64,000 nucleotides of DNA from Candidatus Marinacidobacterales bacterium (GTDB lineage: Bacteria; Acidobacteriota; Vicinamibacteria; Marinacidobacterales; DATDRI01): NCBI GenBank assembly GCA_965219415.1, contig CBDCNP010000002.1, forward strand, positions 4,352,001-4,416,000. Direction: 5' to 3'. Position numbers and translations under genes: made by a program. This document shows positions 1 to 64,000 of the stretch, in pieces (the first letter of the stretch is position 1; the number at the start of each line of letters is the position of its first letter). The notes below the pieces were generated by a model that worked only from the letters and a program-made list of their open reading frames with translations, made no database searches and was not told the origin of the DNA.

Positions 1-901
1 CGAGGGACGCTACCACGCCCCCAAGAATCCAGGAGAAGTGTATCCTGCGGCGCCAGAGCTGAACTAACCCCAAGGAGATGGGCAGTATCGCATAGGCCAC
101 GGCTTGGAAACGCACCAAGGTCAGCAGTCCGGTCGCAGCTCCGAGGACGACCCAAGAGCTCAGAGACGGCGACTCCTCGACCCTCAGCCACGCGGCCAGT
201 GTAGCAGCGGCCAGCCCGAAGGCGATGCCGTGAGCCATGCCGGGCTGTACGAAAAGGTAGAACACGACCGGCGACGTGAGGACCGCCCCCCCCACCGCCA
301 GCAGGGCCACGGCCTCCCGGACGCGGCGGGCGAGGGCTTGGATGAGTAGGAGGGCTCCGATGACGGCGACTGTGAAGGTGCCGGGCAGGGTGGAGCGGAG
401 GTAGGGGATGCTGAACCCGTCTGCGGCGTAGTTGACGAGCCCGAGGGCTCGGCCGACCACGACGTAGCCATGGGCGACGGCAAAGAAGGGGGCCCAGAAC
501 AGGCTCGGCCCGATGGAACCCTCGTTCACCCGATGCCCGGTCCGGGTGATCGGTTTCTCGCTGTATCCCCAGTGGTCCCACTCGTTGGCAAAGTCGATGT
601 CGTGGTCGAAGGCCAGCGATCGCAAATAGGAATAGTACGTGGGGGCGTCCGTCCGGAGCAGATAGGGTTCCGCCCAGGCCCCTGCTCCGTACCCGGTGGC
701 CAGAACCACCGCCACTGCCCACCGACGCCATGTGCCGGCGCGCCAAGCTTCGGCTAAATACCCGCAAAGTGTTAGCAGCGGACCCGCGAGCTGCCCCGCT
801 CGTGTCGCCGGGTCCAGCGCGGCCGCGAAGGACCAAGCGAGGCCGGCAATCACCAAAGCACCTGGAACAAGTCTGACAACGCTTGCCCGGAACCGCCGCA
901 T
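1..901 (-). CDS. Polytopic membrane protein, GT-C/PMT-like glycosyltransferase (runs off window)
   Basis: My own translation of an open minus frame from ATG 901 past base 1. It has many hydrophobic segments and the motifs DAPTYYSYLRSLAFDHDIDFANE and SIGPSLFWAPFF. Absent from the ORF track because no stop lies inside the window. Confidence 0.6.
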   Translation of the reverse strand, partial: MRRFRASVVRLVPGALVIAGLAWSFAAALDPATRAGQLAGPLLTLCGYLAEAWRAGTWRRWAVAVVLATGYGAGAWAEPYLLRTDAPTYYSYLRSLAFDHDIDFANEWDHWGYSEKPITRTGHRVNEGSIGPSLFWAPFFAVAHGYVVVGRALGLVNYAADGFSIPYLRSTLPGTFTVAVIGALLLIQALARRVREAVALLAVGGAVLTSPVVFYLFVQPGMAHGIAFGLAAATLAAWLRVEESPSLSSWVVLGAATGLLTLVRFQAVAYAILPISLGLVQLWRRRIHFSWILGGVVASL

Positions 902-1184
902 GGCGACTATGTTAACGGTAGGGGCCACGATGATATCCCGTCTCTCGTTGAAACTGAGCGATGGCAATCCAACGGTTCTGTAAACCTAATTATCCGAATG
1001 CGCTTCGTTGATGCTAACACCGTTCCGCTGCTCATGACACTGGGCCCGTCCTGTGCCAAAATTTGGCCCCTTTGAAATAGACCGGTGCTTCCGCCATCAA
1101 GTGATGGAATGGACTCCTCCACTGACATAGACGGCATCGATGTGCCAAAGTCAGTCGAATACGCATCGAAAAGGAGGAGTCCAA

Positions 1185-2216
1185 ATGAAAGATACGACAA
1201 TCGCTGTGGATCTTGCAAAGAACGTCTTCGAGATTGCCATCTCGGGAGAAGCGGGGAAGGTGTCCAAGCAACTCCGTGTGAGTCGACCCAAATTGGTGTC
1301 GTTCTTTGCCAAACAGAGCGCTGCCACCGTGCTTCTCGAAGCCTGCGGCTCGGCTCACTTCTGGGCAAGGACGTTCCGAAGGTTGGGACACGACGTCGTC
1401 CTGCTCCCACCTCACCTCGTGAGGCCGTATCGACGCGGGAGCAAGAACGACCGCGCCGACACGAAGGCGTTGCTCGAGGCCTACAGGAACGAGGAGCTTC
1501 TTCCCGTACCCATCAAGTCCGTGCACCAGCACACCCTCGCTGCGCTCCATCGCCTGCGCTCAGGATGGCTCTCCACACGGACCGCACGCATCAATGCCGT
1601 ACGCGGGCTCCTGCGCGAACTCGGATTCATCATCCCAAAGGGCGCTCACTTCGTCGTGCCCGCCCTCTTCGAACTCGTCGAAGACGCTGATTCTGATTTG
1701 CCCGACGTGCTCCGTTCGCATCTCCGTGATGCCTGCTCCGAGATTCGAGAACTCAAGGACAAGTGCGCTAGCATCGAGCACGAGCTCAAGGCGCTCACCA
1801 AGCAGCTTCCTGAAGTCCAACGACTTCTCGCCATTCCCGGCATCGGACTTCTGGCCGCGACCGCCATCGTGGGCTTCGTCGGCGATCTTCGCCGCTTCCC
1901 ATCGGGGCGCCGCTTCTCGAGCTACCTCGGCCTAGTTCCCAAGGAAAACTCCAGTGGCGACATTCGCCGCCTCGGACGCATCACCAAGCGTGGCGACTCC
2001 TACCTCCGTATGCTCCTCACCCAGGGCGGGCGCGCCGTGCTCCGCGCGGCGAACGTCAGCAAGAGCCCGCCCGACAAGCTCCGCGCCTGGGCTCGGAAGG
2101 TCCACCGCTCGCGGGGACACAACAAGGCCGTGATTGCTGTCGCCAACAAACTCGCCCGGATCGTCTGGGCCGTCTCCACCCGCGAGAGTGAATTCCAGTC
2201 GCCGGTGGCCGCTTAG
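1185..2216 (+). CDS. IS110-family recombinase/transposase (DEDD RuvC-like + Transposase_20)
   Basis: IAVDLAKNVF, LLEACGSAHFW, KNDRADT, IPGIG, YLGLVPKENSSG, AVANKLARIVWA. RBS GGAGG precedes ATG 1185. Confidence 0.95.
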   Translation: MKDTTIAVDLAKNVFEIAISGEAGKVSKQLRVSRPKLVSFFAKQSAATVLLEACGSAHFWARTFRRLGHDVVLLPPHLVRPYRRGSKNDRADTKALLEAYRNEELLPVPIKSVHQHTLAALHRLRSGWLSTRTARINAVRGLLRELGFIIPKGAHFVVPALFELVEDADSDLPDVLRSHLRDACSEIRELKDKCASIEHELKALTKQLPEVQRLLAIPGIGLLAATAIVGFVGDLRRFPSGRRFSSYLGLVPKENSSGDIRRLGRITKRGDSYLRMLLTQGGRAVLRAANVSKSPPDKLRAWARKVHRSRGHNKAVIAVANKLARIVWAVSTRESEFQSPVAA

Positions 2217-2259
2217 ATTTAGAGGCTCCACTTTCGTGTTTTCCTTTTTCCCTTCCAAA

Positions 2260-2450
2260 AGAGGCTGCGACGATACCCATCCAACTGATGGCGTACCGGT
2301 CGGACCGGCGCGGGGTCAAGCCAATAGCAACACTGGCCCTAAGAGGTCGTTCAAAGTGATTGGCTCCTCGCGCGCGGATTTTCCATCATGGCCCGGAGCA
2401 CCCAAGACGCTCCTCACTGAGGCCGAAGATACGTTTGCAGTCTGACCCAC
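2260..2450 (+). ncRNA. Putative bridge/seek RNA of the IS110 element
   Basis: Two stem-bounded internal loops. AGCCAAT/ATTGGCT encloses target-matching segments; GCGGA/TTTGC and GGCC/GGCC enclose donor-matching segments. Ends are approximate. Confidence 0.75.
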
Positions 2451-2995
2451 TCGTCACGACGCGATGGATGCGCAGCTTCGATGGAAGATTTATTAAGAAA
2501 GGGGCGTGACTAGAAAGAAAGGGGCTTGACTAGAGGAGTCCAGATATGTTGCTACGCGGCTGCGGGCAGTGGTACAGGTGCGGAAGAGACCGGGTTGCGC
2601 GCCTCAGTGAGCAGTAAAACCTCGATCCGCGACCACAAAGGAATCGTCGTCGCCAAGAAGATGTCTCGAAAGGTGAGCCGTCGCGTGGTCAGACCGGCCT
2701 GCATAGCCGGAGTTCGGATCTCACGTCCGAACTTCAGAGTTCCGTGCGGTCGGACGAAGTTGTAATAGCAACGGAGCAACTCCATGTGCTCATCGAGCCT
2801 CTCCGTCGAGCGAGTGTGGGAAAGCGTTCGTCTCGAAAGGTATGCCGAGCTTTGCCGGATCGTCAGATTTAACCGCTCGATGAACGACGTGTTCAATGTC
2901 GAGGAGTCCTCGGAGTTATTGAGCGTGTCTTCGAATCGCCACGCGGCTCCGTGCAGCGCTCTCCGTTCGACCTTGATGATACGACCGTTCCTGCG

Positions 2996-3209
2996 CGTCC
3001 TGTGCCAAAACTCGGCCCTCTTGAAATAGCCGATAAATCAGCAGCTTAGCGTCTGTGTTTTGCGACGGTGCCAAGGGCTGTGGGCTTACAATCGTCTGGC
3101 CCGAGGGTGTTATCTTCGGATCCATCATGACGTACCATGTGCAAATCCTACTGTTGGTCAGGCAGCCGTTGTTCGATCGGGCAGCCCTGCTGCTCACACA
3201 GACCTCATG
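2996..3209 (+). mobile_element. Left-end remnant of the rve (integrase-core) element family with CGTCCTGTGCCAAAA terminus
   Basis: Homologous to 13643 onward, including the start MTYHVQ. Nearly identical to 31463-31677. Confidence 0.75.
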
Positions 3210-3375
3210 GGTGCTTCCGCCATCAAGTGTTGGTGAGATGACGCTAAGACTTTACAGTGCATTAAGTTACAGTCAAAATAGCGCTTGTGACCTTCCCCGC
3301 GCGCTAAATGGAGCGTAAGTGCCTCTTTTGCAAAGGGATGCGTACATATCACCAACAGTAAACAGCGGAAGCACC
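3210..3375 (+). mobile_element. 166-bp IS1-type MITE (copy 1)
   Basis: Ends ggtgcttccgccatcaagtgttgg ... ccaacagtaaacagcggaagcacc; 11 full copies in the window. Confidence 0.85.
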
Positions 3376-3536
3376 TCGCGTTCCAGAACCTAGCGCTTTA
3401 CGCGCAGCGCCTCGGCAAACACCTGGTACAAGATGATCCGGGAGTGCGGGTGGAAGCGTCCCCGGAGGCACGTGCATCCGGCGAAGCCCAAGGAAGGCCT
3501 CAGAACAACGCGCCCCAACGAGTATTGGCAAATCGA
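3376..3536 (+). pseudogene. Integrase-core transposase fragment
   Basis: TWYKMIRECGWKRPRRHVHPAKPKEGLRTTRPNEYWQID, cut by the IS5 element. Confidence 0.55.
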
Positions 3537-3537
3537 T

Positions 3538-4622
3538 GCCTTGGTGCACAACTCCGATAGAGGCCGAGAGCTCACTTGGCCCCGACTCCCATCATCCGAT
3601 CATCTCGCTATCAGGCATCCCGAGCGCCGTCATGGTGTTGAGAATCTTGCACCCGATCCTTGCCTCACCTCTCTGTGCCGCCAACCCTCTCGCTCGCATC
3701 GCTGAGCCCACGATAGCCTTGTAGCGATGGAACGTTGTCTCGACTTTGCTCCGTTTGCTGTAGTCCGATTCTGTGTGCCACTTTCGTTTGCCGAGCCGAG
3801 CTTGTGCTGCAATGTTGCGATTGCGCTGTCGGCTGCTCGCCGGCCCCGATGCGAGCAGGGCGCCCTTGCGCGGCGGTATCAGCACCCTCGGCGAGCGATG
3901 AGCGCTGTGATTCTCGATTGCCTCATAGACGCCGCCGGCGTCGTATGCGGTGTCAGCTCTGGCCGATGAGATGGGACTGTCGATCTGTCCGACAAGCGAT
4001 GCAACCCGCGATGAATCGCGGGCTCTTTTGCTCGTCAGCTCGCCGGCGACGACTTCGCCACTCTGCTCGTCGACACACAGATGGAGCTTGCGATAGTCCC
4101 TGCTCTTTTGTGCTCTGCGCAGCTGGCCGGCGTGGACAGCGAGACCGCTGCTGTCGATCAAGATGTGCAACGGCGTCTTCTGCTTGACTGGGTAGAAGGG
4201 GACCTTACCCAGCTTCGGCTTGCGCCTCGAGCTCGTGGTGTGATCGGGCACATCATTGTCTAGCTTCATCAGAGCGAACAACGACCGCAGCAATCCCTCG
4301 CTCTGCCTAGATGACAGATGAAACACCATGCCCAGGGTGACAGCCGTCTCGATGGCGTGGTTCGAGTACCTGCGTTGACGGCCCGGTTTCCTCCTCCTTG
4401 GCCGGAGCGCGTCCCAGTTCACAAGCTTGCCGGCGGTGAGCGAGATCCAGACGGTCAGGCTCCCGCGGTTGCGTAGACCCGCCTCATATTCACGCCAATT
4501 CCTCACGCGATAGGCCTTCTTCACATACTTCCGCTGAGTGCGTTTGAAAATGCTCATGGGGAACCTCGTATCCGCGAGTACAGGACAATTGTGGACCGAG
4601 ATCGAGAGTTGTGCACCAAGGC
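3538..4622 (-). mobile_element. IS5-family (IS903-like) element
   Basis: Perfect IR gccttggtgcacaactc / gagttgtgcaccaaggc. Confidence 0.85.
3592..4557 (-). CDS. IS5-family transposase (IS903 group)
   Basis: YRVRNWREYEAGLRNRGSLTVW, VPDHTT, IDSSGL, YRKLHL, ADTAYD, RSKVETTFHRYK. The start inside the IR is ATG 4557. Confidence 0.9.
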   Translation of the reverse strand: MSIFKRTQRKYVKKAYRVRNWREYEAGLRNRGSLTVWISLTAGKLVNWDALRPRRRKPGRQRRYSNHAIETAVTLGMVFHLSSRQSEGLLRSLFALMKLDNDVPDHTTSSRRKPKLGKVPFYPVKQKTPLHILIDSSGLAVHAGQLRRAQKSRDYRKLHLCVDEQSGEVVAGELTSKRARDSSRVASLVGQIDSPISSARADTAYDAGGVYEAIENHSAHRSPRVLIPPRKGALLASGPASSRQRNRNIAAQARLGKRKWHTESDYSKRSKVETTFHRYKAIVGSAMRARGLAAQRGEARIGCKILNTMTALGMPDSEMIG

Positions 4623-4670
4623 ACTGATTCACCACGTCAGGGCTGTGAACCCTCTGACGTAGATCTACCC

Positions 4671-5956
4671 TGTCCATCATCATTATTAATCCGGGACTGG
4701 ACTCTAGGGCCCAGACCGCCCTCGAGCACATGCTGGAGAGCGTGGTCAGCGCGCGAGGGAAGGTGCTGAGGACAAACTTCTCGGCGACCAGCCGAGTAAC
4801 GCGAGCGACCAAGCTGACTCAAGCTGCCTCTCGCCACTCGTATCGATGGTGCAGTCCACCGACTCGCGGCAGTGCGACTACTTTCGCCGTAGGAGACGGT
4901 CGGTGCGTGACCGTTCTCAAGCTCGGTGTGTCCTTGTTCAGCCCCAAGTGGCAACGGTCCTCATGATAGTAGCTGATGTAAGCTCGCACGAGCCGGATGA
5001 GATGACATGCGCCGAGAACCACGACGTGCTCAAGGAGCTCGCGACGGCAGCTGCCGACCCACCGCTCCGCGGTTCCGTTTTGCCATGGGCTGCGAAGCGA
5101 AGTGCGAACGGGTTTTGTGCCCGTTGCCTTGATGAACTCGATGACCGCAGCGTTAAAGATGAAGTCGCGATCGAAGATGAGATATCTCGGAGCGGTGTCG
5201 TAGGGAAACGCCTCGCGGAGTTGCTGAATAACCCAAGCAGACGTCGGGTGGAACGTGGCGTTGAAGTGAACGATGTGCCGGCGACCGTGCTCGATGACGA
5301 AGAAGCCGTACAGCAGCCGGAGCGACGCGGTGGGCACGGTGAACAGATCCATGGCGGCGATATCGTCTTTATGGTTGCGCAAGAAAGCCATCCATCGTTT
5401 CAGCTGGTCGGGCTCCGCGGGACGCCGCGGCAGGTATCGCGACACCGTGCTCTCGGAGATGATGAAACCGAGCTTGGTGAGCTCAGCATGGATGCGTGGC
5501 GCCCCCCAGCCGTCTTGCGCCATCGTGCGGACGACGCGACGAATCTCGGCATCAATCCGAGGCCGACCGGGATGGCGGCGCTGCGAGATCTTTGCCCAGT
5601 ACCGTCGGAATCGGTCGCGATGCCAACGGGCTACGGTGTCCGCGTGGACGATGAGCAGGCGGCTCGCCCACACGGGCCACGAACCTCGAAGGGCAACCCA
5701 GAAAGCCCGTTCCGTGTCTTCGAGCGGTGGGCGTGGGCGCTCTTTCTTCAGCGCCGTCACTTGCTGCCGCAAAGCGACGTTCTCCAACACCAGATCGGCG
5801 CGGCGCCGACACATCGCCCGAATGGCACGGACGCCAAGTGAGACGAGGAAGACAACAACGTTGAGCATAGCGGCGGAGTTTCGCCGTCTTCGGTCCGGAA
5901 TTCAAGCGGAGCGTAAGTCCTTGATTTCGTGGGCGGAGCAGTTTTGACGATGCACA
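4671..5956 (-). mobile_element. IS481-like integrase-core IS, copy 1; transposase CDS 4819-5868 (349 aa)
   Basis: TGT-ended imperfect IRs (TGTGCATCGTCAAAAC / TGTCCATCATCATTAT). Motifs WGAPRIHAEL, AMDLFTV, IFDRD, SPWQNGTAERW. Confidence 0.85.
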
Positions 5957-5978
5957 GCTGTTTTTTTTGCTTTCGGCC

Positions 5979-6719
5979 CTATGTTTTGGAGGTCAGGGAC
6001 GCACGAATACCGGGGTAAGCGACTCGGCTGTGGGTGAGCCCGGCATCCAGGAGAACCGCCAGTGTATGGATGGTGACGGCAAGCGGGTCGATGAGGGGCA
6101 CGCTCAACTTCATGGCCTCTAGTTTCTTCCGGAGATCTCTGGCAAGAAACGCGAACCCCGTGCAGCAAAGCACCAGCGTGTCAGCATTCGCTCCGCAGAT
6201 CGCTCTCCGGGCTGCTTCGACCAGTAAAGCTGTGGTTCGTCCCGGATCGGCCCCTATCTCATCGGGCGGAATACCAACTACTTCGCAGGACGCGAGCCGC
6301 GCGCCCAGCCCTACCTTCTCCGCCTGTTCCTCGAAATAACGCGCAGAGAACTCGCTGGTCACCAGGAGACTAAACCGTCGCCCCACCAAGGTGGCCACAT
6401 GCATCGAGGTTTGGCCGGGCCCGAGCACCGGGATGGCAACATTCTCGCGCATCTCCCGCACGCCGGGATCGGCCATGCAGTTGACGACGATTCCTTCCAC
6501 CCCTTCCCGCTCGGCCTTCACGGCATTCGTGATGAGCTGGGGTACAGAAAGACTGAGCGCGGTGACGGATTCCGTTGTTTCGAGCTCCGGCTCCCCTTCT
6601 GGGTAGCCTACGCTGAGGGTCAAACCCTCGCCGCCATAGCGCTCGTTTACTTGGCGATGCAGTTCCTCCGACCGATCTTTCTTTGGCACGAAGGCCCCAA
6701 CTAGTCTGATGTGTTTCAT
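5979..6719 (-). CDS. Asp/Glu/hydantoin racemase family protein
   Basis: Two catalytic Cys motifs, VVNCMADPG and LVLCCTGF. Confidence 0.85.
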   Translation of the reverse strand: MKHIRLVGAFVPKKDRSEELHRQVNERYGGEGLTLSVGYPEGEPELETTESVTALSLSVPQLITNAVKAEREGVEGIVVNCMADPGVREMRENVAIPVLGPGQTSMHVATLVGRRFSLLVTSEFSARYFEEQAEKVGLGARLASCEVVGIPPDEIGADPGRTTALLVEAARRAICGANADTLVLCCTGFAFLARDLRKKLEAMKLSVPLIDPLAVTIHTLAVLLDAGLTHSRVAYPGIRASLTSKT

Positions 6720-7129
6720 TCGAGACTACCCAAAATGATACTACCACTCCCCGGGCCGGCGCAATCACTGCTTACGGTCGTCGAGCTTGCCCAGACGAGC
6801 CAAGCTGTTCGCAAGGTGGAGCCTGTGCTCCGCAAAAAGTCGATCCCGTCCTGTGCCAAAACTCAGCCCTTTTGAAATAGCCCATAAATCAGCAACTTAG
6901 AGTCTGTGTTTGCGGCCGTGCCCAGGGCCGAGCGCGAACAAACGACGAAATCATGCCGGCATAGTCCCGGCAGATCGGAGACCGATCAGGTTCGGGTCGG
7001 CGCGGATGAATAAATAGAAGGCACAGGCCACCCGAGGGGCTCAGAATCGAGGCCGGGGCTACCGTGGCGTAGCTGGCCGAGCACGTTCTGGTCCAGGTGC
7101 GCCCGGGCCTCCTTTATGTCTATTTTTCT

Positions 7130-8513
7130 GGGTTTACGCGGATTCGTGTGGGTAAGTTCTGACGGAAAAACAGTGTAACTCATTGTGTGGAAAAGGTATC
7201 GAGTACTTCATCAGGTGCTGAAAAGTGGTCCATTTTTAGGATAGGCTAACCGAGTGAAAAATTCCCAGTCGATCCGCTCGCTGTTTGCGCTGCCAGGTTT
7301 CGTGGTTGGTGCCGGATTGAAGGGTCTATTCGGTGACCGATACGCCCGTGTCATCCAGCTCAAGAGGCGAAAAAAACAGCTGTGTGCTCTTACTGTGGGC
7401 AACGGTGCCGGGGGCGCTATGACAAGCAAGTGTGCCGGGTCCGCGACCTGTCGTTGGCAGGCTGGCGGATCTATCTGGAATACGAGCGTTGGCGCGTCAA
7501 CTGTTCTGGGTGCGGCGGTGTGCATGTAGAACACCTAGACTGGCTGGCGAACAACTCGCGCTACACCCAGCGTTTTGCGACGCATGTGGGCAAGCTGCGC
7601 CGGGATATGCCGAACAAGGCGGTGGCCGAGATGGAACGTCTGCACCACGGTACGGTGAAGGCTCTGGATACGCTCTACATGCAAGAGCAGGTCGACCGGG
7701 CGGGGCTACCGGCGCCTCGGGCCATCGGTGTCGATGAGATCTCCATCCGCAAGGGACATAACTATCGCGTCATTGTCAGCGACCTGGAGCGGGCGCGTCC
7801 CATCTGGGTGGGCGGTGAGGGTCGCAAAGAAACCGACATCGATTTGTTCTTCAAGGCGCTGGGCGGAAAGAAAAGCGCCCGTATCAAGCTGGCCGCCATG
7901 GATATGTGGAAGCCCTTCCGGAACTCGGTGATTCACAACGCGCCTAATGCGCGGATCATCTTCGACAAGTTTCATATCATGCGTCATCTGTCAAAGGCCC
8001 TCGATGAGGTCCGGCGCGGTGAGTACAAACGCCTCAGCGGCAAGGACCGGTCGTACATCAAGGGGCAGCGTTACACTTTGCTTTCCCGGCGGGAGAACCT
8101 GAGCCTAGACGGTCGCCGCGCACTCAAAAAGTTGCTCCAGGCCAACCGGCGCCTGAACACCGCCTATATTTTGAAGGAGGCCTTCGGGCAACTCTGGGAT
8201 TACCGCACCGAACGCGGCGCTCGCGCCTTTTTCACTCGTTGGAAAGACAGCCTCAAATGGCAACGCCTGCATCCGTACCAGAAGTTCGCCGGTATGATTG
8301 AGTCCCATTGGGATGGTATCGCCTCCTACTGTCATCCGGAGAACAAAGTCAGTCTCGGCCTAGTTGAAGGGGTCAACAACAAAATCCGTGTTCTGCAACG
8401 ACGCGCCTACGGCTATCGCGACGAGGAATATCTCAAGCTGAAGATCGTGGCGGCTTTCCTTCCGCCATTACCCAGAAATGCAGTTTTCAACCCACACGAA
8501 TCCGCGTAGACCC
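7130..8513 (+). mobile_element. ISL3-family element
   Basis: 23-bp IR gggtttacgcggattcgtgtggg / cccacacgaatccgcgtagaccc. 8-bp TSD ATTTTTCT at 7122-7129 and 8514-8521. Confidence 0.92.
7254..8509 (+). CDS. ISL3 transposase, split over two frames at an A7 run (7370-7376)
   Basis: Zinc finger CSYC..CSGC, IGVDE, AMDMW, FDKFH, EGVNNKI, AYGYRD. Confidence 0.85.
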
Positions 8514-8564
8514 ATTTTTCTCCAGCCTGGATCGAGGTCTTCGCCCAGGGAGCGTGGCATCCCG

Positions 8565-11261
8565 TCCTGCGGCCTGCTCTCGGCCCGTATCACCGACCCC
8601 GCGCGGCGTACCGCCGACGACTTCGCCGCCCACATGCGGACGAACCCGTTCCTCCGGGAGATGATGGAAACCTTCCTGCGCGTGGGCGGACGCCGCGGCA
8701 AAGCCGGCGGGTCAGGCATCGACTTCGACGAGCTGGGCGTCTCCGAGGTGGTGGAGCTCCTCGACCGGGCCAACATGGAGGAGGAGGTCCGCGACTTCGG
8801 CGACCGCAACCCCCAGGAAGACCCGGTCATTCACTTCTACGAGCACTTCCTCGCCGCCTACGACAAGAAGCAGAAGGTGAGCCGCGGCGTCTTCTACACC
8901 CCGCGCCCCGTGGTCTCCTACATCGTGCGCTCGGTGGACGAGCTGCTGCGCACAGAGTTTGGGCTAGAGGATGGCCTCGCCGACACCACGACCTGGAGCG
9001 AGATGGCGAGGCGCCACGAAGATCTGGAAATCCCGGAAGGCACCTCGCCCGTTCAGGCCTTTGCCCAGATCCTCGACCCGGCCACCGGAACCGGCACTTT
9101 CCTCGTAGAGGTCATCGACCTCATCCACGACACGATGGTCGAGAAGTGGAAGGGCCAGGGTCACGGCGAGAAGAAGATCCAGGCGCTCTGGAACGAGTAC
9201 GTCCCGAAGCACCTGCTGCAGCGCCTGCACGGCTACGAGCTACTGATGGCCCCGTACGCCATCGCCCATCTCAAGATCGGCCTCAAGCTCTTCGAGGCCG
9301 GCTACCGCTTCGCAAGCGACGAGCGGGCGCGGGTGTATCTGACGAATGCGCTGGAGCCGGCGGACAGCACGCAGCTCACGCTCGACTTCCTGCCGGCGTT
9401 GGCGCACGAGGCGCAGGCAGTCAACGAGATCAAGCGAAAGCAGCGCTTCACGGTAGTGATCGGGAACCCGCCTTACTCGGGCCTCTCTTCTAACATGGGG
9501 CCGTGGATTGATGGCCTCCTGAAGGGGCGGCTGCCCGACGGGACGGCGACGGCGAGCTACTACCACGTCGACGGCGAGCCGCTCGGCGAACGAAAGGTGT
9601 GGCTCCAGGACGACTACGTGAAGTTCATCCGCCTCTCGCAGTGGCTGCTCGACGGCACGGGTGCCGGCATCCACGGATACATCAGCAACCACGGCTACCT
9701 CGATAACCCCACGTTTCGCGGGATGCGCTGGTCGCTCATGCAGTCCTTCCGCCGGATCCGTGTGCTCGACCTTCACGGGAACCTCAAGAAGAAGGAGGCT
9801 CCGCCGGGGGGCGGCCGCGATGTCAACGTGTTCGACATCCAGCAGGGCGTGGCCATCGGGCTCTTCACGAAGGCTGCTGCAGCCAGATCTGTCTGCCACG
9901 CCGATCTCTGGGGTGAACGGGAAAGCAAGTACAGATGGCTACTGGAGCACGTGTCCTTAGCCACCGAATGGGCGCAACTGGAACCAGCTCCACGGTTCTA
10001 TCTGTTCGAGCCCTTCGACGAATCCGGCGCGGACAGCTACTCCGACTGGCCTGCGATCAACGAGGTCATGCCCGTGAACGTGACCGGAATCGTCACGGCA
10101 CGGGACGGTTTTGTCATCGACCTCGAACCGAGTGTCCTGCTGGATCGCATTGAAACGTTTCTTGATAACCGACTGAGCGACACCGAAGTCAAGAAGCGTC
10201 TCGGTCTGAAAGAGAACTACGCCTGGCGAGTCGCTGCGGCTCGGCGCGAACTCCGCACTGCCACAAAGCGCAAGCGGTTAGAGGACTTCGTCACCAAGAT
10301 TCTCTATCGGCCCTTCGACGAACGGTTCATCTTCTGGCATCCGTCCGTAGTTTGGAGGCCTCGGACCGAGGCCATGCCACACATGCTCGCAGGGGAAAAT
10401 CTGTCAATCGGCCTGACGCGAACGGTCGAAGTGGGTTCCGGGTTCAGCCACGTGTTCGCGAGTCGGGAAATGATCCAGCATCACACGGTATCTTTGAAGG
10501 AGGTGAACTACCAGTTTCCGCTCTATCTGTACCCCGGCGTCGGCAAGGCCGACGCGTCGCTGTTCAGCCGCTGGGCCGAGGGCAAGGACGGCCGCGCGCC
10601 AAATCTGGACTCGGGGTTCGTCGAGCATATTGCAGCCACCACCGAACTGCGATTCGTCAGCGACGGCTGCGGCGATCTCCGCGACACCTTCGGTCCCGAG
10701 GACATCCTCGCTTGGATCTACGGGGTGTTGCACAGCCCCCGCTACCGAGAGCGCTACGAGGCCCATCTGAAGCTCGACTTCCCCCGCGTGCCGTTGCCCG
10801 GAAGTGTCGACCTCCTCCGAAAGCTGGCGGAGGCCGGCCATGACCTGATGGCCCTCCATCTGCTCGAATCCCCGAAGCTCGGTAAGCCCATCACCAGCTA
10901 CGCCGGCCCCAGGAACCACGAAGTCGGAAGCGTCGGCTGGTTGGACCGCACCGTCTGGCTCGATGCCGGCAAGACCAACGCCCGCGAGGGCCACCGCGCG
11001 ACGATGCCCGGCACCATGGGATTCCAGGGCGTGCCCGCAGAGGTCTGGGACTTCCACATCGGCGGCTACCAAGTCTGCCACAAGTGGCTTAAGGACCGGA
11101 AGGGCCGCACGCTCTCGGACGAGGATGTCGCCCACTACCAGAAGATCGTCGTCGCCCTGAATGAGACCATCCGCATCATGGCCGAGATCCACGAGGTCAT
11201 CGAAGCCCACGGCGGTTGGCCCGACGCGTTCTCAAGAGCTTACACGTTGCGGCCGGTGTGA
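8565..11261 (+). CDS. N-terminally truncated type ISP/IIG-like restriction-modification enzyme (N6-adenine MTase + specificity domain)
   Basis: GVFYTP, ILDPATGTGTF, VIGNPPY, QDDYVKF, LDFPRVP, IGGYQVCHKWLKDRKGR. Recognisable sequence starts near GLLSARI with no native start or nuclease domain visible. Confidence 0.8.
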   Translation, partial: SCGLLSARITDPARRTADDFAAHMRTNPFLREMMETFLRVGGRRGKAGGSGIDFDELGVSEVVELLDRANMEEEVRDFGDRNPQEDPVIHFYEHFLAAYDKKQKVSRGVFYTPRPVVSYIVRSVDELLRTEFGLEDGLADTTTWSEMARRHEDLEIPEGTSPVQAFAQILDPATGTGTFLVEVIDLIHDTMVEKWKGQGHGEKKIQALWNEYVPKHLLQRLHGYELLMAPYAIAHLKIGLKLFEAGYRFASDERARVYLTNALEPADSTQLTLDFLPALAHEAQAVNEIKRKQRFTVVIGNPPYSGLSSNMGPWIDGLLKGRLPDGTATASYYHVDGEPLGERKVWLQDDYVKFIRLSQWLLDGTGAGIHGYISNHGYLDNPTFRGMRWSLMQSFRRIRVLDLHGNLKKKEAPPGGGRDVNVFDIQQGVAIGLFTKAAAARSVCHADLWGERESKYRWLLEHVSLATEWAQLEPAPRFYLFEPFDESGADSYSDWPAINEVMPVNVTGIVTARDGFVIDLEPSVLLDRIETFLDNRLSDTEVKKRLGLKENYAWRVAAARRELRTATKRKRLEDFVTKILYRPFDERFIFWHPSVVWRPRTEAMPHMLAGENLSIGLTRTVEVGSGFSHVFASREMIQHHTVSLKEVNYQFPLYLYPGVGKADASLFSRWAEGKDGRAPNLDSGFVEHIAATTELRFVSDGCGDLRDTFGPEDILAWIYGVLHSPRYRERYEAHLKLDFPRVPLPGSVDLLRKLAEAGHDLMALHLLESPKLGKPITSYAGPRNHEVGSVGWLDRTVWLDAGKTNAREGHRATMPGTMGFQGVPAEVWDFHIGGYQVCHKWLKDRKGRTLSDEDVAHYQKIVVALNETIRIMAEIHEVIEAHGGWPDAFSRAYTLRPV

Positions 11262-11473
11262 CTGGGGCTGTGACAGTGGCAGTGATTCGTCACGTTGAGG
11301 GGTGTCGGATTCCGCAAAACGAAATGACCGGATCTGACCGCTAAAAGCGGTAGCAAGTGATTACTAATCAGTATGTCATGGGCATTTCTGGACGGTGATG
11401 AACGTCAGACGATATCTAATGATGGACGAGTGGGAGGCGTTGAGCACCCATGGTGTGGAGTTGAAGAGAGACT

Positions 11474-11590
11474 GTGGCTGCCGCGTACGGTTGGTCGGCG
11501 GGCATCTCCGACGACGAGGTTCTCCGCGAGTTGCTGGCGCTGAACGGCGGACGCCAAGAAATTCGCGGAGACCAGTTGACACGGTACTGG
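11474..11590 (+). pseudogene. C-terminal fragment of an MmeI-like type IIL RM enzyme
   Basis: AAAYGWSAGISDDEVLRELLALN resembles the characteristic C-terminus of this family. Confidence 0.55.
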
Positions 11591-11749
11591 CGAGCCCGTC
11601 CCGTCCTGGTGCCAAAACTCGGCCCTTTAGAAATAGACCACAAATCAGCAGCTTAGACGCCCTTGGAATCCGCGCAGAATCCAGGGTATTTCGCGCCGCA
11701 GGGCTGACTTCCGACCCATGGGCTGGCGGATGAATAAATAGAAGGCACA

Positions 11750-12135
11750 GGTAGTGAATCCTGGTTCGCCCTCACGAATCGGAAGGCTTCGGTGGTACCG
11801 ACTCGGTCTCCCGAGCGAACCAGGCCGCGGCTTTTGAGAGGCTCTCCCGCTCCAACCGTAGTTGACGGTTCTCGCAGGCGGCGGAGTTCCGCACGCTCCT
11901 CACTCGTCAGACCGTCCCGCCTGCGACCCTCGTCGAGATCCGCCTGGTTCACCCAGTTCCGGATCGTCTGGCCCGAGGGCTCAAACTCTCGCGCCAGCTC
12001 TTCGGAGCCGCGGCCAGCTCGCACCAGCTCTACCATTTGGCGCCGGAACTCGGCCGCGTATCTGTTTCCCTGCTTTGACATCGTGGACTCCTGTCTCCCA
12101 AAGGATTAGGTGTCCACGAAAGCGGGTCAAGTCCA
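11750..12135 (-). mobile_element. IS3-family element A, 5' fragment (frameshifted orfA)
   Basis: MSKQGNRYAAEFRRQMVELV; terminal gggtcaagtcca. Confidence 0.85.
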
Positions 12136-12159
12136 GGGCCGAGTTTTGGCACAGGACGG

Positions 12160-12281
12160 GGTATACTGTCAAGTTGAGGCATTCAGGGCCGATCCGACCC
12201 CAAGATATTGGCAACGCCGTGCGCTCAAGCCCCATCATCTAGCGGCCCGTTTCGAGCTTGAGACCTCAACTTGACAATACC
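12160..12281. mobile_element. ~120-bp MITE with IS6-like ends
   Basis: IR tactgtcaagttgagg / cctcaacttgacaata. Related ends at 17996, 18254 and ~59745. Confidence 0.55.
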
Positions 12282-12363
12282 GTGGACGAGCCGGCAACAG
12301 TAAACGGAGCAAGCACCCAATCAACGCTGGATCGACTTTTTGCGGAGCACAGGGAGTACTGAA

Positions 12364-12565
12364 ATGAGTTTAGAAGATAAGACGATCAAGCGCACCGTCT
12401 CTGCCTCGATGTTTCACCGCCTTGGTGACGAGTTGATCAAAGATCCTCAAACTGCTTTCTGTGAGCTGGTAAAAAACAGTTTTGACGCAGACGCTACAGA
12501 GGTCCGCATAAGCTTTCGAAAAACCCGAACAAAGAATGGCACTATCTTCATCCAAGACAACGGTA
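12364..12565 (+). pseudogene. GHKL/MORC-type ATPase N-terminal fragment
   Basis: LGDELIKDPQTAFCELVKNSFDADA...IQDNG (N-box and G1), cut by IS3. Confidence 0.75.
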
Positions 12566-13642
12566 TGAAGTGACCCCGCTTTCGTGGACAGGTTAAGAGT
12601 TAGGGATCAAGCGTCGCGATAGTACCTCCTTTCGAATTGGATAGGCGAGCAATAGTCGATGGCGGAGTGTCGTCGTCGCGGGTTGTACCAGCCTTCGATG
12701 AAATCGAAGGTCGCCATGCGCGCCTCAGCGTGGTAGCGAAACGACCGGCGCTCGATCAGCTCGCACTCGAGCGTCGCGAAGAAGCTCTCGCACATCGCAT
12801 TGTCGTAACAGTCCCCGACCGAACCCATCGACGGTCGCACCCCGGCCTCCCGGCATCGCTGGCCGAACGCTAGTGACGTGTACTGCGTGCCCTGGTCCGA
12901 GTGATGGATGACGTCGCCGGGCTTGCGTTGGAACAGCGCCATGTCGAGGGCGCTCAAGACGAGCGACGTCCGCAGGTGGGTAGCCATTGCCCATCCGACG
13001 ATGCGTCGGCTGAAGGCGTCCAGCACGACGGCGAGGAACAAGAAGCCCGACCACGTGGGCACGTAGGTGATATCGGCGACCCACAGGCGGTCGGGCCGGT
13101 CCACCTCGAAATTCCTGTCGACGAGATCGGGGGCGGGACGGGCGTCGTCACAGCGAATCGTAGTGTGCGCCCTCTTGCGCCGGTGAACACCTTGAATGCC
13201 AGCCTCGCGCATCAGCCGCGCTACACGCTTGCGTGAGACGTGGAGCTCGTGTGTCTCTCGTAGCTCGTGGAGGATCCTCGGCGCGCCGTACGTGCTCCGC
13301 GACGCGGTGTGAATCGCCCGGATCTTCTCAAGCAACTCCGCATCCGACACCGCGCGGGCCGACGGGGCACGCTCAAGCCACGCATAGTAGCCGCTGGCGG
13401 AGACGTCCAGCAGTCGGCACATCGTGGCAACCGGTAGTGAATCCTGGTTCGCCCTCACGAATCGGAAGGCTTCGGTGGTACCGACTCGGTCTCCCGAGCG
13501 AACCAGGCCGCGGCTTTTGAGAGGATCTCCCGCTCCAACCGTAGTTGACGGTTCTCCCGTCGCAGGCGGCGGAGCTCCGCACGCTCCTCACTCGTCAGAC
13601 CGTCCTGCCTGCGACCCTCGTCGAGATCCGCCTGGTTCACCC
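12566..13642 (-). mobile_element. IS3-family element A, truncated; orfB 12607-13458
   Basis: End tgaagtgaccccgctttcgtggaca. Motifs YGAPRI, WVADITY, HSDQGTQY, YDNAMCESFF. Confidence 0.9.
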
Positions 13643-14065
13643 CGTCCTGTGCCAAAACTCGGCCCTTTTGAAATAGGCCATAAATCAGCAGCTTAGTGTC
13701 TGTGTTTGCGACTGGGCCAAGGCCGTAGGCTTTACAATCGTCTGGCCCGAGGGTGTTATCTTCAGACCCATGATGACCTACCACGTGCAATTCCTACTGC
13801 TCGTTGTGGCTGGCTGGGTCAACCGCCAGCAGCAGGATGTGATCGACTACCAGCGAGAGGAGAACCGTGTGCTCCGAGCCGGGCTTCGGGGCAAGCGTCT
13901 CAAGCTCTCTGACGACGACCGGCGCAGGCTCGCCGTCAAGGCCCAGGCTTTGGGCCGCGAGGCGCTGGCCCAGATTGCGTCGGTTGCCACACCCGCTACG
14001 CTTCTGCGCTGGTACCGCTACCTCATCGCAGCTAAGTACGATGGCAGCAAGAACCGGAGCCCAGG
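13643..14065 (+). mobile_element. rve element left end plus 5' half of its transposase (ATG 13770)
   Basis: LLVVAGWVNRQQQDVIDYQREENRVL...KYDGSKNRSPG, cut by a MITE. Confidence 0.8.
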
Positions 14066-14231
14066 GGTGCTTGCGCTGTTTGCTGTTGGTGATGTGTACG
14101 TATCCCCTTGCAAAAACAGCGCTTACGCTCTATTTAGCGCGCGGCGAAGGTTGTGAGAGCTATTTTGGCTGTAATTTAATGCAGCGTAAAGTCTTAGCGT
14201 CATCTCACCAACACTTAATAGCGGAAGCACC
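14066..14231 (-). mobile_element. 166-bp IS1-type MITE (copy 2)
   Basis: ggtgcttgcgc...gcggaagcacc. Confidence 0.85.
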
Positions 14232-14626
14232 AACGCTACTACCTGCGCATCTCCCGCTATACGATTCTCGTCGGCGGCGCCTTGGCTTTTCTCGGCTCGG
14301 TGCCGGATGTTGCGCTAATATTGGAGCTGGTCGCCTACGCCCTCGCTATTGTCGGGGCCAGTTTCTTTTTCCCATTGCTGGTCGGTTTGACGAACCGCCG
14401 CGTTTCCACGCAAGCGGCGGTCGCGTCCTGCGTCTGGGGAGGACTCACGACTGCGGCTTGGACGGTATTGACCCTGGCGGGCGTGTCTTGGGTCAAGGTC
14501 GTCCACCCGATTCTGCCCGGGCTCTTTATTTCCGGGCTGCTCATGTTTACCTTGACGCCGTTGGGACAACCGGTCCCGAGTGAAGCCCTACGGCGCTTTT
14601 TTCCGGAAGAAGCTAACGGAGGATGA
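14232..14626 (+). pseudogene. Sodium:solute symporter C-terminal fragment
   Basis: Hydrophobic helices, GASFFFPLLVGLTNRRVSTQAAVAS and VHPILPGL. The 5' end is replaced by a MITE. Confidence 0.6.
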
Positions 14627-14630
14627 AAGA

Positions 14631-15233
14631 ATGAAGGTTGGTATCGTTGTCTTCGATAAATTCTTGACCAGTGAAGTTACCGCGCCCATCGAGATCTTCG
14701 CGAAAGCAGGGAAGAAGGGGTCGGTTCCGTTCGAGCCCTTTCTCGTCGCAGAAGAGAAGAAGGTCGTCGTGAGCGAGGAAGGCCTGCGCGTCGAGCCAGA
14801 CTACGACTTCGCGAATTGTCCACCGATAGATGTCTTAGTCGTCCCGAGCGGTCTCGACGTGGAGCCACTGTTGGCCAACAATAAGCTGATCGGATTCATC
14901 AAGGACCGCGCCGAAAAAGCGAAATACGTCGCCAGCAATTGCGCCGGGGCTTTCCTGCTCGGCAAGGCGTGCCTTCTCGAGGGTCGGCGCGTCACGACCT
15001 ACATCGGCGGGACCGAGGACCTGGCAAAACGTTTCCCCGAGGCCAAGGTTGTCGACAACGAGCACATCGTCACCGACGGCAACATGATGAGCTCGATTGG
15101 GGAACTGATGACCTACGACGCGTCCCTAGCTTTGGTAGCTCAGATCGCTGGGCAGGAAACCGCCGACAAAACCGCCGAAGCGCTCTACTACTTCCCGTGG
15201 GGGAAAACTGCGTCGTCATCGAAGAGAATTTGA
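14631..15233 (+). CDS. DJ-1/PfpI family protein
   Basis: MKVGIVVFDKFLTSEVTAPIEIF, DVLVVPSG, ASNCAGAFLL (nucleophile Cys). Confidence 0.9.
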   Translation: MKVGIVVFDKFLTSEVTAPIEIFAKAGKKGSVPFEPFLVAEEKKVVVSEEGLRVEPDYDFANCPPIDVLVVPSGLDVEPLLANNKLIGFIKDRAEKAKYVASNCAGAFLLGKACLLEGRRVTTYIGGTEDLAKRFPEAKVVDNEHIVTDGNMMSSIGELMTYDASLALVAQIAGQETADKTAEALYYFPWGKTASSSKRI

Positions 15234-15282
15234 AGATCGTTCTCTAGGGCTTGAGGCCAATCAGCGGTCCTGCACGCTATTC

Positions 15283-15417
15283 TCAAAAAGAGTCTTTCAA
15301 TCGGGGATATTTCTTGAATTCTTCCGCAAGCAAAGACGCGACAGAGTTAATCCTCAAAAGGCACTCGTCGAGGCTGTCGAGAAAAACGTGCAGCCTATGT
15401 TCTCCGTCCAACCAATT
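15283..15417 (-). pseudogene. NACHT/STAND NTPase fragment (Walker B region)
   Basis: HRLHVFLDSLDECLLRI. Second copy at 39306-39359 + 40760-40850. Confidence 0.5.
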
Positions 15418-15652
15418 GGTGCTTCCGCCATCAAGTGTTGGTAGCCGCCGCGTAACCGGTCTGCGTGCTAGAGTTTGAGCCAGAATGGTGCTTGCGCTGT
15501 TTACTGTTGGTGATGTGTACGCATCCCTTTGCAAAAGAGGCGCTTACGCTCCATTTAGCGCGCAGCGAAGGTCACGAGCGCTATTTTGGCTGTAACTTAA
15601 TGCACCGTAACGTCTTAGCGTCACATCACCAACACTTGATGACGGAAGCACC
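15418..15652. mobile_element. IS1 left-end stub (15418-15486) plus 166-bp MITE copy 3 (15487-15652)
   Basis: ggtgcttccgccatcaagtgttggtagcc...ccagaat, followed by a full MITE. Confidence 0.85.
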
Positions 15653-16148
15653 GCCTGGACTGCAACAAGCAAGGTGCAGATGGCTAAACAGCCTGGAGGG
15701 CATAAGTGGCCAGCCCGATGGCCGCCACATGGTCGTTGCCCGTCTGGTCAAAATACTCGAACGCCCATCGGGTCAGCAGTTTGCACCTTTCCGAGGGCTG
15801 CTTGAATCTGGCATCGCGGTCGGATACGTATTTCTTCCGGGAGCGCAGTTCGTTGCCTGCAGCTCGCCCCGGCAGCCGATTTGAGCCAGCCGTGCGCACC
15901 CCCGGTGGGCCTGTCGCCTGCCACCCGCAGCCCAGGGGTCGGAAGCCAGTCCTGCGGCGCGAAATACCCTGGATTCTGCGCGGATTCCAAGGGCGTCTAA
16001 GCTGCTGATTTGCGGTCTATTTCAAAAGGGCCGAGTTTTGGCACAGGACGCGGTGCCTGACGTTCAGGGACACCTTTGTGTGTACTGACCCTGCCCGGGT
16101 TTTGTGGACACCAACCGAGGCGCGACAATGCGCCTGGAGGCGTCCATG

Positions 16149-16316
16149 GGTGCTTCCATCATCAAGTGTTGGTGATGTGACGCTAAGACGTTACGGTGCA
16201 TTAAGTTACAGACAAAATAGCGCTCGTGACCTTCGCTGCGCGCTAAATGGAGCGTAAGCGCCTCTTTTGCAAAAAGGGATGCGTACACATCACCAACAGT
16301 AAACAGCGCAAGCACC
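16149..16316 (+). mobile_element. 168-bp IS1-type MITE (copy 4)
   Basis: Same termini and interior as the other copies. Confidence 0.85.
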
Positions 16317-17462
16317 GAAGAGACCGGGTTGCGCGCCCTACTGAGCAGGAAAACCTCGATCCGCGACCACAAAGGAATCGTCGTCGCCAAGAAGATGTCT
16401 CGAAAGGTGAGCCGTCGCGTCGTCAGACCAGCCTGCATAGCCGGAGTTCGGATCTCACGTCCGAACTTCAGAGCTCCGTGCGGTCGGACGAAGTTGTAAT
16501 AGCAACGGAGCAACTCCAGGTGCTCATCGAGCCTCTCCGTCGAGCGAGCGTGGGAAAGCGTTCGTCTCGAAAGGTATGCCGAGCTTTGCCGGATGGTCAG
16601 ATTCAACCGCTCGACGAACGACGTGTTCAATGTCGAAGAGTCCTCGGAGTTATTGAGCGCGTCTTTGAATCGCCACGCGGCTCCGTGCAGCGCTCTCCGT
16701 TCGACCTTGATGATGCGATCGTTCCTGCGCGTTTTTAGGACCTGACCGTAGAGACACGCTGGCCCGAAGAAGCGACGGATGACCTTCTGGTAGAATTCGA
16801 ATCCATCCGTGACGATCAAGGGAAGACGCTCGCAATTCATCCGTCTCGAAAGGTCGCGCAACAGAGCGTGAGTGTTCCGGTAGCTTCGCCTTCCCGTCAC
16901 CGTCGATGGCCAGAGCCGAGACCAGACTTCGATTGTAACGAAGACCCAACTCGGTGTCTTCTTGTTGCCCGCGAACGTGCGAATCTCGTCGGCTTGAAGC
17001 TCTTCGGCAGCGAAGCCAGCGTTCCTTCTGTGATTGAATCGACGACACACTTGGGCTGCCTTCTCGAGCCAGCGGGCGATGGTGTTCCAGGCAATCCCTT
17101 TGATCCGGGAAATCGAGGAAATGCTGACACCCTCGACTCTGAGAGCGATGACCCCATCGAAAGTAGCTCTTCGATGTTGGAGACGGTAGTAGGGCGTGCC
17201 TTTCGTCGAGGAGAACGTCTTTCCGCACTCGCCGCACCGGTATCGACGGCGTTTCCCGGACCTGGTTCGGTAGAATCCGTGGCGAACGATGTTTCCGGAA
17301 CTGACTTTGCCCCGCAACGGACATGCGAGATTGAGACATCTGCGATTCTTCACTTTGGCTCGGCCCTGACGATGAGAGAACTGTGTCTTCGGAATTCTGG
17401 TCCAAACTCTAGCACGCAGACCGGTTAGGGGCTGGCCGCCAACACTTAGTTGCGGAAGCACC
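16317..17462 (-). mobile_element. IS1-family element, right end replaced by a MITE; transposase from GTG 17353
   Basis: Near-identical to 48829-50028. Confidence 0.85.
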
Positions 17463-17927
17463 GAGCACGCCGGAACGGATGTCGTTCGGCTGCCGTACCG
17501 TTCGCCGAATATGAACGCTTATGTCGAGAGGTTCGTTTTGTCGATCAAGAGCGAGTGCCTGGAGCGGATGATCCTCTTCGGTGAGCCATCGTTGCGCCGG
17601 GCCATCGCCGAGTTCATCCATCATTATCATGGAGAGCGCAATCACCAAGGGCTCGGGAACGTGTTGCTCGAAGCGGAAGAATGCGTCGGCAGTCCCCACG
17701 GGAAGGTGCGATGTCGTCAGCGATTGGGCGGCTTACTCAGTTATTACCGCCGCGCCGCCGCATAGGAGTTCGGGCACGCCAGTCTGGACGGAACGGATGC
17801 TCTGGAGGAGAGCTCTGCTCGGGAACGCTTATCGCAGAGCTAGTGCCTCGTCGGCTGGTCTCCGCGAATTTCGAGGACGCCTCCAGGATTCGAGATTTCG
17901 GCTCCGTTCGCGTTTTCGGACACGACG
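17463..17927 (+). pseudogene. rve transposase 3' fragment plus right end (…ttttcggacacgacg)
   Basis: SPNMNAYVERFVLSIKSECL, HGERNHQGLGN, RLGGLLSYY. The trailer recurs at ~20170-20233 and ~22530-22654. Confidence 0.8.
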
Positions 17928-17995
17928 GGTTTAGACTTCGTCGTGTCTAAAAACACAAACGAACTCAAGATCCGCGCCGGGAAGTTTCGGATGAG

Positions 17996-18254
17996 GGTAT
18001 TGTCAGATTAACGAAAACTCGGCTGACCGACCCCCAAGATAACGGGCTTGAGTACTGTCGTGAACCCGGCTTGTTGGGGGTCGGTCAACTAGCTTTTCGT
18101 CAACTAATAAGAAACTCAGGGTGTAGCGTTTGGGGGCAGTGACGTCAAAACCGAGTTCCCTCAGGCGTCGTGTTGAACCGGGGCCACCTCCAGCGACTAA
18201 CCGCGTTTCATGCATTCGGGGTGGCCGTCAGGCCGTGGAAAACTTGACAGTACC
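17996..18254. mobile_element. ~260-bp non-coding element with IS6-like IRs
   Basis: ggtattgtcagatt ... aacttgacagtacc. Confidence 0.45.
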
Positions 18255-18266
18255 CCCGAAGCATAC

Positions 18267-19157
18267 TTAGGTCTCAGGCACAGGCACTGTGACATCCTGG
18301 TCTAGTCGAACCGTAAGCACCGTGCCCCGGGGTAGCTCGACGTCCTCGCTTCCCGTTGCCAGGATGGCTCCCGCGCCCCCAAGGACGGCTCCCACGACAG
18401 CGCCTTTCTTTCCTCCAAGCACCGCACCGAGAATCGTCCCGATACCGGCACCTACTCCGATTTTCGTCTTTTCGTCCCCAATGCCCGTCTCCAGGTCATT
18501 TCCAGACGCGTCCACGACCGTCGCTTCGATCGCCTCGTATTCCCCGCGTATCTCTAGGCGCTCAAAGGCGAGGACCATGCGAGCCTTTCGGTCTGTCCGA
18601 CTCTCAGGGCGATCTACCAACTCGACGATGCCTTCGAGCACGGCACCGGCGGGAATCGCTACGTATCCACGATGAACAACCGGATCGACAACGGTGACCG
18701 TGAACTTATCTCCCACGCGTGAGGTAGCGGTGCTCAGGCTCTTCTGAAGCCGAGTTCGGAGCTCCACGCCGACCGGGACGGTTACGGTTGCGGTGCCTTC
18801 AGCCGCATCCTTGTGTAGATTGTGTAAGTCCGAGCTCAACTGCGCGATGGCGTCGCGGAGCTCTTCAATCTCAGCGTCGTCCATGCCGGTCCCAGCGCCA
18901 CCTTCCTCGCGGTGCTTTTTCATTTTGACCTTGAGATAAATCACGTTCTCGCGTATGTCTTGGACACGCTGGCCGATGTCGGGTGGCACCTTTTGATCCA
19001 CTTCCACTGCCTCGATCTCAGCCTCCAGATTCCGTAGCTTCATCTGGAGATCCTCGAGTTCCTGCTCGGTTGCGTCGCTAAAGGCCGATACCGGTTTCCC
19101 AATGCCAGCCGTCAATAGGCACGTCGCGAGTCCTAAGTAACGGAGCTTCCTTTTCAT
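18267..19157 (-). CDS. Secreted protein: coiled coil + TrbI/VirB10-like beta domain with glycine zipper
   Basis: Signal peptide MKRKLRYLGLATCLL; VPVGVEL..LSTATSRVGDKF; GAGIGTILGAVLGGKKGAVVGAVLGGAG; VELPRGT. Confidence 0.7.
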   Translation of the reverse strand: MKRKLRYLGLATCLLTAGIGKPVSAFSDATEQELEDLQMKLRNLEAEIEAVEVDQKVPPDIGQRVQDIRENVIYLKVKMKKHREEGGAGTGMDDAEIEELRDAIAQLSSDLHNLHKDAAEGTATVTVPVGVELRTRLQKSLSTATSRVGDKFTVTVVDPVVHRGYVAIPAGAVLEGIVELVDRPESRTDRKARMVLAFERLEIRGEYEAIEATVVDASGNDLETGIGDEKTKIGVGAGIGTILGAVLGGKKGAVVGAVLGGAGAILATGSEDVELPRGTVLTVRLDQDVTVPVPET

Positions 19158-19211
19158 GCATTCCTCCGCATCTATGTTTTTAGGTGGAGAATGTCGGGCC
19201 GATCTTGCACC

Positions 19212-19305
19212 TGTGCTCCGCAAAAAGTCTATCCAGCGTTGATTGCGCGTTTTAGACCTGCCATGGTCGGCTGCTTCTGGCCGATTTTCTTTTTTGCGGA
19301 TCACA
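19212..19305. mobile_element. 94-bp TGT…ACA MITE
   Basis: IR tgtgctccgcaaaaa / tttttgcggatcaca. A 56-bp version lies at 24912-24967; solo ends at ~6824, ~12335 and ~20109. Confidence 0.65.
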
Positions 19306-19307
19306 GG

Positions 19308-19865
19308 CTAAACGGCCTGGAGGGTGTAAGTGGCCAGCCCGATGGCCACCACATGGTCGTTGCCCTCGACGACCTCGAGACGGCAGGTGGCCAGCGTGCG
19401 TCCCTTTCGTACGAGTTCTCCAATGGCGAGCAGGTCTCCCTGGACTCCCGCCAGCAAGCTTATCTTGAACTCCACCGTCTTGACCGTGGAGCCCGGCGAG
19501 ACCGAACCCACCGCGAAGTTACCCGCCGTGTCGGCGAGCAGACCGATGAGACCCTCGTGGATGACGCCATGCCTTCCTTCGAACTCGGCCCGAAACGGCA
19601 AACGCACGCGTGCCACGCCTTTCTCGCAATAGCCGAGTGTCATGCCCAGGTAGCGGCTGATCGGGGCCGCCTCGAAGAATTGCTTGAGTTTCTCGTGATG
19701 CGCGGAACGTTCCGCCGTTTCACCCACCCGCTGCTGGCGGACACCTTTGGGCAGAGGAACCGGCACCAGCTTGAGCTCATTGAGGGGAGCCGGACGAGGC
19801 CGGGCGGCGGCTTTCTTGCTAGCAGGCCTCGAAAGGAAGTCTTTCTTCCCTGGTCCTTCTTTCAT
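19308..19865 (-). CDS. PaaI-family hotdog thioesterase
   Basis: YLGMTL, HGVIHEGLIGLLADTAG, TVEFKISLL. Confidence 0.8.
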   Translation of the reverse strand: MKEGPGKKDFLSRPASKKAAARPRPAPLNELKLVPVPLPKGVRQQRVGETAERSAHHEKLKQFFEAAPISRYLGMTLGYCEKGVARVRLPFRAEFEGRHGVIHEGLIGLLADTAGNFAVGSVSPGSTVKTVEFKISLLAGVQGDLLAIGELVRKGRTLATCRLEVVEGNDHVVAIGLATYTLQAV

Positions 19866-20015
19866 ATCGAGACACGCTCCACGATGTTGCGAGTGGCGTG
19901 CCGTCTACCGCCGGTCATAGATCAGTGTGGCCCGGGGGTCGGTGTGTCCGGCTAGGTACTGCACGTCCTCCAGGGGCACGTTCTGGCTGAGTATATCCGT
20001 GATCCCCATCACGCG
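19862..20015 (-). pseudogene. Tyrosine recombinase C-terminal fragment
   Basis: ITDILSQNVPLEDVQYLAGHTDPRATLIYDRR (LGH...Y motif). Confidence 0.7.
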
Positions 20016-20396
20016 GACGCACAAAAGGGAGATTCTATGCCCTGGCTCGAGAAACTCTTTGCTCCACTCTCGCCGGCGATTGATGAAGATTTGACCTGAA
20101 AGCACCGGTGTGCTCCGCAAACGGTCGATCCAGCGTTGATTGCGCGGTTTAGACTTGCCATGCTCGGCCGCGAATTTCGAGAACGCCTCTAGGATTCGAG
20201 CTTTCAGCTCCGTTCGTGTTTTCGGACACGACGGGGCTCATGCGTGAGCCTTCCCATCAATGCCAGCGGGTTCAGGCTAAATTCCCAAGCTCAGGCGATA
20301 CACCCATCAGGACGACCTTGTGCCATCTCCCGGAGGAGGCGTGGGTAGCATCGCCCAGCCTCAGATCGCCTTGCCCGAGGGTGTGAAGCGGAGACT

Positions 20397-20975
20397 GGTG
20401 CTTCCGCAATTAAGTGTTGGCGGCCAGCCCCTAACCTGTCTGCGTGCTAGAGTTTGAACCAGAATTCCGAAGACACAGTTCTCTCATCGTCAGGGCCGAG
20501 CCGAAGTGAAGAATCGCAGATGTCTCAATCTCGCATGTCCGTTGCGGAGCAAAGTTTCGGGCCAGCGTGTCTCTACGGCCAGGTCCTCAAAACGCGCAGG
20601 AACGATCGCATCATCAAGGTCGAACGCAGAGCGCTGCATGGCGATTCGAAGACGCGCTCAATAACTCCGAGGACTCCTCGACATTGAACACGTCGTTCAT
20701 CGAGCGGTTGAATCTGACCATCCGGCAAAGCTCAGCATACCTTTCGAGACGAACACTTTCCCACGCTCGCTCGACGGAGAGGCTTGATGAGCACTTGGAG
20801 TTGCTCCGTTGCTATTACAACTTCGTCCGACCGCACGGAGCTCTGAAGTTCGGACGTGAGATCCGAACTCCGGCTATGCAGGCTGGTCTGACCACGCGAC
20901 GGCTCACCTTTCGAGACATCTTCTTGGCGACGACGATTCCTTTGTGGTCGCGGATCGAGGTTTTCCTGCTCACTG
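20397..20975 (+). mobile_element. Internally deleted IS1-family element
   Basis: IS1 left end and N-terminus joined to the C-terminal part near 20555. Confidence 0.8.
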
Positions 20976-21283
20976 GGGCAGCCGACCCTGCGGGCTGCGG
21001 ACACGATCAAGGAATACAGCCAGTCCGATGGCGACCTCGACCTGTCCGGCCTAGTCAAATCGCTGAAGGAGGAGACCCGGGCCTGCAGCGAAGGCGACCT
21101 GAAGCGGGCGGAGGCCATGCTCACGGCACAGGCCCACACGCTCGACGCCATTTTCAACAAGATGGCGGTGCTGGCCATCAACGCTAAGTACATGGACCAG
21201 ATGGAACCCTTCCTGAAGGTGGGCCTGCGGGCGCAGTCCCAATGCCGGGCCACCTGGGAGTCGCTGGCGACGATTAAGAACCC
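20976..21283 (+). pseudogene. Fragment of a conserved phage/MGE-type hypothetical protein
   Basis: AEAMLTAQAHTLDAIF...GLRAQSQCRATWESLATIKNP. Confidence 0.45.
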
Positions 21284-22482
21284 CGTCTGGTCAAAATACC
21301 CGAACGCCCATCGGGTCAGCAGTTTGCACCTTTCCCAAGGCTGCTTGAATCCGCCATCGCGGTCGGATACGTATTCCAGTTCAGCGGAAGGAGTCGCGAT
21401 GGACTGGAAGACCATGCTGAGCTACATCTCAGGGTCCGTGGATGAGGAGTTGCTCCTGCGTAACGAGTATCTTGTGGCCGAGAATCGAGTTCTTCGAAAT
21501 CAGCTCCGGGGTCGCTTGCACCTGACCGATGGCGAACGGCGGTCTCTGGCCGAGCTCGGAAAGCGTCTGGGTAAGCAAGCCCTTGATGAGATCGCGAGTA
21601 TCGTGAACCCCGACACGATCCTAGGTTGGCACCGGAGGATTGTCGCGAAGAAGTTCGATAGCTCCAAGAACCGTCCGTATCCAGGGCGACCGCGAATCGA
21701 CGCCGACATCGAAGAGCTGGTGGTGCGTCTCGCCAAGGAGAACAACTCCTGGGGTTACGACCGGATTGCCGGGGCGCTAGCCAACCTCGGGCATGAAGTG
21801 GCCGACCAAACCGTCGGTAACATTCTGAAACGCCACGGCATTCCGCTCGCACCAGAGCGTCGGAAGACCACGACGTGGAGGGAATTCATCCGCTCGCACA
21901 TGGACGTGCTCGCGGCGACAGATTTCTTCACCGCGGAAGTGTGGACTCAGGGCGGGTTGGTGACGTACTACGTTCTGTTCTTCATGCACCTGGCTACCCG
22001 TCGAGTCCACGTCGCCGGCATCACGCCGCATCCGAACGAACAGTGGATGACTCAAGTGGCTCGCAACGTGACCATGGCAGATGTTGGCTTTCTGTCCTCG
22101 AGCCGATACCTCATTCACGACCGGGACTCGAAGTTCTGCGAGTCGTTCCACCGGACCATCGAGGCGGTTGGCGTCGCGCCCGTCAAGCTGCCCGCACGGA
22201 GCCCGGATTTGAACTCGTTCGCGGAGCGCTGGGTGAAGTCAGTCAAAGAGGAATGTCTCTCGAAGCTCATCCTGTTCGGCGAGAAGTCGCTCCGTCATGC
22301 GCTTAGGGAGTACGTCGTCTACTATCATCATGAGAGGAATCATCAAGGCAAGGAGAATCTGCTGCTGTTCCCAGCCAGCGACCCGTTACCTCAGTCCGAG
22401 CGCAAGGTGCGCTCCCGTGAACGGCTTGGCGGGTTGCTACGTTTCTACCATCGGGAAGCCGCATGAGTATTTTGACCTCACG
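21284..22482 (+). mobile_element. Complete rve (integrase-core) IS; transposase CDS 21399-22466
   Basis: IR cgtctggtcaaaatac / gtattttgacctcacg. Motifs WGYDRIAG, ATDFFT, IHDRD, SPDLNSFAERW. Confidence 0.88.
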
Positions 22483-22975
22483 GCGTTTCGGATGAGAGGT
22501 GTCTAGGTTTGGTTGGCAATGGGAGCTAGAATGAGAAGTCTGCTCGGGAGCGCCTATCGCAGAGCCAGTGCCGCGTCGGCTGGTCTCCGCAAATTTCGAG
22601 AACGCCTCTAGGATTCGAGCTTTCGGGCTCCGTTCGGGTTCTCGGACACGACGCGTTCGAGTATTTGACCAGACGCGACGTCGAGCTCAACGTACTATTT
22701 GCACCATACGATCTCGTCGAGGAACAGAGCTGCGACCCCGCCCGCCGCGGCATCACGCGGCACCGCGTAGGCGGCCTCGGTCAACACGCCGGGCAGGCTG
22801 CCGCCCTTGGTGCCGAATGCGGTGAACTCCCGTTGGATGGACTCGTTTCCATCGGCCACGGGCTCTCGTTCGAAAGCCCTTCTCATGCCCTACAAGCCGC
22901 TCGACATCGCGAGCCACCGGTGGCATCGAATCAACGCGCCCGGACTCGTGGCCGCGTCATCTTCGCGCTTGCCAG

Positions 22976-24400
22976 CTAGGGCATGGTCGCTAGCCGGGAA
23001 GCGCCAATCAGGGTAGCCGGAGAGAAACCGAAGCGCCCCCATCGTGGCAATATTCTTGAATTGTTCTGGTAGCTTGCGAGCAGTCGTTCTAACGCCTCTT
23101 GGTCTTCGGTCCCCAACACAACCCTTACCCGCGCGAAGTAGCTTTTGGAAACGGACCGCGCAAAAATCTCAAAGGGGCTACCGAAGCGATCCGCGTAGAT
23201 TAGAGTCTCCGGCCACCAGTCGCCTGACTCCAGCTCCGCACGCATGAACGCAACGAAATCCGCTTGCATCAGATAGCGGAAGTCCATTCCCGTACCTTGA
23301 CACCGTTCCTTTAGCAGGTCAGCTCGAAGCGACACACGCCCCAGCTTCATTCTGTTGTTGCGATGTTCGAGTGACTTCAGATGCTCTTGAAATACGGAAA
23401 ACCCTGCCATCACATCGGCTCCAGACGCCGAGCGCTCTGGACAATAGTAGGGAGTTGCAAGGAACAGGTTCGCCTCGTCGAATCGCTCGTGCTTCAGAAA
23501 GACACCAAGGGCACAGAGGAACAGCTCGTGGATAACGAATCTGAAGTTATCGAAATCCCCCTCTTTCCACGAGCTTATCTCTTGTGGCCTGTTCATGTAA
23601 GGAACCAGGCTCTCTAACAATCTGTGAAGCCGCCGCACGAAATTCGCACCGGGAGCGTGACGGGCGACTGCGGTAAAGACCTGAAGCAATTCGTTGCGGT
23701 AGGGGAGAAACTCTGCAATGCTCTTAACGACCGCTTCGTCAAAGTCGCCTTCGGCGTCTACAATCCTGAACCGTTCAAGATTTGATGTCACCAAGTCACA
23801 GTACTCATCAAGTAAACCCTCTGCGTGTGCCTTGTGATTAGTCAGACCATCGAGACATCGCCTGAACAACGCCGTGGAGCCGAGTGACACGTGATCACCC
23901 TCAGAGACGAACGTGGGACGTGTTCCAAGCTCTGGGCGCCTATAGAGTGGTTTGTTGAAGATCCATCTAAGCAGTTGTTCGAACTCGTCGGAGTACCGAT
24001 CGGGCTCACTGAGATCGATGTAGATGCGTGACTTGTAGTACGTCGGAAGGTAAGGCTCGCCGTCCGGACTCCTTTCCATCACAACAGCAACGAACTTGTC
24101 TTGAGCTTGCTTGTCATACACCTCCTTGGAGACGATTTGTGTTTCGGTTCCTACCCCTCCTTCTCGACCGTCAGCCTTAGTGGCATATGTTTCGTCGCAA
24201 ACAATGGCGACCTTTGCGACTTCTGGGTCGGTGACCATCCGTTCCATAAACGCGACGGCGTCGTGGCCCTCCTTTAGATCCCATTTGTCAAGGATCACGT
24301 CGACGCCCGACTGGCGAAGTTCGGTGGCCAGTTCTAGCACGCGCTGCTCGTGCGGTGAGTTGGACCAGCTATACGAGACGAAGAGTTTCGGAGCACTCAC
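22976..24400 (-). CDS. SEFIR/TIR-like domain protein (candidate anti-phage NADase)
   Basis: PKLFVSYSWS, GVDVILDKWDLKEG, FMERMV, GGVGTETQI, followed by a helical C-terminal region. GTG start at 24400. Confidence 0.85.
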   Translation of the reverse strand: MSAPKLFVSYSWSNSPHEQRVLELATELRQSGVDVILDKWDLKEGHDAVAFMERMVTDPEVAKVAIVCDETYATKADGREGGVGTETQIVSKEVYDKQAQDKFVAVVMERSPDGEPYLPTYYKSRIYIDLSEPDRYSDEFEQLLRWIFNKPLYRRPELGTRPTFVSEGDHVSLGSTALFRRCLDGLTNHKAHAEGLLDEYCDLVTSNLERFRIVDAEGDFDEAVVKSIAEFLPYRNELLQVFTAVARHAPGANFVRRLHRLLESLVPYMNRPQEISSWKEGDFDNFRFVIHELFLCALGVFLKHERFDEANLFLATPYYCPERSASGADVMAGFSVFQEHLKSLEHRNNRMKLGRVSLRADLLKERCQGTGMDFRYLMQADFVAFMRAELESGDWWPETLIYADRFGSPFEIFARSVSKSYFARVRVVLGTEDQEALERLLASYQNNSRILPRWGRFGFSPATLIGASRLATMP

Positions 24401-24554
24401 GAGCAGCCACCTGATACGCAACCGAGAGAATAGGAGGGGCCAGTGGCGATCGGCACCGCCGAGAGACACCCGTGGGGTGCGAAGTCGTCTTGGGGTAGAT
24501 GCCAGTCGCTCACGCGAGCACCGCTTTCTGGCCGGTTTTCATTGATGTTTTGTG

Positions 24555-24714
24555 CGCCGTCGGTATTAGGGTGCGCCGCGAGGCGATCAGCCAAGATATG
24601 GTGTTGCTTAGTACGCTCCTCAGCGATAAGCGCCTCAAGGGACTTCCGAGACAGAGCATGGTCTCCTCGGGCGCCAGTGCGTACGAGATCAAGTAGCAGA
24701 TCGGCTCGTGCCAT
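24555..24714 (-). pseudogene. N-terminal fragment of an IetA-like AAA ATPase (family usually paired with an S8 protease)
   Basis: MARADLLLDLVRTGARGD..LEALIAEERTKQHHILADRL; no Walker motifs follow. Confidence 0.55.
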
Positions 24715-24991
24715 TAGTAACCCTCCGTCGAAGACCCGCTGGTGGCTTCAAAAGAAGATGAGGGCTCACAAAAATTAGTCATCAATCAAACCAAGTTCCC
24801 TGAGCGGTTCAAGGACGCCGTTCTTCAGCTTGTTTTTGTAGAATCTGCTCTTCGGTTTCGCTTTGGTGTCGATGGAGACTTCACCCGCCACGTCCGCAAG
24901 GTTGAACTGCCTGTGATCCGCAAAAAAGAAGATCGCGTACCGCTGGATCGACTTTTTGCGGAGCACAAGTGCCAGCGGCCTCACCGACACC

Positions 24992-25498
24992 TCAGAACCG
25001 AATTCTAACGCCTCCGCCCACCCGGAATCCACCGGCAGTTATGTCTATGGGCTCCCCGCCCTCGCGCATCACTTCGATGCTGGCCTTACTGAATCGCGCC
25101 ATGAAGGAAAACCCAAACGATTCAGTCAGATAGTACGCAAAGGTGGCTCCAGCGTGAAACCCCAGAGCACTCTTGTTGGCGGTCACACGACTGACGGATA
25201 CTAGGGAAATCTCGTCAAACGGGTATTCAGATTCTACCCTTCCGGTATTCAGGAGTTCAGTCTCTACGTCAAAAAAGCTCGGACCGGCAAACAGGATCTA
25301 GTTCAACGTCCGACACCACGAGTAGATAGGCAACGCCGAAGTGAGTCGATAATTCCGAGTACCTCAGCCCTTCGATCTCCATGTGATCCGTGCCATGCTT
25401 GTTGAACAGAAGGGGGTGAGGGGTCGAAACATCAAACGTCCCGACGTATTCTGCCTCCATGAGCTCGAAACTCCAGACGAACGCTTCGATATTCGCTC
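24992..25498 (-). pseudogene. Degraded outer-membrane beta-barrel gene
   Basis: Alternating beta-strand pattern ending GGFRVGGGVRIRF; broken frames; IS256 at its 5' side. Confidence 0.5.
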
Positions 25499-25506
25499 TC
25501 GACTAG

Positions 25507-26878
25507 GAGCTACCCTCAGAAGGTGTGGAAATAAAGTAAAGGCGGAGTAACCTTCCGCGTCACGAAACACGGCCTGAAGGGGCCAACGGAAGGAGACACC
25601 GCCATGAAGGAAAAGACCACAGGACGACGGAGCTCGTCAAGGGTGGCTTGGGAGTCGCTGGAGAAGTGGGCGAGGCTTGAGATCCAGGATTGGGTGCAGG
25701 AGCTGATGGTAGCCGAAGTCACGGAGCTTCTCGGGCGTGAGAAATCGGAGAGACGGAAGCCCGTGGACACAACGGCGGGCTATCGAAATGGATACGGTAA
25801 GCCTCGGAAGCTGACGATGAGCGTGGGCACAGTGACGGTTCGCCGGCCGAGAGTACGGGACGTGGAGGAGAGGTTCGAAAGTCGAGTGCTTCCGCTGTTC
25901 AAGCGTCGGAGCGAAACGGTGAGCGAGTTGATTCCGGAGCTGTACCTGCATGGACTAGCTCACGGAAATTTCGATCTGGCGCTCCGCGGGCTTCTAGGGG
26001 AGGACGCTCCACTTTCTCCCAGCACGGTGTCGCGGCTGAAACAGAAATGGCAGGGAGAGTACGAGCAGTGGCTAGCTCGCCCACTGGACGAACTCGAGCT
26101 CGTGTCCCTGTGGGTAGATGGCGTGTACGTGAAGGCCGGCCTTGAGAAGGACAAGGCGGCGGTGCTAGTTGCGGTTGGTGGCCTGTCCGACGGGACGAAA
26201 ATCGTCCTGACGCTGGAGGCCGGGCATCGAGAATCCGAAGCGTCATGGTCGTCGCTGCTACGGAGACTGAAGAAGCGCGGTCTGAGATGTCCCCGTTTGG
26301 TGATCGGTGACGGTCATCTCGGCATCTGGGCCGCGACCCGAAACGTATTTCCAGAAGCTGAGGAACAGCGGTGCTGGAACCACCGAATCCTCAACGTACT
26401 GGACCGGATTCCGAAAAGGGACCAGGCGCAGGCCAAGCCGCTGTTGACGGCGATCCCCTACGCCACCAGCCTGCAGGAGTGCGAGACGAAGAAGGCCAAG
26501 TTCCAGGATTGGTGCTTGCGCAAGGGTCTTCCGGGGGCCGCGCACGTGCTCGACGAGGACTGGGAGCGGATGGTCAGCTTCTATTCCTTTCCCAAGCCTC
26601 ACTGGCAACACCTTCGCACGAGCAACGTCGTGGAGTCACCGTTCGCTGCACTGAGATTGAGAACGGATGCGGCCAAAAGGTTCAAGAAAGTCGAGTCCGC
26701 CACTGCGACAATCTTCAAACTGCTTCTGGTTGCGGAGAAGAATTTTCGCCGGCTCAACGCACCGGAGCTGATGCGAGAGGTTCACCTGGGCGTTCGATTT
26801 GAAGATGGAGACAGGGTAACGGAGTCGTCGAAGGTTGCTGCTGCCTGAACTTTTTTACACACCTATTGACAAGAGCTC
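25507..26878 (+). mobile_element. IS256-family element; transposase CDS 25604-26848
   Basis: IR gagctaccctcagaaggtgtgg / acacacctattgacaagagctc. TSD TCGACTAG (25499-25506 and 26879-26886). Motifs YRNGY, WVDG, GDG, QRCWNH, RTSNVVES. Confidence 0.92.
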
Positions 26879-27909
26879 TCGACTAGGTAGTCATCTGCAT
26901 GGTGACGACCCGCCCGCCCAAGACGATTGTAAAGCCCACGGCCCTTGGCCCGGTCGCAAACACAGACACTAAGTTGCTGATTTATGGCCTATTTCAAAAG
27001 GGCCGAGTTTTGGCACAGGACGGGATTCGAGCGGACGTCGACGGCGACGGTCGCACGGAGTACGTGCCTCATGACGATCAAACCGGCCCGCGCCCGCCGG
27101 AGCATTCCTACGTGCTCTTCGCGACGGGCAGTCCGACCACGGAGCTCGGCACGACGCGGCGCTTCTACTTCGGCGGCAACATTTACGAAGGCTGGTCCAC
27201 CAGAAGAAAAGCGAAATGGCTCAACGCGGTCCGAAGAGATGAATGAATGAGCCAACGGGCAAAATCCCGCTTTGGTGCCCAGAATCCCCGCCAATCCTCA
27301 CTTTTGACCAAAAAGTAGCAAAAATGCTGAAGGCACCCGATGTTCTGCGGAGTATTCAGAAGGCGCTATTGGCGGCGGGTCATCCAGTAGACGAGTTCGG
27401 GCATCCGCGTCCGACTGCATAGAGTCCGTGTCCGCCCCGCCTATCGCGGAGCACCCGTGGCCGAATCACGGCGGAGGACAACGATGGAGCCTGACCAGAA
27501 GCCCGCTGCGCTGGATGGTTCCCCCGCTGATGCTCAGGGTGCCGACTATAGTAATGATGAAGGACACGCAACCGATCCACTGATGGGTGCTTCCGCAGTC
27601 AAGTGTTGGCGGCCGTCGCGTAACCTGTTCGCGTGCTAGAGTTTTAGCCTGATTTCGATAGACGCAGTTCTTTCGTCGATGCCGGCTGGGCCGAGTTTTG
27701 GCACAGGACGCGGTGGGCGTTCGAGCCGGATTCGAGTTGGGCTTCAATCCGCTTCTCTCGATGGCAACCTCAACCTCCTGGACGCCTGAAAGACGGGTGT
27801 TCACGATGGCTGAAATACACAACCGCCTCGGTCGGATCGTTCTAGAAGTCGCGATATCCTCCACTTGCTACAGAGGCAGACACCAGGTAGGGTATGCGCA
27901 AGTTTGGAT

Positions 27910-30603
27910 ATGACGTCGCCAGCACCATCCGCTGCCTTGTTGAGACCAGATTCGCTCCAAGCGCTGCTCCGTTTGTGCGGGTATCGGCCGAGCCTCCTTA
28001 GAAACGATTTTCCCTTTGACGACCATCTGACGGTTCCGCTGGTTGGCTTCGCGCAATCTCCTGTGGACTCGCGGTCGGCTTGCGTTGCGGTTCTTTCGAC
28101 TACCTCTGAACCTCGTCAGGCCGTAGAAGCCTGCAGGCTTCTCGGAGCCCCGCTTGTTTTCGTCTGCATTGCGGACACACTGCAATGGTGGAAGCAAGGG
28201 ACGCAGTCAGCGGAACTGCTTGAGAGCATACCGGCACAGCAGGTTGCCAATTTTTTCAAACGACATGCCGACGAGTTGTCACCCAGCGCAATCTATCGCG
28301 CGAAAACGTGGGGACGCTTTCAAAGTCAGCACCAATTGGCGTTCGTCGACCTTGGTCTGATGCCGTTGGTCGAAGAGGAAGTAGGGCGAGCCATAGGGCG
28401 CCTTATTGAGCGTAACGTCGTTGATCTCAAGCGCAGATTGGGGTGGCATGATGTGTCGAGTTCTCAGGGGCATTGGCTCTTGAAAGTCATTTTTTGGCTT
28501 CTCTCTGGAAAAATTCTCCGGGATAAAGAAATCCCGAATTTCCAGGACCTCGATCTCCATGACGTCAGAACCGTCTTTGCCCGGGTGGCGAGCCATTACG
28601 GAAGCGACCCCATTGAAATCGAATCGGAGAAGAAACTCGAAGCTCTCAACGAATCTGCCCGCGTTTTCGACGAGTTCAGCCGCCTCACGCTAACGACGAC
28701 AGAAGCGTTGGCGTACGTCTACGAGAACACGCTCGTCTCAAAAGACACACGTTCTTCGTTGGGAACGCATAGTACGCCATCCTTTCTTGTGGACTACATC
28801 GTGGGCAACTTGGCCGATTGGATAGAGGAAATACCAGTCAACGACAGAAGCGTCTTCGAGCCCGCGTGTGGTCATGCAGCGTTTCTTGTTTCAGCCATGC
28901 GTCTGTTGACCGAGCTGCTCCCGCCTGAAAAGGCGACACCAAGCCGTCGAGGCCCCTATTTGAGACGTCGTCTCCACGGCACCGAAATAGATGCTTTTGC
29001 TCTCGAACTCGCCCGCCTTTCGCTCACGCTTACGGACATTCCGAATCCGGACGGGTGGGACTTGAAGGTCGAAGACATGTTTGTTGGGAACACTCTCTCA
29101 GAGCAGGCACGGCGCAACACCATACTTCTAGCGAATCCGCCCTTCGGTAATTTTACGCCTCAACGTCGTGACCGATATCGACAACAAGGAACAAACATTG
29201 GTGTCGTCAATCAGGCGAGTGAAATGCTTCGGCGTGCCATCCCGGAACTACGATCCGGTAGCGTGTTCGGCGTCGTCGTGCCGCAGACGTTTCTTCACAG
29301 TGCATACGGCGAGAATGTTCGACAATTGCTTGTCGAAACATGTGAACTGGCCGAAATTTCTCTATTCCCTGACAAAGTCTTCTCCTTTTCAGATGCCGAA
29401 TCCGCAGTTCTTCTTGGTCGTCGTCGTCACCGTTCCAAGTTCCGTCGTGCCTCCGTGTCGCGACTTGAGCCCGACCCTAATTACTACTGTCAATCGGTTC
29501 GTTACCGCCGCGTTCGCGAACACGAAATGGAAGCGTTCCGAACCTCCTACCAAGCCTCGACCGGAAGACCCGTTCGGCAGGCACGGTTCTCGGAGGAAGA
29601 TCGATGGAACCTACGCCTTCCCGAACTGGAATCAGTTTGGCAAGCCCTGAGCCACTTGCCACCGATTGCCGCTGTTGCCACACTGGGACAGGGGTTGTTC
29701 TTTCGCGGAAAAGACTTACCCTCTGGAGTCCCAACCTCTTCGAATGAGCCTTTCCGCGGAGCGCAGCCGGGATACACTCGACTTGGGCGTGGCATTCAAC
29801 TGCATGAGCATCCGACGCGCTCTTGGCTAAATCTGGCGGATGAAGCAATAGATCGACGCGTAGCTGGTGCGACAATCGGGGTCTCGCAGGTGCTACTGAA
29901 CTACGCCCCAGTGAGCAGAGGTCCATGGCGACTCAAGGCGCTTATCGACCGAGCGGGACACCCAGTCACGAACCGGTTCATTACCGTTCGGCCAAACTCC
30001 TGCTCGATCGAAGTGCTCTGGGCTATCTTGAATTCACCCGTCGCTAATGCGTATGCTTTCGTTTACCTAGGGAAACGAGACAACATAGTCGGTAAGGTCC
30101 GGAACATTCCGTTTCCATCGGCCACGAATTTGCGGGCAGTCGAAATGGCTGTGGCCGCATACCTAGACTCTGCGAGGGCGAACACGGACGCGACGATACT
30201 TCGCACCCTGATGCTCGAAATCGACGCTGAAGTCCTAAAGGCCTACGCACTACCCGTGCAGCTGGAGCGATCACTGCTAGATTTGTTTTCAGGGTACAGA
30301 CGTGTTGGTGTTCCCTTCGAGATGAACCGCTACTTCCCTAGAGCGCTCAGCCATCCAATGCGGCTCGCCGACTATTTGAAATTCTCTGAAGATTGGGAAA
30401 GAACAAATCGCGAACGACACACGCTAGTACACAAAGAACTCGAGAGAACGCTGAGCGACGAAGATAAGATTCGACTCGATGCGCTGCAGGCGTACGCGGA
30501 CTACCACCTCGACCGAGTTGCTCCTCGGCCTTTCAGTGTTCTCGATGAAGTAGAAGGGCTCATCGTTTCACGCAAAGACTCTCGGGAACGACAGACGGAA
30601 TGA
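27910..30603 (+). CDS. Large N6-adenine DNA methyltransferase (type IIG/Eco57I-like layout) with a C-terminal helical extension
   Basis: GTHSTP, VFEPACGHAAFL (motif I), GTEID, LANPPF (motif IV), then a TRD-like region (AILNSPVANAY). Confidence 0.85.
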   Translation: MTSPAPSAALLRPDSLQALLRLCGYRPSLLRNDFPFDDHLTVPLVGFAQSPVDSRSACVAVLSTTSEPRQAVEACRLLGAPLVFVCIADTLQWWKQGTQSAELLESIPAQQVANFFKRHADELSPSAIYRAKTWGRFQSQHQLAFVDLGLMPLVEEEVGRAIGRLIERNVVDLKRRLGWHDVSSSQGHWLLKVIFWLLSGKILRDKEIPNFQDLDLHDVRTVFARVASHYGSDPIEIESEKKLEALNESARVFDEFSRLTLTTTEALAYVYENTLVSKDTRSSLGTHSTPSFLVDYIVGNLADWIEEIPVNDRSVFEPACGHAAFLVSAMRLLTELLPPEKATPSRRGPYLRRRLHGTEIDAFALELARLSLTLTDIPNPDGWDLKVEDMFVGNTLSEQARRNTILLANPPFGNFTPQRRDRYRQQGTNIGVVNQASEMLRRAIPELRSGSVFGVVVPQTFLHSAYGENVRQLLVETCELAEISLFPDKVFSFSDAESAVLLGRRRHRSKFRRASVSRLEPDPNYYCQSVRYRRVREHEMEAFRTSYQASTGRPVRQARFSEEDRWNLRLPELESVWQALSHLPPIAAVATLGQGLFFRGKDLPSGVPTSSNEPFRGAQPGYTRLGRGIQLHEHPTRSWLNLADEAIDRRVAGATIGVSQVLLNYAPVSRGPWRLKALIDRAGHPVTNRFITVRPNSCSIEVLWAILNSPVANAYAFVYLGKRDNIVGKVRNIPFPSATNLRAVEMAVAAYLDSARANTDATILRTLMLEIDAEVLKAYALPVQLERSLLDLFSGYRRVGVPFEMNRYFPRALSHPMRLADYLKFSEDWERTNRERHTLVHKELERTLSDEDKIRLDALQAYADYHLDRVAPRPFSVLDEVEGLIVSRKDSRERQTE

Positions 30604-31196
30604 ATGGATATGACTATCCTTCCGGACCACATGTCCGGCGTCATGGCCCACAAGGCTATCGTAATTATGAGAGCTACAGAGACTGGCTTCGTGACGAATT
30701 CATGTTTCGTTGCGTCTATTGTCTTCAGCGCGAGCAATGGTATGGCCGAAGCGGAGCATTTCACATCGATCACTTCGTTCCAGTTTCGGTAGATCCTGGG
30801 AAAAAATGCGAGTACTCGAACGTACTCTATGCTTGTTCGGCATGCAACGAAGCCAAAGGTGACGCGGTCGGCATGCCCAACCCATGCGATGTCACGCTCT
30901 CAAAGAGTCTACGTGTCAAGAACGATGGGTCCATCAAGCCGCTCAATCGTGACGGTGAATTGCTCGTTCGGATACTGCGTCTTAACAGCGAGTCGAACGT
31001 ACGCTATCGCTCACAATGGATGCGAAAATTACGGACCCTTCGCGAGTTCAATCGAGAGCTTTACGAGGAATTCCTAGGGTTTCCGGAAAACCTGCCTGAT
31101 TTACGAAGGAAGCGCGTTAAGAATACGAAGCCAAACGGGGCACAGAACTGCTATTTCGCTCTGAGGGAACGAGGAGAACTTCCTAGAGTCTACTGA
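30600..31196 (+). CDS. HNH endonuclease
   Basis: FRCVYC...FHIDHFVP...NVLYACSACNEAK. ATGA overlap with the MTase stop. Confidence 0.9.
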   Translation: MNGYDYPSGPHVRRHGPQGYRNYESYRDWLRDEFMFRCVYCLQREQWYGRSGAFHIDHFVPVSVDPGKKCEYSNVLYACSACNEAKGDAVGMPNPCDVTLSKSLRVKNDGSIKPLNRDGELLVRILRLNSESNVRYRSQWMRKLRTLREFNRELYEEFLGFPENLPDLRRKRVKNTKPNGAQNCYFALRERGELPRVY

Positions 31197-31462
31197 GACG
31201 ACTCCGTCGGGTTGGACCTGCGAGCGAGAACCGATACCGCAGCCTGCCATACGGGTCGACCTTTGAACCATTTTCAAGCGGCTCGACGTCAATGCCCACC
31301 TTCAGAATTAGTCCGATCCACAGGACTGGTTCAGCCCGCATCCCTTCAATCCCATGCGGCTGAAAGCGCTTGAAGTCTTCACCAAGGGCCAGCCCTACCG
31401 CGAGCTGATCGGCTCCAACGGAGGAACCCTCACTGCCGACGAAGTCGCCGATCAGGTGACCG

Positions 31463-31779
31463 CGTCCTGTGCCAAAACTCGGCCCTCTTGAAATAGCCGA
31501 TAAATCAGCAGCTTAGCGTCTGTGTTTTGCGACGGTGCCAAGGGCTGTGGGCTTTACAATCGTCTGGCCCGAGGGTGTTATCTTCGGATCCATCATGACG
31601 TACCATGTGCAAATCCTACTGTTGGTCAGGCAGCCGTTGTTCGATCGGGCAGCCCTGCTGCTCACACAGACCTCATGGGTGCTTCCGCCATTAAGTGTTG
31701 GTAAAATGACGCTAAGACTTTACAGTGCATTAAATTACAGCCATGGTCTTTCAAAAGGGCCGAGTTTTGGCACAGGACG
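31463..31779. repeat. Copy of the 2996-3270 segment (rve left end + partial MITE), followed by an inverted rve end
   Basis: Same junction, gacctcatg|ggtgcttccgcc, as at 3210. Confidence 0.75.
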
Positions 31780-32641
31780 GGAGCGGGATCCGAGCCTTAC
31801 ACAACAGGAGGCGTTGGCTCGCATCGTCGAAGAACTACGCGAGCTGCGGGAGCGATCCGCCGATCATGAGGACCAGCTCACCGGTCTAAAGAGTTATGGC
31901 GATATGGCCCGGCTGAACCCCGCAGGCCTTACAGGTATAGCGCGCCCTGGCTCGGGCCTCAGCGAGTCTAGTGACTTGTCTCGCGCCCTAGAAGGAGCCT
32001 GGGATGTGGACGACGACGACGTCCATGCTGCGCGCTGCGATCAAGCGGCGCTAGACAAGTTCTCGGGCGTGGCCAGGAAGCACCCCACTTTCCCGTTTGC
32101 TCACTACGCCCTCGCAATCTGCGCTTTAAGTAACGAGAACCCCACCTGGCGCCAGCACGCCGAGCGCGCCCTGGCGATCCTGGAACACACCACACAGATC
32201 GCCGGACGGGCCGGGGCCCACGACCAAGCTTTTGAGTTCTTGCTAGCGCGGCTAGCAGGCGAGCAGTGAACGCTGGGGCGCAACTTCCTTTGGAGGTGCC
32301 GCGCCCATCGGCTAGATTGGAGCGGGCAGCGCGGCACGCCCCCTGGGCGGCCAGCATGCGTCAGGTCGTGGGCGACAGAGCCGCCCGTTGGCGCGCTCGT
32401 GCTCGTCCGCTGCTGCCCAGTCGTCCATCAGCCGCCGCCGCGCCAGCGACGGGTCTTCTGCTGCTCGGAACCGACCACGTTACGTCGACTGGGCTCAAGA
32501 GCCGCGTAGGCCTCGTAGGTACGTTTTGGTCTCTCCGTTGACCAAATGAACAACAACTGACATGGGAGTTCTCCTCGCGAGGCAGCAAAAAAGGCTGCAC
32601 AAAGCTATTTTATCAGGCCCATCGTGTCCAAAAACACAAAC

Positions 32642-33902
32642 TGAAGTGACCCCGCTTTCGTGGACAGGTTAAGAGTTAGGGATCAAGCGTCGCGATAGTA
32701 CCTCCTTTCGAATTGGATAGGCGAGCAATAGTCGATGGCGGAGTGTCGTCGTCGCGGGTTGTACCAGCCTTCGATGAAATCGAAGGTCGCCATGCGCGCC
32801 TCAGCGTGGTAGCGAAACGACCGGCGCTCGATCAGCTCGCACTCGAGCGTCGCGAAGAAGCTCTCGCACATCGCATTGTCGTAACAGTCCCCGACCGAAC
32901 CCATCGACGGTCGCACCCCGGCCTCCCGGCATCGCTGGCCGAACGCTAGTGACGTGTACTGCGTGCCCTGGTCCGAGTGATGGATGACGTCGCCGGGCTT
33001 GCGTTGGAACAGCGCCATGTCGAGGGCGCTCAAGACGAGCGACGTCCGCAGGTGGGTAGCCATTGCCCATCCGACGATGCGTCGGCTGAAGGCGTCCAGC
33101 ACGACGGCGAGGAACAAGAAGCCCGACCACGTGGGCACGTAGGTGATATCGGCGACCCACAGGCGGTCGGGCCGGCGGTCCACCTCGAAATTCCTGTCGA
33201 CGAGGTCGGGGGCGGGACGGGCGTCGTCACAGCGAATCGTAGTGTGCGCCCTCTTGCGCCGGTGAACACCTTGAATGCCAGCCTCGCGCATCAGCCGCGC
33301 TACACGCTTGCGTGAGACGTGGAGCTCGTGTGTCTCTCGTAGCTCGTGGAGAATCCTCGGCGCGCCGTACGTGCTCCGCGACGCGGTGTGAATCGCCCGG
33401 ATCTTCTCAAGCAACTCCGCATCCGACACCGCGCGGGCCGACGGGGCACGCTCAAGCCACGCATAGTAGCCGCTGGCGGAGACGTCCAGCAGTCGGCACA
33501 TCGTGGCAACCGGTAGTGAATCCTGGTTCGCCCTCACGAATCGGAAGGCTTCGGTGGTACCGACTCGGTCTCCCGAGCGAACCAGGCCGCGGCTTTTGAG
33601 AGGATCTCCCGCTCCAACCGTAGTTGACGGTTCTCCCGTCGCAGGCGGCGGAGCTCCGCACGCTCCTCACTCGTCAGACCGTCCTGCCTGCGACCCTCGT
33701 CGAGATCCGCCTGGTTCACCCAGTTCCGGATCGTCTGGCCCGAGGGCTCAAACTCTCGCGCCAGCTCTTCGGAGCCGCGGCCAGCTCGCACCAGCTCTAC
33801 CATTTGGCGCCGGAATTCGGCCGCGTATCTGTTTCCCTGCTTTGACATCGTGGACTCCTGTCTCCCAAAGGATTAGGTGTCCACGAAAGCGGGTCAAGTC
33901 CA
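32642..33902 (-). mobile_element. IS3-family element A, complete (orfA 33534-33848, orfB 32683-33537)
   Basis: TG...CA ends with IRs; 3-bp TSD AAC; overlapping orfA/orfB. Confidence 0.92.
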
Positions 33903-34045
33903 AACGAACTCAAGACCCGCTGTTCCAAAAACTTGTAAGCAGGCGCTTCCGCGCACGGGCGCCGCGACCTCGGCCGGCGCGCCCAGCACGAGACCCGGGT
34001 CAGCGGGTAGCGGTCCCTGTTCACAGAAGACGCCGAACGAGATGA

Positions 34046-35281
34046 TTAGTCCTCGTCGAGCCGATTGAAGGCTTTTACCGCCTGGCCTATCGCGGTCAGC
34101 CATTCATTGGAGTGTTCGAGTAGATCGCCGACCTTCGGCTTTCTCCCGTCGACGACCACGCGCCATGTCCAATAGTTGCCGTCCTTCTTCACCGTCGCTC
34201 CGCGAACGAGCCGGGCCACGGCCTCCAGGTAATCCACCCCTACTTGCGGATCGCCGCTTTGCTTCGCGTAATCGACCACGTAGTTCGTGTTCAGATCTCC
34301 ATTCGGAAACAACGTGCCGAAGTTAATTTTGCTTCCATCGCTCCGATGCCAGTTCAGGATGTACGAGGCGCGTGACAAGGTGACTTCGAAATCGTCGCCC
34401 TGGGCCTCGTAGCTCTGGAAGAATGCCCGCACGCGCTCCGGTAGTGCCGGATCGACCTGTTCCATCTGTTCGTAGAACTCCTTCTCCGTGATCTGCGTCC
34501 TGCCTCTTATGTCGCCTGACGCTGGCGGCGGGTCCTCCACCACGACCTCCGCGTCGGCCCGTCGCACGACAGCACGCTCGATTTCAACCGTCTTGGCGAG
34601 TACCCTCGGCTCTACAATGATTCCGCCCGCCGAGCCCTCCGGCATGTCGAAGATGGCCAACTCCACGAGCCCGAACGCGATTCGAATGCCGGCGGACTGG
34701 TTGAGATAATCCGCAATTCGTTCAACTCCTTCGCGTATGCCGTCGCCCACCACGATCAGGAGAAAGCGGCCGCTGGTAAGGCTACGCGCGACGTCGTCCA
34801 CGAAGGTCGCCTCGTCAATCGTATCGTGCTGCGCCCGCACGATATCGAACAACGCGTTGGTGTTTCTGGAACGTCTTGCAGCCCGGCAAACGGCATTGTT
34901 CAGCTCATCGTACGACCAGCGACTGATTTCCTTCGCGTAGTCGAGGATCTGGGAGACAGCACCGCGCCGTGCCTCCGGGTTACGCCACAGCTTGCACTCA
35001 ACGATGGACAATCGACCCTCCTCGCTCATGTAGGCGAGGTCGATCGGCCCGGCCGCGGTTGGCAACTCCCGACAAAGCGGTGTGGCAGGAGCGAACGCAG
35101 GATCGATTTCTCCGATGGGAAGGATTTCAGGAGTCTCGAACAGAAGCTGTTGCAGCCAGTCCTCGTCATACCCGTTACCGCCGGACCCGATCTCCAGTCG
35201 ACGCCGGTGCAACGGAACCGCGCGGCTTCCCTTAAGTTTTGGGAGGTAGACTGTCTGACCGTATCTGGAACGGTTGGACAT
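34046..35281 (-). CDS. NucS/EndoMS-like PD-(D/E)XK nuclease domain protein
   Basis: EDWLQQLL, GPIDLAY, IVECKLWRNPEARR, QILDYA. Confidence 0.75.
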   Translation of the reverse strand: MSNRSRYGQTVYLPKLKGSRAVPLHRRRLEIGSGGNGYDEDWLQQLLFETPEILPIGEIDPAFAPATPLCRELPTAAGPIDLAYMSEEGRLSIVECKLWRNPEARRGAVSQILDYAKEISRWSYDELNNAVCRAARRSRNTNALFDIVRAQHDTIDEATFVDDVARSLTSGRFLLIVVGDGIREGVERIADYLNQSAGIRIAFGLVELAIFDMPEGSAGGIIVEPRVLAKTVEIERAVVRRADAEVVVEDPPPASGDIRGRTQITEKEFYEQMEQVDPALPERVRAFFQSYEAQGDDFEVTLSRASYILNWHRSDGSKINFGTLFPNGDLNTNYVVDYAKQSGDPQVGVDYLEAVARLVRGATVKKDGNYWTWRVVVDGRKPKVGDLLEHSNEWLTAIGQAVKAFNRLDED

Positions 35282-35377
35282 GCTCGATTCTCCTTTCTGT
35301 AGCGGCAGCCCCGGTTAGTCCGGCGCAGTCGAGACATTGTAGCCGCACTGCGAGGCGCACGAACTGGGTGCTTCCGC

Positions 35378-35542
35378 GGTGCTTGCGCGGTTTACTGTTG
35401 GTGATGTGTACGCATCCCTTTGCAAAAGAGGCGCTTACGCTCCATTTAGCGCGCAGCGAAGGTCACGAGCTCTATTTTGGCTGTAATTAATGCACCGTAA
35501 AATCTTAACGTCATCTCACCAACACTTAATGGCGGAAGCACC
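35378..35542 (-). mobile_element. IS1-type MITE (copy 5), preceded by an 11-bp IS1 IR stub
   Basis: ggtgcttccgc|ggtgcttgcgc...gcggaagcacc. Confidence 0.85.
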
Positions 35543-35699
35543 CCGTTGCTATTACAACTTCGTCCGACCGCACGGAGCTCTGAAGTTCGGACGTGAGATC
35601 CGAACTCCGGCTATGCAGGCTGGTCTGACGACGCGACGGCTCACCTTTCGAGACATCTTCTTGGCGACGACGATGCCTTTGTGGTCGCAGATCGAGGTT

Positions 35700-36962
35700 T
35701 GACCTTGCCCAGGAAAAGTGGACGGGTTGATTATCTCGCATGAGCAGTTTTGAGATCATGAATCCGTTCGAACACCATTGGGCTGTTGTAATCGAGTGAC
35801 GAGTGGAGTCGATATGGATTGTAGAACCCCTCGATGTAGCTCGCGACCGCGTCTTTGGCCATACGTCGTGTTGGCCAACTACGTCGGTGGAGGAGTTCGG
35901 TCTTGAGTGTGCCGAAGAAGCTCTCGGTCACGGCGTTGTCCCAGCAATCACCCTTGCGGCTCATCGAGCACACGATGCCGTACTCATCGAGCACGGCCTG
36001 GTAGGTCGCAGCCGCGTATTGAGTACCACGGTCTGAATGATGCACCAAGCCACTTTCCGGCAGGCGGCGCCCCAAGGCTATGTGAAGCGCCTCGAGAGCA
36101 AGCTCCGCGCGCAGGTGGGGCTGCATCGCCCAGCCGACGACACGACGCGAGAACAGATCGAGGATGACCGCCAAGTAGAGCCAGCCTTCCCAAGTCCGGA
36201 TGAAGGTTATGTCCGTCACCCAGAACTGGTTCGGTCGTTCGGCTTCGAAGTTCCGACCGAGCACGTTGGGTGCGACAGGACGATCGTGCTTGCTGTCGGT
36301 CGTGCGGCGAAAACGCTTGCTGGGCAGGCCCTGCAGACCCATCTCACGCATCAGCCGTGCCACTCGCTGCTTGCCCACCTCGACGTTCTCCCCGTCAAGC
36401 TGGCGACGTACACGCTCCCTGCCGTAGGTACCACGGCTATGGGCGTGGATCGCTTGGATGCGCAGCTTCAGCTTCCCATCCTCACACTGTCGCTTGCTGG
36501 GCGCGCGCTTCATCTGAGCGTAGTAGCCGCTGGTCGATACCCTCAGGACTCGGCACATCACCCGCACCGGGTAGTTGGCCCGCTCCGCGTGAATGAAATT
36601 GAATCTCATTCGCTTTCTTTCGCGAAGAAGGCCGCCGCCTTTTTTAATATTTCTCGCTCTTGCTCCAACGTGCGCACTCGACGTCGTAGCGAACCCAGCT
36701 CATCACGTTCCGCCGTCGTCAGAGCCTCGCGTGGACCTTCACCGTGATCAACTTTGTATTGTTTCACCCAGTTTCGAAGGGATGATTCCGTCAGGTCCAG
36801 TTCCTTAGCGACCTGGCCGATGCTGCGCTCGCCTTCCCTGAACAACCGGACCGCTTCCTTCTTGAACTCCCCCGTGAACTTCCTGCGTCGTCGTTTTCCC
36901 ATGGACGCCTCCAGGCGCATTGTCGCGCCTCGGTTGGTGTCCACAAAACCCGGGCAGGGCCA
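35700..36962 (-). mobile_element. IS3-family element B (orfA 36606-36902, orfB 35731-36609), inserted in an IS1 3' remnant (35543-37061)
   Basis: TG..CA ends; TSD GTT; A6G at ILKKAAAFF; WVTDITF, HSDRGTQY, WDNAVTESFF. Confidence 0.9.
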
Positions 36963-37292
36963 GTTTGCGTGCTTTGCGTGCTCACTGGGGCGCGTAACTC
37001 GCTCTCTTCCGCACCTGTACCACTGCCCGCAGCCGCGTAGCAACACTTGATGGCGGAAGCATCGGGACGGTTTGTGAGACCGGGGAACCATACATCGTTT
37101 TTTTTTGACAGGAATCTTAGGACTTCACCGATTCATGCACCAACACCGTTCTGGCTTGCTAACTTCGTGTAACGCCACTAAAATAGCGCCGTTTGAGTTT
37201 CGCTCGAAGCTCGAGCACCAACCTCCGGTCGCCCACGCGGTGGGTGCACCGGCTAACGTTAAGTTAGCTTCAAAACGGAGGAGACTTGAGGA

Positions 37293-37593
37293 ATGGCGAA
37301 AAAACCCATGACCAAAACCCAAATCGTGGCCCATGATGTCGGAAACGATGCAGGTTCCGAAAAAGCAGGCCGCGGCATGGTTCAAGTCGATTGCCGATCT
37401 CGCGGCGAAGGAGACGAAGCGGACGGGCCAGTTCATCATTCCCGGAATTGGAAAACTCGTGAAGGCGCAACGAAAGGCGCGCAAGGGATACAACCCCCGG
37501 ACCGGCGAACAGATTCGAATCCCGAAAAAGACGGTAGTCAAGTTTCGAGTAGCGAAAGCTTGCCTGGACGCCGTCGTCTCACCGAAGAAGTAG
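37293..37593 (+). pseudogene. HU-like DNA-binding protein, frameshifted after codon ~14
   Basis: MAKKPMTKTQIVAH continues in another frame as MSETMQVPKKQA...PGIGKL...RKARKGYNPRTGEQIRIP. Confidence 0.8.
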
Positions 37594-37822
37594 CTCACAA
37601 GCGACGCCTCGGAATGTCCTACCGAACGACGGATGCACGCTGGCGACGTGCCCGGCGTAAAAAGCGGGCGAAGGATCGGGCGAAGGCGGACACTGAGAAT
37701 CCGACGGAAACCAAAGCATTGCAGGTTCCAGAGCCCCACCAATTCGGCCGGAGGAGCCAACGGGCGAGGGGGATGTTGGCGAACGGGTTGCTACCCTTGG
37801 ACATTCCTTCGCCAGCGAGTCG

Positions 37823-38266
37823 ATGATGCACCACTACCACCTATCGACGCACCACGTGTTCCAGATGCCACGCTCGGATGTTCGCTCCGAGACATTGGCT
37901 GCGTTGCAGTCCATCATCGAGGTGGCCACCGGCGGGCAAGCGGTGCCGTTACCCGGATTCCCCGAATACTTTCTAAGCATCAGGAACACCTGGGTCGGCG
38001 CAGTGGGGTGGCTCATCCAGGGACCCGAGCACCGGGTCATGGTTCAGTGCGTGACAGCCTGGACGATTGAGGGCGCAGCAAAGGGCGTGCGCTGGTTGGG
38101 GACGGAGCTACCGGAGGAGTTGGACTTGCCTTGTTGTCTGGTCAAGCTTGGACTACCCCTGCTTAAGGATCCCGGTGCGGCAAGTTGGCTTGATGATGCC
38201 GAGCGGTGCATTAGCTGGGCGATGCTACCCACGCCTCCTCCGAGGAATGGCACAAGGTTGCCCTGA
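37823..38266 (+). CDS. Hypothetical protein
   Basis: 147-aa ORF with plausible globular composition; no motif recognised. Confidence 0.4.
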   Translation: MMHHYHLSTHHVFQMPRSDVRSETLAALQSIIEVATGGQAVPLPGFPEYFLSIRNTWVGAVGWLIQGPEHRVMVQCVTAWTIEGAAKGVRWLGTELPEELDLPCCLVKLGLPLLKDPGAASWLDDAERCISWAMLPTPPPRNGTRLP

Positions 38267-38336
38267 TGGGTGTATCGCCTGAGCTTGGGAATCAGACGCA
38301 ACTCCGGGCGGGTGTGCCTTCTATTTATTCATCCGC

Positions 38337-39039
38337 GTGATGGAGATCACGGATATACTCAGCCAGAACGTGCCCCTGGAGGACGTGCAGTATCTGGCCG
38401 GACACTCCAACCCCTCGGGCCACACAGTTCTATGACCTGCGTAGACAGCACGTCACTCGCAACATCGTGGAGCGTGTCTCGATATGAAAGAAGGACCAAG
38501 GAAGAGAGACATCCTTTCGAGGCCTGCTAGCAAGAAAGCCGCTGCACGGCCTCGTTCGGCTCCCCGCAATGAATCCAAGCCCGTGCCGATTCCTCTGCCC
38601 GAAAGTGTCCGCCACCAGCGGGCGGGTGAAACGACGGAACGTTCCGCGCATCTCGAAAAACTCAAACAACTCTTCGAGGCGGCTCCGATCAGCCGCTACC
38701 TGGGCATGACACTCAGCTATTGCGAGAACGGCGTGGCGCGCGCGCGTTTGCCGTTTCGGGCCGAGTTCGAAGAAAGGCATGGCGTCATCCACGGGGGTCT
38801 CATCAGTCTGCTGGCGGACACGGCGGGTAACTTCGCGGTGGGTCGGTCTCGCTGGGCTCCACGGTCAAGACGGTGGAGTTCAAGATGAGCTTGCTGGCGG
38901 GAGTCCAGGGAGACCTGGTCGCCATCGGAGAGGTCGTCCGCAAGGGACGCTCGCTCGCCACCTGCCGGCTCGAGGTCGTTGGGGGCAACGACCATGTGGC
39001 GGCCATCGGGCTGGCCACTTATGCCCTCCAGGCTGTTTA
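38337..39039 (+). pseudogene. Second, diverged tyrosine-recombinase fragment + frameshifted PaaI thioesterase (38484-39039)
   Basis: Inverted paralogue of 19308-20015, with a frameshift near 38850. Confidence 0.75.
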
Positions 39040-39070
39040 GCCATCTGCACCTGCTTGTTGCAGTCCAGGC

Positions 39071-39236
39071 GGTGCTTCCGTCATCAAGTGTTGGTGATGT
39101 GACGCTAAGACGTTACGGTGCATTAAGTTACAGCCAAAATAGCGCTCGTGACCTTCGCTGCGCGCTAAATGGAGCGTAAGCGCCTCTTTTGCAAAGGGAT
39201 GCGTACACATCACCAACAGTAAACAGCGCAAGCACC
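39071..39236 (+). mobile_element. 166-bp IS1-type MITE (copy 6)
   Basis: Duplicate of 15487-15652. Confidence 0.85.
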
Positions 39237-39359
39237 ATTCTGGCTCAAACTCTAGCACGCAGACCGGTTACGCGGCGGCTACCAACACTTGATGGCGGAA
39301 GCACCAATTGGTTGGACGGAGAACATAGGCTGCACGTTTTTCTCGACAGCCTCGACGAG

Positions 39360-40759
39360 GGTGATGTCTTAAGATTCCTGTCAAAGAAAAACGATGTATG
39401 GTTCCCCAAGCTCAAACCCGTCCCCGTCATGGGGACAGAAAAGGAGAACCATACATCATGGGAAAGGTACTACCGAGTCAGCGATTGCTCAAGCAGTTCG
39501 AGGAACAACTGGTATTTGGGGAGATGAATCTCTCGGAGATCGTCCGGTCGGGAGCTCAGATGATGCTTCAATATGCGTTGGAGCGCGAGGTGACGGAGGC
39601 GTTGGGTCGAAACTACTATGAGAACGCTCCGGCAACGACGAAGGAGAAGGGACGACGCAACGGGTATGAGTCGCATCGGGTCCTCACGGGCGAGGGAGCG
39701 GTGACGGTGCAAGTGCCGCGGGTACGAGAAACAGAGAAGGTGTTTCAGTCAAAGATTCTCGACGCCTACGTGAGCCGGACCGAGAAACTCGATGAACTGA
39801 TCGCGCGGATGTACGTCCACGGGATGTCGACGCGTGACATTGAGGCGACGTTCGCGGACGTGCTGAGCGGCACGGGTGTCTCGAAGTCGGTGGTGAGCCG
39901 GGTCACACGGTGTCTGTCGGAGGATTTCGAGGCGTTTCGAAAACGGGATCTCTCGAACGAGAAGCTGTTGTATCTCGAGCTCGACGGCACGTACCTGCGC
40001 TACCACCAAGGAGCGGAGAGGAAAGAGCCCATCCTCGTTGCGACCGGCTATCGCGCTGATGGGACGCGAGTTCTTCTTCATATCGGTGTCGGCAACCGAG
40101 AATCCTACGAGAACTGGAAGGGGTTCTTGCAGGAGATAGTGGCCCGAGGAATGAGGGAGCCGTTGCTCATCGTGACGGACGGGAATCCTGGAGTGCTCAA
40201 AGCGATCGCAGAGGTCTTCCCTCGAAGCCTCAAGCAACGTTGCCAGAAGCACCGCCTCGAGAACATCCTGGGCAAGGCTCCGAAGGAAGTGCGCGACGAA
40301 CTCAAGGCGGCCATCCTTGAGTCGTTCCATGCGAACAGCTACGAGCAAGGGCTGAAGAAGGGTCGGGAGGTGATCGCTCGGTACCGTCAACGATTCCCGA
40401 GCGCGATGAAGTGCATGGAAGAGACCCTCGAAGCATGTCTTCAGGCGCTACGCCTTCCTGCGGCGCATCACAAAAGGCTTCGCACGTCGAATCTACTTGA
40501 GCGCACGTTCGGAGAGCACAAACGTCGCACAAAGGTCATTCCTCACTTCTTCACCGAGGAGGCCGCGATGAAACTCTCGTTCGCTGTGCTCTTGGCCGCC
40601 GCAAACAAATGGCGCGGCGTGAGGATGGATGTCTTCGCCGCTAGGAAAGTCGAGGAGCTTCGCAACGAGCTTCTCCCGCAAGGCACGTCGGAGGAATCAG
40701 CAGCTTAACCGAGCGCGGGGAACCGTACGGAGATTTGACAGGAAAATTAAGACTTGACC
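39360..40759 (+). mobile_element. Second IS256-family element; transposase CDS 39458-40708
   Basis: 26-bp IR ggtgatgtcttaagattcctgtcaaa / tttgacaggaaaattaagacttgacc. TSD TCGACGAG, with the empty site visible at ~15364. A solo left end lies at ~37083-37129. Confidence 0.93.
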
Positions 40760-40897
40760 TCGACGAGTGCCTTTTGAGGATTAACTCTGTCGCGTCTTTG
40801 CTTGCGGAAGAATTCAAGAAATATCCCCGATTGAAAGACTCTTTTTGAGAATAGCGTGCAGGACCGCTGATTGGCCTCAAGCCCTAGAGAACGATCT

Positions 40898-41500
40898 TCA
40901 AATTCTCTTCGATGACGACGCAGTTTTCCCCCACGGGAAGTAGTAGAGCGCTTCGGCGGTTTTGTCGGCGGTTTCCTGCCCAGCGATCTGAGCTACCAAA
41001 GCTAGGGACGCGTCGTAGGTCATCAGTTCCCCAATCGAGCTCATCATGTTGCCGTCGGTGACGATGTGCTCGTTGTCGACAACCTTGGCCTCGGGGAAAC
41101 GTTTTGCCAGGTCCTCGGTCCCGCCGATGTAGGTCGTGACGCGCCGACCCTCGAGAAGGCACGCCTTGCCGAGCAGGAAAGCCCCGGCGCAATTGCTGGC
41201 GACGTATTTCGCTTTTTCGGCGCGGTCCTTGATGAATCCGATCAGCTTATTGTTGGCCAACAGTGGCTCCACGTCGAGACCGCTCGGGACGACTAAGACA
41301 TCTATCGGTGGACAATTCGCGAAGTCGTAGTCTGGCTCGACGCGCAGGCCTTCCTCGCTCACGACGACCTTCTTCTCTTCTGCGACGAGAAAGGGCTCGA
41401 ACGGAACCGACCCCTTCTTCCCTGCTTTCGCGAAGATCTCGATGGGCGCGGTAACTTCACTGGTCAAGAATTTATCGAAGACAACGATACCAACCTTCAT
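40898..41500 (-). CDS. DJ-1/PfpI family protein (duplicate)
   Basis: Translation identical to 14631-15233. Confidence 0.9.
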   Translation of the reverse strand: MKVGIVVFDKFLTSEVTAPIEIFAKAGKKGSVPFEPFLVAEEKKVVVSEEGLRVEPDYDFANCPPIDVLVVPSGLDVEPLLANNKLIGFIKDRAEKAKYVASNCAGAFLLGKACLLEGRRVTTYIGGTEDLAKRFPEAKVVDNEHIVTDGNMMSSIGELMTYDASLALVAQIAGQETADKTAEALYYFPWGKTASSSKRI

Positions 41501-41899
41501 TCTTTCATCCTCCGTTAGCTTCTTCCGGAAAAAAGCGCCGTAGGGCTTCACTCGGGACCGGTTGTCCCAACGGCGTCAAGGTAAACATGAGCAGCCCGGA
41601 AATAAAGAGCCCGGGCAGAATCGGGTGGACGACCTTGACCCAAGACACGCCCGCCAGGGTCAATACCGTCCAAGCCGCAGTCGTGAGTCCTCCCCAGACG
41701 CAGGACGCGACCGCCGCTTGCGTGGAAACGCGGCGGTTCGTCAAACCGACCAGCAATGGGAAAAAGAAACTGGCCCCGACAATAGCGAGGGCGTAGGCGA
41801 CCAGCTCCAATATTAGCGCAACATCCGGCACCGAGCCGAGAAAAGCCAAGGCGCCGCCGACGAGAATCGTATAGCGGGAGATGCGCAGGTAGTAGCGTT

Positions 41900-42065
41900 G
41901 GTGCTTCCGCTATTAAGTGTTGGTGAGATGACGCTAAGACTTTACGCTGCATTAAATTACAGCCAAAATAGCTCTCACAACCTTCGCCGCGCGCTAAATA
42001 GAGCGTAAGCGCTGTTTTTGCAAGGGGATACGTACACATCACCAACAGCAAACAGCGCAAGCACC
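41900..42065 (+). mobile_element. 166-bp IS1-type MITE (copy 7)
   Basis: Duplicate of 14066-14231. Confidence 0.85.
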
Positions 42066-42070
42066 CATGT

Positions 42071-43266
42071 CGTGAGGTCAAAATACTCATGCGGCTTCCC
42101 GATGGTAGAAACGGAGCAACCCGCCAAGCCGTTCACGGGAGCGCACCTTGCGCTCGGACTGAGGTAACGGGTCGCTGGCTGGGAACAGCAGCAGATTCTC
42201 CTTGCCTTGATGATTCCTCTCATGATGATAGTAGACGACGTACTCCCTAAGCGCATGACGGAGCGACTTCTCGCCGAACAGGATGAGCTTCGAGAGACAT
42301 TCCTCTTTGACTGACTTCACCCAGCGCTCCGCGAACGAGTTCAAATCCGGGCTCCGTGCGGGCAGCTTGACGGGCGCGACGCCAACCGCCTCGATCCGGT
42401 GGAACGACTCGCAGAACTTCGAGTCCCGGTCGTGAATGAGGTATCGGCTCGAGGACAGAAAGCCAACATCTGCCATGGTCACGTTGCGAGCCACTTGAGT
42501 CATCCACTGTTCGTTCGGATGCGGCGTGATGCCGGCGACGTGGACTCGACGGGTAGCCAGGTGCATGAAGAACAGAACGTAGTACGTCACCAACCCGCCC
42601 TGAGTCCACACTTCCGCGGTGAAGAAATCTGTCGCCGCGAGCACGTCCATGTGCGAGCGGATGAATTCCCTCCACGTCGTGGTCTTCCGACGCTCTGGTG
42701 CGAGCGGAATGCCGTGGCGTTTCAGAATGTTACCGACGGTTTGGTCGGCCACTTCATGCCCGAGGTTGGCTAGCGCCCCGGCAATCCGGTCGTAACCCCA
42801 GGAGTTGTTCTCCTTGGCGAGACGCACCACCAGCTCTTCGATGTCGGCGTCGATTCGCGGTCGCCCTGGATACGGACGGTTCTTGGAGCTATCGAACTTC
42901 TTCGCGACAATCCTCCGGTGCCAACCTAGGATCGTGTCGGGGTTCACGATACTCGCGACCTCATCAAGGGCTTGCTTACCCAGACGCTTTCCGAGCTCGG
43001 CCAGAGACCGCCGTTCTCCATCGGTCAGGCGCAAGCGACCCCGGAGCTGATTGCGAAGAACTCGATTCTCGGCCACAAGATACTCGTTACGCAGGAGCAA
43101 CTCCTCATCCACGGACCCTGAGATGTAGCTCAGCATGGTCTTCCAGTCCATTGCGACTCCTTCCGCTGAACTGGAATACGTATCCGACCTCGATGGCGGA
43201 TTCAAGCAGCCTTTGGAAAGCTGCAAACTGCTGACCCGCTGGGCGTTCGAATATTTTGACCAGACG
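42071..43266 (-). mobile_element. Complete rve IS (copy of 21284-22482); CDS 42087-43151
   Basis: Same IRs and a near-identical protein. Confidence 0.88.
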
Positions 43267-43369
43267 CGACCTCCGACGACGAAGAACATCCGTGAGCTCA
43301 TTGTACGCGTGGCGCAGGAGAACCCGATGTGGGGATATACGCGCCTGCGGGGCGCACTCAAGAACCTCA
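43267..43369 (+). pseudogene. rve transposase internal fragment
   Basis: [34 protein letters not shown]. Confidence 0.7.
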
Positions 43370-43647
43370 AACACAGACACTAAGCTGCTGATTTATGGTC
43401 TATTTCAAAAGGGCCGAGTTTTGGCACAGGACGCCATCGAAGGTCGCCGCATCGTTCCGGCACGCCGACGATGAGCGTGGCCGGGTCGTCGGCATCGGAC
43501 AGCTCGGCAGGTCCACAGGCCAACCCAGTGAAAAGGAGGAGGCCGCAAGACATCCCCCCTAAGCCATTCATAAGCAGAAGCTTAACCCAAGAAGGGTGGC
43601 GGTCGCGAACGTTGACTGCCGAGAGACGTTCGGTTACTCTCCAAGAC

Positions 43648-43836
43648 ATGAACGAACGCTTCCGTGTCGGTGTCGACATCGGTGGGACGTTCACCAACTT
43701 CGTGCTGTTCTACAAGACCGCAGGCAACCTGAAGCTCGAGAAGACCTACCGCACGCCGCAGGATCTGCGCCAAGCTCCCAGGCATCGAACCGCAGCGTAT
43801 TCGAAAGGGGCAATCCAAGAACCGGCTGGCTCGTGA
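43648..43836 (+). pseudogene. Hydantoinase/oxoprolinase A N-terminal fragment
   Basis: RFRVGVDIGGTFTNFVLF. A divergent fragment of an SBP paralogue lies at 43434-43590. Confidence 0.7.
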
Positions 43837-43876
43837 TTCCCGTGGAGGGAGATCCAACTTCTTAGGAGGGAAGCAA

Positions 43877-44284
43877 ATGGCACATAAAAACTTTAGCGTG
43901 GCGGTCGACGATCTTCCATGGGAGCCGTGGGATCTCTATTTCAAGGGCGCACCGCCCAATCCCGAGAGCGGCGAGTACGGTGGCTGGTGCAAAGTCCTGC
44001 GACGCCCCGAAGGTGAGGACCCAGCCTGGACGTTCTTGCTGAGGATCGTCCCCCCGGCCGGAAAGAAACTCCGTTTCGCCGCCATCGCCGGTAGTAACGA
44101 AGAGGGATATCTTTTGGCTGGCAGTGCAGTCGACGCTCAGGGCCGTCGTACCCTAGAGGCGGGAAGCTACTTTTTTACAGCCGCCGGCGCTCCACACGCC
44201 GGCTTCTTGAACGAAGAGCATCTGGTCCTTGTGCACTACGACGGCGACCCGGACATCGTTCGGGAGTTAGAGGTCGTGGACTGA
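43877..44284 (+). CDS. Cupin-fold (ChrR-like) protein
   Basis: Strong RBS; DDLPWEPW, EEGYLLAG, GSYFFTAAGAPHAG. Confidence 0.65.
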   Translation: MAHKNFSVAVDDLPWEPWDLYFKGAPPNPESGEYGGWCKVLRRPEGEDPAWTFLLRIVPPAGKKLRFAAIAGSNEEGYLLAGSAVDAQGRRTLEAGSYFFTAAGAPHAGFLNEEHLVLVHYDGDPDIVRELEVVD

Positions 44285-44510
44285 GAGGCCTCGGGTGGAT
44301 CCCACTGCAGGTCCTCAATCCGGTCAAGTTTGTGCGGAGCCCATGCCGCCGGTGTCATTTCCTTCGAAGTTGTCCCATCAACGAGTGGAGCTGATCGAAC
44401 CGAGCCACACACACGGCTTGGGGCCTGCTGCCCACAGTGCATGGTGGAAGCACCGGTCTCCCGGTAGAAAAAGGGCGATTATCCTCCCCGTCGTCGCCTC
44501 GTGCGCAAGG

Positions 44511-44676
44511 GGTGCTTGCGCTGTTTGCTGTTGGTGATGTGTACGTATCCCTTTGCAAAAAAAGCGCTTACGCTCCATTTAGCGCACGGCGAAGGTCGTG
44601 AGCGCTATTTTGGCTGTAATTTAATGCAGCGTAAAGTCTTAGCGTCATCTCACCAACACTTAATAGCGGAAGCACC
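44511..44676 (-). mobile_element. 166-bp IS1-type MITE (copy 8)
   Basis: Termini and interior conserved. Confidence 0.85.
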
Positions 44677-45546
44677 GAACGAGCAGTAGGAATTGCACGT
44701 GGTACGTCATGATGGAGCGGAAGATAACACCTTCGGTCCAGACGATTGTAGAGCCCACGGCCCTTGGCCAGGTCGCAAAACACAGACTCTAAGTGGCTGA
44801 TTTATTGGTCCTTCCAAAAGGGCCGAGTTTTGGCACAGGACGGGGATCGCATTGTGGGAGTCGAAGCGGCCATCCCGTCGTGTCCAAGAACACAAACGAA
44901 CTCAAGACCCTTGGCTGCCTTGGCCCGGTCGCAAACACAGACACTAAGCTACTGATTTAATAGGGCCGAGTTTTGGCACAGGACGGGATCGGGACCAGAC
45001 CTACGGAGCGTACTTCGATAGTCGCGTCGACGGTCTCGGGATGGAGCAGGTTCTTCCCGCACCGCGCTCCCCACCAACAGCAAACAGCGCAAGCACTGCG
45101 TCGCACTGAACACTAGATTTCCCCCCACAATGGAAGCCTTGCCATCAACAGGTGAAACGGGACGAGCAACCCCCCGCTGCCAGGAGTTTGACGCCGGATT
45201 CTGTGCTGCGCCGTCGGGAGCAGTGCCGTTCCAAAAGAAAATTAAGAGGACACGTTCAGGCATGAGCAGCTAACATAGTGGAACGGCCAGTTAGGGTCCA
45301 CGAGTTTACCGCGCAGAGGGTAAGCTTCCCGATCTCCAGGCATAAGCCGCTTCCTGTGCTTCTTTACGGATTCAAGAACCAGCGCGATCACCTACAATCA
45401 CCTCATCGCATTTTGAACAGCCTACTTTCAATCCTTCCATTGTCTCAATACACCATGCTTCAGTGCCGCACTTGCGACACTTGAGCCGTTCGCCTGTTTC
45501 CAGATATGTATGTATGGCTCATTCTCCCATATCCCTCGCCGCACCG

Positions 45547-45915
45547 TCACTGGACCTCTTCGGCACGATCCTCAGCAATTTTCGCCTGACCCGATCTTCC
45601 GAGGCCCTCGTGGACCATACCCAGAAGTTTCCATGCCTGCGTCTTCCACGGAGCCAGTTGTACGGCGCGCTCAGCAGAATCGATAGCGCCGCTGAAATCG
45701 CCTGTTCGCCACCGAAAGTAGGCTCGCTGAAACGGAATCTCCCAATATTCTGGACAAAGCGATTGACCTCGATTAAGTACCGCTTCCGCCTCTTCGTATT
45801 GTTCTGTCCACTCACGGAATCGCGCCAAGTAGCAGAAGTCGCTGGGTTCTCTCATCTGTTCATCACGAACGATCTGAGCAAAAAACTCAACGGCCTCCGG
45901 TACAATCACGCGCTT
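45547..45915 (-). pseudogene. TPR protein C-terminal part
   Basis: GDFSGAIDSAERAVQLAPWKTQAWKLLGMVHEGLG; 5' end unclear. Confidence 0.55.
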
Positions 45916-46164
45916 TCCATCCGTTGTGACCTGACCCCACGTCTAGTACCACGTTGTATCTCAGTAATTCGGTGCTGACAAGGGCTGGTTGAAGCCGGCG
46001 GAGTGGAGCGGAGCCGGTTTCAACCAAATCGTTTCCGGTGTCGGCGGTCGGTAACCCGACGAGCTGTGGGGTCTGAGACAATTGAACTCTTGCCGGCCGA
46101 GTTTGAACGACGGATGATGATTTCGGCAGCTTAACTAAACCGTCTACGAAACCGGATCAAGCCC

Positions 46165-46725
46165 AGCGATGCCATCGAGCTATTGGCGCTTGGAACCAAA
46201 GCCGCCAAGACCGGTGATCTGGAGACGGCGTCGCAAGTGGAGAACCGCCTCGCCGTCCTCCAAGGCGAGGACACCTCGGGACTCAAATCACGGGTTCAGG
46301 GACAGGTCACGCTGGAGGACCTGAAGCGCACGGTTGGGATCTCTTATAGAGCGGTAGCGGCTTGGATCCGGCTGAGGGAAGGACGGCCTGAAGAGGCGCT
46401 CGGATATGTGAAGGAGGCGTTGGCTATCGAAGCGGAGATGCACCCAGCTTACGGCCCTCCTGAGCCCATTAAGCCACCTCAGGAGCTCTACGGGGAAATC
46501 TTGCTCAAGCTCGGTCGCGCCCAAGAGGCGGCCGCCCACTTCGAGGAGATGCAAATCCGTTTTCCGAATCGCACCCAATCGATTCTCGGCGCCGCATAGG
46601 CGGCCGTCAAGATGGGCGATGCCGCCAAAGCGCGGCGGTATTACGAGCACTTACTCAAGATCTGGACGACACCAGCCAATCCCCGGGACTCCAAGAGGCA
46701 AAGCAGTACCTTGCCTCGAGCGAGT
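46165..46725 (+). pseudogene. TPR protein C-terminal fragment with an internal stop
   Basis: GPPEPIKPPQELYGEILLKLGR...FPNRTQSILGAA*AAVKMGD, preceded by an IS3 end (46091-46164). Confidence 0.55.
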
Positions 46726-46817
46726 AAAAGCCAGAAACAGCGAACGCAAGGACTAGCATAGACGGGGAACGACCGCGTTCGCCACATGCCCGTAGCCGTT
46801 CCGGCGCTTTTCCAGAG

Positions 46818-48413
46818 CTATTGTTTGCGAAGATACTGAAAACGCAGGATCTGATCATTGAAATGGACGTAGCCGTCTACGTTCCGCCTGGTCGCCAGGA
46901 GGAAGTCGGGCTGTGTGATCCACACCCTCGGGGCTTCTTGGATAATCCTCTGTTGTACTTCGGCGAGAAGCTCTCGACGGCTCACCGGCTCCAGCTCCGT
47001 CCCCGCTCGGTCAATCATCTCATCCAGCACGGGGTTTAAGTACTCACCGGTGTTCAAGAAAGCCCCACTGATATAACCGAGGGTAAGTGGATAAGCAGGA
47101 TCGTCCACAAACCACAGATTCTGATCCAAGAACAGCCGCAGAGAGCGGGAGGCGCGCCGCTCGGCGTAGACGGCGGGAGTGAGCTTGACGATGGTCACTT
47201 CGACCCCAATCTCTTTGAGCGCCGATTGGACTAGGACCGCAATGGCCTCGTGATCGGGTACACCGCTATCGAGTGCCAGATCCACCGCGAACCCCTCGGG
47301 ATAGTCGGACGATGCCAACAAGGCCTTGGCTCTTTGGGGATCGCATTTCCCAAACGGGTAGTTCCCGGGCTGGTGTCCGGGAAAACCAACCGGGATCGGT
47401 CCGGCGGTGGCTTGCGCCCGACCAAAATAGACATCCCTCATGATCGCCTCGTACGGCACCGCGTACGACAACGCGTGCCGAACCTGAACGTCATCGAAGG
47501 GCGGCATCTGGCAGTTCATGACCAAACTGACAGTTTGCGTGCTCGGTAGTGAAAGCACTTTGACTCCTGGTACACGCGCCATCGCGTCGTTCTCTTCTGC
47601 GGAGAGACGTTCCACCACATCCAAATAGCCCGACACCAGCAACATCATGCGATCCGCGGCGGAGGGAATGATCTTCATGACCACCTTGTCGATCGACGGT
47701 GCGCCTCTCCAATAGTTCTTGTTGGCCCGCAGAATGATTTCGACGCCTCGGGTCCAGCTGTCCACGAAGTAAGCACCCGCACCCGCGGTGTTCTGGCGCA
47801 GCCAAGTCTCGGCCCATTTCTCTTCGGGCTCGCTTTGGGACCGGACGAGCTCGGGATCAAGGGGTCCGGCGTTCGGCAATATGAGAAGGCGGGGCAACAA
47901 TGGGATGGGGCGATCCGTTGTGATCCGCACGGTGTCTTTAGTGATGACCTCGACCGCTTCCGGACCGGGGACACGCCCCAAGCTTCGATAGAGAAAGGCG
48001 CCGCCCGACCCTTTGACCCCGAAATTTCGATCGAAAACGCGCTTGACCGTCTCGGCGTCAACGGCGTGACCGCTCGGAAACCGAACTCCCGGGCGCACTT
48101 TGAGATTCCAGGTAACGCCGTCGTCGGCGACGGTCATCGACTCCAGGGCGGCACCTTCCAGGCGGTCGGGAATCCAATGTCGCAGACCTTGTTCGTTCAA
48201 CTCCCATGAATGCGTCATGAGGGTCTCGTACGTGTTCATGATGACACCCACGGATCGCGGCGTCGAAGCAAAGACACTATCGAAGGTCGCTGCATCATCC
48301 GGCACGCCGACGATGAGCGTGGCGGGGTCGTTGGCATCAGACAGTTCGGCACGTCCACAGGCTAAGCCAGTGAAAAGGAGGAAGCCGCAGGATACCAACC
48401 CTAAGCTGTTCAT
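46818..48413 (-). CDS. ABC transporter substrate-binding lipoprotein, family 5 (peptide/nickel)
   Basis: Lipobox LAC; YETL; LKVRPGVRF; AGAGAY; PPFDDVQVRHAL. Confidence 0.9.
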   Translation of the reverse strand: MNSLGLVSCGFLLFTGLACGRAELSDANDPATLIVGVPDDAATFDSVFASTPRSVGVIMNTYETLMTHSWELNEQGLRHWIPDRLEGAALESMTVADDGVTWNLKVRPGVRFPSGHAVDAETVKRVFDRNFGVKGSGGAFLYRSLGRVPGPEAVEVITKDTVRITTDRPIPLLPRLLILPNAGPLDPELVRSQSEPEEKWAETWLRQNTAGAGAYFVDSWTRGVEIILRANKNYWRGAPSIDKVVMKIIPSAADRMMLLVSGYLDVVERLSAEENDAMARVPGVKVLSLPSTQTVSLVMNCQMPPFDDVQVRHALSYAVPYEAIMRDVYFGRAQATAGPIPVGFPGHQPGNYPFGKCDPQRAKALLASSDYPEGFAVDLALDSGVPDHEAIAVLVQSALKEIGVEVTIVKLTPAVYAERRASRSLRLFLDQNLWFVDDPAYPLTLGYISGAFLNTGEYLNPVLDEMIDRAGTELEPVSRRELLAEVQQRIIQEAPRVWITQPDFLLATRRNVDGYVHFNDQILRFQYLRKQ

Positions 48414-48434
48414 AAAACTAAGCTTAACCCATGA

Positions 48435-48828
48435 TGGGTGCATACTGAATCCCGCGGTCGGAATGATGCACCAGCCCTTGTTCCGGCAAACGATGTCCCA
48501 GGGCCATGTGAAGCGCTTCGAGGGCAAGCTGTGTTCGTAGGTGCGGTTGCATCGCCCAGCCAACGATGCGACGCGAGAACAGGTCGACGATGATGGCCAG
48601 GTACAGCCAGCCTTCCCATGTCCGAACGTACGTGATGTCCGTCGCCCACGACTGGTTCGGTCGGTCGGCTTCGAAGTTGCGCGCCAGCAAGTTGGGCGCG
48701 ACCGGGCGATCGTGGTTGCTATCGATGGTACACCGGAAGCGCTTATGCGGCACGCCCCGCAGGCCCATCTCGCGCATCAGCCGGGCAACGCGCTCTTTGC
48801 CCACCTCGACGTCTTCGTTGCGCAGCTG
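48435..48828 (-). pseudogene. IS3 orfB fragment
   Basis: WATDITY...HSDRGIQY. Confidence 0.8.
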
Positions 48829-50028
48829 GGTGCTTCCGCCATCAAGTGTTGCTACGCAGCTGCGGGCAGTGGTACAGGTGCAGAAGAGACTGGGTTGCGC
48901 GCCCTACTGAGCAGGAAAACCTCGATCCGCGACCACAAAGGAATCGTCGTCGCCAAGAAGATGTCTCGAAAGGTGAGCCGTCGCGTGGTGAGACCGGCTT
49001 GCATAGCCGGAGTTCGGATCTCACGTCCGAACTTCAGAGCTCCGTGCGGTCGGACGAAGTTGTAATAGCAACGGAGCAACTCCAGGTGCTCATCGAGCCT
49101 CTCCGTCGAGCGAGCGTGGGAAAGCGTTCGTCTCGAAAGGTATGCCGAGCTTTGCCGGATGGTCAGATTCAACCGCTCGATGAACGACGTGTTCAATGTC
49201 GAAGAGTCCTCGGAGTTATTGAGCGCGTCTTCGAATCGCCACGCGGCTCCGTGCAGCGCTCTGCGTTCGACCTTGATGATGCGATCGTTCCTGCGCGTTT
49301 TGAGGACCTGGCCGTAGAGACACGCTGGCCCGAAGAAGCGACGGATGACTTTCTGGTAGAATTCGAATCCATCCGTGACGATCAAGGGAAGACGCTCGAA
49401 ATTCATCCGCTTCGAAAGGTCGCGAAACAGAGCGTGAGTGTTCCGGTAGCTTCGCCTTCCCGTCACCGTCGATGGCCAGAGCCGAGACCAGACCTCGATT
49501 GTAACGAAGACCCAACTCGGTGTCTTCTTGTTGCCCGCGAATGTGCGAATCTCGTCGGCTTGAAGCTCTTCGGCAGCGAAGCCAGCGATCCTTCTATGAT
49601 TGAATCGACGACACACTTGGGCTGCCTTCTCGAGCCAGCGGGCGACGGTGTTCCAGGCAATCCCTTTGATCCGGGAAATCGAGGAAATGCTGACACCCTC
49701 GACTCTGAGAGCGATGACCCCATCGAAAGTAGCTCTTCGATGTTGGAGACGGTAGTAGGGCGTGCCTTTCGTCGAAGAGAACGTCTTTCCGCACTCGCCG
49801 CACCGGTATCGACGGCGTTTCCCGGACCTTGTTCGGTAGAATCCGTGGCGAACGATGTTTCCGGAACTGACTTTGCCCCGCAACGGACATGCGAGATTGA
49901 GACATCTGCGATTCTTCACTTTGGCTCGGCCCTGACGATGAGAGAACTGTGTCTTCGGAATTCTGGTCCAAACTCTAGCACGCAGACCGGTTAGGGGCTG
50001 GCCGCCAACACTTAATTGCGGAAGCACC
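48829..50028 (-). mobile_element. Complete IS1-family element (1200 bp); single-ORF transposase 48852-49919
   Basis: IR ggtgcttccgccatcaagtgttg / caacacttaattgcggaagcacc. Zn ribbon (C..CP, CGEC), HTH, QADE, VTDG, NTSFIERLNLTIRQ. Confidence 0.9.
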
Positions 50029-50699
50029 ATCGAAGTCTGGTCTCGGCTCTGGCCATCGACGGTGACGGGAAGGCGAAGCTACCGGAACACTCACGCTCTG
50101 TTTCGCGACCTTTCGAGACGGATGAATTTCGAGCGTCTTCCCTTGATCGTCACGGATGGATTCGAATTCTACCAGAAGGTCATCCGTCGCTTCTTCGGTC
50201 CAGCGTGTCTCTACGGCCAGGTCCTAAAAACGCGCAGGAACGATCGCGTCATCAAGGTCGAACGCAGAGCGCTGCACGGAGCCGCGTGGCGATTCGATGA
50301 CGCGCTCAATAACTCCGAGGACTCTTCGACATTGAACACGTCGTTCATCGAGCGGTTGAATCTGACCATCCGGCAAAGCTCGGCATACCTTTCGAGACGA
50401 ACGCTTTCCCACGCTCGCTCGACGGAGAGGCTCGATGAGCACCTGGAGTTGCTCCGTTGCTATTACAACTTCGTCCGACCGCACGGAGCTCTGAAGTTCG
50501 GACGTGAGATCCGAACTCCGGCTATGCAAGCCGGTCTCACCACGCGACGGCTCACCTTTCGAGACATCTTCTTGGCGACGACGATTCCTTTGCGGTCGCG
50601 GATCGAGGTTTTCCTGCTCAGTAGGGCACGCAACCCGGTCTCTTCCGCACCTGTACCACTGCCCGCAGCCGCGTAGCAACACTTGATGGCGGAAGCACC
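50029..50699 (+). mobile_element. IS1-family 3' half, back-to-back with the complete copy
   Basis: Inverted duplicate of 48829-49500. Confidence 0.85.
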
Positions 50700-51312
50700 C
50701 CGCGAGGCGCTGATGCGGATGTGGCGCTACGCGGTCATCACGCTGCTAAGGGGGGCCGCACGCCGCGGTGTTCTCGACACCGACATGCCTCGCAACGTAT
50801 TACAGCAATTGCTCACGGCACAGTATGAACGGCGGTGGCACATCTACATCGGGCGGGGTCGGAGCAAAAAGCAGGTTCTGGGATATGCGGGCCGGTATGT
50901 CCGACGTCCCCCGATTGCACAACACCGGTTCCGGAAGATTGACGGTCAAGAAATCCGATTCGTGACGAAGGACACGCGCACGAAACAGGTAGTCGAGACC
51001 ACCTACACGCCAGGCGAGTTCCTGGCTGTCCTGGCCGATCACATCCCCGACCGGTACCGGCACAACATCAGGTACTTCGGTCTGCTCGCTCCTCGCGTGA
51101 AGAGCGACACACACGACGCGATCTTCGCGCTGCTGGGCCAGGAACGGCTAGGAAAGCCTCCTCGACTACGTTGGGCCGCATCGCTAAAGAAAAGCTTCGG
51201 GATTGACCCGCTCCTGGATCGTGATGGACAGCGGATGCGTTGGGATCGGCGGGTACCACCGGCACCATCCCGTGGTCATGGGTTCAGGAAGCCAGCCTTG
51301 GCGTCGCGGTAG
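50700..51312 (+). pseudogene. IS91-family (Y2) transposase C-terminal fragment
   Basis: YAGRYVRRPPIAQHR and HIPDRYRHNIRYFGLLA. Confidence 0.8.
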
Positions 51313-51817
51313 CGCCCTTTGTCTCGCCGATCCTAAACTGATTCGCTTCCCGCCTACGAGAAAAGCTCCCAGCGGGCTCCAGAGCATCAGGCCGCAGAGA
51401 TTTGACCCGCCTCCTCCACTACGATCTTATTGATCGTTATGGGTTACCTTCCGAGCCAGCGTGGGCTAAACCCAGGCGCCGATGAGCAACGGACGGCGGC
51501 ATATCTCCATCGCCGCACTGGCTCCCTCGCCGCCTGTACGCCTGTGAGGGCTGGCTCCGGGGCGCATCAGAAATCAGATTTTGATTTTCCTAAAGAGATT
51601 AAAGATGAACAAGAATACCTCGACCCGCGACCACAATCGCATATAATAAAGGATGTTGGCGTACCCACAAAGATGTCCCTGAACGTCAGCCACCGCGTGA
51701 TCAGCCCAGCCTGCATCGCCGAAAGAACTTGTATCAGCTGGGACGGATAGGGAACCGTTCGGCGGGCTCGGGTGACAGGGGGTACTACGGTACCTGCTAC
51801 CCCCATACTGGAAACTA

Positions 51818-52762
51818 ATGGCTGCTACCGATCTGACTCAATACCAGTTTGAGCGGCTTGCTTTTATTCGGTATCTGTTCAAGCTTGGTATCCAGCACGC
51901 CCAAGATCCAGGACCTCAGTCAAGTGTCGCCATTCTTCTGTTTCATGACGCCGTAGAGCTGTTTCTCGAACTCGCCTCGCAAAAACTCGACGCCAAGCCT
52001 GCAGATAACTTCATGAAGTACTTCTCACCGCTCGACGAGAAACTGCGGCCCGGTCCACCGTTACCTCTGCGTGAGAACATGCGACGCCTGAACGATGCGC
52101 GCAATGCTCTGAAACACAAGGGGTTGCGTCCTGACCGATCAGATCTTGAGCACTATTCGAATATCGTGATCCGGTTCTTCGAGGAGGTGACGCCTCGAAT
52201 CTTCGAGGTCGACATGGACTCCGTGTCCCTCGTCACCGTCGTTCGATGTGAAACGGCGCGAAAGTACTTATATGTCGCCGAGGCCGCCTATAAGGAAAAT
52301 CGGGCGGCAGACGGATCGGGCGCTTGCGCAGAAGCGTTCGATGAACTCCTCTCCGATTACGAAAGACGCCATGGTGACCGTTGGGGCCAATCTCCTTTCT
52401 CTTCCGGACACTATCTTCGCGACCCACGGTTCTTCGATGAAGAACTATCCCGTGTCGAGAAGCAATTTGAAGAGAGTATTGAAGATCTGAACAAGGCGGT
52501 GAAGGTGCTGCAAGAGAGGATGCGGCTGCTCAGCCTTGGTCTCGACTACCGGCGGTACGTGACATTTCGGCAGCTGACACCAAAGGTCTGGGATATGTTG
52601 GCGAAGCCAAGTCGTCGGATCGACAAGCCACCAAACATCACCTTAGAGCAGTTACAGTTCTGCATCGGCTTCGTAATCGACACTGCCCTTCAACTTCAGG
52701 TTGCGGAAGGTAATATCGGACATCCCGCCGACGGAACAGAACAGAGGAGGAATGATGGCTAG
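51818..52762 (+). CDS. HEPN-like domain protein
   Basis: AILLFHDAVELFL plus the R-x4-H motif RNALKH. Confidence 0.6.
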   Translation: MAATDLTQYQFERLAFIRYLFKLGIQHAQDPGPQSSVAILLFHDAVELFLELASQKLDAKPADNFMKYFSPLDEKLRPGPPLPLRENMRRLNDARNALKHKGLRPDRSDLEHYSNIVIRFFEEVTPRIFEVDMDSVSLVTVVRCETARKYLYVAEAAYKENRAADGSGACAEAFDELLSDYERRHGDRWGQSPFSSGHYLRDPRFFDEELSRVEKQFEESIEDLNKAVKVLQERMRLLSLGLDYRRYVTFRQLTPKVWDMLAKPSRRIDKPPNITLEQLQFCIGFVIDTALQLQVAEGNIGHPADGTEQRRNDG

Positions 52763-53093
52763 TTTGATCTATGCCAACGGGAAGCTCTGGGCAGCCGTTG
52801 GGATTCTCGCGACGCATCCCGGACGCATCCAAGAGCGACTGATCAAGGCCTGCCACGAAAGTCTTGGTTTTGTGCCCGAGCCCGTCTTACCAAGTTATCT
52901 CAAGCCAATCTATCAGCGTGTCTGGCAAAGTGTGACGTCATCGGCTGGATCCGAGCAGGAGGGCCGTTATAAGCCTTCGATCTCTATGCTCTCCGACGAT
53001 GAGGCGGTAGCTGTTGCCAAGGATGTCGTCGAGTTAGCCTATCGCGTCCGTGAAGCTGTGAATGACGATCTTGATCGCCGTAGCCGTCGTTAA
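52752..53093 (+). CDS. Small hypothetical protein overlapping the HEPN gene
   Basis: GGAGG RBS; 11-nt overlap; 113 aa. Confidence 0.55.
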   Translation: MMASLIYANGKLWAAVGILATHPGRIQERLIKACHESLGFVPEPVLPSYLKPIYQRVWQSVTSSAGSEQEGRYKPSISMLSDDEAVAVAKDVVELAYRVREAVNDDLDRRSRR

Positions 53094-53112
53094 CGCTCAG
53101 CTCGATGTTTGA

Positions 53113-53278
53113 GGTGCTTCCGCTATTAAGTGTTGGTGAGATGACACTAAGACTTTACGCTGTATTAAATTACAGCCAAAATAGCGCTCACGACCTTCGC
53201 CGTGCGCTAAATGGAGCGTAAGCACCTTTTTTGCAAAAGGATACGTACACATCACCAACAGCAAACAGCGCAAGCACC
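53113..53278 (+). mobile_element. 166-bp IS1-type MITE (copy 9)
   Basis: Termini and interior conserved. Confidence 0.85.
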
Positions 53279-53546
53279 GAAAGATCGGCCAAGAGAATTC
53301 GCTGCTACAGTCCGACGGTGCGATCGCGGCCATGTTCCCGGAGTGGTTCCCAGCAGAAGAGCGGCCGGTCACGCTCTCGATGCGTTCAGAGCACGAGGAT
53401 ACAGAAGAACTGTTCTGGCAGAGCGAAGCGGCTCATTTGCGTGCCGCGTTCAAACGCCACGTCGTGCCCCGTATCGACGAAGGTAACCCCAACCATTTTT
53501 CCGTCTTCGCGTTTGCCAATCAGCCGCTTCTCATCCTGCTAGGTGT
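53279..53546 (+). pseudogene. SAVED-domain (CBASS HNH-SAVED-like effector) internal fragment
   Basis: AMFPEWFPAEERPV...FWQSEAAHL...HFSVFAFANQPLLILLG. Confidence 0.7.
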
Positions 53547-54830
53547 TGTCCATCATCATTATTGGTCCGGGACTGGATCTAGGCCCGGACCGCCCTCGAG
53601 CCCATGCTGGAGAGCGTGGTCAGCGCGCGAGGGAAGGTGCTGAGGACGAACTTCTCGGCGACCAGCCGAGTAACGCGAGCGACCAAGCTGACTCAGGCTG
53701 CCTCTCGCCACTCGTATCGGCAGTGCAGTCCACCGACTCGCGGCAGTGCGACTACTTTCGCCGTAGGAGACGGTCGGTGCGTGACCGCTCTCAAGCTTGG
53801 TGTGTCCTTGTTCAGCCCCAAGTGGCAACGGTCCTCATGATAGTAGCTGATGTAAGCTCGCACGAGCCGGATGAGATGACATGCGCCGAGAACCACGACG
53901 TGCTCAAGGAGCTCGCGGCGGCAGCTGCCGATCCACCGCTCCGCGGTTCCGTTTTGCCATGGGCTGCGAAACGAAGTGCGAACGGGTTTTGTGCCCGTTG
54001 CTTTGATGAACTCGATGACCGCAGCGCTAAAGATGAAGTCGCGATCGAAGATGAGATATTTCGGAGCGGTGTCGTAGGGAAACGCCTCACGCAGTTGCTG
54101 AATAACCCAAGCAGACGTCGGGTGGAACGTGGCGTTGAAGTGAACGATGTGCCGACGACCGTGCTCGATGATGAAGAAGCCATACAGCAGCCGGAGCGAC
54201 GCGGTGGGCACGGTGAACAGATCCATGGCGGCGATATCGTCTTTATGGTTGCGCAAGAAAGCCATCCATCGCTTCAGCTGGTCGGGCTCCGCGGGACGCC
54301 GCGGCAGGTATCGCGACACCGTGCTCTCGGAGATGATGAAACCGAGCTTGGTGAGCTCAGCATGGATGCGTGGCGCCCCCCAGCCGTCTTGCGCCATCGT
54401 GCGGACGAGGCGACGGATCTCGACATCAATCCGAGGCCGACCGGGGTGGCGGCGCTGCGAGATATTTGCCCAGTACCGTCGGAATCGGTCGCGATGCCAA
54501 CGGGCCACGGTGTCCGCGTGGACGATGAGCAGGCGGCTCGCCCACACGGGCCACGAACCTCGAAGGGCAACCCAGAAAGCCCGTTCCGTGTCCTCGAGCG
54601 GTGAGCGTGGGCACTCTTTCTTCAGCGCCGTCACTTGCTGCCGCAAAGCGACGTTCTCCAACACCAGGTCGGCGCGGCGCCGACACATCGCCCGAATGGC
54701 ACGGACGCCAAGTGAGACGAGGAAGACAACAACGTCGAGCATAGCGGCGGAGTTTCGCCATCTTCTGCTCGGAATTCAAGCGGAGCGTAAGTCCTTGATT
54801 TCGTGGGCGGAGCAGTTTTGACGATGCACA
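53547..54830 (-). mobile_element. IS481-like integrase-core IS, copy 2; CDS 53693-54742
   Basis: Near-identical to 4671-5956. Confidence 0.85.
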
Positions 54831-54987
54831 ACCTCTTGCATCATCCACTCCCCGACGATTGGGAGAAACAGCGCGCCCTCATCGCAACGCTTTAAGGTGC
54901 CAAAACTCGGCTCTTTTGAAAGAAACCACAAATCAGCAGCTTAGTGTCTGTGTTTGCGACCGGGCCAAGGCGGCGCAAGGGTCTTGG

Positions 54988-56247
54988 TGAAGTGACCCCG
55001 CTTTCGTGGACAGGTTAAGAGTTAGGGATCAAGCGTCGCGATAGTACCTCCTTTCGAATTGGATAGGCGAGCAATAGTCGATGGCGGAGTGTCGTCGTCG
55101 CGGGTTGTACCAGCCTTCGATGAAATCGAAGGTCGCCATGCGCGCCTCAGCGTGGTAGCGAAACGACCGGCGCTCGATCAGCTCGCACTCGAGCGTCGCG
55201 AAGAAGCTCTCGCACATCGCATTGTCGTAACAGTCCCCGACCGAACCCATCGACGGTCGCACCCCGGCCTCCCGGCATCGCTGGCCGAACGCTAGTGACG
55301 TGTACTGCGTGCCCTGGTCCGAGTGATGGATGACGTCGCCGGGCTTGCGTTGGAACAGCGCCATGTCGAGGGCGCTCAAGACGAGCGACGTCCGCAGGTG
55401 GGTAGCCATTGCCCATCCGACGATGCGTCGGCTGAAGGCGTCCAGCACGACGGCGAGGAACAAGAAGCCCGACCACGTGGGCACGTAGGTGATATCGGCG
55501 ACCCACAGGCGGTCGGGCCGGTCCACCTCGAAATTCCTGTCGACGAGATCGGGGGCGGGACGGGCGTCGTCACAGCGAATCGTAGTGTGCGCCCTCTTGC
55601 GCCGGTGAACACCTTGAATGCCAGCCTCGCGCATCAGCCGCGCTACACGCTTGCGTGAGACGTGGAGCTCGTGTGTCTCTCGTAGCTCGTGGAGAATCCT
55701 CGGCGCGCCGTACGTGCTCCGCGACGCGGTGTGAATCGCCCGGATCTTCTCAAGCAACTCCGCATCCGACACCGCGCGGGCCGACGGGGCACGCTCAAGC
55801 CACGCATAGTAGCCGCTGGCGGAGACGTCCAGCAGTCGGCACATCGTGGCAACCGGTAGTGAATCCTGGTTCGCCCTCACGAATCGGAAGGCTTCGGTGG
55901 TACCGACTCGGTCTCCCGAGCGAACCAGGCCGCGGCTTTTGAGAGGATCTCCCGCTCCAACCGTAGTTGACGGTTCTCCCGTCGCAGGCGGCGGAGCTCC
56001 GCACGCTCCTCACTCGTCAGACCGTCCTGCCTGCGACCCTCGTCGAGATCCGCCTGGTTCACCCAGTTCCGGATCGTCTGGCCCGAGGGCTCAAACTCTC
56101 GCGCCAGCTCTTCAGAGCCGCGGCCAGCTCGCACCAGCTCTACCATTTGGCGCCGGAACTCGGCCGCGTATCTGTTTCCCTGCTTTGACATCGTGGACTC
56201 CCCTGTCTCCCAAAGGATTAGGTGTCCACGAAAGCGGGTCAAGTCCA
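54988..56247 (-). mobile_element. IS3-family element A, complete (orfA 55877-56191, orfB 55029-55880)
   Basis: IRs; TSD TGG. Confidence 0.92.
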
Positions 56248-56316
56248 TGGGTTCGTTTGTGTTTTTGGACACGACGTGTTCTGACTAATGCTCGAGTGTT
56301 TTGAGCATCGCTTCCC

Positions 56317-57602
56317 TGTGCATCGTCAAAACTGCTCCGCCCACGAAATCAAGGACTTACGCTCCGCTTGAATTCCGGGCCGAAGACGGCGAAACTCCAC
56401 CGCTATGCTCGACGTTGTTGTCTTCCTCGTCTCACTTGGCGTCCGTGTCATTCGGGCGATGTGTCGGCGCCGCGCCGACCTGGTGTTGGAGAACGTCGCT
56501 TTGCGGCAGCAAGTGACGGCGCTGAAGAAAGAGCGCCCACGCCCACCGCTCGACGACACGGAACGGGCTTTCTGGGTTGCTCTTCGAGCTTCGTGGCCCG
56601 TGTGGGCGAGCCGCCTGCTCATCGTCCACGCGGACACCGTGGCCCGTTGGCATCGCGACCGATTCCGACGGTACTGGGCAAAGATGTCGCAGCGCTGCCA
56701 TCCCGGTCGGCCTCGGATTGATGCCGAGATTCGCCGCCTCGTCCGCACGATGGCGCAAGACGGCTGGGGGGCGCCACGCATCCATGCTGAACTCACCAAG
56801 CTCGGTTTCATCATCTCCGAGAGCACGGTGTCGCGATACCTGCCGCGGCATCCCGCGGAGCCCGATCAGCTGAAGCGATGGATGGCTTTCTTGCGCAACC
56901 ATAAAGACGATATCGCCGCCATGGATCTGTTCACCGTGCCCACCGCTTCGCTCCGGCTGCTGTACGGCTTCTTCGTCATCGAGCACGGCCGTCGGCACAT
57001 CGTTCACTTCAACGCCACGTTCCACCCGACGTCTGCTTGGGTTATTCAGCAACTGCGTGAGGCGTTTCCCTACGACACCGCTCCGAAATATCTCATCTTC
57101 GATCGCGACTTCATCTTTAGCGCTGCGGTCATCGAGTTCATCAAGGCAACGGGCACAAAACCCGTTCGCACTTCGTTTCGCAGCCCATGGCAAAACGGAA
57201 CCGCGGAGCGGTGGGTCGGCAGCTGCCGTCGCGAGCTCCTTGAGCACGTCGTGGTTCTCGGTGCATGTCATCTCATCCGGCTCGTGCGAGCTTACATCAG
57301 CTACTATCACGAGGACCGTTGCCACTTGGGGCTGAACAAGGACACACCGAGCTTGAGGGCGGTCACGCACCGACCGTCTCCTACGGCGAAAGTCGTCGCA
57401 CTGCCGCGAGTCGGTGGACTGCACCATCGATACGAGTGGCGAGAGGCAGCCTGAGTCAGCTTGGTCGCTCGCGTTATTCGGCTGGTCGCCGAGAAGTTCG
57501 TCCTCAGCACCTTCCCTCGCGCGCTGACCACGCTCTCCAGCATGTGCTCGAGGGCGCTCCGGGCCCTAGAGTCCAGTCCCGGATTAACAATGATGATGGA
57601 CA
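56317..57602 (+). mobile_element. IS481-like integrase-core IS, copy 3; CDS 56405-57454
   Basis: Near-identical to copies 1 and 2. Confidence 0.85.
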
Positions 57603-57744
57603 ACAGGACGGGATCGAAACCAGACCTACGGAGCGTACTTCGACAGTCGCGTCGACGGTCTCGGGATAGAGCAGGTCCTTACCGCCCCGCGCTCCCCGTG
57701 GCAGAATCCATTCGTCGAAAGGATGATCGGCTCCATTCGACGTG

Positions 57745-57943
57745 GGTGCTTGCGCTGTTTACTGTTGGTGATATGTACGCATCCCTTTGCAAAAGAGGCA
57801 CTTACGCTCCATTTAGCGCGCGGCGAAGGTCATAAGCGCTATTTTGACTGTAACTTAATGCGCCGTAAAGTCTTAGCGTCATCTTACCAACACTTGATGG
57901 CGGAAGCACCGGCTGGCCGCCAACACTTAATTGCGGAAGCACC
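57745..57943 (-). mobile_element. MITE copy 10 (57745-57910) plus IS1 left-end stub
   Basis: Full MITE followed by ggctggccgccaacacttaattgcggaagcacc. Confidence 0.85.
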
Positions 57944-58148
57944 CGCTGATGCCCAGGGTGCCGACTACAATAAGGATACCGTAACCGACCGCGCATCGCC
58001 CGACAGGGACCGCAACCCGCTGACCCGGGTCTCGTGCTGGGCGCGTCGGCCAAGGTCGCGGCGCCCTTGTGCAGAAGCGCCTACTTACAAGTTACTGGAA
58101 TCGCGGGTCTTGAGTCCGTTTGTGTTTTGGACACGACGGCCGTGGCGG

Positions 58149-58445
58149 TCATACGCGGTCGAGAATCCGGCGATACACTTCGCGCCGGTGGGCGACTCCT
58201 ACGACGTAGACGACGATTTCCGTCACGTGGACCTCGTATACGATTCGGTAATCTCCGATTCGGATGCGGTAGGCGTTCTCGCGCCCTCGCAGACGTCCAG
58301 CTCCGATGGGGATGGGGTCTTCGCCGAGCCCGTCGATGGTCGCCTTCGCCCGGTCGCGAATCTTGGTCGGCAGCTTCCGGAGCTCCTTGGGGATGGCGGC
58401 GTGAAGAAGGACCCTATACTTCGTCTCGGACCTCTTCCCACTCAA
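58149..58445 (-). CDS. relE: RelE/ParE-family toxin
   Basis: YRIRIGDYRIVYEV...VGVAHRREVY; start uncertain. Confidence 0.88.
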   Translation of the reverse strand: MSGKRSETKYRVLLHAAIPKELRKLPTKIRDRAKATIDGLGEDPIPIGAGRLRGRENAYRIRIGDYRIVYEVHVTEIVVYVVGVAHRREVYRRILDRV

Positions 58446-58614
58446 TCCACGGGCCGCGTCGACGTTGCTCGATCAACGCCAGATCCTCGGAATCTTCCAA
58501 CCACTGGGCGATCGCCTCTTGAACGACCGCCTGCGCTTTGAGACCGTGCTCTTCGCAATAACGGTCTAGCAACTTTTTCAGCTCTTCGTCGATGCGATGG
58601 GTGATCGTAGCCAT
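58414..58614 (-). CDS. RHH antitoxin
   Basis: MATITHRIDEELKKLLD...; acidic C-terminus; directly upstream of and overlapping the toxin. Confidence 0.8.
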   Translation of the reverse strand: MATITHRIDEELKKLLDRYCEEHGLKAQAVVQEAIAQWLEDSEDLALIEQRRRGPWIEWEEVRDEV

Positions 58615-58819
58615 GCAGGAAGGATAGACCAGTTTGCAAGTTATTGCAAGTTTTTACTTCCATAAGTGGCCCGAGTTCGACACCCACGACTTTCCGGAGC
58701 CGTCGGCCTTGAAGGCAGAGATGAGAGCGCAAACCAACGACGAAATCATGCAGGCATGGTGTCGGCAGACCGGAGACTAATCAAGTTCGGTGCGCGCGGA
58801 TGAATAAATAGAAGGCACA

Positions 58820-59064
58820 GCCGACGGGGCAACTGCTACGACAACGCCGTCATCGAGAGCTGGTTCTCCACGGTCAAGCACGAGCTTGAGGAGCATTTCC
58901 TCAGTTGCGGCGAGGCCAAGATGGCCCTCTTCGACTTCATCGAGGTATTCTACAACCAGAGACGACGACACTCGACCCTCGGCCAGGTCAGTCCGGCCGA
59001 GTTTGAACGACGGATGAGGACTTCGCCAGCTTAACTAAACCGTCTACGAAACCGGATCAAGCCC
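58820..59064 (+). pseudogene. IS3 orfB 3' fragment and right end (third IS3 type)
   Basis: GNCYDNAVIESWFSTVK, FYNQRRRHSTLG. The same end occurs at 46091-46164. Confidence 0.75.
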
Positions 59065-59066
59065 AG

Positions 59067-59365
59067 CTTTCCATGGCGCGCTTCAACGAGGAAAACTCCT
59101 CTGCGTACCTGGCCATGACGGAAAGCTCGCGGCTTTTGAATGTCGCCAGGAGAAGCGCCGTTTCGTTGATCTCCGGCCGCTTGAAGCGCGCAAGGTAGCC
59201 TTCCGCCGCCTTCTGCGCGGCAGCAATAACGTCTTGGGGGGTCTGCGACACTACATCCTTCGCCGCTTCCCGCGCGGCAGCGATAACGCCTTGGGAGGTC
59301 TGCGACGCTACATCCTTCGCCGCCTCCCGCGCGGCAGCGAGGATGTTTTTAATTTCTTCGTTCAT
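59067..59365 (-). CDS. Hypothetical protein with 19-aa tandem repeats (3' end cut by an IS3 end)
   Basis: AAAREAAKDVASQTSQGVI / AAAREAAKDVVSQTPQDVI / AAAQKAA. Confidence 0.5.
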
Positions 59366-59809
59366 GTTATTACCATGAAGCCTATGTCGGCGTCCGTTTC
59401 GCTGGCCCTGACGAGCTGTGTTACCTGGTCAAGCTGCGTGAAGTAATGGTGCGGCTGTGGCGAGTCGTCGCGGCACGCTGGCACCGGGACGCCGGGCAGG
59501 GCGAGGGCGAGATCGCCGATGGGAACGAACCCCGTCGTGTCCAAAAACACAAACGAACTCAAGACCGGCTAGCAACGCGCCCTCGTCGCAACACTTTAAG
59601 GTAGGCCACGCCTGTAAAGCCAACCCTCGGCTGCTGCCACGCTCGCTCTTGGTCTCCATGAGTCGGCGAACGGCATTGCCCCCTATTAATGTGGTAGCAG
59701 GATGGCTGGCTGTTCATCGGCCCATTGCGTCAGTCACCCTCTCAACTTGATAGTACCTGACAATACCCTAGCACGCTACCGAACCGTCTCACGCTAGAAT
59801 GGCTTCGTT

Positions 59810-60455
59810 ATGTCGAAACTGTACTTTCGGACTCTATGGGCCGGCGTCGCGTCGCCCTTTGCGGCAGCGGGTCTTGGCCTGTTCGTCTATCGGAGTCTGA
59901 CGCGCGCGAGCGCCGACAGGGACGCCGACTTCGTCTTCCGTCTCTCCATAGTCGCGATCGCGATGGCCTTGCCGGGCGTCATCACTCTCGTCCTCGCGCT
60001 TGCCGACCACCGCAAAGGAGCCTTCTCAACCGTGAGCAAGGTGGGCCTAATGCTCGGCATTCTGTCGCTCGGCCTCGTGTTCCTTCCGATTCGAGGCGTC
60101 GTCGAGCGCGCTACGCAGGCGCGGAACCTGGCGCTCAGTGACGTCGAGGCGCCGCCTTTCTCGACGGCGGACATCCACGGCAACACGCATCGTCTCGACG
60201 AGCATGGAGGAAAGGTCGTGCTCGTAAACGTTTGGGCGACCTGGTGCCCGCCGTGCCGCAGGGAAATGCCGGATCTCGACAAGCTCTATCAGGAGCGCAA
60301 GAAACAGGGATTCATGGTCTTCGGCCTCTCCACAGAGGACCTCGAAACGCAGCTCGACTTCGAAGAAAACGTCCTGTCGGTGAGCTACCCCCTCCTGACG
60401 ATCGAGGGGGACGTCCCCGAGATTTATCAGACGACGGCGCGATACCCCGCCAACT
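59810..60455 (+). pseudogene. Membrane-anchored TlpA-family disulfide reductase, C-terminally truncated
   Basis: VNVWATWCPPCRREMP. Cut just after YP by an rve right end (60456-60629). Confidence 0.85.
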
Positions 60456-60629
60456 CGTGAGGTCAAAATACTCATGCGGCTTCCCGATGGTAGAAACGGA
60501 GCAACCCGCCAAGCCGTTCACGGGAGCGCACCTTGCGCTCGGACTGAGGTAACGGGTCGCTGGCTGGGAACAGCAGCAGATTCTCCTTGCCTTGATGATT
60601 CCTCTCATGATGATAGTAGACGACGTACT

Positions 60630-62352
60630 CGTTTGGTCAAGAAATTCGTCCGTCACTTCGATCGCGTGGCACGACCCGAATACGGGTTGACACGGCCGTG
60701 TTACACGAATTACTCCGGCTCAACAAGGCTACGTGTGATCGCCGACCAATACAGGAATAGGCCGACGATACTGAGACTGCCGAAAATGAACACCGCTTCA
60801 AGGCGCCCAGACAGACCCCAAAACCAGAATGAGTCCTCGGTGCCTTCCAGGTATCGGACCAGATTATCGGCAAACGCCGCGAAGAAGAGCATCGAGCTCC
60901 AGTAGAGCGGGCCGTGATGCTGACCGAGTGGGTTGACTTCGTCCCGGGAGGGTCTTTCCCTGGCCTCAGCAAAGGACAGATAGCCAAAGCCCGTGACTAT
61001 GTAAGCGATATTGAAGCCGACAAAGATCAAGATGGGTAGTGATACTCGCCACCACGACCAGTCGCTGAAAACGGCCAGCTTAAGGAGTGCCACGATCAAA
61101 GTGAGGGCGCCGAAGACAAAGAACCCGGTGGTCTGAATTTCCTTCTCGCCGGCCGTGGCTCCAGTTTTCATGCCGCCTCTCGGTGGTAGTATCTCAGCAG
61201 CCCACCGAGCCTTTCCCGACAAAGGATTGGCCCTTCGCGGGGGCCGCTGCTTTCTACAGACGGAAAGAGAATGACGTTTTCCTTGCCTTGATGGTTCCTC
61301 TCTCCATGATAATGAGCGAGATAGGAAGCCAGACACCGTCTGAATGCTGGCTCGCCGAACAAGATCAGCTTCGATAGACTTCACAGACTTCACCCAGCGC
61401 TCCGCGAAGGAGTTCAAATTCGGGCTTCTCGCAGGCAGTTTGACGGTCTTGATACCCACCTCTTCGAGTGTCCGCTGAAACGACGCGCAGAATTTCGAGT
61501 CGCGATCGTGGATCAAGTAGCGGGTCGAGCAAAGAAAGCCGACATCCGCCATGGTCACATTCCGGACCACTTGGGTCATCCACCTTTCGTCTGGATAGGG
61601 TGTGATACCGGCAATATGAACGCGTCGCGTAGCCAGGTGTATGAAGAATAAAACGTAGTAGGTGACCAGCCCGGACTTCGTCCACACCTCCGCGGTGAAG
61701 AAATCCGTTGCCGCAAGGACGTCCATGTGCGAGCGGATGAACTCGTTCCACGTCGTTGTCTTTTCTCGCTCCGGCGCGGGCGGTATACTGTGGCGCTTCA
61801 GTATGTTGCCGACGGTTTGGTCGCTCGCTCGATACCCGAGGTTCGCCATGGCCCCGGCAATGCGATCATAGCCCCACGATCGGTTCTCTCTCGCGAAGCG
61901 GATAATCAGCTGTTCGATCTTTTCGTCGATTCGTGGTCGCCCCGGATACGTCCGGTTCTTGGAACCGTCGAACTTCCTGGCGATGAGCTTGCGGTGCCAC
62001 CCGAGAATCGTATCGGGCCTGACGATACTCGCTACCTCTTCGAGCGCGCGCTTGCCGAGCTGTTTTCCGATCTCCGCCAAGGTTCTCCGCTCACCATCGG
62101 TCAGGCGCAAACGGCCTTGCAGCTGATCTCGAAGAATACGATTCTCGGTAACGAGGTACTCGTTGCGCAGGAGCAGTTCTCGGTCGACCGATCCCGTGAT
62201 GTACGCCAGCATTGTCTTCCAGTCCATTGTGTCTCCCCGGAGAACTAGAGTAAGTACCTGACCACGACCTGTGATTCAACCGGTCTAACAGACCGAGGCC
62301 AAGCCCTCTCAAACTGGCCTACGGGAGCGCGTTTGAGTTTATTGACCAGACG
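60630..62352 (-). mobile_element. Diverged rve IS carrying a passenger gene; transposase 61168-62227 frameshifted near 61380
   Basis: IR cgtttggtcaagaaattc / gagtttattgaccagacg. Confidence 0.7.
60710..61171 (-). CDS. Small 4-TM membrane protein (passenger)
   Basis: ATGA-coupled to the transposase stop; four hydrophobic segments; DWSWWRVSLP. Confidence 0.65.
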   Translation of the reverse strand: MKTGATAGEKEIQTTGFFVFGALTLIVALLKLAVFSDWSWWRVSLPILIFVGFNIAYIVTGFGYLSFAEARERPSRDEVNPLGQHHGPLYWSSMLFFAAFADNLVRYLEGTEDSFWFWGLSGRLEAVFIFGSLSIVGLFLYWSAITRSLVEPE

Positions 62353-62530
62353 GGCTTTAAATCACTGTAGTACAAGAGGATAGAACGACGTGGGCACCAG
62401 GGCTTCTCTGAGTTTTCGCTACATTGCCCCTGTGCCTTCTATTTATTCATCCGCCAGCCCATGGGTCGGAAGTCAGCCCTGCGGCGCGAAATACCCTGGA
62501 TTCTGCGCGGATTCCAAGGGCGTCTAAGCT

Positions 62531-62696
62531 GGTGCTTGCGCTGTTTACTGTTGGTGATGTGTACGCATCCCTTTGCAAAAAAGACACTTACGCTCCATTT
62601 AGTGCGCAGCGAAGATCACGAGAGCCATTTTGGATGTAACTTAATGCACTGTAAAGTCTTAGCGTCATCTCACCAACATTTGATAGCGGAAGCACC
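62531..62696 (-). mobile_element. 166-bp IS1-type MITE (copy 11)
   Basis: Termini and interior conserved. Confidence 0.85.
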
Positions 62697-62779
62697 CCCT
62701 TGCCTGAGTCAAAACGGATTCGCGCACCAACATCGTAAAACAGTGGAGTAAGCCCAGCCCCTTTTCGATTAGCAATTGT

Positions 62780-64000
62780 TTAGAAGAAACGCATGGAGTA
62801 GGTGAACTTGACCCCCCGACCGATCTGGGGCGCAAAGTCCTTGATGAACGAGGTGTGGTTCCGATGGAGCTCGTTGGTCAAGTTATAGGCCCGCACCGAA
62901 AAGATCTGTGCCATGTGCGAGCGAGCCAGGGTGTAGTTCACGTTGATGTTTAGCACGGTGTAGCCATCGGTAGGGGTCTCGGTGAGCGCCACCTTGTTCT
63001 GCTTCCCAGCGAACACTACCTCCGGCACGACGGCGAGCCCCTTGTAGGGGACCTCCACCTGCACACGCCCGTGGAGTGATGGGATTCGGGGAAGGAACTC
63101 ATCGATCGCAGTCAGCTTCGCCTCTGTGTAGCCAGCCGAAGCCTTAACCCAAAGATAATCCGTCAACCGAACGCTTCCTGCCGCATCGAAACCGACGAAG
63201 CGGCTGTCTCCCTGAACGAACGGGCTCAACCGCAGGCCGTCCGCCTCCTGATCGGTTGCGGCGGCGAAGACGAAGTTGTCGATATCGTAGTAGTAGAAAT
63301 TGACTTCTCCGGAGGCGTCGTTCGAGCCGCTCTTGAGACTCAGGTCCACTCCCAAGCTCGACTCACGGTCAAGGGTAGGATTTCCGATCTCGAAGGCCAA
63401 ATTCCCTACGTGCGAGCCGAAGTTGTAAAGCTCTTCAAGCGCAGGTGCGCGGTAGGAACGCGTGAGATTGGCCACGAAGGCTGCAGAGCTCGTGAGGTCG
63501 TATCGAATGCCAATCGACCCCGAAACGCCGGTGAAGGTTCGGGGGATGGCCGGAGGGGCTTCGAGATCGAGGTTCTCCTCTTCTTCGTGTTCACTCTCTC
63601 CTTCATCGTGCTCGCTTTCTTCCTCTTCGTGCTCACCGTCCTTCTCATCGTGGCCGTGATCGCTCTCCTGCCGCATTGCGGGGTTATAGTTGTTATGCTC
63701 GAAACGGGCTCCGAACTGAAGGGCGGCAGACGGGCCCAGCTTCAGTTCCTCGTACGCGAAGGCCGCAAACGCCGTTTGGGTCGTGGGTGGCGCGAGCGCC
63801 TCCTCGCCAATCACGTTGTAGTCTCGGTTCTTTGTCCAAACGCCGAACTTGCCGCTGAGACGTGCCACGGGATTCTGTTCGAACTCGGCGCGAAGAAGGT
63901 AGACGTTGTTGTCGAAGGATGTTCCAACCGTTGAGTCACCGGCAATGGTCTCGACCTCGTCGTGGGCATAGTCCACCAAAGTAAAAACGACTCGAAGTTC
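62780..64000 (-). CDS. TonB-dependent receptor, C-terminal barrel (ZnuD-like; starts outside the window)
   Basis: YRAPALEELY, IGNPTL, NLTN, C-terminal Phe, His/Glu-rich loop. Confidence 0.88.
   Translation of the reverse strand, partial: ELRVVFTLVDYAHDEVETIAGDSTVGTSFDNNVYLLRAEFEQNPVARLSGKFGVWTKNRDYNVIGEEALAPPTTQTAFAAFAYEELKLGPSAALQFGARFEHNNYNPAMRQESDHGHDEKDGEHEEEESEHDEGESEHEEEENLDLEAPPAIPRTFTGVSGSIGIRYDLTSSAAFVANLTRSYRAPALEELYNFGSHVGNLAFEIGNPTLDRESSLGVDLSLKSGSNDASGEVNFYYYDIDNFVFAAATDQEADGLRLSPFVQGDSRFVGFDAAGSVRLTDYLWVKASAGYTEAKLTAIDEFLPRIPSLHGRVQVEVPYKGLAVVPEVVFAGKQNKVALTETPTDGYTVLNINVNYTLARSHMAQIFSVRAYNLTNELHRNHTSFIKDFAPQIGRGVKFTYSMRFF

What the first reader, a model, noticed from the sequence alone, without database searches (positions are those of the whole stretch)
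1084..2560. IS110 element with readable RNA guides aimed at the terminal repeat of a co-resident IS1 element
Seen: the IS110 splits the IS1 end CATCAAG-TG-TTGCTA at a TG core. In its right non-coding end, a stem (AGCCAAT 2319-2325 / ATTGGCT 2359-2365) encloses TAGCAACACT (2325-2334), the exact reverse complement of target AGTGTTGCTA, and TCAAAGTG (2351-2358), close to the left target TCAAGTG. A second loop holds TTCCATCA (2381-2388), the reverse complement of the donor junction TGATGGAA, and AGATACG (2427-2433), close to donor AGATATG. Known: IS110/IS1111 elements use bridge/seek RNAs, and IS4321/IS5075 target Tn21 TIRs. Inference: this is an RNA-programmed parasite of an IS1 IR that probably immobilises its host element. 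Unoccupied AAGTGTTGCTA sites remain at 37038, 48844 and 50674, while MITE and left ends read GTTGG and mismatch the guide.
Basis: partly seen in the sequence, partly recalled or inferred. Interest (0 to 1): 0.85.

Follow-up and report, generated by a model that had tools for sequence, protein, structure and literature searches.

The report
RNA-guided IS110 element targeting IS1 ends
A small jumping gene that carries its own guide RNA inserts, always at the same two bases, into the end of another jumping gene; it is a clear natural example of a mechanism described in 2024, not a new mechanism.

Summary
Window 1104-2546 is a 1.45-kb IS1111-group (IS110-family) element. It has a 343-aa DEDD transposase, 10-bp subterminal inverted repeats and a 330-nt 3' non-coding end. 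It sits between two TG copies inside the right inverted repeat of a divergent IS1-like element.

The genome holds 33 left and 31 right junctions, all at this same position and orientation. 30 of 31 right flanks read TTGCTA. Hosts include 1.2-kb IS1-like copies and a ~245-bp MITE.

The non-coding end folds into a two-loop RNA conserved in relatives (92% of cells paired, 13 compensatory pairs). The 5' strand of the first loop matches the right flank in 6 of 9 lineages with different targets. One is a 94%-identical single-copy variant with swapped loops at a different, matching site. The second loop tracks the element's own ends.

This is a bridge/seek RNA system aimed at an IS end. Both the mechanism (2024) and IS110-family elements that target inverted repeats of other elements (IS1383/IS1384, IS4321/IS5075) are already in print, so it is a new member of a known kind.

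Immobilisation of the host IS is untested. RNA expression is not shown.

The parts
1084..1101 (+). Outer 18 bp of the right inverted repeat (the end next to the transposase C-terminus) of the IS1-like host, cut off from the rest of the repeat
   Evidence: the 20-mer including TG has 23 matches in the window against 0.01 expected; the same left flank at 33 of 33 left junctions (30 exact 12-mers, 3 with one change).
1102..1103 (+). Left copy of the TG core
   Evidence: Free sites carry a single TG.
1104..2546 (+). Body of the IS1111-group element (1443 bp; 1445 with one TG)
   Evidence: 26 full-length single-alignment copies, 4 near-full copies and 4 fragments in the genome, 99.3-100% identical except one 123-nt fragment at 92%.
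1110..1119 (.). Left subterminal inverted repeat TGGACTCCTC, 6 nt in from the core
   Evidence: pair I6: 10 nt, 100% complementary to 2533-2542.
1173..1183 (+). Third copy of the repeat motif (GGAGGAGTCCA) over the ribosome-binding site. It can pair with 1110-1120.
   Evidence: pair I3: 11 nt, 100%. The same motif stands before the start codon in relatives.
1185..2216 (+). Transposase, 343 aa, DEDD/RuvC-like domain plus Tnp domain; GLVPKENSSG motif
   Evidence: PF01548 (6.9e-12) and PF02371 (3.2e-24). NF033542 'IS110 family RNA-guided transposase', 302.9 bits against a cut-off of 140; 45.9% identity to an ISPa25-family transposase, 33% to IS5075/IS4321.
2290..2450 (+). Predicted bridge/seek RNA. 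Closing stem 2298-2303/2442-2447, target-loop stems 2308-2315/2366-2373 and 2319-2325/2359-2365, apical hairpin 2335-2338/2345-2348, donor-loop stem 2389-2393/2421-2425.
   Evidence: Model R1 scores 171.6 bits here. Coordinates. Pair counts.
2325..2334 (+). Target guide, 5' strand: reverse complement of AG-TG-TTGCTA, so it pairs with the top strand
   Evidence: 3 of 1000 shuffles. It covaries with the right flank in relatives.
2351..2358 (+). Target guide, 3' strand: TCAAAGTG against target TCAAG-TG. The exact run is 5 nt; all 7 target bases pair if one A bulges.
   Evidence: Not significant alone. Same position as the left-flank matches in L059 and G008.
2381..2388 (+). Donor guide, 5' strand: reverse complement of TG-ATGGAA (core plus left end)
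   Evidence: 31 of 1000. It tracks left-end variants in G008, G135 and L059.
2427..2433 (+). Donor guide, 3' strand: AGATACG against the right end AGATA-TG (C against T at the first core base)
   Evidence: The G016-lineage RNA reads AGATATG, an exact match to the same right end.
2495..2534 (+). Two tandem 20-bp units holding GTGACT and TTGACT just inside the right repeat; copies in G034 carry one unit
   Evidence: family D3.
2533..2542 (.). Right subterminal inverted repeat GAGGAGTCCA, 4 nt in from the core
   Evidence: pair I6.
2547..2548 (+). Right copy of the TG core
2549..2996 (-). Inner part of the host IS1-like element: rest of the repeat (TTGCTA...) and the C-terminal 114 aa of its transposase. 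It is truncated near 2996 by another repeat family.
   Evidence: ORF 2552-2896(-); intact copy at 48829-50028 with a 392-aa ORF. NF033558 IS1 family, 85 bits, below the cut-off of 100. for the repeat at 2997-3033.

Best explanation
Window 1104-2546 is an active IS1111-group member of the IS110 family. Its DEDD transposase is guided by a two-loop RNA encoded in the 3' non-coding end (about 2290-2450).

Loop 1 is the target loop. Its 5' strand pairs with the top strand of AG-TG-TTGCTA. Its 3' strand pairs with the bottom strand of TCAAG-TG. Together they specify one position in the right inverted repeat of an IS1-like element and of the MITE that shares that end.

Loop 2 is the donor loop. In the same way it reads the abutted ends of the excised circle (AGATA-TG-ATGGAA).

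Recombination at the shared TG inserts the element in one orientation and leaves a TG on each side.

Shown here: the anatomy, the fixed site and orientation, the preference for TTGCTA ends, the conserved RNA structure, and guide/flank covariation across relatives.

Inferred from the published IS1111/IS110 systems: that the RNA is made, binds the transposase and directs a circle-to-target recombination. Also inferred: transcription with the transposase message, since no internal promoter was found. Whether the insertion disables the host IS is open.
For: Family: Pfam and NCBIfam hits above cut-off. 10-bp subterminal repeats. A long non-coding region downstream of the gene (331 nt against 81 nt upstream). 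46% identity to an ISPa25-family transposase.

Site: 33 of 33 left junctions and 30 of 31 right junctions are at the same place and orientation.

Preference: TTGCTA ends are 30 occupied and 72 free. TTGG ends with the same left half are 1 occupied and 44 free. Fisher p = 5.6e-5.

Independent insertions: the 10 MITE hosts are 89.9% alike on average, while the IS copies inside them are 99.8% alike.

Structure: 92.1% of cells pair against 32-50% when slid. 13 pairs have changes on both sides, reached by 0 of 500 shuffles. Model R1 also finds the RNA in 4 further genomes of the phylum.

Covariation: the longest exact run between the reverse complement of the loop-1 5' strand and its own right junction is 8 (own; 10 against the intact site), 10 (L037), 9 (G008), 7 (L098), 9 (L059) and 9 (L095). 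Only 1 off-diagonal pair reaches 7.

Natural retargeting: L037 has a 94%-identical transposase and the same scaffold. Both loop-1 strands are replaced, and it sits at TG-ATTGTTATC, which matches the new guide.

Donor loop: it follows left-end variants (ATGGGA in G008, ATGAAG in G135, ATGAGA in L059) and the right-end variant ATACA-CG in L059.

Strand order: the top-strand match lies 5' of the bottom-strand match, as reported for IS1111 seekRNAs (PMC11187229, section 9).

Other genomes: the same site is occupied in five more (24, 5, 16, 4 and 5 left junctions).
Against: No transcript is shown. The RNA libraries were available only as contigs and may hold DNA.

No sigma-70-like promoter lies in the non-coding end. 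The TTGACT at the right end lies 13 nt, not 16-18 nt, from the TATGAT that the circle junction would form (read).

The left-target guide is imperfect (an extra A). The donor 3' guide reads C where the core has T. Neither is significant alone.

3 of 9 lineages have a poor exact match on the diagonal. L093 scores 4, one mismatch from its sibling's 7. L094 scores 4, or 8 of 9 with one G-T. L019 scores 3, no match.

Left-flank matches are weak in L037 and G135.

Alignment A2 was fitted to the model, which favours its structure.

The terminal extensions (6 nt left; 4 nt plus core right) differ from the 7/3 or 6/3 given for IS1111 elements (PMC11187229 Introduction).
Confidence: 0.85

Rival explanations
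1. The copies multiplied as passengers. One or a few insertions into the IS1-like repeat were then spread by IS1-type transposition of the composite or by segmental duplication, so the common junction says little about targeting.
For: The outer 20 bp of the repeat remain contiguous and might still be used. Two copies share the same outer flank, and four sit next to the same 37-bp repeat.
Against: The hosts are of at least four kinds: 10 MITEs of ~245 bp, 4 full 1.2-kb elements and others. MITE backbones differ by about 10% while the IS inside differs by about 0.2%. The right flanks fall into 15 distinct 22-mers. The same junction occurs in five other genomes.
Confidence: 0.05
2. The transposase protein alone recognises the IS1-like repeat, and the complementary strings in the non-coding end are coincidence or regulatory.
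For: Two of the four strings are not significant alone. No RNA is shown.
Against: A 94%-identical transposase with different loops sits at a different site that matches those loops. Loops covary with flanks in six lineages. Published IS1111 elements need the RNA (PMC11187229 abstract).
Confidence: 0.05
3. RNA-guided as above, but the biological point is a safe landing site and a free ride. The composite stays mobile and the IS1-like element and MITE carry the IS110 to new places and genomes.
For: The outer 20 of about 24-26 repeat bases are intact. The element occurs in another family of the order at 93-98% identity, together with the same IS1-like ends.
Against: Divergent hosts with near-identical inserts indicate that most copies arose by fresh insertion. 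No composite was shown to have moved.
Confidence: 0.35

Closest known systems
IS1111-group elements with seekRNA/bridge RNA (ISEc11, ISKpn4, ISPst6, ISPa25, ISPa11; Siddiquee et al. 2024, PMC11187229; Durrant et al. 2024, PMC11208160)
   Same: A DEDD transposase of about 340 aa with the GL-P----SG motif. Subterminal inverted repeats. A long non-coding region downstream of the gene. The top-strand match lies 5' of the bottom-strand match. One site and one orientation. 46% identity to an ISPa25-family transposase.
   Different: A new target (an IS1-like inverted repeat) and a new host phylum (Acidobacteriota MAGs). Terminal extensions are 6 nt left and 4 nt plus core right, rather than 7/3. No Rfam family covers the RNA.
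IS4321/IS5075 (Partridge & Hall 2003; title seen in reference lists; paper not held)
   Same: IS1111-family elements that insert at one position and orientation in the terminal inverted repeats of another mobile element.
   Different: Their target is the 38-bp repeat of Tn21-family transposons (length recalled, not checked here). Their transposases are only 33% identical to this one.
IS1383 in the inverted repeats of IS1384, Pseudomonas putida H (Muller, Lauf & Herrmann 2001; only the title seen, in the reference list of PMC11208160)
   Same: An IS cited among IS110-family papers whose specific target is the inverted repeat of a co-resident IS.
   Different: Different host, target IS and element.
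IS621 bridge RNA (Durrant 2024; Hiraizumi 2024, PMC11208158; PMC13626964)
   Same: Two internal loops, each reading both strands of target or donor around a 2-nt core.
   Different: In IS621 the RNA lies in the left end, the core is CT, and the core always pairs with the guides (PMC13626964 Discussion passage). Here the RNA lies in the right end, the core is TG, and one guide reads CG.

Membership tests
IS110 family (DEDD transposase elements) | Transposase with an N-terminal DEDD/RuvC-like domain and a C-terminal Tnp domain | tested here: met
   PF01548 and PF02371 above gathering scores. NF033542 scores 302.9 bits against a cut-off of 140.
IS1111 group | Subterminal inverted repeats (7-17 bp in PMC11208160; usually 11-13 bp in PMC11187229) | tested here: met
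   10 bp, 100% complementary, at 1110-1119 and 2533-2542. This is inside the 7-17 range and one short of 'usually 11-13'.
IS1111 group | The longer non-coding region lies downstream of the transposase gene | tested here: met
   2217-2546 (330 nt) against 1104-1184 (81 nt).
IS1111 group | Terminal extensions of 7 (or 6) bp left and 3 bp right beyond the repeats | tested here: not met
   6 nt left (1104-1109). 4 nt right (2543-2546) plus the 2-nt core, so 6 if one core copy is counted with the IS. The left side fits; the right side is longer.
IS1111 group | GL-P----S(T)G motif in the C-terminal domain, and a transposase related over its full length to IS1111-type transposases | tested here: met
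   GLVPKENSSG read in the translation. 99% coverage at 45.9% identity to an ISPa25-family transposase and 97% coverage at 33% to IS5075. No tree was built.
Bridge/seek RNA-guided recombination | Non-coding RNA with loops complementary to both strands of target and donor, covarying with them | tested here: met
   and the L037 natural retargeting.
Bridge/seek RNA-guided recombination | The RNA is expressed, binds the transposase and is required for transposition | not testable with these tools
   Only contigs of RNA libraries were available. They show neither strand, ends nor transcription.
IS1 family (host element) | Transposase matching the IS1 family model | tested here: inconclusive
   NF033558 is the best hit at E = 6.6e-24, but 85 bits is below the cut-off of 100. 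PF03400 scores 21.8 against 24.1. The repeat tip GGTG resembles IS1 only by recall.

The most novel reading that the evidence does not exclude
The element acts as a hyperparasite that disables a whole IS1-like/MITE family. It homes to the one repeat end that the family needs and can fill nearly all sites: 24 occupied against 2 free in G034, and 5 against 0 in G016. Related genomes hold 19-71 free sites with no intact element, or none at all.
Probability: 0.25. Interest if true: 0.6.

Novelty: new member of a known kind. Interest (0 to 1): 0.4.

Why it matters
It gives a clean, fully readable natural case of the bridge/seek RNA code outside Proteobacteria: about 30 fresh insertions, about 70 free sites and a graded set of near-target sites in one genome. 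It also supplies a natural loop-swap variant and relatives with other targets. That makes it a ready data set for the targeting rules of IS1111-type RNAs, such as the tolerated mismatch at the fourth base of the right flank, the bulged A and the C/T core position. It also allows a test of whether one mobile element can silence another. It does not change what is known about the mechanism.

Tried and rejected
Rfam: no family matches the element. The 4 hits with E up to 10 are all far below their gathering scores and lie inside the transposase gene on the other strand.

Expression: the look-up of sequencing runs gave 3 runs on record as RNA, 1 guessed to be RNA and 6 others. The four laid runs are contigs only. 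They carry 90-99% alike pieces of the gene and of parts of the non-coding end. One contig joins 1103 to 2548, an empty site. One contig keeps 2295-2315 and 2419-2445 but has 99 other letters between them. None of this shows transcription, strand or RNA ends.

Promoter scan: nothing in the non-coding end; the single hit lies outside the element at 1034-1062.

L019 (G026, 54% transposase): the RNA is found, but its loop does not match the flank of the nearest right end, and no left end was found. The copy may be decayed, or the right end may belong to another copy.

L096 (G045): no right end was found.

L033: its first right end abuts a nested partial copy, so its right junction was dropped from the reading.

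In the left-flank matrix, the compared string included the first two bases of the left end (AT). All RNAs share these as GAT, so all scores there are inflated by 2. I therefore do not use that matrix as a test.

In one search, the figure for IS copies inside the four 1.2-kb hosts (39-100%) is an artefact of fixed-length slicing of copies with a 20-bp indel. It is discarded; one search gives at least 99.3% for those copies.

No target-site duplication was seen around MITE composites.

Literature: searches found no paper on an IS110-family element in IS1-family ends. They did show the IS1383/IS1384 and IS4321/IS5075 precedents by title. Partridge & Hall 2003 is not held. Supplementary tables of PMC11187229 and PMC11208160 list targets of hundreds of IS. 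They were closed and may already contain IS-end targets.

Full report
**Observation.**
- The element is bounded by TG at 1102-1103 and at 2547-2548.
- The left flank, GGTGCTTCCGCCATCAAG, is the tip of an inverted repeat that occurs 23 times in the window with up to 3 mismatches, against 0.01 expected.
- The right flank continues TTGCTA. Three uninterrupted AAGTGTTGCTA sites are present at 37038, 48844 and 50674.
- In 1000 dinucleotide shuffles of the non-coding end, the 10-nt reverse complement of the target is reached 3 times. The 8-nt reverse complement of TG+ATGGAA is reached 31 times. Both together are never reached.
- The two same-sense partial matches are not significant on their own.

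**What the element is.**
- ORF 1185-2216 encodes a 343-aa protein with PF01548 and PF02371. It also matches NCBIfam NF033542, 'IS110 family RNA-guided transposase', at 302.9 bits against a cut-off of 140.
- It has 10-bp perfect subterminal inverted repeats at 1110-1119 and 2533-2542.
- The non-coding region is 330 nt downstream and only 81 nt upstream.
- The protein carries the motif GLVPKENSSG.
- Its best match among plasmid records is an ISPa25-family transposase at 45.9% identity over 99% of the length. IS5075/IS4321 are at 33%.
- These are the features that PMC11187229 (Introduction and section 6) and PMC11208160 (passages) give for the IS1111 group.
- The one misfit is the right terminal extension: 4 nt plus the core, where 3 bp is reported.

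**The host.**
- An intact copy at 48829-50028 (1200 bp) encodes a 392-aa transposase.
- Its best family is IS1, but below the curated cut-offs: NF033558 at 85 against 100 bits, PF03400 at 21.8 against 24.1. I call it IS1-like.
- The end next to the C-terminus of that transposase reads ...CATCAAGTGTTGCTA. The other end reads ...AATTAAGTGTTGG.
- The host copy in the window is truncated near 2996.

**Site specificity in this genome.**
- BLAST of the element against the 8.05-Mb assembly gives 26 full-length single-alignment copies, 4 near-full copies and 4 fragments. Identity is 99.3-100%, apart from one 123-nt fragment at 92%.
- All 33 left junctions follow ...ATCAAGTG. 30 of 31 right junctions are followed by TTGCTA and one by TTGGCG.
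- Free ends with the same left half number 72 with TTGCTA and 44 with TTGG. Occupancy is therefore 30 of 102 against 1 of 45 (Fisher p = 5.6e-5).
- By the distance from each of the 31 right junctions to the next opposite repeat tip:

| Host class | Right junctions |
|---|---|
| ~245-bp MITE with one TTGCTA end | 10 |
| Full 1.2-kb IS1-like element | 4 |
| Truncated or rearranged copies | 17 |

- The 10 MITE backbones are 81-97% alike (mean 89.9%). The IS copies inside them are 99.2-100% alike (mean 99.8%). The IS therefore entered already diverged hosts many times and was not copied along with them.

**The RNA.**
- The 332-nt end folds better than all 100 shuffles (z = -3.3).
- Relatives of the transposase were found in six other genomes of the same order and in named Candidatus Marinacidobacterales MAGs and a Steroidobacteraceae MAG.
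- Six RNAs were aligned and gave a consensus of a closing stem and two stem-internal loop-stem modules.
- A covariance model built from them found further copies in 4 of 150 other genomes of the phylum.
- On the 12-row alignment, 92.1% of cells pair against 32-50% with slid partners. 13 of 30 pairs show changes on both sides, reached by 0 of 500 shuffles. The alignment was fitted to the model.
- In window coordinates the stems are 2298-2303/2442-2447, 2308-2315/2366-2373, 2319-2325/2359-2365, 2335-2338/2345-2348 and 2389-2393/2421-2425.
- Rfam has no family for it.

**Guides follow targets.** For each lineage I compared the reverse complement of the 5' strand of loop 1 with the right junction.
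- The longest exact runs on the diagonal:

| Lineage | Longest exact run |
|---|---|
| This element | 8 (10 against the intact site) |
| L037 | 10 |
| G008 | 9 |
| L098 | 7 |
| L059 | 9 |
| L095 | 9 |
| L093 | 4 (one mismatch from its sibling's 7) |
| L094 | 4 (8 of 9 with one G-T) |
| L019 | 3 (no match) |

- Off the diagonal only one pair reaches 7.
- The most telling case is L037, a single copy in G034. Its transposase is 94% identical and its scaffold is the same, but both strands of loop 1 are different. It sits at ...CTCCAG-TG-ATTGTTATCC, whose right half matches the new guide over 10 nt. Its left half matches over only CAG plus the second core base.
- The 3' strand of loop 1 matches the left flank well in L059 (7 nt). 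In G008 it matches if one G-T and one C-A are allowed. It matches with one bulged base in this element and in L096, and poorly in L037 and G135.
- Loop 2 tracks the element's own ends: ATGGAA here; ATGGGA in G008, whose guide complement also reads ATGGGA; ATGAAG in G135; ATGAGA in L059; and the right end ATACA-CG in L059.
- The G016 lineage reads AGATATG where this element reads AGATACG, against the same right end AGATA-TG.
- The order, top-strand match first, is the one reported for IS1111 seekRNAs (PMC11187229 section 9).

**Other genomes.** Free-site counts come, occupied counts, and transposase matches.

| Genome | Occupied left junctions | Free sites |
|---|---|---|
| G034 | 24 | 2 |
| G016 | 5 | 0 |
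| G018 | 16 | 31 |
| G014 | 4 | 14 |
| G026 | 5 | 71 |

- G001, G002, G003 and G022 hold 6, 19, 27 and 44 free sites and gave no transposase match.
- These genomes are relatives of one another, so the counts are descriptive only.

**Mechanism and what is inferred.** The sequence evidence fits RNA-guided insertion of an excised circle at the shared TG, as shown experimentally for ISEc11, ISKpn4, ISPa11 and IS621 (abstracts and sections read).
- Not shown here: the RNA itself, its ends, its binding to the protein, and the circle.
- No sigma-70-like promoter lies in the non-coding end, so co-transcription with the transposase gene is the likeliest source.
- The expected junction promoter has a 13-nt spacer in this lineage, against 17 nt in G008 and G135 (read). 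This is unexplained.
- The C at 2432 against the T of the core is also unexplained. In IS621 the core is said always to pair with the guides (PMC13626964 Discussion passage).

**Immobilisation.** The insert separates the outer 20 bp from the inner 4-6 bp of the repeat. Whether the IS1-like transposase can still use that end was not testable. High occupancy in G034 and G016 fits a silencing role but does not show one. A hitch-hiking reading is equally open.

**Novelty.** The mechanism and the location of the RNA in IS1111 elements were published in 2024. IS110-family elements that target the inverted repeats of other mobile elements are in print: IS4321/IS5075, and IS1383 in IS1384 (titles seen). 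My five literature searches found no case with an IS1-family target or in Acidobacteriota. Verdict: a real, correctly read feature and a new member of a known kind, useful as a natural data set rather than as a new principle.

Noticed in passing
window 1047-1083 and 2997-3033; genome-wide: A 37-bp motif (CGTCCTGTGCC...GAAATAGACC) has 368 copies in the genome with up to 6 mismatches. It usually runs on into ATAAATCAGCA, so it looks like the end of a third abundant repeat family. In 7 copies the IS1-like repeat tip follows it directly at the same position.
   Followed up: partly
window 1110-1120 with 1173-1183: The left subterminal repeat is perfectly complementary (11 nt) to a third copy of the motif that covers the ribosome-binding site of the transposase gene. 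The motif before the start codon is kept in relatives at 46-61% identity. This could be a hairpin that hides the ribosome-binding site in read-through transcripts.
   Followed up: no
L003, L010, L016 (G016, G034): Some right ends are followed directly by internal IS110 sequence and then a second right end. These are tandem or nested partial copies of the element.
   Followed up: no
L017 (G016) and G000:C3:5105455-5106900: Two off-target insertions. One is outside any IS1-like repeat: its left flank reads TTCAAGTG, its right flank is unrelated, and its right core reads AG. The other is in a TTGG-type end.
   Followed up: partly
window 2495-2534: A 20-bp tandem duplication just inside the right repeat holds the TTGACT box. 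Copies in G034 have a single unit.
   Followed up: no
window 2315-2419, run X2: A contig from a marine-sediment RNA library keeps the scaffold on both sides but has 99 other letters in place of the 103 that hold both loops. It is probably a relative with other guides.
   Followed up: no
G008 (L006, L012) and L059: In these relatives the left junction core reads TG and the right junction core reads CG. The two core copies therefore differ, as if target and donor cores were not identical at insertion.
   Followed up: no
window 35731-37091 and 48424-48804: IS3-type (rve) transposase ORFs lie right next to IS1-like repeat ends, and one ORF at 36606-37091 runs into the repeat. The region is a patchwork of several IS families.
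   Followed up: no

Follow-up and report, generated by a model that had tools for sequence, protein, structure and literature searches.

The window analysed here is a stretch of 64,000 nucleotides from Candidatus Marinacidobacterales bacterium (GCA_965219415.1, CBDCNP010000002.1:4352001-4416000), and it contains a pair of co-oriented genes encoding a large N6-adenine methyltransferase and a small HNH nuclease (Table 1). The first-pass annotation had described an intact 897-aa methyltransferase gene overlapping an intact HNH gene, and the open reading frames, the ATGA overlap and the full-length alignments to homologues agree with this. Among the best 120 matches of each search, query coverage is 92-99% for the methyltransferase and 98-100% for the HNH protein, and because both proteins align end to end with their homologues, we consider both genes intact. 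The methyltransferase reading frame (27865..30603, plus strand) also opens upstream at a TTG codon (27865), and the gene is present as a single copy in its own genome.

Table 1. Features of the methyltransferase-HNH locus (positions counted from the first nucleotide of the window)
Feature	Position	Strand	Remarks
Dispersed repeat, left copy	26908..27022		Inverted pair with 31463-31578 around the module
Methyltransferase gene	27910..30603	+	897 aa from ATG 27910
N-terminal restriction-endonuclease-like fold, residues ~6-144	27925..28341	+	Without conserved D...(D/E)xK
Helical linker domain, residues 145-260	28342..28689	+	Weak resemblance to the helical N-terminus in type I M subunits
Gamma-class N6-adenine methyltransferase core	28702..29568	+	Pfam N6_Mtase, residues 265-553
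Target-recognition-like region	29569..30294	+	Helix at end (EIDAEVLKAYALP)
C-terminal helical tail domain, residues 826-895	30385..30594	+	Predicted HNH-binding module
ATGA	30600..30603	+	Methyltransferase stop overlaps HNH start codon
HNH nuclease gene	30600..31196	+	198 aa; distant PtuB-like relative
HNH core	30711..30863	+	Zinc ligands CxxC...CxxC (C38, C41, C79, C82), plus H58, N74, N83
Helical C-terminal domain of HNH, residues 117-158	30948..31073	+	Main predicted contact surface for the tail
Dispersed repeat, right copy	31463..31578		Inverted partner of 26908..27022

The earlier description of the neighbouring genes as shattered stands in so far as long open reading frames are few in the flanks, to which we add that these flanks are rich in insertion sequences (transposases of the IS256 and IS3 types and rve_3) and carry a dispersed repeat. 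The two repeat copies around the module are 83-92% complementary; they were considered as a cassette boundary and set aside, since a repeat with at least 44 copies genome-wide is not specific to the module. A TIR/SEFIR gene also lies in the module's neighbourhood.

The methyltransferase has a type IIG architecture, in which a nuclease-fold domain is followed by a helical linker, the gamma-class N6-adenine methyltransferase core and a recognition region. Full-length Foldseek matches of its model are the type IIG enzymes BpuSI (3s1s) and DrdV (7lo5), which share its domain order, as does the MmeI family, and BrxX/PglX; CamA and M.BseCI match over the methyltransferase and target-recognition domains (E 1e-13 to 1e-14), and the matches to CamA, M.BseCI, BpuSI and DrdV cover the target-recognition-like region. 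The core is matched by Pfam N6_Mtase with an E value of 5.9e-18 and, as in type IIG enzymes, its motifs (motif I, FEPACGH, 316-322; motif IV, NPPF, 409-412) are conserved in the same polypeptide as the nuclease fold. They are kept as FEPxCGH and NPP[FY] or NPTF in all six sequences compared, down to 30% identity, which suggests that methylation matters. Mean pairwise identity is 0.58 in the target-recognition region versus 0.73 in the core, and the former closes with a helix that we take to be typical of the C-terminus in such enzymes. For the linker, matches to 2ar0, 3khk, 2okc and 7vs4 (Z 5.3-5.7) are weak, concern a helical region and serve as a lead only.

At the level of sequence, the absence of an obvious PD-(D/E)XK motif from the N-terminus was correctly noted in the first-pass annotation; a restriction-endonuclease-like fold is nevertheless present. 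The model of this domain (pLDDT 82.7) aligns in VIA-align with the HsdR nuclease fragment 3h1t (Z 9.4, rmsd 4.4, 119 residues aligned), with the N-terminal nuclease domain of BpuSI (3s1s; Z 7.9, rmsd 3.7, 122 aligned) and with the restriction-endonuclease-like structures 9y1l, 1wdj and 3ijm (Z 5.9-6.9), while a Foldseek search with the domain alone returned nothing at E<=0.001. Alignments of 14 close and 6 divergent sequences contain no invariant acidic or lysine residue in this domain and, judging by the missing motifs, the nuclease fold appears catalytically dead. The protein thus differs from type IIG enzymes in lacking conserved PD-(D/E)XK catalytic residues, in its additional 70-aa tail and in being paired with a separate, translationally coupled HNH gene, and its Pfam MmeI_Mtase and Eco57I matches fall below the cut-offs. 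It also resembles BREX PglX/BrxX in fold over most of its length (9ewz, 8q56, 8c45), but the NCBIfam PglX scores are 20.4 against a cut-off of 500 and 17.5 against 400, and no further BREX genes are conserved beside the pair. The score for the MADS methyltransferase MAD2 is 22.6 against a curated cut-off of 720. In PADLOC the large protein receives the label MTase_II or MTase_I, and the pair matches no named system.

The small protein is matched by Pfam HNH over residues 38-88 (E 4.9e-8), and its invariant residues include Y6, P7, R13, H15-P17, W29-F34, H58, N74 and N83. PADLOC models of PtuB match it with E values down to 1.4e-14, its sole PDB sequence match is PtuB (8ee7, E 0.0084), and its C-terminal helical region aligns with PtuB residues 121-193. 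It is therefore a distant relative, helical C-terminal domain included, of the PtuB nuclease of the PtuA-PtuB pair found in Septu and type I-A retrons. Unlike in Septu, the ABC-type ATPase PtuA is absent from the module, and the NCBIfam PtuB score of 25.1 bits lies far under the cut-off of 150. Neither Pfam nor NCBIfam recognises a DNA-recognition domain in the 198 residues of this protein.

In a gene-neighbourhood survey, the methyltransferase gene is directly upstream of the HNH gene at 15 of 17 genome loci, and the remainder carry a small tail-like open reading frame. The only conserved neighbours across the 17 loci are the methyltransferase and HNH genes, with no third gene; these two form a conserved module that is complete in itself. 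Among 14 related genome loci for which both genes are listed, 12 have start and stop codons overlapping by 1 or 4 bp, the other two (L013, L014) having longer, uncertain overlaps. Of 401 genomes in the window's own phylum, 3 carry the module, its own genome among them, and the phyla represented overall are Planctomycetota, Acidobacteriota and Binatota; relatives of both proteins are listed under names of Planctomycetota groups, with genome loci from Acidobacteriota and Binatia as well. Scans for phage relatives with five queries (A3, A5, P0303, P0341 and P0335) yielded a single provirus pair (L019) and a single orphan (L022), the latter a tail-like gene on a phage contig with no HNH gene of the family in the record. 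Three further candidates (L105-L107) were rejected as members, as their HMM match was absent or merely of low complexity. Decayed copies of the module exist (L020), one relative without a methyltransferase lies beside a Septu-like ATPase and HNH pair, and another sits at a provirus end.

The sporadic spread over three phyla, the setting rich in insertion sequences, the decayed copies and the toxin-antitoxin-like layout of relatives would all suit a selfish addiction module, in which a toxin-antitoxin pair has been welded to a methyltransferase gene and loss of the genes leaves a long-lived HNH protein that kills the cell. The methyltransferase itself would then have epigenetic or other functions, and the pair would take no direct part in resisting phage. 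We think this improbable: the contexts are those typical of defence genes (a TIR/SEFIR neighbour, relatives next to a Septu-like pair and at the end of a provirus), and addiction leaves unexplained why the N-terminal nuclease-fold domain has been retained at 0.67 pairwise identity. Addiction and defence are, moreover, not mutually exclusive.

After the recognition region, the methyltransferase continues into a tail of three helices (829-844, 850-870 and 875-895), which is kept in all 20 methyltransferase homologues with W829, N833, R834, R836, L839, L859, Y862, D864, Y865 and P872 invariant. The first-pass annotation had likened this tail to small stand-alone proteins encoded upstream of this HNH subfamily; the quoted tail sequence and the N-terminal HNH motif (YPxxPHxRRHGPxGY...WLRDEF) are both present and both conserved, and the resemblance is confirmed. 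An HMM derived solely from 26 stand-alone small proteins has a single match in the window, to tail residues 826-895 (E 1.5e-24), and it matches just upstream of the HNH gene at 18/18 other genome and viral loci and at 80/80 metagenome loci, such that the tail domain accompanies this HNH clade at 98 of the 98 other loci examined. At the three loci without a methyltransferase (two genome, one provirus) the small tail-like open reading frame overlaps or abuts the HNH start, and in 41 of 71 non-redundant metagenome groups the upstream frame ending at the HNH start has at most 225 aa. Since most relatives of the tail are thus small proteins without a methyltransferase or recognition domain, the HNH protein can function without methylation. 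A narrower search for close stand-alone tails, with residues 800-897 against proteins of <493 aa, gave eight matches, all of which were rejected as gene fragments carrying methyltransferase linker or body sequence; the stand-alone family surfaced only in an exhaustive phmmer search.

The small proteins combine varied N-terminal domains with a constant C-terminal domain that is predicted to bind the HNH protein. Their N-termini match ribbon-helix-helix (RHH) families weakly (RHH_5, FitA-like_RHH, CopG_antitoxin and CcdA) in six of eight chosen proteins, with E values of 6e-4 to 0.05 that are all below the Pfam cut-offs. For a second class of N-termini, an identity with Phd/YefM is not claimed (Pfam 0/8, no PDB sequences, and weak Atlas leads with a feature score of 0.76 and TM of 0.24-0.35), and NCBIfam gave nothing meaningful for this class. 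The tail itself has no family in Pfam (matches to 23 scattered families, each from at most 2 of 29 members), no model in PHROGs (one weak match, E 7.6e-4) or in PADLOC (1 of 29 members, E 0.0077), and its best match among PDB sequences has an E value of 0.5. Homology to PtuA's C-terminal extension was rejected (hhalign probability 0.14, with one PtuA-like sequence compared). In the literature we found no description of the tail domain or of the pair, and neither there nor in Pfam or PADLOC did we find a described toxin-antitoxin family with this HNH or tail domain. We therefore call the domain unnamed with reference to Pfam, PHROGs and PADLOC. Structure prediction, described below, points to the tail as a portable HNH-binding domain. 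In most relatives it forms the C-terminus of a small antitoxin-like protein whose gene immediately precedes the HNH gene, and from the upstream position and the weak RHH-family matches the ancestral partner of the HNH protein looks like an antitoxin.

Docking of the HNH protein on the tail, as had been suggested, emerges from prediction of the complex with alignments built in this analysis. The ipSAE was 0.90 in three runs and 0.00 in the best of three controls. Of 157 solved complexes, 116 attain that mark, as do 2 of 215 mismatched pairs; the runs share at least 95% of contacts, and the partners have pLDDT values of at least 79. The predicted interface spans tail residues 830-889, including the invariants N833, R834, R836 and D864, and on the HNH side comprises the zinc-finger helix (carrying C79, C82 and N83) and the helical C-terminal domain. 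Because the tail invariants are common to the small proteins and the methyltransferase, both probably bind in the same mode. A further account of the locus is an ordinary type II restriction-modification system of independent subunits, in which the HNH protein would recognise and cleave a site of its own and the tail would have no bearing on it. A methyltransferase beside an HNH nuclease is a common restriction-modification layout, and the PADLOC labels of the large protein fit, but we regard this account as very improbable, given the small HNH protein with no recognisable DNA-recognition domain, the constant association of the HNH clade with the tail domain, the predicted binding with its clean controls, and the equal conservation of the HNH protein at loci where the methyltransferase is absent.

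The best explanation, to which we give slightly less than an even chance, is a restriction-modification-like enzyme of two subunits whose nuclease is a PtuB-like HNH protein docked in trans on the tail. The large subunit would have the type IIG layout with its own nuclease fold inactive, and its tail of ~70 residues would bind the helical C-terminal domain and zinc-finger helix of the HNH protein, which is made from a translationally coupled gene. The only intact nuclease would thereby be placed beside the DNA-recognition part; host sites would be marked by methylation for discrimination of self from non-self, and incoming DNA would be cut at unmethylated sites by the docked HNH protein. A comparable arrangement is described for Septu and retron Ec78 in the portion of PMC12819146 available to us, where the helical C-terminal domain of PtuB docks on the helical C-terminal extension of PtuA and this extension is required for toxicity, and the accessible text of PMC13376987 describes PtuB by itself as unstable and non-toxic. 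As far as these excerpts go, docking in the nearest characterised relatives would enable rather than silence the nuclease. Relatives of the HNH protein cleave tRNA as well as DNA according to the same portion of PMC13376987, so the substrate here may not be DNA. Against the docked-nuclease reading, most relatives of the tail are the small proteins described above, with an antitoxin-like ancestral partner, and the recognition region is not hypervariable, its identity of 0.58 reflecting less variation than expected of a restriction-modification family in an arms race.

The alternative offered alongside docking in the first-pass annotation was a guard, and the evidence does not decide between the two mechanisms. 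In an abortive, toxin-antitoxin-like system the tail would act as an antitoxin that keeps a toxic HNH protein latent on the methyltransferase, until a phage insult (which could be an anti-restriction protein that binds the methyltransferase, breakdown of that enzyme, or a block of synthesis) frees the nuclease to destroy DNA or tRNA and abort the infection. PrrC is an anticodon nuclease that is latent, masked by the EcoprrI restriction-modification enzyme, and unleashed when phage attacks that enzyme. The guard would share with it the idea of a latent nuclease held by a modification or restriction protein; the proteins are unrelated, however, the holder here apparently lacks nuclease activity itself, and a dedicated fused domain provides the link. 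We judge the guard possible but doubtful. The stand-alone relatives are laid out like type II antitoxins, as small, co-oriented genes upstream of, and abutting or overlapping, the nuclease gene, with weakly RHH-like N-termini that vary over a constant, predicted partner-binding C-terminal domain. If the partner silences the HNH protein in these small-protein pairs, it would be silenced in this locus too by binding in the same way, and the predicted interface touches the helix that bears C79, C82 and N83. The orphan tail-like gene on the phage contig would suit an antitoxin decoy. On the other side, the methyltransferase motifs and recognition region have been kept to 30% identity, neither of which a mere toxin holder would need; the nearest characterised relatives need the partner's extension for toxicity, as far as the excerpts cited above go; and a Phd/YefM-like second class of N-termini has no support in Pfam or PDB sequences and weak leads in the Atlas. 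The locus also differs from type II toxin-antitoxin modules in that its putative antitoxin is just one domain of an 897-aa enzyme, known here from sequence and prediction.

Genomic context and family resemblance suggest a role in defence, and the pair has the appearance of an unnamed defence module in two parts that would cut DNA, assembled from restriction-enzyme and toxin-antitoxin-like parts. One small binding domain would thus join type IIG restriction enzymes, Septu-type HNH effectors and type II toxin-antitoxin modules, and the pair offers a simple case of how a restriction enzyme that has lost its nuclease can recruit another. A bolder reading, which we advance tentatively and think unlikely to be right in all its parts, is that the tail is a universal socket for the PtuB-like HNH clade, plugged onto varied sensors (RHH proteins, REC-PAS, ECF-sigma-like and GNAT-like proteins and, most abundantly, the nuclease-dead type IIG methyltransferase), and that the methyltransferase version is a new restriction class. 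Here an epigenetic reader-writer would license a nuclease derived from toxin-antitoxin systems at unmethylated sites, and the orphan sockets of phages would be decoys. If the tail is a general HNH socket, it would provide a search handle for further sensor-effector pairs and could be used to tether a nuclease to a chosen protein. Nor is the pair a rarity in nature: we found 1302 methyltransferase relatives (7999 candidates scored; the best 120 at 56-65% identity) and 1114 HNH relatives at E<=1e-3. Current defence catalogues would register the pair just as an orphan methyltransferase next to a PtuB-like gene that lacks its PtuA.

The two genes form an established conserved pair. The ATG of the HNH gene lies on the TGA of the methyltransferase gene upstream of it (an ATGA overlap), and each gene is present as a single copy in its own 8.05-Mb genome. 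Pfam places an N6_Mtase domain at residues 265-553 of the methyltransferase (E = 5.9e-18) and, in the small protein, an HNH domain that spans residues 38-88 (E = 4.9e-8). When relatives were collected, 1302 of 7999 scored candidates matched the methyltransferase at E<=1e-3, the best 120 of these with 56-65% identity over 92-99% of the length, and 1114 of 1139 candidates matched the HNH protein, the best 120 with 58-65% identity and a length of 198-201 aa; those with names, from Planctomycetota groups, are called 'N-6 DNA methylase', 'HNH endonuclease' or 'hypothetical'. The methyltransferase stands directly 5' of the HNH in 15 of the 17 loci with an HNH relative in a collection of species-representative genomes (one of the 17 is cut by the contig start, and another has its HNH cut by the contig end), and, where both genes are listed (14 related loci), stop and start overlap by 1 or 4 bp in 12, L013 and L014 having longer, uncertain overlaps. 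An all-against-all ORF comparison found no third gene common to the genome loci; its other ORF 'families' proved to be shadow frames over the two genes. The module occurs sporadically; of 401 genomes of the window's own phylum, a profile of the HNH picked it up in three, among them the genome of the window itself and one with a decayed copy. At L020, a decayed pair in this phylum, the HNH contains one internal TGA and one TAA and the methyltransferase frame is disrupted. The divergent HNH of L014, linked to a methyltransferase of only 30% identity, lacks cysteine at three of its four zinc-ligand positions (C41, C79 and C82) and retains H58, N74 and N83.

The large protein has the layout of a type IIG enzyme. 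In an AlphaFold model of its full length, built with 20 homologues (mean pLDDT 69.8), the methyltransferase and recognition regions match the adenine methyltransferases CamA and M.BseCI (E about 1e-13 to 1e-14); matches that span the whole model are to two type IIG enzymes, BpuSI and DrdV, and to BrxX/PglX, a BREX methyltransferase. Residues 1-260 modelled alone (pLDDT 82.7) gave no Foldseek match at E<=0.001, and an exhaustive structure search with VIA-align matched them to two nuclease domains, one from a type I HsdR fragment (3h1t; Z 9.4, rmsd 4.4, 119 aligned) and one from the N-terminus of BpuSI (3s1s; Z 7.9, rmsd 3.7, 122 aligned), and to several proteins of the restriction-endonuclease-like fold (Z 5.9-6.9). 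The N-terminus is therefore a nuclease fold, at the position expected of a type IIG enzyme. Neither 14 close relatives nor six reaching down to 30% identity share an invariant acidic or lysine residue in this domain, and we infer from these sequences that the fold is catalytically dead. Motif I (FEPxCGH) and motif IV (NPP[FY] or NPTF) are retained in all six divergent sequences. Mean pairwise identity among 20 homologues is 0.67 in the N-terminal domain and in the linker, 0.73 in the methyltransferase core, 0.58 in the recognition region and 0.59 in the tail; the recognition region is thus more variable than the core, yet not hypervariable.

The methyltransferase continues for about 100 residues beyond the helix EIDAEVLKAYALP, a type of helix with which such enzymes typically end. 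Within this extension, residues 829-895 are modelled by AlphaFold as three helices, and all 20 homologues conserve the tail, W829, N833, R834, R836, L839, L859, Y862, D864, Y865 and P872 being invariant. A search restricted to short proteins returned gene fragments only. With residues 795-897 as query, phmmer found 183 matches at E<=1e-3 among 1.84 billion representatives; from 150 of these we chose the 62 whose match starts at or after query position 21, many of them proteins of 56-130 aa that comprise hardly more than the tail domain and share the motif W-x3-N-(R/K)-x-R-x2-L-I-x-K ... (T/S)-x2-E ... L-Q ... A-D ... A-P-R-P. In the genome loci L015 and L016, which have no methyltransferase, a small motif-bearing ORF overlaps the HNH start by 4 bp, and in the provirus L019 such an ORF ends just 5' of the HNH homology. 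The L019 pair is situated at the very end of the provirus, flanked on one side by a 255-aa protein that PHROGs does not match and on the other by an apparent large serine recombinase (read by eye).

The first-pass annotation had likened the tail to small stand-alone proteins encoded 5' of this HNH, and this kinship is borne out. An HMM built from 26 stand-alone small proteins, from which the window's tail and the L015/L016 ORFs were excluded to avoid circularity, has a single match in the window, at residues 826-895 (E = 1.5e-24). It finds one same-strand domain directly 5' of the HNH in 18 of 18 genome and viral loci (L002-L019), and matches all 80 loci of a metagenome sample (the best 80 of 270 confirmed loci, drawn with an alignment of the L015, L016 and L019 HNHs). 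Further matches of a 29-row HMM in the 80 loci fall only within the same upstream frames or in the second tandem module of L049/L050, duplicate contigs with two small-partner and HNH modules about 3 kb apart. It is established that the tail is a portable domain, found together with this HNH clade at all places examined. A 90-aa orphan tail-like gene (HMM E = 2.7e-20) occurs on the IMG/VR phage contig L022 (64.9 kb, CheckV 89% complete), and no HNH of this family was found in the whole L022 record; this single case could represent a decoy against the HNH module.

The 80 metagenome loci fall into 71 non-redundant groups, with a partner frame stop-closed at 225 aa or less in 41, a longer frame of 226-430 aa in nine, a methyltransferase fusion in seven and a partner cut by the contig end in 14, proportions that are not population frequencies because the sample was selected for likeness to methyltransferase-less HNHs. 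The first class of small partners has a ribbon-helix-helix-like N-terminus, and six of eight partners chosen by eye match RHH antitoxin families (RHH_5, FitA-like_RHH, CopG_antitoxin, CcdA) at E = 6e-4 to 0.05, all below the Pfam cut-offs. For a second class, a likeness to Phd/YefM antitoxins was considered and dropped (none of eight in Pfam, no PDB sequence match, only weak Atlas leads). Among the longer frames, in candidate single genes, the tail domain by Pfam follows REC+PAS (L033), Sigma70_r2 (L058) or GNAT (L025), the HNH coming next. In a quick IQ-TREE phylogeny of 95 HNH rows (midpoint-rooted, SH-aLRT support only; L029, L046 and L075 of 97 loci removed by a length/stop filter), the window's HNH belongs to a clade of 13 rows, each linked to a methyltransferase (support 99). 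One half of the tree holds every methyltransferase-linked row (24) along with 36 small-protein rows; the other, of 28 rows, has no methyltransferase. Of the rows labelled as methyltransferase-less, at least one (L092) is by eye a contig-cut methyltransferase. On the midpoint root alone, the tree is consistent with an origin of the methyltransferase fusion among the small-protein pairs of one family. Two points speak for a guard or TA-like arrangement, in which the tail would silence a toxic HNH for as long as the methyltransferase is neither attacked nor lost: the stand-alone partners are laid out like antitoxins, and in most relatives the HNH works without any methyltransferase. We regard this reading as possible but rather doubtful, and a role in addiction as unlikely.

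The complex of the tail with the HNH was predicted from residues 800-897 of the methyltransferase and the HNH (20-row alignments for both). Three runs gave an ipSAE of 0.90, compared with 0.00 for the best of three controls, a mark attained by 116 of 157 solved complexes and 2 of 215 mismatched pairs (rough counts, since our own alignments were used); at least 95% of contacts agree between runs, and partner pLDDT is at least 79. As the first-pass annotation had supposed, the tail is predicted, by a score and not by measurement, to bind the HNH. The modelled interface comprises tail residues 830-889, including N833, R834, R836 and D864, and HNH residues 47-53, 79-91 (the helix that carries C79, C82 and N83) and 117-158 (the helical C-terminal domain). 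That the module is an ordinary RM system with independent subunits is, beside such a predicted contact, very improbable.

The best named relatives of the HNH are the PtuB models of Septu (PADLOC, 1.4e-14), although it scores 25.1 bits against an NCBIfam PtuB cut-off of 150. Its sole PDB sequence match is PtuB 8ee7 (E = 0.0084), aligned through the C-terminal region too. Septu has the ATPase PtuA, whereas the module has no PtuA-like ATPase in the genome loci compared, and, against the single PtuA-like C-terminus compared, the tail showed no similarity in sequence. Passages of PMC13376987 describe PtuB by itself as unstable and non-toxic and PtuA plus PtuB as toxic, the complex cleaving tRNA-Tyr and plasmid DNA. 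According to passages of PMC12819146, PtuB in Septu and in retron Ec78 docks through its helical C-terminal domain on a helical extension at the C-terminus of PtuA, and toxicity requires this extension. PtuA-PtuB is the closest precedent for a large protein whose helical C-terminal extension holds this kind of HNH, and there the holding enables the nuclease. We favour, tentatively, an RM-like reading, which explains this precedent, the strictly conserved methyltransferase motifs and recognition region, and a nuclease fold retained without its motif: a type IIG-like enzyme would have lost its own nuclease, its tail would dock a PtuB-like HNH beside the recognition domain, and methylation would shield the host. 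A possible hybrid would bring the RM-like and guard readings together: the tail would mask the HNH, and an encounter of the enzyme with an unmethylated site would license the nuclease. A Septu-like pair (an ATPase in two frames and a 234-aa HNH, from a by-eye reading of ORFs) lies 1.2 kb from the methyltransferase-less module of L016.

The tail domain has no model match in Pfam, PHROGs or PADLOC, its small-protein relatives have none in NCBIfam, and its profile matched no solved structure by sequence. The pair matched no named defence system in PADLOC or NCBIfam, and full-text searches of the literature turned up neither a methyltransferase described with such a tail nor a TA family with this HNH. 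Other HNH/methyltransferase arrangements appear in passages of a BREX survey (PMC12839542), a preprint on modularity (10.1101/2025.09.30.679545), the NetFlax paper (PMC10440598) and a 2013 defence survey (PMC3632139), whose supplements may contain such pairs. We rate the module as a variation on kinds already known, namely RM, Septu-type effectors and TA, and not as a system in a category of its own.

Insertion sequences are abundant around the module. The repeat of about 125 nt that flanks it as an inverted pair recurs genome-wide in at least 44 near-identical copies (from 520 candidates at first look, of which 40 were scored) and is a strongly expanded small mobile element or IS end. Two DJ-1/PfpI genes with identical Pfam scores lie on opposite strands, as do two rve_3 transposases, which suggests that a large inverted duplication surrounds the IS-rich region. 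A defence-like SEFIR/TIR gene lies 3.4 kb upstream of the module.

Coordinates of the module, its surroundings and features of related loci
Feature	Location	Strand	Remarks
Methyltransferase	frame 27865..30603	+	ORF; 897 aa from ATG 27910
HNH	30600..31196	+	ORF; 198 aa
Mutator-family transposases	25604..26848; 39398..40708		
IS3-type transposases	32683..33848; 35731..36609		
rve_3-type transposases	21117-22466; 42087-43370	+; -	among those elsewhere in the window
SEFIR/TIR-domain gene	22976..24469	-	497 aa; N-terminal domain E 6e-17 and 5e-16
Repeat of ~125 nt, inverted pair	26908-27022; 31463-31578		
Further repeat sites	26992-27025; 27680-27713; 31749-31782		
DJ-1/PfpI genes	14580-15233; 40898-41551	+; -	
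Intact ORF	34046-35281	-	411 aa
Divergent HNH	L014:5908-6516		
Septu-like pair	L016:7813-9834	-	
Provirus pair	L019, between 1-768 and 2427-4498		
Decayed pair	L020 (G189:C1:856681-860223)		
Orphan tail-like gene	L022:2971-3243		90 aa
GNAT-tail frame	L025, 2026-3240		
REC+PAS-tail frame	L033, 2563-3492		
Two tandem modules	L049 (duplicate L050), 62-454 and 3115-3519		
Sigma70_r2-tail frame	L058, 2707-3495		

The intact ORF downstream of the module has no Pfam match; it contains 'IVECKLW', a candidate ExK nuclease motif.
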